Source: Setoptus koraiensis
Lineage: Eukaryota > Animalia > Arthropoda
Reading direction: 5' to 3'
NCBI GenBank assembly: GCA_048013815.1
Contig: CM106585.1
Coordinates: forward strand, 9,362,001 to 9,426,000
DNA length: 64,000 nt
Positions 1 to 64,000 of the stretch are shown piece by piece (position 1 is the first letter of the stretch; each line of letters opens with the position of its first letter). Below the pieces are notes generated by a model that saw nothing but the letters and a program-made list of their open reading frames with translations, did no database searches and was not told the DNA's origin. The translations under genes and the position numbers were made by a program.

Positions 1-330
1 AGTGATAGAGAGGGGTAGAGGGATAGAGAGATGGAGAGTGCGCACTCTCGTGGCCAATGGAGCCATTAGTTTGGCGAGATCCACTAAATGTTTATGCGCG
101 CGCTGTATGTGTGTGCGTTGTTTGTTTACTGGAGCTGCCATGTTTCGCCGCTAGTTGTGCAGTGATGATTCAGTTTGAGGCAACAAAGACAAGGCTTCAT
201 CTTGTTGCCAATCGCGTCTCCAACAACCACTGAGAGAGAGACACACAACTAAACTCACCACGTAACAGACACCGGCGAGCGACAGGTGACACCGAAACAG
301 ACAGACAGACAGAGAGAGAGAGAGAGAGAC
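1..330. promoter_or_regulatory. GA-rich region upstream of Dscam, possible promoter
   Basis: (GA)n tracts at 1-40, 231-242 and 311-328; an Inr-like TCAGTT at 170-175. Function is inferred only. Confidence 0.25.
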
Positions 331-696
331 AAAATGTTGCCGCTAGAGGGTGGGCTAGTTAGTTGTTTCTTGATACGCCAAAGAGGCCAGAGGGGCCACC
401 AGTCGACAGCCACAGTCCATTAGCACCTATCGACAAGATATCGCAATAACAAGTGACGTGTTTGCTCTTACATCATACTGCAGCCAAGTGCAAATGATGG
501 CCGAATGTGGCCAGTTAGTTGCCACTGTGTTGGCCAGTGTTTGTCAATAGACAATCAGAACAATCAGAACAAACAAACAAACAAACAAATAGTCGACAAC
601 CACACCATCAAGCTATTACGTAACAGTTTGCACAACAGTTGTCGTGTTATGACAAGATAATTATCAGCAGCATTAGTTAGTATAGTTAAACGATAA

Positions 697-1153
697 ATGA
701 TCATGTTGCCGACTGGCGGACAGTCGTTGCACGTGCAAGCGAGCTCGTGCACGATGACACTTTGGACAAGATTTCACAGTCACGCTGACCGTCATCAGCA
801 GCAAGTGGCAAGATCAAACGACGATAAAAGATTTGTATCAGTGTCAGTATCAGAGTGTTTGTATTTGTTGTGTGGCGCTGATAAAATCAAATCAATGTTT
901 TTGGTGTTTTTAATGATTGATATATTGTGGACGCGTTCGTTGTTTGTGAACGGTCAAATAATGCAGTCGCAACAATTATTGCAGCAATTTTATCACACGC
1001 CAGACACACCGGCAGCAACATCGGCAACAAATCATTTAATTCAGTACGACCAACACGTCAAATCGACGCCCCTCGGCGAGCCGGTATTCCGACTGGAGCC
1101 GCCAAATGTGATTAATTTCAGCAACGAAACGGGCGCCATCATTCCCTGTTTAG
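697..1153 (+). CDS. Dscam: Dscam exon 1: leader/signal peptide and first third of Ig1
   Basis: Hydrophobic MFLVFLMIDILWTRSLFVNG (ATG 895) followed by GEPVFRLEPPNVINFSNETGAIIPCL; phase-1 donor G|GTAGGT at 1154. The start codon (697 or 895) is uncertain. Confidence 0.85.
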
Positions 1154-2209
1154 GTAGGTCACTGTTGTTGAGCATCGTTGCAAATTACCGATTCTCCGGC
1201 AATCATTCTCGTTGATTCTCGTTGATTCTCGTTAAATTATCTCAATTAAATGCACTGAATATCAACTGACTGTCAGTATTCTAACTCGCTCTCACCGTGC
1301 CAATCTTGCTCACAAATTGCTCGAATTCGCCATGCGCCAATGTATTTTTATCCACTTGCACAATGAAGCTTCCGGTTCGCCCACGCCAAAATTAGTTTGG
1401 TATCAGGGCGTGGACAACGAACAGCGACAGCCAGTGACAAATATTAGCAACTTGCGTCTCATAACAAGCAACGCCATTAAATTGTTACCGTTTAAAGCCA
1501 GCCAATATCGCAGCGATGTTCATTCAACTAGTTACACATGTGAGGCAACCAATTCAATGGGCACCATCCAGAGCAGGCCCTCTATCGTGCAAGCGGGTAA
1601 GTACTATACTGGCGATATTTGATGCAACACAAGCTCGATATTATAGATAGACAGCATATATATATATAGCGGCAATACACATTGGCTTATGTATTATGGC
1701 TTACATTTGCAAGCAGCCCTTGTCATAACAACTAGATGTAATAATCATTGACTTGTGCCGACAGCGAGCTCAATGAATCCATCTAATTTCGAGTGGCGGT
1801 TAATTGAGAATGGGGCCCCGATGAGAAAACAATTACCAGTTGTCGCAGCTATTTCGGCGCGCGCTGCGATTCGTTTCACTGGTTTCATTGATTCGTCAGG
1901 GGAGCCCCCGGTTGCATTGCAACTTGGTGTGTGCGCCATATGCTCAAGTGTGTCGTGACAACAACATTAACAACAGCGCCACCAGTGACAACTAACAACA
2001 TTGGGTTAGAAAATCGGCAAACCCAAAATCGATTAGACGCCATGCCAGTGTATGTGTGCAATACACATAGAGTTTGTAGAGTGCGCCACAAAGCCAGGAC
2101 GGGTCGTTGTGCGACAAATTGATTAATTTTAATTCACTTCCATCTAACGATCTAACCAGCGCGCCACTATATCAATAGATATTACATAATACACTGACAC
2201 ATTGCAAGC

Positions 2210-2245
<36 letters not shown>

Positions 2246-2810
2246 TTAGACACACAGTGTGGCTGGCAGCAAAAAGTAGCTGTGCCAGCTCGGGGGCCCC
2301 GCTCGAGAGAAACTGCTCAACCAGCCAGAAGGAGTTAGACGTGGGTGTGTGTAAACACGCCAGAGACTTGTTAATGTGCGACGCGAGAGACAACTCTATC
2401 GTTGCTCTATTTAATCGAACGCAAACGCTTGTTGTGTTTGAGAGCTGAGAATTTAGGCTGAGAATTGGAATTGGAATTGAAATTTCGAAGCCAGTTTTAC
2501 AGGCCGTTGGTGTATGACACTGTATTCATCTTGTTGTCACCGGGCCCGTCTCTGTGGCCAAGTGCGTCGCATGTCTACTGACATGATCTATTTATCATGG
2601 GCCCCATCAATTGCCGGGCCTCTGCATCCATGGGGCCCCGCGGATCCAGGGGCCTGGGCAGCACAGCGATCGGCGCCATGATACACATGATAATATTTAT
2701 CTTTTTGTTTATGTTAATGCAAATGGTGTAACAGCATTAGAAAACTAATTTGATGCTCGCAACTTCTCAACTGTTTGTCGCCACTGGGCGCTTGTTTGGA
2801 AACTTGTCAC

Positions 2811-2845
<35 letters not shown>

Positions 2846-5800
2846 CAGCATGAGGGGCCAGCTAACAGCGACGGAGGGGCGCCAAAGTGCAAAAGTGGCG
2901 CAAAATCTCGCGCCGGCGCCACGCTGGCGCGGATCTGCGAACGCATTTCCGAACGTTCGGAACGCACCGAGACACAGCTCCAATATTCACACTTGAACTT
3001 GCTGAGAGCACACAACTCCGTTTAGCGAACGATGCAATTACCTAGCTGCCCAACGCGGACTGCGCGGGTAGCCACCGGGCCACCGGGCCGGCGGGCTACC
3101 GGCTCCGCGTGAAGCCGGGCAAAGCGGCGACAAGTGTGCGCAGGTTGGCCGCACCGAAGCAAAAACGTGCAACGCCAACCGGCAATGATCCGCGTGCCGC
3201 TGGCCCCTCCTTTTTCTCTGGCCACGCCAGCTAAGCGTTCTCTGGTCCGCTCGTGGGGCCCCAAAAGCGAATATCTAATCTGTTGTCGTGTGCTGTTGTG
3301 GTGCGCGGCAGCGGGAGCGAGAGGGAGGGAGAGAGAGCGAGCGAGAGGCAGATAGAAGCTCGAAAAGAGGCGCCAAGAATCAGCGGGCAGGCAAAATCTT
3401 ACAATAAATCTCTCTTAACAGCGGCCAACAGTGTCACTGCGCGTGTGTCTATTGTGTGTATTGAATTGCAAATTAGAATTAGGGGCCCCAATGAGAGCGA
3501 GCGGGAAAAAGAGGCGTCCGACAGACACTGCATGCACCTCTGTATGTATGTATGTCTACAGCGTCTATGCAGTTTGCGCTGACTGGATGTGCTCGTGCAA
3601 GCTCGTGCAAGCTCGTGCAAGCAGCACGAGCTAAATGGCTCATGGTGGCCCGACGGTGCCAAAGTACACACACACACATAAACAACAAATTGATACTTTG
3701 CCGTTACTTTACACAACTTCACTTTGCCCGGCCGAGCTGGCCGGCAAAGTGCGCCAGTGCTTTGTTGGTTGGTTTGCTGGGGCCCCAGCTCGCGGACCCC
3801 AACAGCCACGGGTGCAACAACGGGCCCGAAGAGGGCCCGCAAAAGAGCCAAAAGAGCCCAAAAGAGGGCATTAGTTTTATTGTGTTTCTTGTGCCACTTA
3901 ATCGGCCATTCCGATATTCGGCACACCCTCTGAGTGGCTGCCCACGCCGCCAACAACAAACTTCCGTTGAATACCTCTCCGATTTGCAGCCACTTTGCCG
4001 GCAAATTCCAGGCAAGTTGCCAGCGAATTTCTGCCAGCCAACGCGGGGCCCGCAGCCACTAAAAATGGTGCCGCTAAACAACTGACAAGTCGTCTAACTC
4101 AATTTTCACCTATTACCAGCCAATAGATGCAAATTACATGACACAGCTCAAATATGCAAATGTGTGTGCCCGTTGTGCGCCCGCTGCAATCAGTTTCAAT
4201 TGGCATACAATTGTCACTTGCAATTTTCAATGACGGCCAGCCCGATATTGGCAGCCCGCTGACCCGAGATTGAGCCCGCTGCCGATGAAAATTGTCCGGA
4301 CAGCGGCAGCGAGATTGCGCCCCCGAAATGCACAATGGACAATCTTGCATTTATTGCGTTTATTTATTGCCATTATTAGCTGGTGTTTCGTTTGTGTCAC
4401 AACACGCCAGACAGACGCTCATTCGCTTGTAAATTTCACCTTGTAATAGATGAAACATGATCAATTTAAGCCCGTGGCTGGCCCCACATTGGCCCTATAA
4501 CTCGCCCGTGTTCGAATCGGCGCCCATCGATTGGCGCCCATCGATTGGGCCCCACTGACGGTTGCGTCATTCCTTTTTCGCTCAATGTGGCCGTTATTAA
4601 ACCAACGGTATCAATGTATATGTGTGTGTCTGTTGGAGCCCGCCAAGACGACAATTTTGCGCCGAGACGACACAAAATGGCTGAGACAATGGCCCAAAAG
4701 TCACGTTCTTTTCGGGGTCGTTTCGAGACTCTAATGATTATTATTGTGACCTGTTTGACACACGGCACGCCACATATTTGCACGTAGTTGATATCGCGCA
4801 AAACAAATAAAAAGTCGCAACAACTGGCGCCAAGACGATGATTTAATTTTGGCCGCGTTGAATGTGGTGCGACGGTGCCCGGCAACTTGCCGGGCCGCTT
4901 AAGAGGCCAGCTTCTATGGAGCCTCTATTTAGCTGAAAAGCTGGAGCTAAATAGAGGAAGATATCGGACACAGGCTCGTCGGAGGGGCCCCGGCGACGCG
5001 CGCACAAAATTAAATTGCCAGCCAGCTCTGGCCAGCTCGTGTTTATTTTTGCAGAGGCGCCATTTTGTTTGTGTCGGGCAGGGTGGCCCGCGGTGTTGCG
5101 ACGGCCGCCCGCACGCTATCCGACGGCGGCCCGTTTTCTCAGGTCGTGCCCACTGAGACGACGACGTGAAAAATCACGTTCCGCGTTTGTTTGTCTGTTT
5201 GCTCTGGCTCTGGCTCTTGCTCTGGCTGGCTGGTTGGGGCCCACGCAGGCTGCACAGTGTGCGCCGGACAGCGCTGGCCTCGCCCGCATCGGATCCATCA
5301 TAATTTGATTCTCATCACAGGGCGCGCGAACCGCCGGCAAGCAGCGCCTCTGCTGGCGGCCCAAAGTCACCAAACTAGCCAGTGACACAAATTCATTTCA
5401 CCTGTTCCTTGGCCATTTCCGTGCGGCCCGCCGAGCAGCTCAGTGGGGCCAGCAAGCGGCTCAGTGGGGCCAGGCAAGCGGCTCTGTGGGGCCGGGCAAC
5501 GAGGTGATAAAGCCGAGATTGATGCCTTCGTGGCGAATCGGATAGACATTAGCAATTGTCGTTGCGTTGTTTTCGGCGCGTTCCGGCGACGATATTTGCC
5601 TGTCATTTGTTGTCACTTTTGGCAGCCGCGACAGTGCGCTTGCAGCCAGCAAAAAGTGACCAGCCGCCGTTCTCGGCACTGCTGCCAATCTTGCCAGTCG
5701 GTGCGATATCTGGCCCCCGATCTGGGGCTAATCCCGGCGCGCAGTGCCGAATTGGCTGCACACGGCCAGCAAATGGAAATATAAATTAATATATCTCTGT

Positions 5801-8800
5801 TTGTCGATATTTTGGCCATTGGTTGGCCATGGGTGATGAATATCTCACCCACGGCACGACAACAACTGTCCACGAAGGCGCCCGAGATAGACTTAAATAG
5901 ACAGTTGTTACTATTGGTGAGTTATGGGGCGCCCGAGTTGGTTATTGGGCGCTCGGGTTGGTTGTTGGGGGGCAGGGGGAGCCATCGCGCACGTTGCGTC
6001 ATCTTTACCATGAGTTATTACCTTTTAAGCAGTTGCCGTCAGAGTTATGGGCCGCTGCCGCTGCCGCTGCAGTTGCGGGCCGCCAGTCGGGTTGCCGGTC
6101 GGGTCGCCAGTCGGGTGCCGCAACAACTGCAGCCAATGAATCACAATAAGACACACACGGGCGCTGGGGCCAATAATGCGATCGCCCGACAAAACCAATA
6201 ATACGTGGCGCGGCGATTGCTGGCCGCAATTAGTGCCCGCGCCGCCGCCCTGATTATTGTCAGTCTGACAATAATCAGAGAAAATTGGTTGCGGCGCCAG
6301 GTGAGCGGCCGAGTCGGCCGAGTGGGCCCAATTGGCCGAATTGGCCGAATTAACGGGCCCCAATATATAGCTCGCCCGCAACATCTATATATAAATAAAT
6401 ATCGCCGGCCATATAAATATTGTGGCGCGAAAATGGTGCGGTGGCGAAAATATATAATATAGATTGTTGGGGGGAGCGTGTGATCGATTTAATGCGGCCC
6501 GCGGACGTGCCGAAAATAATGGCCAGCTAACGAAATAAATGAGCCAGCCAGCCAGCCAGTCGGGCCGATGGCGAGACAAATGTTTTCTTGGTCTCGCGCG
6601 CGCCGGATAAAACAACAACCGCAAACAAGCAACACAGCGGGCCCCAGTTAGTCGCCGCAAGCCGGCGCCGGGGCCCATCACTTCGCCAGAGACGTCACAC
6701 ACAAAGAATTATCGAGAGATATGAGCTGCCGCCGCCGGTTTTGTTGGCCGTTATTAGGGTCTGGCCCCCGGCTTGTGCCAGCGCACCCAAACAGCTAAAT
6801 GGCGGCACACAAAACCGGCAGCCCAGTTGCAAGTCGGCGAGCCCGAGCAACAGCGGATAAGATGATGTGCGCCGTTTGTAATCCACTTTTTTCACGCTTC
6901 ATCATTGCATCATTTCAAGCATTTCGGGCAGTTCGGGCCGGTCGGGCAGTTCAAGCCGGTCGGGCCGGTCGGGCATCATCGTCGCAACGATTCCAGGGAC
7001 GCATCTTGTGCTGGATGCGCATTCGCTCATGCGGGGCGCCACAACGTCGCACCCGCACACGGCAAGCAGAAACAACCGGCCAGAGATGGATCGGTGCAGC
7101 CAAGATAAAATCGCCAGACGAGCCTTGACGAGATGAGGTCAAAACGGGGATTATTTCTCGTATCGTTTCGTTTGTGGCTTGCGTGTGCGTTGTTATAAAG
7201 TGCAAGACTGTGTAAGCCCCATCCGACGGCCCCATCTTTTGTTTTGCGGGCGCGCGCTGCCCGTTGGCAATTGGCCATTGTTTGTTGTTTGTCGGGGGCC
7301 CCGTTCTCTGTCTGGCCTGTCTGGAGAACATTCATTCGTTGGCAGCGTCATCTCGCTGCTCGGTGAGGCTCACGACAGCGCTAAGCGATCATCATGGTTT
7401 GTCTGTTCCAACAAGCCAACTGACCAGCGGCCCTAATCTGGCCTCACCGCGTCGCGCTCGGCCCCTTCCCGGCCCGATTCCGCCCAGTGGGCCGGACAAC
7501 CCTCCCCAGTCGCAGTCCGTACCTCCCTAGTATCCGTGTACCTCCCTAGTACCCGAGTACCTCCCGTATTGGTGAGTGGGCATGTCGAGCCAACCGTCGA
7601 GCCCACTGTCCAGCCAGCAACTTGGGCTGCCCAACTGGCCAGTCCGGCCGACACCTTGAGGGGCCCACGTTGAGACTGAGCTGTCGAGCCACAAATAACG
7701 CGCCGCTCACTTGACCGATGACGCTGTCAGAGACACCAACTAATAGAGACGCCAGCACTTGCAAGATATAGGAATAAGAGCGCCACTCAAACCGGCTAAG
7801 TGATTCCAGTTTGTTGCCCAGTGGCGGGCCCCATTAGGCGACTGCTTGTTTTAAATTGTGTGTCAGAGGTGTAAAGTTCATTATGGGGCCCCGCGCGCTG
7901 GCGTCAGTCAGATGTTGTTCTCAGTTGGTTGGTGTTGCGCGGCCGGCCAGACGGTCGGTAACTGGGCCAGATAATAATAATTGAGCGAGTGTGTTGGCTG
8001 CCCGCCTCTACTAATGAATAATTTATCCATTTCTTACGAACCACCTGAGGCGCCGGATTGCCCGGTTTGCCCGGTTCGCTCGGTTCGCCCGGTCTGCCCA
8101 GAATGGCCAGCCCGACCGCCTGACCAGAGCGATTGTCAAGTGGCCATACCCGAGGGCCGATTTAGCGCTCGACCCGGCCCGCAATCCGGCGGTTCAACGA
8201 TTGATCCGACGGTCCAACGATGGATCCGACGGTGAATGGGAGCGCCTGACGGCGGGTCCGACGGGGGCCGGCATCACAGTGCTGACACCGATGCCACCGA
8301 CAGTGGCACAAATGCTGCCGTTTGCCGGTCATTCAGTGGCTCGAATCACCAGCAAAATACAACACACTAAACAACTAAGTGCTTAATGGTCCATGATGAA
8401 CACGAGATAAACCTGGTGCAGTCATACTAAATCAAGTGGCGCCACTAACTAGTTTCGCCTCAACTCCTAATGAATTAATACCCTGTCTCAATCTTGTCGC
8501 TGGCGCTTTTTGCTCTTGTTACGTGTTTTGCGCGTGTCACGTTCGCTGGCCGCTGGCCGTTCACTCAGTGATTGCCACTAATTCAAACGAATGCAACCTC
8601 CATTTGGGCCCCCGATCCGACACAAACAAATGCCCTGGCACATCTAATATCTATGCATGATCTGATTGTGAGCCACACTCGCTCGAGATGGCATAGCGAT
8701 CGGCCCCCGCTAGTGGCCATGATTATGTCAAGTGGCAATTTGGTCATCATTGGGCCGGCCAACTAATAACTCGAGCGGCAGCTTTTGCTTTTTTGCGCCT

Positions 8801-11800
8801 TTTTGCGCCTTTTTGGCCCCACAACGAGCGGCCACAATGAGTGAGCGGCCAGAGTAAATGCAATTGTTAAATTGCATCTAACCGTTAGATTCTAACGAAC
8901 GGATAAACCATTTACTGTGGCGCGCGCGCGCCGAAATAAATTTGTTTCTTGACGCGCTTTCTCTCGGGCCTCGTCTGGCTCATCCGTCTCGCTGTGTCTG
9001 GCGGCGAGAGCGATGCTCTCATCCCATCCGAACTGATATTGCATTATGGTTGGCGGGCCTCAGTGAGCGATAACTAACATAACTGAGATAACTGAGCTAA
9101 CTGAGACAACCGAGATAACTGAGATAACTGCGATAACTGAGAGTGTCTGGTTGTTTTCTGTCGGGGGCCTGCCAGCCGGCCCCCGACAGAATGCTAATCA
9201 TCGCTGGAAAGTGTTCGCTAATCACCGAGGACACCGCCGGCGCCCCACTAATCAATCAAAGTCGCTGTCTAATTGTTGTTAGAAGCGACTGAGCGTCTAG
9301 CCAGCGCTAACTAAGTGCCGCCGGCTGCTTGTATCTGGCGGCAGTCGCCGGCGCTCGCGGGCCGCAATAAACGTCTGTTCGCCAACCAACCAACAACTTG
9401 CAATAAAGCAGCCAAAACAAGCTAAAACGAGCGATCGTTTCTCGGGGGCCAAAGGTTACAAATAAGAGGGCCCCAAATGGCTGGCACGGCAACGCCAGTG
9501 TGCAGCCAGAAATTGTTTTATGACGTACACAGTTGCACACAACAACAGTCTATGAGAGTGACTTTATAACGGATAATCATGCGGCGGATAATGTGGGCTG
9601 TGCGGCGCGCCCACATTATCCGCCGACGAGCTGGCCGCCGTGGCGGATAATGTTGAGCAAAAAAGCTGGCCCCACTAAAAGCTTTTTTGCGAGCGCTGGC
9701 GACACCACGAGCCACGGCCAGACCAAGGGCGAGCAACAGCGCCGCGTCTCATTAGACCATCGGGCCCCATTTTGCGCTCCGACGTGGATGGACTGGCCTG
9801 CTGCCGCTGCTGCTAACTGGATACTATCAAAACTGGATACTGTTAAAACTGGATACTGTTAAAACTGGATACTATTAAAAAATCATCTTCATCTCTGATT
9901 GTTCGCTTGTTCATCAAACAATCACCGGGCTCCTGATTGTCGGCCCCAAAATATCCCAAAATGCTTTTTGGAGACATCTCTGGCGGCCGACAGTCTCCAA
10001 AATGTCTTGTTGGTGTGGCAAATTTATCCCCTCACTCCGATGCTCGCTCAGTGCGACACTAGCCATTGGTGAGCAATGCGACAACAAGACAAAACGCCAT
10101 TCAGCCAGATTTAGTTGGGGCCCGGCCCGGCGCGGCGCGGCTCGGCGGCTCGGTGGGCGCGTGCGAATTGAATCTCTTTGTCACTATTTAATTTAATGTG
10201 CGCATTGAAGCGCTAAATAGTAAGTAGAGCAGCCGCACGGGTTGCACCTAGCCGCTGCTGGGGCCCGCGCGGCTCTGCTGGCGGCTTTCTCGGCGGGCCT
10301 CAATGGGTCGCTGTTGGCGACATATCGCACAACAGTGCCCTCTCACTGGCTGTAAAATGTTGGCACAGTTGCGCACAGCCCAACTGAACTGAGCAGAATT
10401 TATCCGGCTATACACACAGTTATCTGGCTGTGCAACAGCCAAAGATATAACAGCAATCGTGGGGACCCCGCTTCGTGTTGCCAGTGGTTCGCGAATAGCG
10501 CCAATGCAAACGCCAACAAGCGACGCCCGCCAACGGCGCCAACCAATAAATGTTATGTAATTTACTTTGCGATCTTTCACTCAGTCGGCCCACTGACTGA
10601 CTGAGCCAGGCTATAACTCAGTTACGTAACTCAGCGGTGTCATCAGAAGAAAGTAATATAAATTTTTATCATTTTAGCGCCCGACGTCAGCGTGATCCAT
10701 TGCAGTGGCAAGCGAGCGGCCAAGCGTGCGCCCTTGCTTGCCAGCGTTCGTCGGAGATGGCGTCATTAGAGATGTGACGCCATCTCCAGACTATGCAGTC
10801 CACAGGGCCCCGAAGAGCCCCGAAGAGCCCCAAAGAGCCCCAAAGAAGCCCGAACAGTCTCAGAGACGACTGTCGGCGCCCGACGGGTGCCGCTGCCGCT
10901 GCTGCAAGCGCTGTGAGCCGCGCATCGGATAGCGTGGGCGACACGCGACAATGACCGGCGAAAACAGTCAACTTACACGTGCTTATCAGCGGTCATCAGT
11001 GGCGCCAGTGGGCGTAATACGAAAAACATCATTTCAAGCTTGGGTTTAGTTGCAATTTTTCAGCTCGGCCTCCACTAGCAACGCGGGCCCCACCAACGCA
11101 CAGCAAACCACAAAAGAGTGGCACTAATTGCCACCGGAACTCGCCCAGCCAGGTGCCCTTCCAATGGCCCGCTGATGGCTCGCCGTCTGCGGGCCGGACA
11201 AGGAGGCTCGACTGCGGGCCCAAAAAGGGGGCTCGACTGTGGGCCTCAGTCGCGCAAATAGCTACACAGATAGCACAGACGGCAAATGGCACTCACGTTG
11301 CCCGACGCGGCGCGTTGTCGGCCCGGCCCGGGCAGCCGATTCGGGCCTGTGGGTGGGGGCTCCCCAACGACAGTTCGACAGGGTTCGTGTTTTAGCTGTC
11401 GCATTCTCATGATTACGAGCTGCTGATGTGCGCTCGCTGCCGGCAACACGGCACACAATGGATAATATTGTCATGTTTGGAATGGCCAATCGGAATGAAA
11501 TTGGATACGTGGGACCAATGATGATCTGGCGGCCAGACGATATTCGGATATTTGGTGGGCACAGTTGTCTGGCTCGAGAAGCTCGCCAGTCTGCAAGATC
11601 TGGCGCCAGCATAAAAACTAAAACTAGCCAGCGGCTTACTCGAAACTGCCACGCCAAATAGAGAGGAAATTATTTCAAAACAAATGGAGCGTAACTCTTT
11701 CTTTTTACTCCCAGGGTGCGTGTCTATATTTGAATTTATTTCAATTTCACTACTGGCACTGCACGGTTCACAAACTGCGCCGCCAATTGGATGGGGCCCG

Positions 11801-14800
11801 CGATATTGCAATGCCGATTCGGAGCCCCCGAAATGGCCCCATCCAATGGCGATGGCAAGCTATGGCACACAATCAGCATAAGCAGAAGCATACACATTAT
11901 GTTGCAAGTTTGGGGCCAGGATTTCGCTGCAAATCCCTACCTCATCTCGTCGTTGGCACGCTGCGAGAGGCCCATAGCGAGAGAGAAAAAAAGTGAGCCC
12001 ATTGGGGACATTTCATAATAAATGGGCTTATTCATTATAAGCCTAGATGGGGCCACTGGATGGTGCGCTGGCGCCATCCGCTCTAGTTAACGACTAAAAG
12101 ATTCTGGGGGTTAAAACTTAAAATGGGCCCATGCCGTTCGCTGTGTCGGGTGCGCTCACAACAGTAGTGACAAAATGATGGAGATAGGTGGGTATTTATG
12201 GCGGCTGTGGGCCGGGTATGAGCTCGAAGAATAGCGAGAGATATAAACAAGTCTTGTGTTGTTAAATTTAAATTCGTCCACTGGCCAATATTATGTAATT
12301 TAAATGCCAATAACCAGTCTGTGTAATGGCCGGCAACGCCACTGCCCCCACAACAAGTCAAACATACAAGATTTCGGTTATTGTCCGGCACGTTTTATTG
12401 CGTCTCGTGTTGCGCACATTAAAATGAGGCCCCGTTCGGCTGGCTTCATTTTGGGCCGCTCCATCTGTTTTGGCCAGTCTTTTGGCCTGTTATGGGCCGG
12501 CCCAAAGCCCAGCCGGCTGATAAGAGCGATATGGCTGGCAACGCGAAAATTCAATTGACCGTGAGCCAACACCGGCCACTGGCCAGAGGCCGGCAGCTCG
12601 CCGGCAACAAAACAGAGGCTCGCGGAAACAAAGTTGAAAACAATGTGCCCCTTTATTTGTTTGCTTGTCTGATTGTTTTTGTTGGCTGCTCGCTTGTTTT
12701 GTTTCGTTTTGTTTTGTTGTTGGTTTTGTTGGCTAACTGGCCGGCCGGACACAACAGTTGCCGCTTGTGGGACGAGGGGCGCACCAACGGGACAAGACGA
12801 GCCGCCGAAAATGGGGCCAGAGAGCATGATAAAATAATTCAAAAATAAAGCCACTTATTTAATGTGCGCCTTTAATGTCTTTTTCGGCCCGATATGGGCG
12901 CTATCTCGCCAATGCGGCCGCGCATCATCTTGAAATTAAATTTCACCGCTTATGCTGCTCACTGGGCCAGCTCGGGCCTCTTGTTTCAAGGTAGCTCCGG
13001 CTCGTTTCGGGCCCCATCTAGTACAAGCCAGTCGGACTGGCTTGCAAAACAGCGGGCTCGTACGACGGCCTGAAAACTTTCGAACAGTGGCTCGTTCGAA
13101 CGCGCCAGTCGGAATACCCTGAGTGGGCCCGCTCGGGGCCCTATAAAAAGTGCTCGGCCGGCCCGGCCCGGCCCGGCCCAGTTCGAGTACGCAACTGGCT
13201 CTGGCGGCGGCCGGGCCTCAAATTGCAACAGTATCCAGCGCAGTAGACAGCCGGCCCGCAGCCGGTCACCTGTCGGCCGGACTGTCACTTGCACGAGCCA
13301 GGGCGCCACTTACGGTTATTAGTATTCGTGTGTTATCATATTGCGTAACTTGTTTTGACGGCTTCTCTCCGGCGGCGGTTATTTGCTGTTTGCGAGCGGC
13401 GGCGCAACAATGAACCGAATGAACTGAGGCACTGAGGCCCACAACAATTGCTTGCTTGTCGCCGGCGTTGCGTCTCAAATAATGTGACACTTTTTTGTTT
13501 ATCTCTCGGCAAACACACTGCGAATCTTTCATCTCGGCTTGTTTGCTGTCGTTGGGCGCTTGTTGTTTGCCCGCAGCCTTGACCACCGGCCTAAGCCGCC
13601 CGTTAAGCCCGCCGCTCAGTTGCGCAACGGGCAAACACCCGACTTGATACAAGCTGACACAAGCTGACACAAGCTGATACAAGCTGATACAAGTTGATAA
13701 AACAACAGCAGCGCCAACCACAACAACAACGCCCACGGACAGCGCCAAAAAACAACCATTGGCGCATCCACAATCAAACAAACAATTGGCCATTTTTTCC
13801 TCCCTTTGGGGCCCGTTTCGTCTGTTTCGCTACGCTTTTCGGTCGCGCTGCCGACAACTGGGGCCCCCTTCTGGCCAGATCGCAAACGCTTTATCTGCTC
13901 TGTTTTATCTGGCGGGTTTTATCTGTTGTCGGCGAGTCGCTCGGTCTGTGTGTGTGTCCAGTTCAGACGTTTTGTTTGGACACTGGCGACACTGTTGTTG
14001 TTTGTTTATTCGCTTGGCGTCGCTTGTTTTTCGCTGTTGGCCCATCACGAGCTGGCATACATCATTACATTATCTCGGCCGCATCCGAGCGACAACGCGC
14101 AACAAATTGTGTGACCGCACACTGCACTGGCCCAGCCACTTGCCCTGGGTACTTTGGGCCCCAAATTTTGGGGCCCGGCCGACCGGTCAGAAGGCTTCAA
14201 AAGGCACGAAATGGTAGTTGGCAAATACCGGGCCGGATTTTGGCGCGCCGAACAGTGAACAGAGCAAAGCGAACACAAAATATTGCCCAAAATACGAGAG
14301 ATCAATCAATCATTTGTCAGCGCGCGCCCCGTTTCATGGGGCCCTTTCGTCCTTTTGTCCATTTTGTCGGGCCACAGTTAGTTAGCGCAGTGAATTATGT
14401 TCGACCGATAGCCATGACAAGCATGATTATCCATGATGTAATCTCTATCACTCACTTGGGACGCCACCTAGCGATCGGGTGGGGCCAGTGAGTGGGTTAG
14501 TGTTAGGCCGGCCCTTTAAAGTTGATGGGCCCTGGGAGAATCGTGCCGTTATTAGTGTCCTCTAACAGCGTGTTACTGTAACACGATTTGTATCAGTGTC
14601 CTCAGTATGCTCAGTGTTTGTATTTGTAGTATTTGTAGTGGCTGGAATGCGCAGTGTTGTTACCTGTGCATGCACACTGTGCCCGATGGGGCCCCGCTCA
14701 GTTGGCCCAGTTGGCCCAGTTTGCTCAGCGGGCCCAGTTGGCTCTGTCGGCTCGGTTGGCCAAGTGTGCCGAGCGGGCCGAGCGGGCCGACAGAGCCCGA

Positions 14801-17800
14801 GTGGACACTAATGACTGCTAATGAAACTTGAGCCTCCCAGACTTGCCAGTGGCGAGCCTGGCGGTACCGTTAGATAGTGGGCACATAAACAAAGAAACGA
14901 TTTATCACGTTATGTTACGTGTTGATCCCTTTGTTTGTGTCACTCCTCTAATTCCGCCGCCAATTCCGCGCACCTCGCGCGTTGGGCGACACTCGCACAA
15001 GCGGCCGGCTCCTGTAACCTGTGTTGCGACTCACCTGTCGCAAAACTCGCTCGCTGGCAAGACCATTTTGCATAGACATTTTGCACAGTTGAGCTCATTT
15101 GGGGCCAGCCGCGTGACAAGATGCTCATACACATTATCTGGCGCAAACTGGCACAAACTGGCCAATGTCCATTGATCAATGATGCCCGCCGCTGATGGTG
15201 CTGTGATGGCCGGCTTGGCGCCCACCATAGCGCGCCACCAACTGATCAGCTGATCTCACTTGGGGCCCCAGTGGATTGGGGGGCGCGTGAGTGAGCGGCG
15301 GATTGTGCTAGATGCTGCTGCTCAGTTGCATCATCCATCATTGGTGACTGGTTGGCGCGGGGGCGAGCCGGCACACACAGAGCGACAGTTAGTGACAGTG
15401 GCGCCGGACACGCGGTGGACAGTGTTTCAAATTGATAATATATATATATCAACTCATTTCCATTTGTTTGTGTGCACTTGTCTCTCGCTGCTCGCAATGT
15501 GCTCTTGGCTGTGTGTCGATTTGAGCGCCTCGGGCGCCCCAAAACCGGCCCACAGCCAAAAGCACATTGTGATGGAGCTCGAAGCTCGCAGCGACTATCA
15601 AGCGAGCGTTATTGATGATGGTCGTCGTGCCAATAATTTCCAGTCAGAGGCAACCGGTCACTCCAGTGAGACAGTGTCACGTAGCGGCCGCCACAAATGA
15701 TACAATCTCTCAAATTAAAACGTCTTCTCCTCACACGATGATGCCCGCGCTGACGATCACCCTTTCAGAGCCTCACCTGTGCCTTGTTTCACCTGTGCCG
15801 TGTTTCACCTGTATTTTGTTTCACCTGTATATACACAGTGTACACATATGCTTATGCGGTGCCAAACGGCTTGCATTTTATAGCAAAGGGCTGCTATCAA
15901 TATGCTGCTTAATGGAAAACTTCAAATGGATAAAAACACAGTGTTGCCACCACCAGTGTTTGACAACTGTTCCCATTCAGACGTCGATGATGTCAATATA
16001 TAAATTGTTTGCAATTTTGTATTCGGACAGCAGCGAAAATTCACTGAATATCGAGCAAAAATTTCGACGGACATCCGACAAATCTGATAAATCTGTTTGC
16101 ATCTCGTAACTTGTGATTCATAAGAAATCGGGCTTTTGGGTACAAATTTAGTTGCGCCCATAGATGAGCAAATTGATCGATAAATATTATGAATGACACG
16201 AAAGCGACCTACTAACACTTCATCTTGTTATCTCTTCCTTACTTGTCCCTAATTAACTGTCAATCGCAATCAATGCAATGCCAGTCATAGATCGGCCCAC
16301 CGAGGTTAAAGTGAACGACGAGTTTGTTTCATACGGGTCCAACGCGGTATTCAAATGTCGCATGAGCTCGCAAGCGGAATACGTCAATCTATTGGAATGG
16401 TTCACAAGCGATGGCCTGATAATTAAGGCACAAACAAGCAAAGGTAAGTTGCTGACATTCAACTTGAGTGATTCACGTCTATGTATGAATGAAAGTTCAT
16501 TCATATACAAATGTGAAATATGACAAATTATATATTAAATCAAATTTATATGCAAGTTACGCAATAGTTGAGGCACAAGTCGCGATGCAACTAGCACTCA
16601 TGTATGTCAATCTGTTTTAATCATCATTAGGCTTATTACTGTTGTTCTGTCGGTAATGGCGCCACCGCAACACGCTCGCTCAGCTGATTGAGCGTGATGA
16701 CGCAACGTTGTATCAATTCATCGACAATGTTGTTGTCGTCGTCGTTGTTGTTGTCGCCGTCGCTGTTGTCGTTGTTGTTGTTGCTCTGTTGTTGTTTCGT
16801 TGTCAAGACACACAAAGAGTTAATATGCAGGCACAATGCCAATTGCCCATCATGCTGCCATGAAGGGCATGTCTACTGAAGCGTTTAAGTAGTATGCATA
16901 TGTAACTTTGTTTATTGTTGACCACTGGTCAAGTGAGGCCAATCGAACGGCCATGAACGAATTAGAATTTGGCGCACGAGTGAACAGTGCGCACAAGACA
17001 AGTGGCCAAAGTTAGCTGACCGTTAGCTGACCATTGGCCAATAACGGATAACGGTTAACGGGATAATTCAATCGAGTGTCGACACGAGCAACGTGTGAGC
17101 GATGTTGCATAACTCATCATCATCGCTGCCAGGCAACAACGATAATAATTCTTTACCACTGCATCAATAAAACTGTATATTGTTACATCTATGTTTGACG
17201 TTTGTATTATGTAATATAATTATATTCATGGTGGCCCATGAGCCATCTAACGCATGATTGAATTTGCATATTGTTGTTGACAGATTGGCTAGCGCTTGCT
17301 GGCACCACCAATACATGCGAGTGAAATCTCGCGCCCACATGGGAGACAATCTCCCATGTTGTCCCATTGGTGTGTTGTATTTTCTCATATTTGTGCTGTT
17401 ATTCGGCCAGTGTGTTGCACAATAACAATGCGCAACAATAATACGTTTATTACGCAATATTACATAATACATAATAATATTGCGTAATACACATTGCCCG
17501 TTATGGCAAGCCGTTTCAGGCATTAGCGTTGAGCGTTGGCATAACGGCGACGAAAGAATTGCGTCAATTGCGCGTGTGTGTGTGTGTGTGTGTGTGGTCA
17601 AGTTTGATTATGATTGATGGCCGGCTAACACGTATTGGCGCGTATCATCAATTGTTGTGGCGCGTGCAAACAGTTGAGACAGTCAGGCGGTTTCAAACAT
17701 TGACAAACATTTGCAAAGTGTCAGAAAATGTTTGCAAACCGTCCGACTGCAACACTGCAAGCCAGCGCTGCCGACAACAGGTTCGAGCGCGTGCACTTTA

Positions 17801-20800
17801 AACTAAAACTTTGCATAACGGGCACGTGCAAAACGGTGAGCGCTGGCAACCGTTGTTTTAGGTGGCGCTGTCGCGCTGGCTAGATGGCCGGTTTATTATA
17901 GATACTTTATTATCGTGTACGTTTATGCTGCAACGACTGCAATAATGTTACATAACACTGTTACACGAGGCGCGTCATAACAATGTTACATAACGCGCGT
18001 AGCGGTGGTGACTAGCAATTAACATCATAATCACTGTACCTAGACTGTTGCCAGTTACTAATTATGGTCTTATTTTGCACCAGCGACGCAAGCTGCCAGC
18101 TGGCGGCCATTACATTAGATGAGCGGGCTGACGAGGCGACATGTGAGAGCCGAGCGACAAGATTAGATTAGATTAGCGAGCAGACGGAGCGCACAGTATA
18201 AAACAGGACGCGCTGTTTGCGTTGCTGTTGCGTAATGTCCGTTTGTCGTTACGTAATGTTGTTGTTGTTGTTATTGTTATTCAATTGGGGCCCGTTGGCT
18301 TCTTGGGTCGCCCGTTGGCGCTGTTGCCGGCGGTCGGACAGCGACGGCAACCGCCACAAACGGAGCAAAATAACTTGTTACTGTTGGCGCGAATTGCGTT
18401 GCCGTGTCGACCTGTCGCTATTGTCAGATTGACAAGCACGCCGTTAGGCTAACGGGACTCGTTGCGAGACACTCATTGAATTACATCGATTAGTGGAGGC
18501 GACGCGAGCGTCACGACACAGCCACAGCAACGAATGCAAATTTCATCGTGGCCGCTTGTGTGTGTCGCTTGCGACGCGTTACGTATTATGTAATACGCGT
18601 AATGAGCGCAACAGCAACGTAATGAATATAATAATGAATGTAATAATGAAAAGAAAGTGCCACGTCCCGCCTGCCACACTGCGGCTAGTGCGAGAGCACG
18701 CGCTAATAGCACGAGCCAAATATCGCCGCATTTGGCAGCCCGTCCATGGCCGGCCCGATATGGGGCCGGCGCCGCTGCTCGTCTATATGTATTTAAATAT
18801 ATGTTTACATATAGATATTTATATTTATCTGTGTATGTGTGTGTGTGTGTGTGGATATCTGCGGATACATGCAAATACATACGGACACATGCAAATACAT
18901 ACGGACACATGCGGATATAATATAGATAAATATGTGCAACAACGCGTAACATGCAACGCAAGTCAGTGCAACTTCATATTCATTATCGCCAGCGTCGTTT
19001 GCATATTGTGCCACAGTGCGCTATTTACACGTACTTACACGTGCTCGCCGTGTCGGCTGTGTCCGCTTGTGTCGGGCTGCTGGGGCCCGGCACGCTGACG
19101 CCCCAATGAGCCATTCGAAGCCAACAATTATCTGCTTATTACTTATAGCACACACTTGCACTTTATTATTGGCGCGCTCGAGCCACTTTTGGGCCTAACA
19201 CTGTCAGGCCGGCACTGTTGGGCCGGCACTGTCACGCCAGCGCTGTTAGGCCAACAGCGCTAGGCCAACAGCGCTAGGCGGCACTGTTGGGCCGACACCG
19301 CTAGGCCACGGGACACATAGGGGCGTAACGGCGTTGGCTTATTATCGGGTATCGGCAGAGGACGACAATTCAGGTTACGTTTGCGCGCGCTGTTAATTGG
19401 TGCAAGTGCTTGTATGTTGTTATTTGTCGTTGTCGTTGTTGTCGGTGCTGTCGGTGTCGTTGTTGCTGTTGCTGTCGTTGTTGCTGTTGGATAGTTGGCG
19501 CTCTTAATTATTAGCAACACCAAAAGTGTTGCATAAGAACCGTTACTTGGCGGCTAATAGTTTGCGCAGCGACAAATGCACTTTGGCGCCCTTACTCTCA
19601 CATGGCCGCTCGTGCGACATTGTGCGCCTTATCGTTGGCCCGCTCGTTAGCCATCTCGCCCGTTTGGGGTATCTCGCCCCTTTTGGGTGTCTCGCCCGTT
19701 TGGGGTATCTCGCCCGGCCGCTCATGGCACCTCACTCGGCCGAGCGGCCGAGCGGCCGCAGCTGCTCGGGGTATCACAGGCCGGCCGGTTAAGACGGGCG
19801 GGCCGGGCAATTAACGAGCGCTGGAGCCGAGTGGCCGGTCTTGACCGAAAGCAGCAAACAGCAACTTGAGCAGCTCAATTGCTGTTTGGTGGCGGCGGCT
19901 TGCGTGCGGCGACATCCACCGGCCAGCGAGCCAATCTCCACCCGTACATACGACCCCAACAAACTGTACATACAACCTCAGCAAATTGTATATACGACCT
20001 CAGCAAACTGTTAGACACGGGCGCCAGGAACAGGTGGCGCGCCCTAATGAAGTCGTTGATTGGGCCGGCGGGCCGGCGCACTGCCAGCGAGCCGGCCCAC
20101 CAAGAAGGAGAAGGCAAATTAGCGCCCACCATCAATTGTTGGCTGGCACGCAGATTGGCGGGCAGATTGGGGCACAAACTGGGGCGCCCCAAGATGTTCA
20201 AACTTGATACAGGCGCAAGCGGGCGGCGCGCCACGCTGATCAGCGCGAGTCGGTGCGCTCATCAGCTCGCACGCTCGGCAGCATTCCGCTGGCGGCTGTT
20301 ATTCGGGGGCCCGCTCTCTGGCCCGTTGCTCGGCCGCTGCTCGGCCCGCTGCTCGCCCGCCGGCGGACCGTCGGGCAAGTCGGGGGCCGCCGCGCGAGAC
20401 AATGATTATTGCTGGCCCTCGCAACGCGCCAATAATCCAGCCATCCGTCCAGTGCGCCAGTGTCTCACAATTATTTCTGTGCGCCGTGCGCCTCCGCAAC
20501 GAGCCAGCGCACAGATAATTGTCGCTGGCGCCGCTGCGGGCCCCCCGTTACTCTGGCCAATTGTCGCTCGCTAGATGTTGCACGCACAATCAAGCGCCTC
20601 TTGATCTGTCTCGAGCCGCTGCGAGGGCTCGCAAGGGCTCGCGAGCGCTTGTGAGTGCTTGTGTGCCAGCAAACGGCTCACAGCGGCAGCTTGAGATGAA
20701 TCATGAATTACACCATTTCCGGTCAGTAGCGTTGCCAGTGTGTTTATGCCGCTGTTGACCGCTCGACAGTGTTTACTCGGCGCGGTGTTGGGCACAACGG

Positions 20801-23800
20801 CGGCACAGCAGCGGCAAAACGGCGGCACAGCAGCGGCAAAACGGCGGCGCAACGGCAGGGCGCCAGTGAACTCAAACAACAACGGCGCCAACTTGTTTTG
20901 GGCGCTGTTACGTGTCGGCGGCCGCTCGCCCGTTGCGCCGCCGGACGCGCCAGGCCGAGCCACACAACGGGACAGTAACCCGATCGGCGCGCCGCTCCGA
21001 CGACAACAACAACATCGCTAGTGTCTCGCGGGTACACGTGTAACGCGTGTAACCCGATACTCGCGCCCGGCCGCGCGCCAGCCCAATGATCGCTCAACTG
21101 ACATGACGCTTGTGAGTGTTTCGCGCGGCGCCAGTCCCGCTCCGGCGGACCGCTTAGCCGCGGGCCGGCATTCACTCTTGCGTGGGCGCCCGCACCAGAG
21201 CTCGTGCCCGGCCGGTCGAGTCGACCCGACACGCCTATATGGCGGGCCGGTTGCGTGCAGTGTGAGCCAGACAAGGTGCCCGCGAGTGCTAGTTGGCGCA
21301 GCGGCCGCCAGTCGGCTCAGTGCGCCCACTGGCGGCCGACTGGCCAGCGGTGGCGTCAATAAATGAAAGATGGCCGCTTGCATATAAGATGAAGACATGT
21401 AAATTGATTAAGGTTACATAAGCGTTTGACGTGCCGGGCAACTGGGGCTCGTCTCGCTGCTAATGGCGCCCAGTTATTGGAGTATGTCAGCGTGGTCGTC
21501 GTCGTTGTTGTTGGCGCCGCTGCTGCTGTTAGTGTCGCTGTTGTCGGTGTCGCTGGCCACTGTGGCAGCCATCAGATATGCAAATCGAATGGCCGAGAGA
21601 TAATGATGGCCGTTAGTTGTTTGGCCCAACAATGAACTTAATTCTGCCCATTGTGCGCCTATTTATCACACGCACACCCAGACCTATTTGGCGAGAGCGT
21701 GCCGGTTTGGCACAGTTTGGCGCTCAGTCGCCCAATGGCTGGCTCGTTTGTTTGCAATGGCCACGCCAAAACTAAATTGACACGCGCAAACCGTTTGTCT
21801 GATTAGGCACGTCTCGCCGGCACTGGCCGGTCCCAGTTTGGGGCGCCCCAACCAACGGCGAGCCCCAAATTAATTACATCATCACGCCAGGGGTTGCGCG
21901 TGGTGGCGCGCGCGCGCGCGTAACGGTATTGCCGTGACTCAATTGGCACACACTCACTTATGCCCGCTTGCAATTTCTTTTGCTCCTGTGCGCCATCTAT
22001 GGTTAGTGCCACACTTAGTTGCCCATTTGCTTTGTTTGGCGTCGCTGGTGTCGCCAGCGTTTGGCCCCCGTTTCACTGGTGTTACGTAACGGCCGCTTGC
22101 ATGTAACGACGACATCGGCCAAGATTGTGTGGCCTGTGTGTGTGTGTGTACTAATAATACCGATAAAACAATTAATTATTACAGCAGTCACTGGTCCGCT
22201 CACACAGTCGGCTTCACAGTGTCGCCCCTACCGGACATCGCTACGAACCAATCTCTTGCGAATCACTTCTTGCTTCGTTGTTCGTATAGCGCAATCTTCT
22301 CATTTCGGGCCAATCAATTGACTGGGCCAATGTCGATTGGCGCGCAAAAAACTTTTGCCAGCACCAAAACAACAATCGTCATGGTTGTGTCATTACGCAA
22401 CTATCTTGGTATTTTGTTGGCTTGTTGTCAACTATTTATATCACACAGAGTGAGCCACTTGGTGTATCCTGCTTTGGCAGACAGCGACACCTTGCGTCGG
22501 TATCTTGTTCAATCTGAGCGGATCGGCGAGCGAGCCACCGAGTGTCTCAAATTCATTTTGAGACACTCGGTATTGTACAGAGCAACAGCGATCTGCCGCC
22601 ACCTGGCGGCCGACCACCAGCTACAGGGCATCGTTGTAAGCATCACTGGGGCCAGCTAGCCGGGCCCCTAATGATGGCCCGTTATGTGTCGAGGCGGGCA
22701 GGGCAAGTCGGCGGCAAAATATATTGTGCAGCGAGATAATATAAAGATGAGAAACTCTTTTAATGTCTTTGTCTCTGGGCGCCTGTTGGCGAAGGTCTTG
22801 AGATGTTAGTTATGTAGTTATATAACTTTTTGGCTTTATCTTTTTTGGATTTGTCTCGCCAGCGAGCCACTAAACTGACGCAAACTAAACTGAGCCAAGT
22901 GACCGGGCCGACTGGTCGGGCCGGCCGGCTCCGTGGAACGAGCGCCATGGGTGTCTTCACTAAGCACCCATCGCTACTAACTAACTCGGTCGGACACAGA
23001 TAGCGAGAGAGCGAGGGCGAGCGAGAGGAAATAGAGGAGAGAAACAACCAATGGCGCTCAAATGACATAACACGCCAGCACGACAACACCAGCAGCGGCA
23101 GCAGCAACAACAACGACAGCGACAACAACAACAGCGACAACAACAACGACAGGCGCACAACAATGACCAATCGCAAATAATCTCGCAACAGTCAAACAGC
23201 AGCAACGACACGCCGGCCGATTGTGCTAAGCGACTAAGCGCGGCCCCAAAGTAATCTATTTACTGGCCTGGCCGGCAGTTGGAGGAACGTGCGAGCGGGC
23301 CCATAACGGCGCAGAGTTTGCCACGGGCAGCCAGCAAAATACTCGCTGCCCGGCTGGCTCGTTCGGTGAGGGGGCGAGGGTGTTTGGCGAGGGGCCCCAA
23401 ACAACAACAACAACACAACACAAATGAACAGCCCAAGGGAGCCCCACGGACCAAGCAAGCTGGTTGTGAGACTGTTGTGAGACGCGCCGCTAGTCACATT
23501 GGTCATAAACACACAAGAGCCATAAGAGAGATAATTTTCGCTGACGCCATCATGATAATTCCCCAGATCTATCAGTTGAAATAAATAGTTAGTCTGCTGG
23601 CTATTTATTCTCCGGCAGCCAGCGGGCTGTTTAGCGCCCAAAAACAACCCCAAACACCTCGGCCATTATTTGCCCTAACAGGCTGCCAGCGCGTCGGCCG
23701 GCAAATATGCCTTTTTCCATACGGCGCGAGTATGATACGCCGCGTATCATACTCGCGCCGAGAGAAGTGTCTCACTTTCGGGCTTCCTCTTCAGCTTGCT

Positions 23801-26800
23801 GCAGGGCCGACAGGCGAGCCGAGGGGCCGAGCAACGAGCAGCGGCAAACTAGTTAGCGGCGATGGGGAGCGTTTATGAATAATACTTTTGCAGTCAGCAA
23901 CAAGATAAAGTATTTAATGACTCGGCTTTATCTGGGCGCACCATCTCGGCTCGACTGGCGCCAGACAGATAGTGTCTTAGATTACTTTTCAGATTATCGC
24001 GGCGCCACATTTTTTCTTGGCCCTATCCATTTCCGTTTGCGCGCTTGCTCGCTCTGCTTCGATGGCTGGCAGCAGCGAGCAAATTGCACTTGGCACATAT
24101 CTGGGCGCCACGGCCGACACTTGTCAGCAAATGGCAAGCCAGTAGCGCGATATGCAAATAAGCCTGCAGCGATGCTGAGCAACCAATAGTAGACAATAGT
24201 TTCAACTTGTGGCAATCGCCCAATGCGCTCACAATAATTTCTTCGTCTATGACACAGTGGTAATATCAATAATGACGCCCTTGCCAGTCATTGTTGCGCC
24301 TCTGAGGCTCACAGTCTCAGCGATTGTTCTAGGCCGGCAGTCGCTTGTCACTGTCGAAATATGTTAGCGCATTGAGCGTTATTCGTTGCTGTCGGGCGAC
24401 GCCGCGCCTAGACGCAACCGCGCCAATGGCGTTAATTTGCGAGAAATTGGCAAGATTTAAAGCGTGAGTTAAATTCAAAGAGACGGCCCATTGTTGTGTC
24501 ACTGTGGCGCCCCCAATTGTCTTTGGCTGGCTGGCGCAACAATGTCGGCCCGTGCGCCGCTGTGTGCCGCCATATTGCACAGCCCGTCCACTGTGCGCAG
24601 CGGGCCCCATGTCGATCGAGCTTAGCCGGCAGCGACGCCAAGACAGCAGCGACCATTTGTATACAATAGGCAATATATAAACAGACACAGGAGGCATTAT
24701 TGGCTCATTGTATGGGGCCGATTTTGGGCCAATGGAGATGCAACAAAACCCAATAGCGACACGGCCCGTTAAAAATTTGCCACTTTCGAGCCCGGAGCAG
24801 GGCAATTTGTTGCCAGTGCGGCGTGTACCCGGCCGACGGGCTGGCTGAGCGGACTGGAGCGGACTGGAGCGGAGCGGACTGGAGCGGGCAAAGAGAAACC
24901 AAAGCAAGCCACCAATGGAGCCCGGTGGCAAAAAGAAAAGCTCATTTCCGCTACAGTGAATCGCGCGCTCGCGGTGACTCCCTCGCGTCGCATGTGCAAC
25001 CTATGCCGCTATAACTGCCGCATGGGCGTTCAGGACGCAGTTAGACGCAGGGGAGACGGACGGACGGACGGACGGGCGGGCGGGCGAGAGGGGAGCCCAT
25101 TGTAAAGAAAACGACGCGCCCCACCATTACCAATGCCCTGGCGGCGATGTGATGCAAGCGCGGAACCCGTTGCAAGCGCGCTATACGCGCGCATTTATTA
25201 GATAATAACTGGCAAGGCGCACGGTCTCACATAGACAGTTATTATTAACTTAGTAGCAATCATCATTTTCCAATGCAAACCAATGTAAACAACCAGCAAC
25301 ATAATCGGTATGCGCAAGCCCGACCGATTACGTAACGCCCGCTGTGGTGGAGTGTTGATTTTGCTGGAGCTTGAGGGAGCCACCCAAAGTGGCGCCCTCT
25401 TGCGGCGGCCCCTCGTTGGCGAAGCGCCTTCGTTCGAAAAGTGCGAAAAGCAATATCCCCGGCTGTGCCAATCAAGTAGCGTGCGCATTTGAATGATGTA
25501 TGTCGTTTTGGTTATTGCGCGGCATGTCGCGCTATGTGTCGCTGCGCGTCGCTATATGCGAGCAGGATGCACAGAATGAGCTCTAAACTATTCATTTTCA
25601 TGCCGCTCGCCAGTCCATTTCCTGTTTCTGTGCGCCGTTTTTTAGCCTCAACGCCCCCGTTTGAGATGGCTCCCGTTTGGCCCAGATACTTGGAACTTGC
25701 AACGACAACGACGAGCTTGCTGGGCCGAACCAGCCGATCGCTTAGCCGAGAGCTGTCTGGCTGATTGGCTCGGCGCGGCTCTTGGTTGCCATGGGAATAT
25801 CAGGGGGGGACGATATTGGGGAGTTATTAGGGGAGCGAGGGAGCGAGCGAGCGAGCGAACATGACAGATTCCACTAACTGCCTCATCGAGCGGAATTAGT
25901 TCACGTACGAGGCCCCAAAACGGGCGACAAGGCATCGACAAACGTCGATGCGCGGTCCTCTGAGACTGATGCAGTGATTGCATGCCGTTGCAACCATTTA
26001 GTAGCCACGAAAAGCCCGACGAAATTCTCATGAGTCAAGTCTAGTTATAGCGACAGTTTAGATAGCACGTTGAACAAACCGGCGCACGTTGGATAAACTG
26101 GCGCACGTTGCTGGCACCGGCAACGGGGCAAATAATTGCAAATTTGATGACATAATGAAGTTGCTCGCTACTTGTTATTTGCATAATGACCGCATTATAC
26201 GGGCTGCAAGTTGCGTAACATAACCCTTGTAGCCCTTGTATAACGGTTGCGTATGACTTCTTGAGAGAGCGAACAAAGTTGATTTTTGGATAAAGTCGCC
26301 ATAAGTTGTATCAAACTACTAAAGGCACAGGCCAAATAAAGAGCACACCCATGTGAGATGAGATATACAAAATCATCGTTTCGTTTGCCATAAACGCACC
26401 ATTGCGCCCACACACTGGCCCATGAGAGCGCGTCATTAGATGGCGATAAATTGCAATTGTTCCTGTGTCAATTGCTGCTGGTTCCAAAGCACAAAAACCA
26501 GTCGTCGAGCGTGATTTAATAGCGATGCCATCGATACAATAGACACTCGATGATATCCGATCGATGATTGGGCCCGCTCAACGGTGGGCCCGAGCGCGAA
26601 ACGTGATTAAATGGTTCGCTTGATTAGTTACGCTCGCCAAGAGAAACAAATACCCCAAATACCTGCCATTACACAAATGCATACCCGTCCGTCCCGCGTT
26701 GTTTGTTTGTTTGTTTGTTTGTTTGTTTGTCTGCACTTCATTTGTATTCGCGACAGGTACACCCGACTCTGGCCCGCCGCTACCCGCGCTACCTGGCTTA

Positions 26801-29800
26801 CCTGTGGCAAGGCAGTGAAATGTCGCACTCGTGTGACAACCATTGACGAGCACAGCTGATCGAAGCCGCTGTCAAACTCACCTGATTGCCTGGCCGACCC
26901 GGTCTGTCACAGTGTGCAGCAAATAAAGTGACGCAACTCTTTCTTATGATAACTCTCCGACAAAATTATTGTATTAAAATCATTACATCTGTATATCCGT
27001 TTATTTGCAGGCAAATTCACCGCCTTCAACACCGGCGAGCTCCATATAAACCAAGTGGATTGGGCCGACTATCAGCGCAGCTACGGATGTCGCGTGCAAA
27101 ACAGCGTCACGTCGCTCGTTTCGTCCAGCTCGAACATGGCCCAGCTGATCATGACAGGTATTTATTTGTGTCCACGTTGTTTGTTTATTCTCTGCCAAAA
27201 AATAAACAATAAAAACAACAAAAGAATCTTTGCAGCTTCGAGCTTGCACCATTGGCCAGTTGGCCAGTTGGCCAGTTGGCCAGTTGGCGATCCATTGATA
27301 TTGTGCTCTGACACTAACACTCACATATTATTATTATGTTATATTGTGACATTACAATTTTTGGTCATTTCCTTTGTCATTCATCCATCTCATCGCTCCA
27401 GATTCCGCCATCTCGATCAACCAAGATCAACTGGCCAACATGTCGCACCAAAGTGTCGCCAACAATCTGGCCTCTCAGGTGCCTGTGAGGCCCGTGACGG
27501 GCCCAACAGCGCCGCGCGTTGTCCACAGCCAGAACCTGGTCATTGGTCTCGATTACAGGTACTATCAAGCTCAGCAGCACGACAATTGGGATCATCAGTA
27601 TCGTGATACTGGCGCCATCTACGCAACAAGCTACCACCAAAGTCAGCATTATCATCAGCCACAACAGCAGCAGCAGCAGTTGCATCCCTTTCAACAGCAA
27701 CAACAACAGCAACAGGCCACTCGTGCCCCAGCAAATGCGTTGCACAACAACGCACCCGATATACTCAAATCGCGCGTCATTATACCCTGTCTAGGTCAGG
27801 CATATCCGGCCCCAATATACAGGTGGCTATATCAGGCCAACAAATACTCCAAGGCCGTGCCGTTGGGCGAAATACAGCCCACAAATACGGGCCAAGACAA
27901 CCAACAGCACAACAGCAGCAGCAGCACGCCTCAGACCGCCACTAGTCCGCCGCCGGCTGCCGCCTCAAACCGTCCCGCGGCCGCCGGCCCCACCTCTCAG
28001 CTGGTTGTGCCCTCAAATGTTGTGGCAAACAGATTCTACAGGGCACCTAACCAGTGGCCCGTCACCCGGATGACGCTGGGCCCGGGTCTGTTAATGATTG
28101 ACTACCCCACTGTGCACGAAAGTGGGCGCTACCTATGTGAGATAAGCAATTCTGAGGGTACTACCCGTTGTGATATGCAAGTTATAATTAGGCAACCGAT
28201 AAAATTGTCAATAGAGATGAGCCATCAATATGGGCAATTGTCTTATTTAAATCAGCGCCACTTGGCAACCAATGACAAGCGCACATCGCAAGAACAAGAT
28301 GCAGACAACTTGAACGAAGTGATTGTCAATAATCAACAATTGGGCGATTATCAAGTGGCCAGCTCGCCGCTAGTGAACGAGCCGCCTGGGCCAACAATTT
28401 ATCAGAGATTTATTGGCGCTTTTAGACGAGCGTTTAGTTTTGTTTCCCAACCGGAAGTTGAAGAGAAGCCGCAGCAGCAGCAGCAGCGGCGGCGCGACAA
28501 GAGACAATTGTGGCGCCAAAATAAACTGTCCTATCACGACAAACTGACCGCTGGCTGGTTGGGCAACCAGTTGGCCGGTGACAGCAAGCCGGGCCGGATA
28601 AGCGTGCGGGCCAAATCACTGATAGAGCACGTGGCCATGGCCAGTGTCGGTCAGCGGCTCGAGCTCAATTGTAGCGGCTCTGGCAACCCCATAGACAATG
28701 TGCGCTGGTATAAGAACGGTCAGCTGATAAATGTCATTGGCCTGGCACAAATGGACATTGTCAATTTAGTCGGTTCGGACAGTTACTATTCTGGCATGCA
28801 AATGATGCAAAATGACAACACCAACAACGACAACGCGTCGTCGTGGACACCGACCACGGCCACCGGTCAGCGCCTGTTGAGCACGCTCATAGTGAAACAG
28901 ATACAACCCATAGACATCGGCCTATCCATATATGAATGTTTCGCCTACAACTCGCACGGCGACTCCCGGCGCGTCTCCTTTCCGCTGTTTGTGCTGGGTA
29001 GGTGCCCCCGTTGATTAGATGAGATTCGTGCGTAATTTGATGTATTGCGTATCATTGTCGCTTTATTGTCGCACAAAACTAACTTTCATATTCCGTTTTC
29101 CATTGTCTCCCCACAAATATCCACACATATCCACAAATATCCACAAATATCCACAAATATCCACAAATATCCACAAATATCCGCACACATCCGCGCACGT
29201 CCGCCGCAACGTGGATATCCGTCGCATCGGCGTATGGATATCCGTCGCATCGGCGCGTTGATATCCGTCGCATATGTGAATGTCCACTGCGCATGTGACT
29301 ATGTCGCTGCGCGCCAACGACCGCCCCGGTATGTGAATATCCGGTGAATACTGTACGCGAATAATGGCGACACCAGACTCGGCGCTTCTCATGGAGCTTC
29401 AGACAGCCAAAGAGCGAGACCCTTCCGCCGGCAAGCAGCAACCGGATGGCGCCGGCCAGGAGCAGCAAGTGCAATTGAACAGCTTCGATCAAAATTTCAA
29501 CTTGGACCAAACGATTCAATTTCAGGCCTCGGATCCCATGCTGGCCAATCAAAAGCCTGCCGTAATGGGCGCCCTGTCCAGAGTGAATCCCCTGAAGAAC
29601 GCGTACGTTGTTTTGGGCGACGACATTGAGCTGGTGTGCCCAATAGACGGGCAATTGCTCAACGGGAGCCTGTCACAGCAGCAGCGGTATGCAGAGGGCG
29701 CCTCAAACGACGACGACGACGACGATTGGTATTTAAAAAGCGGCCCCAGAGGCAAGCCCAAGAAAGCGGCCGGCGCAAATTGGGGCCACAGCAACGGCAA

Positions 29801-32800
29801 GCAGCTGCAGCAAATGCAGCGCCAGCAACAACAACTGCGCAACAGCATGGCAATATCCTGGCGCAAGAGTAAGTGGCCAAGTGGTTGCGTAACGGCACCG
29901 CCGGTTACCATCGGGCCGGACATACATGATTGAGTGATGCTCTCCGTTCTTCCTGTTTCTCGGTGCGCCCGTCTGCCGGGCCGGCCGGCCGTCCGTCCGC
30001 TGGTCCGCTGTCGGTGTGGCGCACGGACAAAACATCGGCAAGCGCACCGACGGCGGCAAGATTGATGCGCCGTCGAGACGCTGCCGGGCCGGGGCCCACC
30101 AAACTTAATGCCATTCAATATCGCTGCGTCCGAGTGGCGGCGGCACAGCCGCGGGATCCGGTCGCCAGTCGATCCGGCTGCCAATAATGAATGGCGAGCG
30201 AACGGAGCGGAGCGGATTGCAAATAAGCCAATCGCGCAGTCGACTTGATTTCGTGGGGCCCAATTGACTCTTAAACGACCGAATATAAATACAAGGACGG
30301 AATATAAATACACACACACACGGTCTAAATATGATCTACTGAATCTCTAATGATGCAATGCGCTCCATCTTGGGTGTGCGTGTGCGTGGCTCGCAAACAC
30401 GCACACGCACACTTTAGAGCGGGGCGACTTTATATTATTAGTGCAGCACAATATCATATATATATACCAGATATATCAGATATACGATACGTTTATATAT
30501 GGTGCATATGTGATATTACGAGCACATAGCGACGTTGTCATCAATTATTGTGTCCGTCTTGCATGCGCCACTCGGGGCCCCCCAACACCTACGACACACA
30601 CAGCCCCTGACTGCACAGCCGTGCAACACCCGCGCCAAGTTGCTCCGATCGCCCGCGACACCCGTTACGCCATTGGCATATCCGCCAGGCGGGCCCCAAC
30701 TTCGCTTAGCCGGTTTATCCACTAATAGGATAAATCGGTCGTTATATACGGCGAGCACACTAGATATTGTGGCCAGAAATGGTCGCCCTCAATTAATGCT
30801 CGCTGGGGCCGGCTCTGGTTTGGGGCCCCGTTCTGGTCTGGGGCCCCAGCGCGTGCTGGCAACATGATCGGAAGACATGATAAAATGCATTGTTTGGGGC
30901 TGTAATATAACTGTAATATTTATGCGCACAGTTTACAATTATACAACTTGTCTTGCGGTCTCATGTCGCGAGAGGTCGTAAAGCGGCAAACTTTGCAAGC
31001 TGGCCCCACCGACTGGCTATGCCGACAAGGGATATTGTGCGGCAGTGAGACAAGCGCCGGCGACTAGCGAATAGCTCGCTAGTCGCCGGCGCCAATAACC
31101 AGACCCGTGGATAACCGGTTCACCTGTGAATATTCACGGCAGTGGCGCCTCCGTGAGATTGTCGCAACTGACACTTGGCCGCCGGCAGAGGGAGCAAAGT
31201 GGCAAGCGCGAGAGTGAGCCCACAACAAATTTTATTCACAATTTTCGTCGCAACTTTAGTCGCAATTTTTGTCAGACAGTAACACTAATTGGGGCTAATT
31301 TTGCGCGACGACATGTCACACAAACAGCCCACCAAGAGCCCCGATGTGACTTTGCAATCTTGTTGCGCCATCTCGAGACATCGTTTGTATCTCGATAAGT
31401 CGTTTGCGGCTCGGGCCACCGTTTGCGGCCCGACCGGCCAGCGTGGCGAGACTTGGGGCTCGGCGGCCGAAACGAGAGTTCAGCGGCCGAAACGAGAGCC
31501 CAGCGGGCAAGTAGACTCACAACAACTCACTTGCGTGCCTCTGCCGCTTCTAGGCGAATTTGTGAACAAGTGAGGCCAAGTGGCGCGAGTGGGGCCCGGC
31601 TCGAGCGATCTGAGTGATATAACGAGAGCGCGTTGCGATATTGCCGGCAGCCAGATCGGGCACTTTGGCCAAGTCGATTTGGCGACTTTTGAGCAGGGGC
31701 GCAAAAGTCGAGGCGCACGCGGGCAAACTGGCGCCCGTTGGTACGTGTTTGGGCGCGCGAAACTTGGCAAGCCTCGGTGTGCCTGCCCAAAGGGGCCCAG
31801 CAAATGATAATAATCATAATGTAATCATTAGAGGCGATTATAATGAACACACACACTGCCGGCCGGCTCGCTCGCCGGCGGGCTGGCCAGTATTGACATA
31901 GCCAGCGTCTTGCCATATGATTGTTATTTTGATAACTGTTGTTAGCTGACACTAATCGAATTCTTTTCTCGCCCACATTTCTCGCCAACTATCTCGCTTC
32001 TACCCCCGCAACCACCGACAACCACCGGCAACCACCGGCAACCACCGACAACAACACCGACAACCACCGACAACAACACCGACGGCACTACCGCCAACAA
32101 CAACATCAACAACAACAACCAACCAACCGACAACAACAACGACAACCAACCAACCAACATCAACAACCAAACAACCGACGCCGACAACTACGCCGACCGC
32201 GACACGCTTATGTTGGGCCGTTGCAGCGGTGGCACAACAAAGGCAATTGTTGTTATTGCCCAGCAATAGCCGTCAGTTGATAAATGAATCTAATGGCACA
32301 TTAATTATTAGAGATGTTAGTAATAGATACGATCAAGGCAATTATGATTGTACATGGACTATGAAAAAGCCAGCCAGCAACAACAACAACAACAACGCCA
32401 GCGCCGCCAACAACTACATGCCCAACACAAGCCGAGACACCAACAACAAGCCAGACAACTCGCCAGTGGCGCCCACATTCAGCGCCAACAACAACGGCCC
32501 CACAACAACGGCCCCCCAGTCCGGCAGCAATAGTGACGATTCCGGCAAGCTCGCCGCGCCTCATCAATCATCATCAGCGCTGCCTGGTGGCGGGTATCTC
32601 GAGCAGGAGGACGGCTCCTCTTCCTCAATCAGCATCAACATCATGGGTTCGTAGCGCTACTACTTCATTACTGCCACTGGGCAAGCCCCCCCCTCCCCCC
32701 ATCTTGGCCATTCTCGGCCCAGTGGGTCCCTTGCCGGAGTCAGCCTGTCGTTTCGCTTACTTATGTTGTTATCCCGCCGGCGCCGGCCAAACTCACTCGC

Positions 32801-35800
32801 GATTCGTGAGCCAAACTCGCCCCTTGCGAGCCAAACAAGTGCGCACAATCACGCGCACTTGTTTGGCACATGTAGCATATTGTATCTGTGCACGCGTGTG
32901 CGGATATACGCCGCCGAGTATCGTTCGCGCGGGCCCCAATCGCGTTCGCCGGCCCCTCGCACAGTTTCCTGTGCTGGCTGCTCGGCGTTTGCTGCAGCAA
33001 TGGCGCTGCTCGCTGCGACGTTCGCTTGCCATTGTAACCGATTCCACTGGCTGGCTCGACGTCAGGCTGCCCGTTTGGGGCCCGGCGCCCCATTCTGTAA
33101 ACTTTTCAGCATTGTGCGCGCGGCGCGTTCATTAGGGCGCCGCCCGACGACGGGCACCGAGAGAACGTCGCTCAATCGCTCTGATGCGCCAAATATCCAG
33201 CGAATACCCTGCGACTATCCTGCCGAAGCCCAGCGAATATCCTGACAATGCCCGACCAATATCCAGCAAATATCCAGCAAATATCCGCTGCCGGCAGATC
33301 CAATCCACCGCAGCCAGTGGGGCAGCCAGTGATTGGGGCCCCCTGGCAGCACCAATCACCGTGCACCGGCGCAACATTGGTGCAGGGCGCCAGTGTGGTG
33401 CAAGGTGCCAGCGTGGTGCATGGTCGAATACCGTATCGCCAATGCGGTACAGCGTGCACCAGATTTCTGTGCACCAGATAGCGGCGGCATACCGCACGGT
33501 GCGGTGCTATATCTGTGCAGTGCGTATATCATGTAATGGTGCACTTGTGTCGGGCACGCACCGAGCCAGTCGTTGGGCCAAGACCGGCACAGTGCGACGG
33601 CTCGGGGAGCCCCAGCTCCAAGTTGCAGCCTGCAAGCTACGGCTGGCAAGTCGAGGAGACACAAGCGAGGCGCCCATCTCTTGCGAATGCGACGCTCGCG
33701 GGGGCCCCAAACATCATGATTCATTGTGTGTGTGTGTGTGCGACGACGAGGGGCCCACTGCAGCAGGCATTTAAAGTGGCCGACACTTGCCAGAATGCGC
33801 ACACAAAATCAGCTCAATCAAGTGGGCCGACATCAGCATGCATCACGATTGTCGGAGATGGGGGACTCGCGGCTGGCTGGCCGGCTGACTGGCTGATGGG
33901 CGAGGGGCGCGCAGCACGTAGCGGCATTAGATAGAGGCGCCCTAACGAGCCGGATCTGAGCCGTGGGCTGTGGGCCGAGCGAGTGCTCGTGAGCGAGCCT
34001 GTGTGAGCGAGCCTGTGTGGGCGAGCCTGTGTGAGCGAGGGGCCCAATTGCCCGGCGAGCGGATAATGAAAGCATGAATGAGAGCGCCGATATCCAATGG
34101 ACCAGTGGCGCCAGTTGACCCGCGCCCACGGGCCCCGCGCCAGCGATCGTCGGTGCAATAGTGGCGAAAAGGTGTGTGTGTTGTGCATCTAAAGTAGGCT
34201 ATTCATTTGGGCCCGTCGTCGCCACCAGCCAACAGAGCCCAAATGCCGAGAGGGCCCAAATGCCGAGAGAGCGAGCGGGAGACTCAATTGGCCGTTGGCT
34301 CGTGTGCCCTGCGAGCAACTTATCCGTTGTGTGTAAAGTTGTAAAGATTATCCTGTGCGTCGTTGTGCGCAAATTATCAGACCGTCGGCTCACCCGCGGC
34401 GACATGCTCGATCGTCGCCACTATTAATCGAATCCAAATATATCCCCGCCGACGCTTTATGCGCGATTTTCGCGGGCCCCCCTCGTCACGCGTGTGTGTA
34501 AATCTCACAATTGTCGGCCGGCCCGCGCTGTGGCTTCGTCGGGACACTGAGGCTCTCAGTGAGGTTCGCATTGGGGCGCTCACTGAGGCGCTCGTTGAGT
34601 TGTCAATGGGAGCGGTGCTCTCAATTGAGCCCTAATGTCAATGCGATTTCGCCGCACCCGATCCGCGGTTTGCCATAATTGTCCAATGGGGCCAATCAAA
34701 TCCAATGTCGGCTCGGCTGCAATTGACTGCTCACTGACTGACTGGCGCCGATTGATGGCCTAATTGGTGCAATCGTTTCACTGGGCCCGCCGTCATTTGG
34801 CACAAGCGTTGGCAATGATTGCGCAATTGGCCACAATGATACCCAAATGATACACTGCGCACAGAAGCCATTTAAATACCCGGCCATTGGAGGGGGGGGG
34901 GCAGTCAATTCTTTTTAGGCCGCTTTTGTGCCATCAATTCAATATTTATATTCCAATTTAATATCCCCAATAACATACAAACATAAGCGCACATACATGC
35001 GATCATTGATCAAACAACAACTTTTGCCCTTACTATTTTCTCCATTGTATGGTTGTTATATTAAAATTATTATATTTAGTGGGCCCCAAAATCGATCCCT
35101 TCGACTTCAGCAAGAGCCTCGAGGATGGAATGCGCGCGGTGGCCGTTTGCGCGGTTATTTCCGGCGACTCGCCCATCGATATCAAGTAAGTATTGAGTTG
35201 GGTTATGTCGCTTTATGTAGTACGTTATGTAGTCTGTTTTATGTAGTGTACGCAATGCAGTATGTTGTATGGCAGGGTGTTATGTAATGGCAGTATTATA
35301 AACATTTCTCTCCATTGTGTTTGCTGTTGTTGTTGTTGTTGTTGTTGTTGTCACCTATGATTATTATCTCATGCGCGCGCCTCTCTCTCTCTCACTCTCC
35401 CACTGTATGTTAGCTGGTTCAAAGATGGCCAATTGCTGATAGCCGATAATGAGAATGTCACCATCGACATGTCCAACGGTTTTGTGTCCACGCTAACATT
35501 CCATAGGATCCATCCAGCTCACACCGGACAATACACTTGGTGAGTTACATAACAATAATGGCCGAGCGGGGGCATAATAATAATAATAACATTGCTTCAA
35601 TAACGGCCACCCAGCCACTAGCTACTAGCTAGTAGCTAGCCATATATAGCTCATGCCGGCGACACAGTTGGCAAGCTCACACTGAAAATAAAAGCCGCCC
35701 TCTTCCGCCATCCACCTGATCTAACCGAAATAAATCTCTTCTGACACCTGTCGTCGAAACAACCCACTTTTTCCGGTTTTTTGTTGTTCACTGGTGCGCC

Positions 35801-37457
35801 AACAGTGTCGCCTCGAACAGTTTTGCCACGGCCAACTATTCCTCGAGCATGATTGTCAACGGTGAGTGATAATAATTTATTTTCATCCATCCATTGATCT
35901 GTCCATTGATCTGTCCATTGATCTATCCATTGATCTATGTGTTGTTTATTGTGTGTCATGTTGTGCTAATAATTGAATTTTTCCCACTATCGCTGTTGTC
36001 GTTGTTAGTGGCGCCCTATTTCATCGAGGCCCCCAAAGACACGCAGGTCATTCTGGGCCGCGACGTCTTGGTGAACTGCGAGGCCGGCGGTCAGCCAATG
36101 TGAGTAGCCGCAAATGTGCAAAATGGGCACACGAGAATTAAGAAAGAAACGAAATTCACCAAATTTTCCGCTTCTCCTCAGTCTCGCCGGCGAGAATTCG
36201 GGTGCAAAACTGAAATTTTTTGACTGGAAAACTTTTCTGAAAATTTTTTCTCCATTTTCCTCTCTTAAATTTTTCCCCTTTTTTCTCTCTCAATTTTTTT
36301 TCTTTTTGCCCGAAAAAAATAAAAAAATAAAAAATTTCTCAAAAACTTTTCCCGCGCCCCAATCAGAGCCCAGATCAGGTGGAAGAAACAGGTGAGCCTC
36401 GGGGGAATCAACGCGCCTGGCCCCACCAAGGCAGGCATGGACGGAATTCAGGAGGGCAGCTCGCTCGGGCAACAAGAGGGCGCCCATTTGTTGGAGGGCG
36501 GCCCAGTGGATATGGCAACCAGTGCGGAGAAGCATCTGCGCCACTCGCATCGATCCTCGTCGGCCTATCATCATCAGGAATTCAAGACAATCACCTCTAA
36601 TCCGCACATACAAATTCTGGAGAACGGCTCCATGGTTATAAGAGACGCCGAATTGTCCGACTCGGCAAAATACATGTGCCAGGCCTTCAATGGCATCAAT
36701 CCGAGCCTGAGCTCCATTATCCAGTTGGACGTTCTCAGTCCGCCCCAGTTTGACGTTAAATTTGAGACTGTCAGCGTGAAGAAGGGCGCCTCCATCAGGT
36801 TTGCCTGTGCGCCTCGAGGTGACCCACCAATAAACCTGGAATGGAAAAAAGACGGCCGCAGCCTGGCGCGTTCGCCAACTTCCGGTCAATCAGCCATCCT
36901 TTCAATGTCAAGTCAAGAGGCGAGTCAAGTTGGCTCGTCAAGTGATATAACGAGCGTTGTTGCGTCTGCATCAAAGTATCACATATTGCAGCGCAATCAA
37001 ACAAACAACAACAACAACTACCTGTATGCCAGTGGTAATGCCACTAGCTCGATTGTGGCGCCATCTATTCTTGGCTCAAATGGCATGGGCCTAGGCAGCG
37101 AGCTAATAATAGAATTTGTCGATAGAGCCGACTCGTCATTGTTCACCTGTTATGCGCACAATTCAATAGGTCAAGACGAGTTAACCTATAGGCTGATTGT
37201 GCAAGAATTGCCCGATGCACCTATCAACATTAGAGTGGCCAGTGTGACATCGAGCAGTATTAAGTTGTCGTGGCAACAACCGTTCGACGGTAACTCGCCC
37301 ATAAATCAATACATAATTGAATATAGGCAAGCCTCATTTAATGGGGCCGACACTGGCCAAGAGGCGGCGCTGGCCATGTTCAGTGCGGCCGCTTCCGGTG
37401 TCGTCGGGTCTCAGCATCAAAAGCACAGCCACAGCCGTTACCATCGCAACAAGAGCG

Positions 37458-37495
<38 letters not shown>

Positions 37496-40400
37496 AACAA
37501 CAATAACCTGTTCGGCGGTGCAGACAACAACCAAGAGTCGGCTGTCGCCAGCGAATGGGTGCGCATCAACGTGCCGAATCGTGCCGGCCAACAACCGCAG
37601 CAACAACAACAAACTATTTTGCCACATTTGGATCAGCTGCAACAAAAACTGTCAAAGTCGCCAACAGCGGCCACCACAACAACCATGAACTTGGACGACG
37701 CCAATCATCTGTCCGTGATTCTGCGCAACCTGAAAGCCAAAACAACATATCACATCCGGCTGGCCTCGGTGAATTCAATCGACCAGGGCGATTTCAGTCC
37801 GCAGCTGACGGTCACAACCGCCGAGGAGGCGCCCTCTTACAGGCCCGCCGAGGTGAAGGCGCAACCGATCTCGTCCAGTTCCATCAAAGTTGTTTGGCGC
37901 GGTCCGCTGGTGCCCGACTACAGTGCCCCAATTAAGGGCTATTACGTTGGCTACAGGAAGTATGTGTCGGGCGGCGTGGGCGTGGGCGATCTAGCCATCG
38001 CTCATCAGCTGCGGCCCGGCCCAGATGAGCTGGCCGCGCCCGGTGCCGGGTCCGGTGCCGGTGTAAGCGCAACTTTGCCCCAAATCATGCCGCCATCAAC
38101 GGCAGCCGCAGCCGCAACAGCAACCGCAACAACGGCGCCCATGAACGGCAACAACTCAAATGTGTCCGGCAACAACATTATCGATCAAGATCAACAGCAG
38201 CTGCACAACGGCGGGCCCCAGCGCCAATCTGTGGGCACAATATCCAATGACAACAAATTAGCATTTGCCACCGTGGAGAGCCAACAACAACAGCAACAGC
38301 CGCCCACCGTCAGCGGCAACAACCTTCAACAGCAACAACAGCAACAACAACAGTTGCAATCTGGCCTCTTTCACGAGTATGTGATTAACAATTTGGACAA
38401 AAACACCAAATATGAGATCAAGGTGCAGGCTTTCAATTCGGCCGGCACAGGGCCCTCTAGCGAGACATTCGGGCAGACGATGAAATTTGACCGGCCCGGC
38501 CAGCCCCAATTGAAGGTTCTAAACACCAGACATAACTCTATTGAGATAAGGTGGACGATCAGCGACCAAAATCCGGTTGCAGGTGAGTTATCGCTCAACT
38601 GACGGGACAATTAACGGTTTCGAGTTTCCGCCGCTAGCCGCTAGCAACGATCTCGGCACGTTTGTTGGTGCATTTGCATCGTCGCAACACGCTCTGGCAG
38701 CTGGCTATTTCAAGCGACTAACTGCAACAATCAGCTCGTGTGGTGTCGTAATAGCTCGTTAGCTTAGTGGGCCATATTGTGTGTAATTATGGCAGCAACG
38801 GGGGATAAAAATATTCGGATATTCCTGTCACATGACTCATGTGACATGAGAGCCATCCGAAAGTCGTATGAAACATATGGCAATTACGCACTCTGATAAT
38901 CAGAGTCTGATTCACTGATCGGCATGATTATCTAATTTGCTCGCGCAATGCATAATAACTCTTTGTATTTATATTTTGATTTTGATTATCGCACGCGCGC
39001 AGGTTATTCCATATTTTACAAGTGCGAATACGACGACTGGCAAGAGATTCAGCTGACGCTCATAAACTCTTACATAATTGACAATCTCAGATGCGGAAAC
39101 AAATACCAGATCTATTTGTCTGCGTTCAACACCGCCGGCCGCAGCGACCCGTCCGACGTGCTGCTCGTCAGGACCGATGGCACAGGTAAGCTCTTTGAAA
39201 TTGCATTTGATTTTTGATTTTTAAATTTTGATTCGGTTGATGCAAACAATATTGCAAATATCGTATCCACGCGTGAATCAGTGCCCGCTCACTAATCAGT
39301 GTCATGTTGATCATAATGAATTCTTTGCGACTTGTCAGTTCCCGTGGCGCCCGACAAGAACGACTTCATCAAGGCAAACATCACCGAAGTGCTGATTGAT
39401 TTGAGCCAGTGGAAATCGGGCGGCTGCCCAATAAGCAATTTTATGTTGCAATACAAGAAAATGGCCGACGCAAACTGGTTTGTACTGTCGGACAATGTGG
39501 CATTTGCAGCCAGCGACACCATAACAGTACCTGAATTGATGCCCGCAACTTGGTACAAGATATTGATCACGGCCACCAATGAGGCCGGCTCAACAAATAC
39601 CGAATACATGTTTGCCACACTCACCAAGTCAGGCGCACAATTGGCGCCACTGATTTTGCCCAATGGGGCCGATCCATCCAATAAAGATTATGCCGCCCAG
39701 TCGGGCCTCAACGGCAATCAGAATGGGCACGCCATGGGCGCCATTGGCGCACTGTTGCATTGGATGACAAGCGATTTGAATGTGTTCGTGCCAATCGGTG
39801 GCATACTTGTGATTATCCTAATTCTGTCCATATTGTTATATGTTTACGGCTTGAGTCAGGATGGTACAAACAAAAATGGGCCCACTTGCAATGGCACAAA
39901 TAAAACCACAACCACAACAACAACAACAACAACGGCCGCTGGCACCGGTGCCAATGACAATGCCTACAATGGTTGCTTGAGCAACGCGGGCACCATGATC
40001 AATGGGCAGCATCAATGTGATAATATGTTTGTCGGGCATCAGCACAATGTTGTTGTTGACAACAACAACAATTTGGATAACCAGTTGATATTGCAGCAAG
40101 AGAAAGCGGCGACCGGCGCACACAATCAGGCCAATTATCACACTAATTTGCATCTTATGAGATCGGGCCTATTCAATGCAAATCAGCACAACACCGGAGC
40201 CGGTTCATCGTCGCTCAGCACGCACTCTACGGCCTGTCCAGAGGGCTCCATATCGACGGGCTCCAGCTTGGGTCTGGCCACAGCCATCAATCAAAATCAA
40301 AAGGTTATTTTGGCCACCATGAGGGCGCCCATTGGTCACTACAACACCAATCAGATGGGCAACGATTTAGATCAGGACGACACCAACATGAACAATGCAG

Positions 40401-41737
40401 GCGACAAAATGCTCACCAGCCAGCTACCCAATTTGCACGACCAATATGGCATTTATAATTTGTACGATCAAGGCGACCAGCATATGGATCCACAGCAGCA
40501 TTATCATCAAAACGCCAATACCTATGCGGATATTATGAGCACAATGAACACAAGCGCCAGACAACAACAACATGTTAATATAATACCGTCCACTAACAAC
40601 AACAACAGCAACAACTTTTGCTCGCCCAAAATCGATACGCTGACCGCCGGCAAGGATATCGCCAACCATTTGATGTTGTACAGCAATTCAATTCAGCAAC
40701 AAGACGACCAAAACGCCCAAATACAAACAAACGGCACCATTCTAAAGAGCAATCTCATTTACAGTATGAGAGGCTCGCGCGACGAAATAATCGACGACAA
40801 TTACGACAACAAGCAAACGTTCATGGACAACGGTAACATGGAGGGCAATTTTGTAAACAACGAGCCAACAGCAACGGCTTGCATAGTGTCCAAGAGGAAA
40901 TATACTGATCAGTTTTACAGCAATCAAACCCAGCAGCAACAACAACAGCAACAACCAAATTACAACGGCAACACAATTGCCTATCATCACCACCAATTCA
41001 GCAACAACTCGCAAGCTTGTGACGGGCCCATTTATCAAAAGTTGCAACTGTTGTCGCATGCCAGCGATCAATCTAGCCCAATAATAAATAAGGCACAAAC
41101 ATTGCACAGGACATCTCAGCATCAGCAGCAGCAGCAGCATCAGTATCATCAATCTGGCATTGGCATTCCGAGTTCGTTGTCGTCGGGCAACATTAATTCA
41201 AATAATTTATTTATCTCCAACGAGCAAGCGTCAAATTTGATATCCGTCAACGACACCAATAAGGCACACAAAGGCGCCACCATCGAGTCGGCCACAATGA
41301 CACGCCAATTCGGCACAACAAACTCCTCTGGTCACTACGACGTACCTGTGCTGCCCCTGTCCGACCTGACAAGTCCAACAATGACAACAAACGGCGACCA
41401 CAAACAACAACAGCAACAACAGCTCATCCATGGCGCTGGTCAGCCGTTCTTAATGAACAAACAAGGCGACTATAATAACAGTAACAATGGCTATTCGCGA
41501 ATTAAAAGATTCTCCATAAACGATGGCCAGCTGACAGCAAACCAGCGAACTAATCACACCGGCCAAAACAATCATATCATGCTCCTCACCAACAACAACA
41601 ACAACAACAACAAAAATCATCAAATGTTTAGTCAGGACCAGCAGCAAGCCAATTATGCGATGCTCGCCAAAGCGACTACTCAAATGAATTGTGATAAATC
41701 CCTGATAGAGAACGGCGCGACAAATGATTCAGTGTAA
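697..41737 (+). CDS. Dscam: Dscam-family cell adhesion receptor, chelicerate mDscam type: Ig1-4, Ig6-9, FN3 1,2,5,6, TM, long cytoplasmic tail; 14 exons, about 2,891 aa from ATG 697 (2,825 aa from ATG 895)
   Basis: Exons joined by hand: 697-1153, 1369-1596, 16285-16443, 27011-27157, 27402-28997, 29377-29868, 32227-32646, 35080-35185, 35414-35539, 35806-35861, 36009-36099, 36367-38582, 39003-39185, 39339-41737. All introns GT..AG, phases consistent, total 8676 nt (multiple of 3). Dscam signature motifs: PVFRLEPPNVINFSNETGAIIPC (Ig1), GELHI..V...D...SYGCR (Ig2), GPKIDPF (Ig7), NLRCGNKYQIY (FN5), WKSGGCPI and PATWY (FN6). Confidence 0.95.
1369..1596 (+). CDS. Dscam: Dscam exon 2: remainder of Ig1
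   Basis: ASGSPTPKLVWYQ...LLPFKASQYRSDVHSTSYTCEATNSMGTIQSRPSIVQA; acceptor AAG at 1366-1368, donor GTAAGT at 1597; 228 nt, phase 1-1. Confidence 0.93.
2213..2242. repeat. (CA)n microsatellite
   Basis: About 15 CA units; a second tract lies at about 2811-2840. Confidence 0.95.
9081..9143. repeat. 9-bp minisatellite (AACTGAGAT) x7
   Basis: aactgagat aactgagct aactgagac aaccgagat aactgagat aactgcgat aactgagag. Confidence 0.95.
9815..9878. repeat. 16-bp tandem repeat x4
   Basis: aactggatact(a/g)t(c/t)aa, four copies. Confidence 0.95.
10806..10855. repeat. 10-bp tandem repeat (CCC[G/A]AAGAGC) about x5
   Basis: Read directly; a related AAAGAGCC array lies at about 3828-3868. Confidence 0.9.
13643..13700. 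repeat. 10-bp tandem repeat (AAGCTGA[C/T]AC) about x6
   Basis: Read directly. Confidence 0.95.
14704..14800. repeat. Degenerate 9-bp minisatellite (GGCCCAGTT-like) about x11
   Basis: ggcccagtt ggcccagtt tgctcagcg ggcccagtt ggctctgtc ggctcggtt ggccaagtg tgccgagcg ggccgagcg... Confidence 0.85.
15771..15830. repeat. 16-bp tandem repeat carrying four CACCTG E-boxes
   Basis: CACCTG at 15774, 15790, 15806 and 15822. Confidence 0.9.
16285..16443 (+). CDS. Dscam: Dscam exon 3: N-terminal half of Ig2 (position of the insect exon-4 cluster)
   Basis: VIDRPTEVKVNDEFVSYGSNAVFKCRMSSQAEYVNLLEWFTSDG; CAG acceptor, GTAAGT donor at 16444; 159 nt, phase 1-1. Confidence 0.92.
19653..19716. repeat. 18-bp tandem repeat x3.5
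   Basis: atctcgcccgtttggggt units. Confidence 0.9.
23722..23760. repeat. Perfect 19-bp inverted repeat with 1-nt spacer
   Basis: cggcgcgagtatgatacgc-c-gcgtatcatactcgcgccg. Confidence 0.97.
27011..27157 (+). CDS. Dscam: Dscam exon 4: C-terminal half of Ig2
   Basis: GKFTAFNTGELHINQVDWADYQRSYGCRVQNSVTSLVSSSSNMAQLIMT; TTTGCAG acceptor, GTATTT donor; 147 nt, phase 1-1. Confidence 0.93.
27402..28997 (+). CDS. Dscam: Dscam exon 5: Ig3 and Ig4 with large low-complexity insertions
   Basis: IIPCLGQAYPAPIYRW...GLLMIDYPTVHESGRYLCEISNSEG (Ig3); LELNCSGSGNPIDNVRWYKNG...IYECFAYN (Ig4); 1596 nt open, phase 1-1, donor GTAGGT at 28998. Confidence 0.92.
29111..29275. repeat. 10-bp tandem repeat (CCACAAATAT) x8 followed by an approximately 23-bp repeat x2.5 in Dscam intron 5
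   Basis: Read directly; second unit ggatatccgtcgcatcggcg. Confidence 0.92.
29377..29868 (+). CDS. Dscam: Dscam exon 6: Cys-free linker (in place of Ig5) and N-terminal half of Ig6
   Basis: DSALLMELQ... linker, then GALSRVNPLKNAYVVLGDDIELVCPIDG...AISWRK; CAG acceptor at 29374-29376, donor A|GTAAGT at 29869; 492 nt. Confidence 0.85.
31995..32200. repeat. C/A-rich (CAA/CCA) low-complexity tract at the 3' end of Dscam intron 6
   Basis: caaccaccgacaa / caacaa degenerate repeats; out of frame with exon 7. Confidence 0.85.
32227..32646 (+). CDS. Dscam: Dscam exon 7: C-terminal half of Ig6
   Basis: LPSNSRQLINESNGTLIIRDVSNRYDQGNYDCTW...SISINIM; TTGCAG acceptor, G|GTTCGT donor at 32647; 420 nt, phase 1-1. 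Confidence 0.85.
35080..35185 (+). CDS. Dscam: Dscam exon 8: Ig7 part 1
   Basis: VGPKIDPFDFSKSLEDGMRAVAVCAVISGDSPIDI; TTTAG acceptor, phase-2 GTAAGT donor at 35186. Confidence 0.93.
35414..35539 (+). CDS. Dscam: Dscam exon 9: Ig7 part 2
   Basis: NWFKDGQLLIADNENVTIDMSNGFVSTLTFHRIHPAHTGQYTC; phase 2-2, GTGAGT donor at 35540. Confidence 0.93.
35806..35861 (+). CDS. Dscam: Dscam exon 10: Ig7 part 3 (56 nt)
   Basis: (C)VASNSFATANYSSSMIVN completes the F-strand Cys and the G strand; CAG acceptor, GTGAGT donor at 35862; phase 2 to 1. Confidence 0.9.
35890..35937. repeat. 12-bp tandem repeat (TCCATTGATCT[G/A]) x4 in Dscam intron 10
   Basis: Read directly. Confidence 0.95.
36009..36099 (+). CDS. 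Dscam: Dscam exon 11: Ig8 part 1
   Basis: VAPYFIEAPKDTQVILGRDVLVNCEAGGQP; TTAG acceptor, phase-2 GTGAGT donor at 36100. Confidence 0.93.
36367..38582 (+). CDS. Dscam: Dscam exon 12: rest of Ig8, Ig9, FN3-1, FN3-2 and start of FN3-5
   Basis: IAQIRWKK...ILENGSMVIRDAELSDSAKYMCQAFNGI (Ig8); PPQF...FACAPRGDPPINLEWKK...DSSLFTCYAHN (Ig9); PDAP...DGNSPI...FS (FN1); EEAPS...YEIKVQAFNSAGTGP (FN2); RPGQPQLKV (FN5). Donor GTGAGT at 38583. Confidence 0.93.
39003..39185 (+). CDS. Dscam: Dscam exon 13: remainder of FN3-5
   Basis: GYSIFYKCEYDDWQEIQLTLINSYIIDNLRCGNKYQIYLSAFNTAGRSDPSDVLLVRTDGT; phase 1-1. Confidence 0.93.
39339..41737 (+). CDS. Dscam: Dscam exon 14: FN3-6, transmembrane helix (about 39782-39852) and N/Q-rich cytoplasmic tail
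   Basis: VPVAPDK...LSQWKSGGCPISNF...PATWYKILITATNEAG; TM VFVPIGGILVIILILSILLYVYGL; ends NDSV then TAA at 41735-41737. Confidence 0.93.
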
Positions 41738-41763
41738 CTATGGTAACATTATAAAATGATATC

Positions 41764-41769
41764 AATAAA
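41764..41769 (+). terminator. Candidate polyadenylation signal of Dscam
   Basis: AATAAA 27 nt after the stop codon, followed by T-rich sequence; actual use unknown. Confidence 0.4.
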
Positions 41770-44058
41770 TGATATTTATTACTCTGGATAATAGCATGAG
41801 AGTAAAGTTGAGATGTTTTGTATTTTTTGTCCAAATGACGCTAAAGCCATCAAGCTAACTACTGCTCCAATTAGCTTCCGGCAAGCGAGAATCTGGCAGC
41901 TTTTGAGCCACTCGCCACCGAGACGCCACATGCGAACTCGAGTGATGAAAGCTTCAATTGTTCTTGGCACTTGTCGCTAATTGTCAGCCTGTCACTTGTT
42001 AATAGGTCTATTTACTTTGATTTTATTCGTTCAATCAAACAATTGCTTATAGTTAGTCATAGTTTGCTCTCACTATGCGCCTATGCGTTCAGCTCGGTTT
42101 GTACACAAAAGTCACAGCTTGACTAGAAAAAAAAAGCTTCACTGGAGCTTTAATGAGTGCACTGGTGAGGGCGCTTATAGAGGTGTCGCGTAAACCTAAC
42201 GATACTAGATGCACGCTGTAACGGATATAGAGCACAAGAGCTGATGTTAGCGCCTCTCGCGTCCACTCCCTGCATCTCAAATGCATCCTGGCAAAATCGA
42301 CACTTGGGCGCTCCATCGCAATGTCGCAATTAAAATACAAAGGTGAGCATATCTCGTAACGAGATATCCCCATGACAATTGATTCGCTTGCATCAAGCCG
42401 TCACTCAGGCTCAATAATTACCCAAGCTTGTAGTTACAAAATGAAAAAGAAATCATTCATGCCGGGCTTGGCGGTGAACTCAGGTACAACAAAGTGTAGC
42501 GATATCATACAATTGTATCTGTCAAATACTTATCTGCAGCAATTCAGTCATTTACTGTAAGGGGTTGGTTTTGTTTCAACGAGAAAGTGGTCTCATCAAA
42601 TTACTAACAATCTCAACTTACAAGCTAAGCAAGATAGTATTGTTGTTTGCATGTTATATCATACACTCTTCATCAATGACAATAGAACAATAGAGGGAAT
42701 GTCAGATACCCTCGATGTGTCATGCTTGATATAACACAAAATACCCCACAGATATGTGGTTGAAGACAAAGATAAAAGGTATTACAAATTGCAACAAATT
42801 CTAGCCGCCGATCATGATCTACATCGTTCAAGTAGCACGTGATTCTCACATTCCTTATCAAGCGATACACCAATTGCAGTAGATGCCGTAGATGTTGCCA
42901 TATTGTATACATGTTATTATTTTATTATATTACTAAGTATCATCGTGTGATATTATCCGATTGAGCAGCCAGTACTAACCAAAGTTGAAACAATCCAAAG
43001 ATTGTTAATCTAAAGATTTACATCGCCGATGACACCAGCGCCTGAAGACACACCAGTATAAACCGTCAATTATCTAGAATAGAACTTGCCTTTCTCTATT
43101 CCCTTTAAAAGATGCTCGATATAAATTTTGCTTATATCGAACCTATTCTAACCTTCAGATAATGATTGAATGTGCCTAAATCTGGAATAATCAACATATA
43201 GATAACCTATAGTTTTTACTCGACATGCTGTGGGATTTAAGACACGAGCTGTAGAGGATTGTCTTCTAAATTGTATTAAATCAACATTTAAAACTGGAAT
43301 TTTTCGCCTACTGCTGAGAAGTGTAACTTGCCAGTTGCTAAGCTCATCAGTGTGACTTGTCACCCTTGTGTCATTATCTAGACTTTAGGAGTGGCTGTGG
43401 GAATATTATCACCAGATCCGTTGTGCAAAACTGACACTAGTGTTTCGTTGAGATGAGAGGAAAAGAGAAAGACAGCAGGACAGCCATCAGTAAATTCATC
43501 TCTCTACTAACTGACACAAAAGCTTATCACAACACAAAACACTAAAGCTCCTGCCTGATTCAATTTTTGTTTTGAGCAATTTATCAAAAGTAATCATCGC
43601 CGGCGATTAAATGATAGGAATACAAATAAAAAAAGAAGAAAATACATCTACGTGTGTCTGTCTAGATGGAAATGATATATTATCATCAATGTCTATGCAA
43701 ACTATCACTACTATCAACACGTCTCGCCAACTGCTAGTACCAATCAACTTGACATTACATTCTGATGTTCCATCGACATAAATAGTTTCTGCTGCTAATC
43801 TTGATGTATCAAAAATCAGTTTCTGGTATGCAATATAAATTAAATAACTTGATAAGTTTTGTTGCATTGCATTCAATTGCTTGCCTACTAAATGTCTAGT
43901 CATAACAAGTTACATTAAGTTAAAGAAACATCTTACAAGTTCAACCAAGAGGCCATACACGACAAATTGTCACTGTCAATAAAACCCAATCAAATTTCCA
44001 TTTATCCTTTTTGAATTAAATCAATTTCCAATAAACACACACCAACAACTCAATAACA

Positions 44059-45296
44059 ATGCCAAGCGGCAAGATAGCTGTCACCTCGAGTCCACCTATT
44101 TGTATACCGGATGGCTTCAAAGGATATCCGGTTGAATCCTTCTGTTTACAACATGTTCCAAGAGAAGATCTAGATTGCGTCTTGATACCAGGGGGTTTAG
44201 TGAAAGACAGAATAGAAAGAATTGGACTAGATATAGCGAGAGACTTGGCAAACGAAGAATTCCACGCTATCTGTGTTCTACGAGGCGGTTATCAATTTTT
44301 CAATGATCTACTAGAGGTCATAAGACGATATCATCGTCTTAATGCCGATTTACCCGTTGAGGAAAATGTTAAGTCTCGTCATACTCGCCGGATTCATGTA
44401 GAATTTATTCGTGTGAGCAGTTATGAAGATGACTCATCAACCGGCAATGTTCGCATTTCGGGCATAGAAAACTTGAAAGCTTTAACAGGACAGGTAAATC
44501 CTAAATTATCTAATAACAAACACCAATGATCAGTGTGTGTTCTCCAATCTAAAAGCGGCCACTAAACAATACTGATACGATTCATTTGCTCATGCTCTAA
44601 CTTCGCACCTGTTCAATATTGAAGAATGTCCTCATTGTGGAGGATATAATCGACACTGGCTCCACGATGAAGACCCTCTTGAATGTTCTTCAAAAAGAAG
44701 AACCCAGATCAGTAAGGGTGGCTAGCCTGTTTTATAAACGGACCAAGAAAAACATCTCCAACTATCGGCCACACTGTAAGTGCTCTTCAAGTTGCCAGAA
44801 CTGACCGATTTAAATTGCACGAACCTCTATAAATACTAACAATTTTTCGTTATCCTGGATACAACTTTTTCAACCTCGACCTGGCATATCTGGTGCATAT
44901 TGGATACGCAGACGTTGGTATTGAGGTAAGCAGTTAGGGTATACCGTGTCATCTAGACAAAACCATCCTAGTATAATGTCAATTACACCTGTAATCATGT
45001 TCTCTGAAAAACAACTTCTGTCCTCACAGGTTCCAGATCTCTTCATAGTTGGCTGCAATCTTGACTATAATGACTATTTTAGAGATATACAGGTTAGTGC
45101 CAACTTTAATAATTATCAACTGATGAATGAACTTTACATTGTAACTTAAGTTGTTGACTCTGATCTGCTTAATTACGCCAATAAAATCCACAATCAGCAT
45201 GTCTGTGTGATCAGTCAAATAGGGAAAAACAAATACCGTCAAGTGAAAGATGCTCCGGAAAATGGGTCGGCCAAGAATGGTGTACACTCGCATTAA
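44059..45296 (+). CDS. HPRT: Hypoxanthine-guanine phosphoribosyltransferase, 5 exons, 253 aa
   Basis: Exons 44059-44493, 44625-44775, 44912-44925, 45030-45092, 45198-45296; all GT-AG, phases close. Motifs ICVLRGG, FIRVSSY, PRPP-binding [49 protein letters not shown]. Confidence 0.95.
44912..44925 (+). CDS. HPRT: 14-nt microexon of HPRT encoding (Y)VGIE
   Basis: TACGCAG|ACGTTGGTATTGAG|GTAAGC; restores frame between the phase-1 donor at 44776 and the phase-0 acceptor at 45029 and supplies the conserved [FY]VG[FI]E motif. Confidence 0.9.
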
Positions 45297-45492
45297 TATT
45301 AATAGTTAGATACATCCACAGTTGCTATGTAATAGGAAAACAACAATTTCTTGAAAACAACTATTCATACTCAAATAATTAAAATGTGTTACAAACACTG
45401 ATATCATATCACCTTTGTAGTATCGATTCGTTAACACACATACCTCACCACTATCTTAAGAGTCCTTGGGATACCTTTTCCTGTGTAGCACT

Positions 45493-45549
45493 AATAAACA
45501 GATTGGTCAATATTTCATCAATTGATGTATAAATAATTGAGGTTTTATT
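45493..45549. terminator. Facing poly(A) signals of convergent HPRT and mRpS7
   Basis: AATAAA on + at 45493-45498 and AATAAA on - (TTTATT) at 45544-45549. Confidence 0.5.
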
Positions 45550-45600
45550 ATGAGTGGACTAATGGCAACGCTAATCAGACTACTTAGGGAAGAAAATCAT

Positions 45601-46443
45601 CTAGCCCCATCTGTAATGGGCATAAGCTTTGTTAGAGTCGGCTTGCCTATGAACATCTTGCTTCTTTTTGACAACTTTTCCCTCATTGTTGCAGGCCTCA
45701 ATCAAAGAACGAGACATTACATAAGGGAAAAGTTTCACGCGTGGCTTTGGCCTGTCCTTTACTGACTCGATCATCCATTTCATCGCTTTGAACTCAGCCT
45801 GGTACGGTGTCAACGGATAAGGCACTTGATAGGTTGCGCCTCCGCGCCTGACGGGTCTAGTTTCTACTATTGGCGTACAATTGTCTAATGCTTTGTGAAA
45901 TATTTTAATCGGATCACATACAAAACAACTAATTTGTTTTCTTAGTTCCTCGAGATCATAGTATTTGGCACTTTTTGTGTCACCTTTTTCCTCTTCACAC
46001 TTGACTTCTTCCTCAAGTTTTTTTTCCTGCTCGCGCAATTTGTTCAATTTATCCATTTGAAGTAGTTTGATCTCATAAAGAGACTCCTCCATGAGGGTAC
46101 GAGCCAAGTGTCGTTTGCCTTTCCGCAACACGAGTCCAATGAATTTGTCCAGACGTGAGTCCTTAAATACACTGCTACTCTGTTTCACGAGTGCTGCCTT
46201 GATAGGACGGAAGGTCAATTCCTCGAGCTGACCTCTCTCCTCTTGTATTTTATAATCTTCCTGTGAAATAACGGGATCTTTGTATTGCGGTGACCATTGC
46301 ACGCCCCTATTTTGTTGGTATTGTACTCTGGCTAATGAGCTTGCAGTCAATTGATTTGGTCCAACAAATGTGACCGGTATGCTGTTTGCGAGACATGGTC
46401 GCAGAATATGTTTCAATTGATTTATCGCTCTGGTAGTAATCAT
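45601..46443 (-). CDS. mRpS7: Mitochondrial ribosomal protein S7 (uS7m), intronless, 280 aa
   Basis: RPIKAA...DSRLDKFIGLVLRKGKRHLAR...IFHKALDNCTPIVETRPVRRGGATYQVPYP...AMKWMI...GKVVKKKQDVHRQADSNKAYAHYRW. First in-frame ATG at 46443 begins a basic, acid-free presequence-like N-terminus. Confidence 0.95.
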   Translation of the reverse strand: MITTRAINQLKHILRPCLANSIPVTFVGPNQLTASSLARVQYQQNRGVQWSPQYKDPVISQEDYKIQEERGQLEELTFRPIKAALVKQSSSVFKDSRLDKFIGLVLRKGKRHLARTLMEESLYEIKLLQMDKLNKLREQEKKLEEEVKCEEEKGDTKSAKYYDLEELRKQISCFVCDPIKIFHKALDNCTPIVETRPVRRGGATYQVPYPLTPYQAEFKAMKWMIESVKDRPKPRVKLFPYVMSRSLIEACNNEGKVVKKKQDVHRQADSNKAYAHYRWG

Positions 46444-46826
46444 GCTGCATCCGGTAATATATTTTTCCAGTGAGTCAGTTATATCCACGAGATAGATTCA
46501 TATTGTACCATTTTATTATCAATGTAATGAAGACGAAGAAAAAAAAAATAACATGGCACGCCGATCCTCATGTCAATACGATCATATGTTTTTTTACATG
46601 TGCTCTTTTCCAAGAGAGAATGCAGCGCTGCACAGCTGTAGTGAACGAATGCAATGCCTCTAGGTGGCTCGATTACTGTGCTAGAAATGGTTGGAGGCAG
46701 CACAATCTTTCTAGGATCAGTTACAAATGTAGAAACTAGTCAACGGATTTTTACTCAACGAATGCACATCTCCTCTCAGTACCCAATTACAATTAATTAA
46801 ATAACAACTATTGGTAAAATCTCGAG
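46444..46826. promoter_or_regulatory. Probable bidirectional promoter between divergent mRpS7 and AAGAB
   Basis: Only 383 bp separate the two head-to-head start codons; no specific core motif recognised. Confidence 0.55.
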
Positions 46827-47741
46827 ATGTCATCTCCAAAAGAAAGCACTGACACCGCTGGTGACAAAGCTCACGAAGCTTGTGGATGGCGTAAGTTTAC
46901 CAATGATCACATTTCCAGTGATGATAGCGACGACGGAGGCATAAAAGTTGTGGCGCGTAAATACTCCGAAGATACCCCAAACGAGACTCAAAAAAATGAC
47001 AATATGACTGTTGATGGAAGCAAATCACAGGGTGTTGTCGTTGTTAGCCTATCTGACAATAAAACATCCGCCGAAGTGATCCGAGGCATCATAGACAACA
47101 ATACGTCAGATAAATCAGCCAAAGTAAGAGATAATGATAGTAATAATCTCACATTAGATAACAAGTATTTTGAAGCAAACGTCCAATTGCTAGATTATAC
47201 CCCTCAAATGCGATTCGAAGATTGTCATGCTGTCGTAATATATGTTGACGGTAAACAAATTAATTTCGACCAGCTGAATGAAGCCAAACTCAACGTAGCT
47301 CAAGTTCGAGGAGAACCAAGAATATTAGCATGTGAAGACTCACTAGAAGATTCTCAGAAATACACGTCGATTCTGGATTGGTGCGTAGACAATGAATACG
47401 AATTCATACAAAACGTATTCAAGTTTCATTTGGAGGACGAGCAAGAGGGCGGTTATAAAAGATTTTTGGACGCATTGAGCGCCTATCGATGGCCCCATAG
47501 CAAGATGAAACAAAAGAAGGATAATGTTTCAACTTGTTCCAATAAGGGACTCAGCTCTGATATAATGAAGAAAATTGAAGACTTTGACGATTTACTCAGC
47601 AAACTTAATCGCTATCGAGGTGCAACAACCGACCAACAAAGCCATAGCAGGAACGATGATGAACTCTTGGAGATCGCACAAAAACTTTCAAGTATTCTTG
47701 GAGACGACTATGGAGACTTGCTACAAGATGCTTCCATATAG
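46827..47741 (+). CDS. AAGAB: Alpha- and gamma-adaptin-binding protein p34 (AAGAB/Irc6 family), intronless
   Basis: LDNKYFEANVQL, HAVVIYVD, RILAC, DWCVDNEYEFI, GYKRFLDALSAYRWP, IEDFDDLLSKL match the p34 adaptin-binding and C-terminal motifs as I recall them. Start may be ATG 46827 or 47004. Confidence 0.82.
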   Translation: MSSPKESTDTAGDKAHEACGWRKFTNDHISSDDSDDGGIKVVARKYSEDTPNETQKNDNMTVDGSKSQGVVVVSLSDNKTSAEVIRGIIDNNTSDKSAKVRDNDSNNLTLDNKYFEANVQLLDYTPQMRFEDCHAVVIYVDGKQINFDQLNEAKLNVAQVRGEPRILACEDSLEDSQKYTSILDWCVDNEYEFIQNVFKFHLEDEQEGGYKRFLDALSAYRWPHSKMKQKKDNVSTCSNKGLSSDIMKKIEDFDDLLSKLNRYRGATTDQQSHSRNDDELLEIAQKLSSILGDDYGDLLQDASI

Positions 47742-48282
47742 TTATCATATTATTGTATCTAGACTTGGCATTATTTTTGTTTGTACCGAAATTGTCCATA
47801 AACTTTTGAACGTCTATTCGGCCCCATCGAGCAGATGGCGCCATATATTCAATTGCCTCAATATTTACGCATGCTCGCTATGTTTTTGCCTAGACGCTAA
47901 CGCACATGTGCCGACATTGGTCACTGCTGTGCCAAAGTGCTGTTCTTGGGCCCCATCGCCATTTGCTCTAAGTTACTCTCACCTCCTAAAGTTCTTCAGT
48001 TTAGGTGATATCTTTGTAGAGGGAGTCGTTTGTTAAGAGAGGAGTGTACCAAGCAACACGTCTAGAAGTTTGAAGATGTTTACAGTAATCAGTTGGTTGA
48101 TGATAACTTTGATTGGCCAGCGAAGTTGAATGACAACAACAGCATATGAGATGTTTGTTTGTTGATTGAAACTTTTATTGATGTCATTTGAGGCACCAAA
48201 CCAACACCGCAGCGCGATCATTCGTCAATTGAGCACCAAAAAAGCGTCCAACGGTGTTGTGACAGAAAAGACAACGACCACC

Positions 48283-48601
48283 ATGACGTCAAACGGTCAT
48301 CGGCCTATCCAGCCGACGGTTAGGCCAGACACCAACGCAAAAATGCCGTTTTTCGGCTGTGAACAATTCCAACAACGACAGCAACACCAGCAACAACAAC
48401 TGCTACAACAAGCGCCAACAAGACACCGTTGCGACAGTCAATGCAGACAAAAGAGAAAATCTCTGCATCGCATTAGATGCAACGATCTGTTGTCACGAAA
48501 GAAGCTCAAAAGCACCTCTATTAGCCTATTTATTATTACGGTAGTTTTTTCTATTCACATTAGACATGTGATAAACACTAATGCCCCCACGATCAGCTTG
48601 G
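48283..48601 (+). CDS. Putative first coding exon of an unidentified gene
   Basis: Open frame MTSNGH...Q-rich...SISLFIITVVFSIHIRHVINTNAPTISL ending at a consensus phase-1 donor G|GTAAGT (48602); no homology recognised. Confidence 0.35.
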
Positions 48602-49367
48602 GTAAGTACCGGGCCCTATTGATTGACTTGTATTGACTGCGTATGCGTGCACAATTTGACTTGAGTTTGGGTTAAAAATGACCAATGGACTAGTTTACTA
48701 ATTTACAGCGAACAGAGATTGCATCATCGGCTGAGAAAAGAAAAAGATCAACAGCGAGAATTCATTGTTAACAATGAATACAACACAAACAGACTGGATC
48801 AAAAAGGATATAATAATCTGGGAACTCGATGTCACAATCAATTGAGTCTCCTCAGCACAATGAAAACAAGCGAGACCACACAGTGACTGGCTTCCAAACA
48901 TTGTGTCATTCTTTAGTTCTTCCGTAGACGCTTTGTGGTCAAGGTTCGATCCATCAGCATGATCTACATGAAATATACAGTGACTTGTGAGGCCAAGCTC
49001 CAATTTATGTGTTCACCAGTGCTGTCGAAATAGCCTGGCTAACTTGCAACTGTCTAAGGGAAACCTTGCAGTCTTGCTTTCGCGAGGTTCACTGATTAGG
49101 TTTGGCTTTTAAAGTGAAATTAGATTGACCCTGAGTTAATTGATAGCTGGAGCTGCTCAACGAGGCCCGCGTTAACAAACTGCCACGTGAATTGGGCCTC
49201 GTTTCGATGTGTGGGCTGAGATAACACGATCAGAAGATCGGATAGAATTGAAGTGAGTCAAGAAGTAAGGCTGTCGACGCGAGGGTGTAAAAATAGATCC
49301 GATTCGCGAAACAACTAATTGAATGTGCCCTTTTCAAGACCCCTCTCGTTACTTATTTCTTTTTCAG

Positions 49368-49419
49368 CGCACCACTCTGGCGCCATTACACACAAGTCGT
49401 TGACGCGAAACAAGACCAG
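49368..49419 (+). other. Putative 52-nt internal exon (coding or 5' UTR)
   Basis: Strong acceptor TTATTTCTTTTTCAG and donor CAG|GTGAGA; open in the phase-1 frame (AHHSGAITHKSLTRNKT). Confidence 0.4.
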
Positions 49420-50248
49420 GTGAGACTGGGCGAGAAGGCTTGAGGCCAGTTAGGGTATTCAGTAAAGTTTGTTAGCTGGATTGGGCTATTGGATATTGCT
49501 GACATACGATACTCTGCTTTGTTGGATAGGTATCAAAAAGATAATCATTTGGCGCCTAAAATTGTCACAATGACGCGGGTGATATTTGTCGGTTCTCTGT
49601 GTCCGGATCCAAGCTTGAATTGAAACCATCCACCTCATACTGCCATATAACACCATCTAGTAACAGTAGCAGAAGTTGTTGCTGTCGTTGAGCCGCCTTT
49701 TCGAAATAGAGCATCGGGTATTTTGACTTTTTGCCGCAGCTTACTTGAAAGTCTATGGAGCAGCCTGTATGGCAGTTGGTGATTATTTTTCTCTTGTGCC
49801 ATTTAGGCGAAGCGTATATATTGGGCAATGGCCTTTATTTCTTCGACCTCGTCGAGAAATTATTCGTGAATGGGCGATTCAAGCAGCAGAGCGAGTTCTT
49901 TTCACTGATAGAATCGCAACTCGATCGGGGCACAAAGAGAGGGAGAGAGAGCGCTGACTCGCAATTGCCTTGATACATACAAACGACGACTAGACCCATG
50001 GATTATGCTGCTGGCCTCTGTGGAGGCGACCCAAGCAGCGGCTTGACTTTCATCCATACCACACAAGATAAGATCTGATCTGATATGGTCTCCTATCTAC
50101 TGATCGATTCTCAATCCATCTTTAATTTTCGACCATAATGTAGGCATCATCAGTAGATACAGTCGGGCTGTCGGTTGTCTGGTTGGCACTGTTGTTGGTA
50201 TTGCTGTTTTTGTTGTTGGTGTGTGTATCAATTGCTGGGCATATTTTC

Positions 50249-50250
<2 letters not shown>

Positions 50251-50285
<35 letters not shown>
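50251..50285. repeat. (GA)n microsatellite
   Basis: About 17 GA units. Confidence 0.95.
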
Positions 50286-50289
<4 letters not shown>

Positions 50290-50610
50290 CACGCACAAAC
50301 AACAAAAATCAAATTGGAAAACAATACAAATGATGATGGCAGCTGAAAGTTCCTCATGCAACGCTAATGTCCGATTTTCTCTGGCTTGACGAATTCAAAC
50401 ATGTGCGAAAAAGTGATGATGCCGACATGTTCTTTGCGCGTTCTTCGTACCGTTCCTCAAACTGCCAACATCGCCGCCGGCACCGAAGAAGATGGGGCGC
50501 CAGCGAAATACTCACAATGAAGGCGCTTTACAAATAAATAATTCAATAGTCTTTATGTTTGTGTTTGCGTCGTGTGCAACACTTACCTATCAACTACAGG
50601 GTGTCGATAG

Positions 50611-50685
50611 GTAAGTGCGCGGGTGCGTACATGGGCGCATCTTTTCTGGCAGTTGTAACCCCACTAACGGTGTTTCCTCTTTTAG
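50611..50685 (+). other. Putative 75-nt intron
   Basis: AG|GTAAGT donor and TTTCCTCTTTTAG acceptor. The downstream exon contains ATG 50733 (MPERVIEENRYKHVSNGCYCK...) and a GTGAGT donor at 50843. Confidence 0.4.
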
Positions 50686-53600
50686 CCAACTATATCAGCC
50701 GGCTGTGTGATAGCTGAAAACCAAACATACACATGCCTGAGCGAGTGATAGAGGAAAACAGGTATAAACACGTATCGAACGGATGTTATTGCAAAGATAA
50801 TGATGCGAACAACAAGAGCAATTCGCGAAAAGAATACAAATTGTGAGTCTTTGTACTGGTTAGTTGGGCACGTTGCGATATGTTTGATGAGGATGGTGAA
50901 AACCAGCATGCGAATCAATGCCGAAGAAACTGGACTGGGCCCAACAATGGAGGAATGGTGCCTCTTTGAAAAATTGGCGACGTTGATGTGATTGAGCCAG
51001 GCTATATGTGATTCAACGGTGCAATGAGCTGCAATGGCTAAAAAGATTGTCACCCTTGAGCGAGTCACCATTCTCTCTAGTTGTTGTGTGGCTTGGGAAA
51101 TTTGTCTTTCCTGCTCGTCTCTCGGTCTGTCTGCACGGCTGGCTTGCTGGCAAATATTTGGTCAGTGGCCAAAGTTGGTGGGCCTCAAACAAAAAGCGAG
51201 CAACCGAGTTTACTGGCAGCATCTTGTGAACGATGCTCGACAATAGTCGCTGCTGGTCACTGGTGAGTCGCGTTGGGGCATGACCCGAACAGCCGGATGG
51301 ACACCACAGATTGCGGCAATGCTGGTCATGGTGAATCATGTGTGAGATCGAAAGAGGGCAATTTGCACACCGTCACGATTAGCGTTAGTGGGCGAGATGT
51401 TGGTCTTGGTGTGCACTGCTGACTTGTGGGCGAATCGTATTCATGGCCAGACTAATTCGCGGTTCACGCAATGATTGGCTCGTGATTCATTCGAGTCGCA
51501 AAACCTGTCAAAGAATGCCCGAGGCTCCTCGTCGCAGCGCAGACGGTCCATGACGTGATCCATGCAATATCATATAGCTCGCAGAGGCGCCCTGACAGAG
51601 GGATCAAGATCATAATCGCCACTAGCAAAAGCATCACCATCACCGTTATAATCATAATCATAATCATTTCGCAATCTCACTTACACACACGCAACTATGG
51701 GGATGAACAATGATTCAATAAAAAAAACTCAAAATAGAAATGGGTTATATCTTCATCATTCAATCTGGCATTAGCGGGTCGCAGTTCTCTCGTGCGAGCG
51801 AAACTGAATTGAAGCCCCACTTGAAGCTACTCTCTTCGCGCGCCATTATAACGATACGTGGCCTACGTGTCTGGCTTGATAGAGCACAATAAGAGCAACC
51901 AGAGAAAGCGAAAGAGATTGTTGTTATTTATAAGAGGATTTGCGTCCAATTCACAGCGAGTGAAAAGCCGGCCAGCCAGCCAGCACCAGAAACATCAGTA
52001 ACAACAAGGGCAACAAAAACAGCGCGCAGCCAGCGACAACAAAACGACAAAGCATTACACAAAATGAGAGCAGGCACACAGACAATTTTTCATCCTTCCA
52101 GCTAACACTCAAACCTCTCAACATATCAAAGAATTTCCTCTACTTCGCCCCCATTATGTTTCATCTCATGTTAACGTGACGGTGACGCCATTGGCATCAG
52201 CCAGTCAGCCGCGGCTAACTGCCTGCTGGCTGCCAAGACGCTGGGGCCAGCCGCTTGCCAGAGGTCGCTGGCATTGTCTCGATGGCAAGATAGATGTAAG
52301 AAGGTTGCCAAACAATTGCCACCACGAGCGCCCCCTCTATGATATATATATATATAGATATGGCTGTACTTGCCAGGCTGGCTGTACGGTCGAGATAGTA
52401 CTGCACACAGCGGGCAAACAGTTCTAATGATCTCCATTTCGTGAGTCAAGCTTCAAAAATTCACTTCCGCGGCGCCCAACAGGCCATCTGGACATTTCGC
52501 GCTCTTAGTGTTCATGGTGGCGGCGGTGGGCCCAATTGACACGACTACGACACAACAACAACAGTGACAACGGCGGCGACGACGACCGTCTGCCAGACGG
52601 TATGTCAAACTGGGTGAGAGATAACACACATAGGGTGAGTGTGAGGGCGACACACAAGAATTTATCTCATCGCGGCATCATCATCATCATCCTTCAACAG
52701 CCGCCCAGTTGAGGAGCGCGAACAGATTGAGCTGGAGAGCGAGAGGGCGAGAGAAAGAAGGGAAGCAGAGAATTAGAGCCAATAAAAAGGGAGGCGAACT
52801 CAAGTAGGAGGGCAAAAATTGAGTTTCATGACATGAGTGGGGCCAGGCTCAATTCCGCTGCTTGTGATGGCTCTGGTGCGCCAGTGGTAGTGGCGCTGTT
52901 GCAAACCGATCAAATCTCGCTGGCGCGCACACACACACACACATCATTGGGACCAGGATAATAAGCTACTGACAGACAGTCTCTAAGACCCTGTTGTTTA
53001 AGTTGCTCGCTTGCTGGCGAGGTCTGTCGTTGTTGTTGGTGGCACCCGGATGGCGGCCTCCTTGATGAAGCCGCCATTGGGTGTCGTTGGCCGACGTTCT
53101 GGCGCGAGTTATCCCGAATACGCAAGCAACTCGATTTCTTTTCTCTCTGGCGCTCGCTGGTTCGCTCTGCGTACCTCATGATTACAATCTGGCGCTACTC
53201 GCTACTGCTGACTACATACAGAAATGCCAACAACTACCACGGATATCCATCATCATCCTCGGTTTATATTGAATCACGTTAAACAGTTGCTATATATACG
53301 ACACGACACGACAGCGACGACGATGACGACGACAACTAGTGGCTTCAGTAAACAGACCTTTTTGTTGTTGGCTCGCGCCCACTCTCCCCCTGTGCCCTAT
53401 TGTGTCCGTCACTGGCACCTAGCGCCACGTACCAGTCGCGCGAGCTGGTCAGCTCCAGCTTACCAATCAAGCGGCAGGCATGGCTTGACAATAACAAGAG
53501 TGGCCAAACAATTGACGCTGGCAATATCGCACACAAACACACACATACACGATTGCTGCTTTTGGCAGCCGAGCCAATGGGGTCCGCTCTCGCTCATGCA

Positions 53601-55931
53601 AGCCATCGAGAGTCGGCTTCATAAGAATAGTGAAAGTGTTTTTGCTCCAAATAGGCAATAGGCGACGGTCACTATCAACACACACACAACACAATTGTCC
53701 GACACATTGTCTGACATGTCGTTGCGTGTCGTTTCCATTTCTGTCTACTCGTCTGTCCAAACTATCACATGGCACAGATTGAGAACTGACAATTAAGAGC
53801 ATATAGAGGGCCCTCTGTGCGATTGTTTGTCGTCGTTTGTTGTTGCCACCATCGGGGGGCCAACCAAATCAAGCCCAACGGAGCCGAGAATAGCGAAGGA
53901 GCCAGCCGAACTGAACAGAACTGAACTGAACTGAACTGAACCGAATAACCGAAGCGACATTCCGATGAAGGGCGCACCAGGATCCGCTGCAATCGCGACT
54001 GCCAGTATCACACTCCGGTTACGCACTTAAGCATATTACATGCCATCTGCATTAGATGGGTTGCTCATCGGTGGTTGTTGCCGCTGTTGTTGCCATTATC
54101 TATTTATTCATTCACACAAATTGAACTCGCTTTCTTTCTTTCACTGACAAACACACCTCTAATATGGCACTGCTTTAAGTATATTGTTGTGTAACAACTA
54201 CCACTTGTCTCTTTGCGGGACCCTCACATGTCTGAGCGTTCAGCTGTGTTTCGCGGCCCCCCATTGTGCCGATGCCCCAGCCAAACATCATGGCGGCATG
54301 GCGAGCTTAATTTTGTTGATTAGATTACAGTAACTGTAACAACAATAACAACAGTTATAATGACATAACTTGCTTGTCTTGCTAGCTCGTTGTTGGTTAA
54401 CGGTTAGTCGTTTCGATCGCGCAAAAATTTAACTCTTTCGAAATGCGCGCTAAAACTATTGCTTAGTTCGCTAGTTGCGCATACATCGCATTTTTTGATC
54501 GCATTCTGAGCATAAAAAGTTCGCTAACCGCCACAAGCTCACAACTTGTGACTCCGGCCGCCGCGTGTTACCGCACACCAACAAGCCCGTCGCGGTGCTC
54601 TGATGAACTTGTTGAGCACCCCGATCGCAAAACACGAGAACAGAGACAGTGCAACTAATTAGTGATTGATATCTTTTAAATTGTATTTAAATGATAGATA
54701 TCAATTAATTAGCATAAAATAAATAAAAGGACAATTTAAGAAAGAAGCAACAAGAATCGATAACTGTACGAAACTATAGACAAGGGACAAATTTGGAGCA
54801 AAAGTGGCACCCGTAGAATGCAGGATATCTGTCCAGTTATCGCGGCTCGAGAGCATAGGCCAAGCGTCACTATTAGATTATCGCTATTATTAAATCTCGG
54901 TCAGTGGTGACACGTAACGCTGACAGAGCTGGCCGTTTATAATTCTGAAAATTGGCAGCACATTAAGGACGGTGTTTGACGGTGACTTCAATAGGGCGCA
55001 AACAGATATTCGCTTTGCACAACGACAAGGAAAATGTCATTAAATTGCCAGCCAATATCCAAATGTATACAAGAGACAAACTAGACACACGCAATCAGTA
55101 ATGGACTGTATAAACAGATGACTGTGACTAGAAAGATTGTAACAGATTGTACATTGCCCGTTGTGTTGTTACACGCGCCTCGAATCGGCTCGATTTCCAC
55201 ACATGTACGTATACGAACAGAGAATGGCCGAAGAAGAGCCTTATGGAATTTTGAATTCCACTGAATTGACTGGCCTGGTATGACCAGCCCGCTGCCCGTA
55301 CGTCTGATGTTGTGTTTACGTTGGACACAGCGCTAGATAAAACGTTGGTTATAGTATATTTAGTTCTTAATGAAAACCATAATCTGGTCATCTAGAGCCG
55401 TACGCACTGACCGACACTGGACGATGGCACCTTGCAGAATGGCGGCCAAGTCGATCGAGATACGAAGCTGCAAGAAATACGCGCACATACACACATCAAA
55501 TGATCTACCTGGTGATACTATTAGAAAGGGCTACACAAGCTGGATTATTATTATTACTATTATGATCATTATCGGAGAATGAGGACCATGGATCTGGCCA
55601 AGCCCGGCCCAGCCCCGTTTGCACACACGAAACACGCACAAACACATACACACACACGCTTCATAGGCAAACTGACACACAAATACAATGGCACAATGGC
55701 TCATACGTGGCCGAATGTCTCTTATCGTCGATACTATTGCTTTTGATTCTATTTCAATCAATGGAACCTGATGTAGACATCCACATTTCCACTTGTGCGC
55801 CACTTCTCACAATCGCCAACACGCACAAACACTCACATTGGTCTGTCGATGAGCAGGCTTACTTTGGTCGCACTACCAAGTTTCCATATACAACTACTAG
55901 TTATCTGTTTACAAGTGTTTATTATATGTAG

Positions 55932-56123
55932 ATATAGGCGTCATGAGGCGCGCGCGCGCGCCATCAACTCAACAAGGGAAGTCAACACAAAAATTTGGTC
56001 CACTTATGATTCTACTAGTGACCATAGTCGTCGTCGCAACCAATGGCCACCTTGCCGTTGCGTCTAACAACAAACTAGCTAGCGACGGCACAAACGATAG
56101 AGACCGCGAATGCCAATGCAAAT
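55932..56123 (+). CDS. Putative signal-peptide leader exon of a secreted or membrane protein
   Basis: TTTATTATATGTAG acceptor; frame MRRARAP...MILLVTIVVVATNGHLAVASNNKLASDGTNDRDRECQCK ending at phase-1 donor T|GTAAGT (56124). Confidence 0.4.
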
Positions 56124-59100
56124 GTAAGTGAGTTGTAGTTGATGTATGAGTGAGTTGGCCAACAGTAGCGGTGTTATAATAATGTACCCAATACATATGA
56201 ACCAAATTGATACCAAGATGTTTACAACTACAGTACGACTGCTTGAACTGCATTACTGGCCAGAACTAATATATTTACTGAGCAAAGAAGAAGCAGGAGG
56301 GATACACACTAGGTATATCTACGCTTGCGTCTCGTCAAGTGGCCCCTCAGTGAATTGATATGTTTGAGGAGGCTTTATCGATATATTCCATGAGGGGATA
56401 ACATCAACAGTGTAAATTTACTTAAATGGATAGCTTGGCCGTGTCTAGACAGACGTGGATCGCTCGAGCAAGCATGTAAATACTGAAATATACAAGTATT
56501 ACAACTGGCAGCGACACCCATGCTGATATATCTATTTATGTGTGCATGTGTGTATACGATGGCGATCCGTTTTATGAGCGCCTATGTGTAACAAGATTCA
56601 TATGCCTTATTACCTGGCATAGCGAGACGGACGGATAATGAGTTGCGAAAGAATTGGCCAAAAGTGACCATTATAGTCGGCATGACTGTTTGATTATTGT
56701 ATAAACATATATATGGATGGCAGCAAGCATCAAACGTAGCTTGTTGTACATGTCAGATGAGATATATACAGCGAAACCGGGCGCTAGGCAGGCAGACAAG
56801 CAGTTAGAACTGCAGCAGAAAGAACTTTGTCGTGCCTGATAGAGTAGAAAGTAATTACTGCACTGGATCCACTTGAGCTGGAGCTCGGGCTTGTTAAGCA
56901 GCTTATCTATTTGACCTCTTTACTGGTGCAGTTACCACGGGCAGCTTTTCGAGACTGAATCGAGAAAAAGATAGACATAGAGAAGCTTTAGAAGGGAGTA
57001 CGTGAGAGAGGGAGCGCGAGCCAGCGAGAGAGCAGGGACGAAAACCCTGGGTAGTTGTAGTTATGTAAATACCACCACCACCACTACAGCAAGATAGAGA
57101 CATCGCCACAGATTGCTACTATCACATGACTGATCGCTTACACAACAACCATATCAATACCATATACCAACGATATCACCAATACTTCTCGCAACTGCTG
57201 CCAACAATATTCTATGATTACAGTTTGCTCGCACATTCATAGGCTCGTCACATTTTATCAGACAAACTAGCACAGCTAAAAAGCAAACTACCACCACTGG
57301 CCCTGCCAAAGAGTGTCTGTTATCGCAAAGTCTGCCATTGCCGCTATCTATACTTTGGAACTTCTCTAACATACTGCTGTTGATGAGCTTATGATGGCAT
57401 AAGACACACACACACACACACATCAAACTGCCAGTTAGTAACTGGTCTCACATATTTAAATATATGCCATCATTATGGGTCTAGTTAGTGTAGCACAACC
57501 GACCAGATAGGCGACCAGCAACGAAAAAACTTTTCACGGTCTTCATTGATTGAGCAGCTTTATTGATCGAGGACTAAGGGATCTAACCATTGAGCTAACT
57601 CCAAATTTAGCCATCGACCCCTGTTCATCTCGTCTATCACTCTTTATTTCCAATGTACTCATAATAATCTCAATCAGTGCATATCGATAGCGCTTCTATT
57701 TATGACCCCTCATCACATCGCTGCTAAACAATAAAGAAGACCCACCAGCGTGATCATCAACTGCACCAATGACGATACTATCCTGTTTTACATGCACCCA
57801 CATTATGTGCAACGGTTGCATCGGCGGTTGGATATTTATATATTTATATAAATCCACATATCTCCCATAAATACATACACACATATATATTTATGTATAT
57901 GTAGCGAGCAAGAAAGAGAGATTTGTATAGGACTGTGACGAATGTAAATCATTAGCGGCGACAAATTTGATCGGAGAAGCCAGTAGTTGTTGTTTGCATC
58001 ATCATGTTGGGCACCATAGATATCATTAGCATTCCGAGCACGCTTATGCAAAGTATTAAAGTATATGAGAGATGGTAAGCGAGCGAGCGAGGACAGATGG
58101 TTCAGTTGAGAAGGATTCGGAGCCGAGCTACAGAGAAAAAAAGAAGAAGATGGCATTCATGATGATAGTGCGTGCATATTATACCAAAACACAGATCACG
58201 CCTGAGCACATAATCTTCCTTGCTGGCCCTTTCAACCTATGATCTATAAATCTAAGAATCGAGAACCAGAGAAAATCGCGAGCATCGGAATCAGAAATCA
58301 TTGGAATCAAAAAGCGATAGGAGTTAAAGAAGCTTGAGTCAACACATAGTCGAACGGGACTTAGAGGTGGCTCTTTGATGTTACGTAGCAAAACAAATTT
58401 TTGCAAACATACAGTCCTTGTTGACAGTCGAGTTGCGAATTTGCATGGGGCGAAAAATCCATCGCAATTCATACTTTCAAAGAGAAGCATCAGTTCTAAA
58501 GTATTACCACTACTTGTATAATGTATAAACTCACACTAAAAACTGCCTCAAAGCCTTGATAGCCAGCCACCTCGAGCGTCGTGTGTCGAAGACGCCCGTA
58601 ATGACCAATACTGGCTATTTAGTGAAGAAGCGCGCGACGACACCAAGAAGGAAAGCCCATGTAGCCCGTTGCTGCTGCTGCTGCTCTGTTTTGCTACATA
58701 TAATGAGCAATATAGAAACAAAAAAAGGATGAACAGAATTAGAGTGAACGAGCGAACCCTTCGCTCACAGCAGATCGTCGAACAGATCGACCATTCATCT
58801 AGATCAGTCAGACAAAAGCAATCTATCGCTTCTATCATTGTTCACCCGTCTATTCTGTTGTTGTGTTATCCCGTCTGTTATTCTCTCATCTGCTCTCATC
58901 TGGTCCTCTCTTGTTCACCAACTTAGTATAGTTTTGACACAACAAGAGTTTGCAACAACAGCAACAACAAGCCAACGGCAATAACAACAATAGCGGCAGC
59001 ATCAGTGTGCCTCTCTGATAAGCTTGAAATTGGCCCAACTTAAACCTTATTTGATCGATAATCGCTATGATTGATGCGATTGAGTTGCTCTAGCTCGCTA

Positions 59101-62100
59101 ATCTATCTATTGCATTCCCATGATGGGAATCAACATCAATCCGTCGACAGCATTAGATTGTTGTTGTTGTGTGTGCCTAGACTAGTTTAGTGGCCTGGTA
59201 CTTGTGTGTGTGTTTGCTTGGCTCACTTGAGTTGGGGCCGATGGTGATAAAAACAGGCTCTCTTCGGGCGATCGCTTTAACGAAACGGAGTGAATATGGG
59301 CCATACACCGACATGCACTAAGCGATACATGAATGATGTGGAAAGAAAGCAAGACACACACAAAGACTTACACTTATTATACAGCATCGATTCTCAGAGC
59401 TTAATGGGCGCTTGTTACACTTAAATACACAAACGTCAATTGTCGTCGACGACGCTCTATTTATGCATCAAGAGTGTGTTTTCGTATAAAAGAATTAGAC
59501 ATAAATAATGATGGATACCTTCAAACTTCAACACTGCAACTAACCCGCTTGGTTTGTTAGTCTTAATCTATTTATCAATAGCCATGACAAGATAGCAGCG
59601 AAGGCATTCCAAAGCGTCACTGCTACCGAACCGATATGCCTAGTTGCCCAGTTAGGAATAGTTGTTCATGTGTTTGAGTGTGTAGCTCTCTTTATGAAAG
59701 AGAAGTCGCATGCAGTTATCAGAATACGGCTACCCGATACAAGTGGCGATTCGATTGAATCGGTAGCGGTTGATTTGGTGTAAAACGGTATTAGATGAAA
59801 GATGAGAGACGGGTAGAGAGATGCAGACAGTTTAAATGTTTAGTGGTGTTCGAATAGAATTTGATCGATTGGAATTGTAGTGGTATTCATGAAGCCTCTC
59901 TCTTTCTCCCTGATAAACAGTCACAATTGTCAGATTGGTGGTAGACCGCGAACCGCACCAACAGCTTGTGTTACATTGATGCATTAGATCTATTTGTAAT
60001 TCATTGTTGTAGTCGGATGTCGGTTTAGTTTGGATGGAGACTCCAGTCTAACCTCGTTCTTGCCAGTTTCCCTTGGCCCCGAATGCGCATATAAAAGTGG
60101 CGTTGTTGTTGTTGAATAGAAGGGCATAGGAGTTCACACTTTACATTCGCAGATGCCCAGTAGACAATGCCGCATAAAATGGACCTACGCGTATGCCACT
60201 TAAAGCGTAGAATCGTGACAAAGCGGCTAAAATCAGTCAGATAATGGTCTTAAACTTTGTATGCTCATGCAAATTAGGTGTGCAGGGAACGACGAGGTAA
60301 GAATTAGTGGCTCAGTGTTGGAGATGTGTTGCAGCTGAGACGATTGCTCGGCGATTAAGCGTTGCTTGTTGTTGTGGATAGTTTGTGCGTTTTTGGAGCG
60401 CCAATACTATGATGACAGAGAATGACTTTGAAAAGAAAACAAAGCTAGCGGCTTGCTGAGTGAGCAACAATAATATAGAGGATAGACTATTGAGACTTAA
60501 AAACGTTCAACGAAACAGTGGCGCACTTTCGTGGTCAAATAACGATAGACGGATGGGTGCCCAAGACAAAGATGAGAGACCATGAGTTGGTATTGCTCTG
60601 TTTTACTGGCCACATATGCGTGACATTGGCGAGGTGGCGTGAGATTAATAGAGAAAGTTCAACGGGTCCTCCAGTGGCCCCATATAGTTGTGGTCACAGT
60701 TGACCAGCGATGCATAATCATGTGCACATAAGGAACCTCTGAATTGCGTCGGGCAAACAGGCGCACGTACTCGTCGGACAATGAGCGAGTGGTTTGAGGG
60801 GCCACACCAAGGCCAGGCCGTTTGGTCGGACTTTCATCAACGAGCTGCCGAGTGATTGTGTGTTTACTTCGCTTTGTGATCGTTATTATTACACATTATT
60901 TATTCTATTAGCTTGCTGTTGTGTATTGTTATTTTAGTCACTGCAATTTGTGTCAGTGTTAGCGTGCCAACTGTTATAACTGTACTAACACCGCACACTA
61001 ACCAGTAACTAGGAAAACAGAAGCGACATTAACACGTTACATCCATGATGTTATACTCACAACATGAGGTCACATGATGGCATAACAAGCAAGCAGCGCT
61101 TACAATGCATGAGAACGCAATGTTGACCAAATTAATTAGAAGAAATCATGATGACCGACGACGTGATGAATAACCGTTTGTGTGAGCATGACTGGCTGTA
61201 TGTGTGATGTTGCAATTCAATTTAAACTAGACAGCAATAATAATCGTTAATCTCGATGCTTGTGGAGATTGCACGTGCTTGTTTGCGTTAGCATCAATTT
61301 AAATATGCGACCCGACAATTCTGTTGATTGTTGCCTCTAATGATTATAGTGTTTGCAACACAATGACAATCATCATCTCCTATTATCATCGTTTCGCCCC
61401 ATTTTACTAAGTGCGACTGGCTCGCGCGCGTGCGTTGTCCTGTGGCGAGTTGCTCAATAACACGTGCAGACATTGTGCGCTTCAATGTCTGTAGAACGAA
61501 CTCGCTCAGACATCAGCAAGGGGCTTGACTGGACTGTTCAATTTGTCACAATTCGAGCACTGACTGTTGATCTATTAATAGCCCGGCGTGCAACAGCAAC
61601 AATCGAGGGCCCCTGGCGATTGTTTACAATCGGCTGACCGGCGGCTCGAATTACCCCCAGCTAATTGTGTGACTTGTGGTCCGATCCACTAAACAAAGAT
61701 AGCGGCCCCAATTTCACCAATTTTAGCAACAAATTTATATGATATATATATATATAACCTAATCCCAGCTGAACCAACTGGCGGCACAAAACCATCTAGC
61801 TGCACCCCTTAAACACACACACGCACACACATACTCGCAACAGCGGCCAGGTATAGCGGTGCGTTTGGGTGCCAATCAAAGCCGGGCTAGCTGGTGTGTC
61901 TGTCTGTCTAGTTAACCTGTCACATCGCTCACACAAATCGCAAATGGGACTTGGGGCGCAACAAGGGAAACAGAGCAAGCAGAGGAATTACAGCACAGCA
62001 ATTGTTGTTGTTGTTGCTGCTGCTGTTGTTGTTGTGTGTTCAAACTACCAGCCAGCCAAATCAAAATCTCGTTCATGTTACAAATTGAATCAAGCGAGTC

Positions 62101-63550
62101 AAGTGGATCAGGTATTTGTGGCAGAGCCAATAAGTGGAGTGTGTGAGTGGATTTGGGGCAATCTGGCCGCTTTGCGAGGATAAATGCGTTAACGTTTAAT
62201 GTGCAACATTCAAGAGAGATTGAATGTTGTTTTTAATGGACAGGCGGCGGCTCGGGGCGAGCGGGCCCCTGTATCGAGTTGCTGCGCTTGTGCCCGCGCC
62301 ATTTCTATTCATTCTATTAATTTTTCCATTGCCAATATTTCAGTGGCTGCCGACTGTCGACTGGCACCGGCGCCCAGAAGACACCTGACACTACATTTAT
62401 TGTTGATACATTTTGCTTACATATGCAATTATTATTGAAATCTATCGACAGCAGCAGCTGCAGCAGCGCCACTTTGGTTTGGTGCCAGTGGGCGCTTTTT
62501 GGCTTGCCTGGCACCCAAATGGCACCGTTAGCCAGCCAGCCAGCACATAGCTGCTATTGGACATTACTATTGGGAGGACCCCGACGAGGCCAAGTTTAAT
62601 AAGACTGGCGTTGCAAAACTAGCAACAAGCGCACACTGTAGGTGTGAGAATGTTTTTTCATCTGTTCGATTGTTGTTTGTGGTTCAGACAGCAACATAAC
62701 ATGTTGTCGGCTAGCGATCAAGAATATGAGTTTGTCGCTGTTGGCGCTTGGTTCACTTTAGCTGAGCTTGTTGTCGGCGCTGCTGCCTCCATTTGGCATG
62801 TGTCACTTAACTCGACCAATGGCCGCTATGTTGGCCACTTACTTTTCTTTTTCTTCGTCTTGAGTAGCCTTAAGTTGTTTTCGACCACTGCAACTGCCAG
62901 CCATTGTTGGGGCCGGCTTAAGTATCGATTGGCGATGGAAATAACAGCGCCAGCTAAATGCGTTTGCGGTGAGCGCTGCAACTCGCATCAAGTCAATAGA
63001 AGGAGGGGCGTCGACAAAGTGGCTCGCTCTGCCAACTCACCAACAAACTCAATGGGCTCACATGGCAACGGCAGCCTGAGTGCTTGTGGGCGCAAAAAGA
63101 ATCTCGAAAATCACTCACTTGAGGCGCAATCGAGTTGGGGCTTCGATCGAGCCTCAACTCGAGCCAGCTCACATCGAGAGAGCGCGCATCGAAAGAACTG
63201 GCCGGCGTGCTGGCAACACGAGTGGGTCACGGAAGATTCTCTCTCTCTCTCTCTCTCTGTGAATATGGGCCAACTGAAACAATTTAATTTGGACAGTTTT
63301 TGAGTGCAAGCCGCGAGTGTGCTGTTAATAAAAAGAGAGCGAGAGCCATGACACAACAGTAAAAGAATTAGCGCTACCTGGCTGCAACAACTCGCTAGCT
63401 GGCTCACTAAGTGGGCAACGGGCCTCTGTTGGGCACTTTGCGCCTCTGGCCATTCTTGCGGCTCGCTCATTTTGTAATCATTTATCATTATTTCGTCGTG
63501 CAATGGTGCGCCATTGGTGTCGGCTCCAACAGCAGCAACTATGGGCAACT

Positions 63551-63610
63551 ATGCCAATGCATGTCAATGTATGCCGATGCATGCCGATGCATGCCGATGT
63601 AGGCCGATGT
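63551..63610. repeat. 10-bp tandem repeat (ATGCCGATGC-like) x6
   Basis: Read directly. Confidence 0.9.
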
Positions 63611-64000
63611 GGGGGCCACCAGTCGGGCTCATTGGCGGCCATGCTAATAGCTGGTGACGTAATGTGTGTGCCGCGATGGAAATATCGCAATCAATTAAGC
63701 AGAACAGCGCGCGCAGTGATTTATACTGCTGACACATTTACACATGCATACTACAAGCAAACTACACGCAAACTAACGTACACTAACTACGCACAACAAA
63801 CGCTACGCGCACGGGCCCCAATAAATGGTCTGCTGCAATATGCTGGCGCTGCTGCTGGCCGTCTTGCCACTAACAAAGTGTTTTACACCCTCTGCGACCT
63901 ATAATTATCTTCCACTTGGCTCGCTCTGGCTAACTAGCGCCGGCTGTCTTCAATTTGCAAGCACTCTAATTGACAATGGATACAAAGGCCCCCCCCCCCC

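What the first reader, a model, noticed from the sequence alone, without database searches (positions are those of the whole stretch)
28991..29650. Dscam that appears to have lost Ig5 in addition to the mDscam deletion (8 Ig + 4 FN3)
Seen: Ig4 ends at ...FPLFVLG. The next exon starts GDSALL..., like the opening of Ig5, but runs about 65 aa with no Cys or Trp and then enters GALSRVNPLKNAYVVLGDDIELVCPIDG. That stretch and the later LPSNSRQ...NGTLIIRDV...DQGNYDC match Ig6. The 379-bp intron 5 has no room for an Ig exon. FN2 also joins directly to FN5. Established: loss of FN3-3/4 and Ig10 defines chelicerate mDscams, and in insect Dscam1 the Ig5-Ig6 turn forms the S-shape that positions Ig7 for homophilic pairing. 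Inference: removing Ig5 would change dimer geometry, giving a possibly undescribed Dscam architecture.
Basis: partly seen in the sequence, partly recalled or inferred. Interest (0 to 1): 0.75.

Follow-up and report, generated by a model that had tools for sequence, protein, structure and literature searches.

The report
Mite Dscam gene without Ig5
A nerve-cell adhesion gene (Dscam family) of a tiny mite and its close relatives has replaced its fifth immunoglobulin domain, part of the rigid elbow in the fly protein, with a short floppy linker, yet selection still keeps the gene intact.

Summary
The window holds a complete 14-exon Dscam gene on the + strand (895-41737), and every splice phase is consistent. 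HMMs built for each Ig position find Ig1, 2, 3, 4, 6, 7, 8 and 9. There are four FN3 domains (FN1, FN2, FN5, FN6), a membrane span and a tail.

Ig5 is found nowhere in the 64 kb. In its place, exon 6 opens with 65 residues that have no Cys or Trp, are rich in Q, D and N, and match no Ig model.

This is not an assembly fault. A relative's contig (L016) encodes Ig2b, Ig3, Ig4, a 54-residue linker and the start of Ig6 in one open frame. A third species (P0004) keeps the same exon, the same splice sites and a 77-residue linker.

The loss is specific to this lineage. The sister sequence from Dinothrombium, a tick ortholog and a paralog in the same genome all keep a strong Ig5.

The gene is under purifying selection: dN/dS is 0.027 on domain blocks.

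It clusters inside the chelicerate mDscam group. None of about 80 representative Dscams scanned has Ig4 next to Ig6, and the papers I searched describe no such form.

I file it as a new variant of a known kind. The effect on binding geometry is inferred, not tested.

The parts
895..1153 (+). Exon 1: start Met, signal-peptide-like MFLVFLMIDILW.., first half of Ig1
   Evidence: Ig1 HMM 17.5 bits; donor TTTAG|GTAGGT; Met position
1369..1596 (+). Exon 2: second half of Ig1
   Evidence: Ig1 HMM 66.3 bits, next best Ig3 25.5; Pfam I-set
16285..16443 (+). Exon 3: first half of Ig2
   Evidence: Ig2 HMM 35.9 bits, profile positions 6-58; splice sites
27011..27157 (+). Exon 4: second half of Ig2 (..SYGCRVQN..)
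   Evidence: Ig2 HMM 37.3 bits, profile positions 54-103; 62% identical to L016
27402..28997 (+). Exon 5: Ig3 and Ig4, with low-complexity inserts; ends ..FPLFVL
   Evidence: Ig3 and Ig4 HMM hits; Dscam1 3DMK Ig3 and Ig4 alignments; Pfam Ig_3 43 bits
28998..29376 (+). Intron 5, 379 bp, mostly tandem repeats; holds no coding potential for an Ig domain
   Evidence: TRF arrays at 29111-29273; no Ig HMM hit in any frame
29377..29571 (+). Linker in place of Ig5: 65 residues, no Cys or Trp, 62% Q/S/P/E/K/G/D/N
   Evidence: no PDB, Ig-HMM or Pfam match; composition; modelled as coil, low confidence
29572..29868 (+). Rest of exon 6: first half of Ig6 (B strand ..IELVCP.., a loop insert of about 60 residues, C strand ..ISWRK)
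   Evidence: Conserved in P0004 and L016; weak Ig6 HMM hit of 7 bits; donor GTAAGT
32227..32646 (+). Exon 7: second half of Ig6 plus an N-rich insert
   Evidence: Ig6 HMM 29.1 bits, E 1.8e-7; blastp hits at the Ig6 position of canonical Dscams
35080..35185 (+). Exon 8: Ig7, first part
   Evidence: Ig7 HMM 37.4 bits; 76% identical to Dinothrombium
35414..35539 (+). Exon 9: Ig7, middle part
   Evidence: Ig7 HMM 37.0 bits
35806..35861 (+). Exon 10: Ig7, last part (split Cys codon TG|T, then VASNSF..)
   Evidence: Read from the sequence; phases fit
36009..36099 (+). Exon 11: first half of Ig8
   Evidence: Ig8 HMM 21.8 bits
36367..38582 (+). Exon 12: rest of Ig8, Ig9, FN1, FN2, start of FN5 equivalent
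   Evidence: Pfam fn3 95.9 bits, I-set 63 bits; Ig8 50.6 and Ig9 36.6 bits; ortholog P0001 74% identical
39003..39185 (+). Exon 13: rest of FN5 equivalent
   Evidence: Pfam fn3; hits just before the last FN3 in canonical Dscams
39339..41737 (+). Exon 14: last FN3 (FN6 equivalent), membrane span, long N/Q-rich cytoplasmic tail, stop
   Evidence: PF25059 FN3_DSCAM-DSCAML_C 100.4 bits, cut-off 39

Best explanation
This is a working ortholog of a chelicerate mDscam, a neuronal Ig-superfamily adhesion receptor that lacks Ig10 and FNIII3-4. In one mite lineage its Ig5 domain was lost and replaced by a non-Ig, low-complexity and probably disordered linker of 54-77 residues. The Ig1-4 head, Ig6-9, four FN3 domains, the membrane span and the tail are all kept. 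Shown: the domain content, its conservation in at least three species, the presence of Ig5 in outgroups and in a paralog, and purifying selection. Inferred: the protein still acts as a cell-surface recognition receptor. Also inferred: the Ig1-4 head is tethered flexibly to the Ig6-9/FN3 stalk, instead of through the rigid Ig5-Ig6 elbow that in fly Dscam1 shapes the S and places Ig7 for pairing.
For: Dscam identity: PF25059 at 100.4 bits.

Domain content: position-specific HMMs built from 30 canonical Dscams find Ig1-4 and Ig6-9 and no Ig5 on either strand of the window. All 14 exons join in consistent phases.

Controls: Ig5 scores 122.6 bits in Dinothrombium and 101.9 bits in own-genome paralog 2.

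Orthologs: L016 has Ig2b-Ig3-Ig4-linker-Ig6a in one ORF, and its best match in this genome is this gene. The P0004 contigs keep the acceptor CAG|ACTCG, the donor and the Cys/Trp-free stretch.

Phylogeny: the window groups with 8 orthologs (99), is sister to Dinothrombium (97), and lies inside the clade with mDscam architecture (96).

Selection: dN/dS is 0.027 at dS 0.79 against L001.

Linker: no match in Pfam or PDB.
Against: There is no transcript evidence for the exon 5/6 junction; the model rests on splice consensus, phase and orthologs. Both AlphaFold runs had low confidence (pLDDT 33.7 and 48.0), so disorder of the linker is suggested but not shown. The first half of Ig6 scores only weakly on the Ig6 HMM (7 bits). 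Binding behaviour is untested. Only three species show the Ig4-to-Ig6 region directly.
Confidence: 0.85

Rival explanations
1. The linker is a very diverged Ig5 that still folds as a small, disulfide-free beta sandwich, so the domain count is really nine.
For: The first residues (DSxLLxxLQTA) and the last (..AVMG) sit where the Ig5 A strand and the end of its G strand (..VNVYG) lie in relatives. Window and P0004 share these motifs.
Against: It has 54-77 residues against 100 for Ig5. Its length and sequence vary between species, and L016 shares almost none of it. It has no Cys pair or core Trp and only 18-23% hydrophobic residues. There is no Ig5 HMM hit even at E 10 and no Pfam hit. AF2 drew it as coil or helix, never as strands, though at low confidence.
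Confidence: 0.06
2. It is an assembly or annotation artefact: an Ig5 exon exists but is missing from the assembly, or is used in an alternative transcript encoded elsewhere.
For: Intron 5 is repeat-rich, the kind of place where assemblies collapse. No RNA data were available.
Against: L016, an independent assembly of another species, has no intron there and no Ig5. Two independent metagenome contigs show the same exon start. No Ig5-like ORF of 15 residues or more was found anywhere in 64 kb on either strand, while half-domains of the other Ig positions were detected.
Confidence: 0.03
3. The gene is a decaying paralog on its way to being a pseudogene, and the Ig5 loss is one symptom of that decay.
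For: Nearly every domain carries long low-complexity inserts. The sequence is far from its paralogs.
Against: All frames are open, including exons of 2.2-2.4 kb. All eight Ig domains keep their Cys pair. Splice sites are conserved across species. dN/dS is 0.027 on domain blocks. Nine orthologs form one clade.
Confidence: 0.04

Closest known systems
Chelicerate mDscam (Cao et al. 2018, BMC Genomics 19:66, PMC5775551)
   Same: It lacks Ig10 and FNIII3-4. It has four FN3 domains and the Dscam C-terminal FN3, a membrane span and a tail. It falls inside the clade of proteins with mDscam architecture. The nearest named sequences are Dinothrombium tinctorium RWS17057.1, Haemaphysalis longicornis XP_077560085.1 and Limulus XP_022239116.1.
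   Different: mDscams are described with nine N-terminal Ig domains. This one has eight, with Ig5 replaced by a non-Ig linker. It also carries long low-complexity inserts in domain loops.
Drosophila Dscam1 ectodomain (Ig1-8 structure 3DMK; S-shaped homodimer, PMC4928987)
   Same: The order of Ig positions is collinear. Exon 5 aligns to Ig3 and Ig4 of 3DMK. Ig2, Ig3 and Ig7, the domains that pair in Dscam1, are all present.
   Different: There are no alternative exon clusters, no Ig5, no Ig10 and no FN3-4. Without Ig5 the rigid Ig5-Ig6 elbow of the S shape cannot exist as such.
Chelicerate sDscam (shortened Dscam; PMC4835542, PMC10154414)
   Same: It is another case of Dscam shortening by loss of whole domains in chelicerates.
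   Different: sDscams lack Ig1-6, Ig10 and FNIII3-4 and 6, and use 5' cassette arrays. This gene keeps Ig1-4 and Ig6 and has lost a single internal domain.

Membership tests
Dscam family | Dscam/DSCAML-type C-terminal FN3 domain (PF25059) | tested here: met
   100.4 bits against a cut-off of 39, E 7e-29, covering the full profile
Dscam family | N-terminal Ig array collinear with Dscam Ig positions, followed by FN3 domains, one membrane span and a cytoplasmic tail | tested here: met
   Position-specific HMMs give the order 1,2,3,4,6,7,8,9. Pfam fn3 is found. The hydrophobic span ..IGGILVIILILSILLYVYGL.. is read in exon 14.
mDscam (chelicerate, PMC5775551) | Lacks Ig10 and FNIII3-4 of classical Dscam | tested here: met
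   FN2 is followed directly by the domain that aligns just before the last FN3 of canonical Dscams. No Ig lies between the FN3 domains.
mDscam (chelicerate, PMC5775551) | Keeps the nine N-terminal Ig domains (Ig1-9) | tested here: not met
   Ig5 is absent and replaced by 65 non-Ig residues. The orthologs show the same.
mDscam (chelicerate, PMC5775551) | Groups with mDscams in a tree of the C-terminal part of the ectodomain | tested here: met
   It lies in a clade (SH-aLRT 96) in which 24 of the 25 rows other than the window and its 8 orthologs have mDscam architecture. It is sister to the Dinothrombium sequence (97) (quick search, exon 12 only).
Classical Dscam (LDscam) | 10 Ig + 6 FN3 | tested here: not met
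   8 Ig + 4 FN3
sDscam | Lacks Ig1-6; N-terminal variable cassettes | tested here: not met
   Ig1-4 and Ig6 are present. No tandem cassette array was seen in the window.

The most novel reading that the evidence does not exclude
This mite clade carries a natural Dscam in which the rigid Ig5-Ig6 elbow is replaced by a floppy tether. The Ig1-4 horseshoe would then bind independently of Ig7. That would mean the double-S geometry is not needed for Dscam-type recognition when no isoform matching is required, and it would make this a new binding mode for the family.
Probability: 0.3. Interest if true: 0.6.

Novelty: new variant of a known kind. Interest (0 to 1): 0.45.

Why it matters
Dscam receptors are a textbook case of how a chain of Ig domains sets the geometry of self-recognition between neurons. 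Deleting a single internal domain is normally something done at the bench. Here evolution has removed Ig5 and kept the result under strong selection in several species. This gives a ready-made test of whether the elbow between the Ig1-4 head and Ig7 is needed for binding. It also adds a step to the known series of Dscam shortenings in chelicerates (classical, mDscam, sDscam), and it occurs in a miniaturised mite with a very small genome.

Tried and rejected
- The word-index protein search with exon 5 found nothing, probably because low-complexity words swamped the candidates.
- Exon 6 has no paralogous match in its own genome.
- A PDB sequence search with exon 6 gave only a chance hit.
- Both AlphaFold jobs were of low confidence. 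L016 Ig4-linker-Ig6a as a single sequence gave pLDDT 33.7, and even the Ig4 control was not confident. Exon 6 with two orthologs gave pLDDT 48. I use them only as weak hints.
- I looked for synteny with the downstream Cys-knot and PX genes of L016 in the window and found none.
- I first took DSAISINQ.. at the start of exon 5 for a degenerate second half of Ig2. The Ig2 HMM then showed the true Ig2b exon at 27011-27157 in another frame, so I dropped that reading.
- Other Logan contigs (L017, L019, L022-L024, L001) stop short of the Ig4-Ig6 region.
- I considered that Ig4 or Ig6 was the lost domain. I rejected this on the HMM ranks, the ..YECF.. end typical of Ig4, and the CP and LP..RQ..NGTL marks typical of Ig6.
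Everything was done exon by exon by reference.

Full report
**What is there.** The window (G000:C1:9362001-9426000) carries a complete Dscam-family gene on the + strand. I rebuilt it exon by exon from open frames, splice consensus and phase. The 14 exons are:

| Exon | Coordinates | Content |
|---|---|---|
| 1 | 895-1153 | Signal peptide, first half of Ig1 |
| 2 | 1369-1596 | Second half of Ig1 |
| 3 | 16285-16443 | First half of Ig2 |
| 4 | 27011-27157 | Second half of Ig2 |
| 5 | 27402-28997 | Ig3 and Ig4 |
| 6 | 29377-29868 | Linker, first half of Ig6 |
| 7 | 32227-32646 | Second half of Ig6 |
| 8 | 35080-35185 | Ig7, first part |
| 9 | 35414-35539 | Ig7, middle part |
| 10 | 35806-35861 | Ig7, last part |
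| 11 | 36009-36099 | First half of Ig8 |
| 12 | 36367-38582 | Rest of Ig8, Ig9, FN1, FN2, start of FN5 equivalent |
| 13 | 39003-39185 | Rest of FN5 equivalent |
| 14 | 39339-41737 | FN6 equivalent, membrane span, tail, stop |

Every junction has a GT donor and an AG acceptor, and all phases fit. Split codons give sensible residues, for example TG|T for the second Cys of Ig7. Pfam identifies the last FN3 as the Dscam/DSCAML C-terminal domain (PF25059, 100.4 bits against a cut-off of 39), together with fn3 and I-set domains. All such steps were run on single exons by reference.

**Checking the observation.**
- Ig4 ends ..FPLFVL at 28997.
- Intron 5 is exactly 379 bp. Arrays of 10-bp and 23-bp tandem repeats at 29111-29273 fill much of it.
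- Exon 6 begins at 29377. The split codon gives D, followed by SALLMELQTA... There are 65 residues up to ..AVMG, with no Cys and no Trp; 62% of them are Q, S, P, E, K, G, D or N and 23% are hydrophobic.
- The first half of an Ig domain follows (..YVVLGDDIELVCP.., a loop insert of about 60 residues, ..ISWRK). Exon 7 supplies LPSNSRQ..NGTLIIRDV..DQGNYDC.

**Which domain is missing.** I aligned 30 canonical Dscams taken from the representative search. I cut the alignment at the domain borders of a tick mDscam and built one HMM for each of Ig1 to Ig9.

The HMMs tell positions apart in controls. In the Dinothrombium protein each position is won by its own model; Ig5 scores 122.6 bits there against 47.4 for the runner-up.

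In the window the winning models run in the order Ig1, Ig2, Ig2, Ig3, Ig4, Ig6, Ig7, Ig7, Ig8, Ig8, Ig9. No open frame of 15 residues or more, on either strand of the whole 64 kb, is best explained by Ig5. Exon 6 gives only a weak Ig6 hit (7 bits), and its linker gives nothing even at E 10.

Pfam finds nothing in the linker of the window, of P0004 or of L016, and the PDB sequence search gives only a chance hit. Exon 5 aligns to Ig3 and Ig4 of the fly Dscam1 Ig1-8 structure 3DMK. The flanking domains also carry position-typical marks..YECF.. at the end of Ig4, and CP after the B-strand Cys plus LP..RQ..NGTL in Ig6. So the lost domain is Ig5, not a neighbour. All eight remaining Ig domains keep both Cys residues.

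**Not an artefact.** The word-index search with exon 6 found P0004 (42% identical), which lies on two independent metagenome contigs, L002 and L003. Aligned to the window, these contigs share three features:
- the acceptor (CAG|ACTCG);
- the donor after ..ISWRK;
- a 77-residue Q-rich stretch without Cys or Trp before the conserved ..ALSRVNPLKN.YV.LGDDIEL.CP.

The representative search with exon 12 found a close ortholog, P0001 (74-75% identity overall; 86-100% on the ungapped Ig7, Ig8, FN5 and FN6 blocks, 97% or more on all but the first half of Ig8 and FN6), and seven more distant ones on Logan contigs. One of these contigs, L016 (19.8 kb), reaches upstream. A single open frame, 3715-5442, encodes the second half of Ig2, Ig3, Ig4, a 54-residue non-Ig stretch and the first half of Ig6, with no intron at the position of intron 5. 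Searched back against this genome, that frame hits this gene best. Three species therefore share the Ig5-less layout, and in one of them there is no intron in which an exon could hide.

**Lineage and family.** A maximum-likelihood tree of the Ig9-FN2 part gives these groupings, with SH-aLRT support (exon 12 alone for the window, quick search):

| Grouping | Support |
|---|---|
| Window with P0001 | 95 |
| These two with the seven other Logan orthologs | 99 |
| That clade as sister to Dinothrombium tinctorium RWS17057.1 | 97 |
| All of these inside a clade in which 24 of the 25 other rows have mDscam architecture | 96 |

L016's protein, P0033, lies in the other subclade of the nine orthologs, so the loss most simply predates their split.

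Relatives outside that clade keep Ig5:
- Dinothrombium keeps a canonical Ig5.
- The tick sequence does too.
- Paralog 2 in the same genome (C2:18190987-18187535) does as well, at 101.9 bits.
- Further Dscam-like loci in the genome also match the Ig5 region.

mDscams are defined by the loss of Ig10 and FNIII3-4 (PMC5775551). The gene meets that test, because the domain after FN2 aligns just before the last FN3 of canonical Dscams. It fails the implied nine-Ig feature.

**Is the gene alive?** I compared seven ungapped domain blocks between the window and L001, summing counts per block without joining sequences. dS is 0.79, dN is 0.022 and dN/dS is 0.027. Frames are open throughout, and splice sites are conserved across species. 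This is strong purifying selection on the folded domains. The linker and the loop inserts evolve fast: L016 shares almost none of the linker.

**How it most likely works.**
- *Shown:* a membrane receptor with an Ig1-4 head, a linker of 54-77 residues depending on species, Ig6-9, four FN3 domains, a membrane span and a long tail.
- *Inferred from the fly Dscam1 structure:* Ig1-8 there forms an S-shaped molecule whose dimer pairs Ig2/Ig2, Ig3/Ig3 and Ig7/Ig7 (PMC4928987). That the Ig5-Ig6 turn shapes the S is my own knowledge of the 2008 Ig1-8 structure paper. Without Ig5, the head cannot be held rigidly relative to Ig7, so it is probably tethered flexibly. mDscams lack alternative exon clusters, so three-point isoform matching may not be needed, which would relax the constraint on the elbow.
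- *Weak structural hints:* the two structure predictions drew the linker as coil or helix, but at low confidence (pLDDT 33.7 and 48.0). Disorder is likely from composition and variability, but it is not demonstrated.

**Novelty.**
- The mDscam paper does not mention Ig5 or any eight-Ig form, and it sampled no acariform mites.
- Searches for Dscam together with eriophyoid, acariform or trombidiform terms found no description of Dscam architecture in these mites.
- I scanned the roughly 80 Dscams that carry the Dscam-type last FN3 among the best 150 representatives, using the position HMMs. Every one with both Ig4 and Ig6 has Ig5 between them. This is a sample, not a census.

I rate it a new variant of a known kind. 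It is real, conserved and undescribed in what I could search. However, domain loss is already a known theme in chelicerate Dscams, and the functional consequence is untested.

**Origin of the genome.** Earlier notes of the scan call it a mite. The sister position of Dinothrombium fits a trombidiform mite. The assembly size (48.76 Mb, two contigs) matches the published Polyphagotarsonemus latus assembly (49.1 Mb, two contigs; PMC11233664). This is an unverified guess.

Noticed in passing
G000:C1:3686285-3717203 (loci L006-L009): Another Dscam paralog seems to start with a signal-peptide exon followed directly by Ig7, Ig8, Ig9 and four FN3 domains, including a full PF25059 domain (106.6 bits). 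No Ig1-6 exon was detected in the 28 kb upstream, where unrelated genes lie. It resembles an sDscam but has the C-terminal FN3 that sDscams are said to lack.
   Followed up: partly
G000:C2:18182276-18213215, minus strand (loci L010-L013): Paralog 2 keeps a canonical Ig5 (101.9 bits) but carries an insert of about 300 residues inside Ig6. The position HMMs gave no clear Ig2 or Ig3. Its first exon lies 22 kb upstream.
   Followed up: partly
window 27402-41737: Long Q/N/S/T/D-rich inserts sit in loops of almost every extracellular domain, for example about 60 residues between the B and C strands of Ig6 and poly-N and poly-Q runs inside FN1 and FN2. They differ in length and sequence from the 74%-identical ortholog P0001, while the domain cores are mostly 94-100% identical (86% in the first half of Ig8).
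   Followed up: partly
L016:3715-5442 and 8748-12524: The ortholog in this relative lacks several introns that the window has (Ig2b/Ig3, Ig4/linker, FN5a/FN5b, FN5b/FN6). Either the relative lost introns or the window lineage gained them.
   Followed up: no
window 29111-29273: Intron 5 holds two adjacent tandem arrays: CCACAAATAT x7 and a 23-bp unit x2.7.
   Followed up: no
protein P0152 (representative library): One chelicerate-type mDscam representative reads Ig1-2-5-6-7-8-9 with the position HMMs. It may have lost Ig3-4, or it may be an incomplete gene model.
   Followed up: no
Identity not verified.
   Followed up: partly
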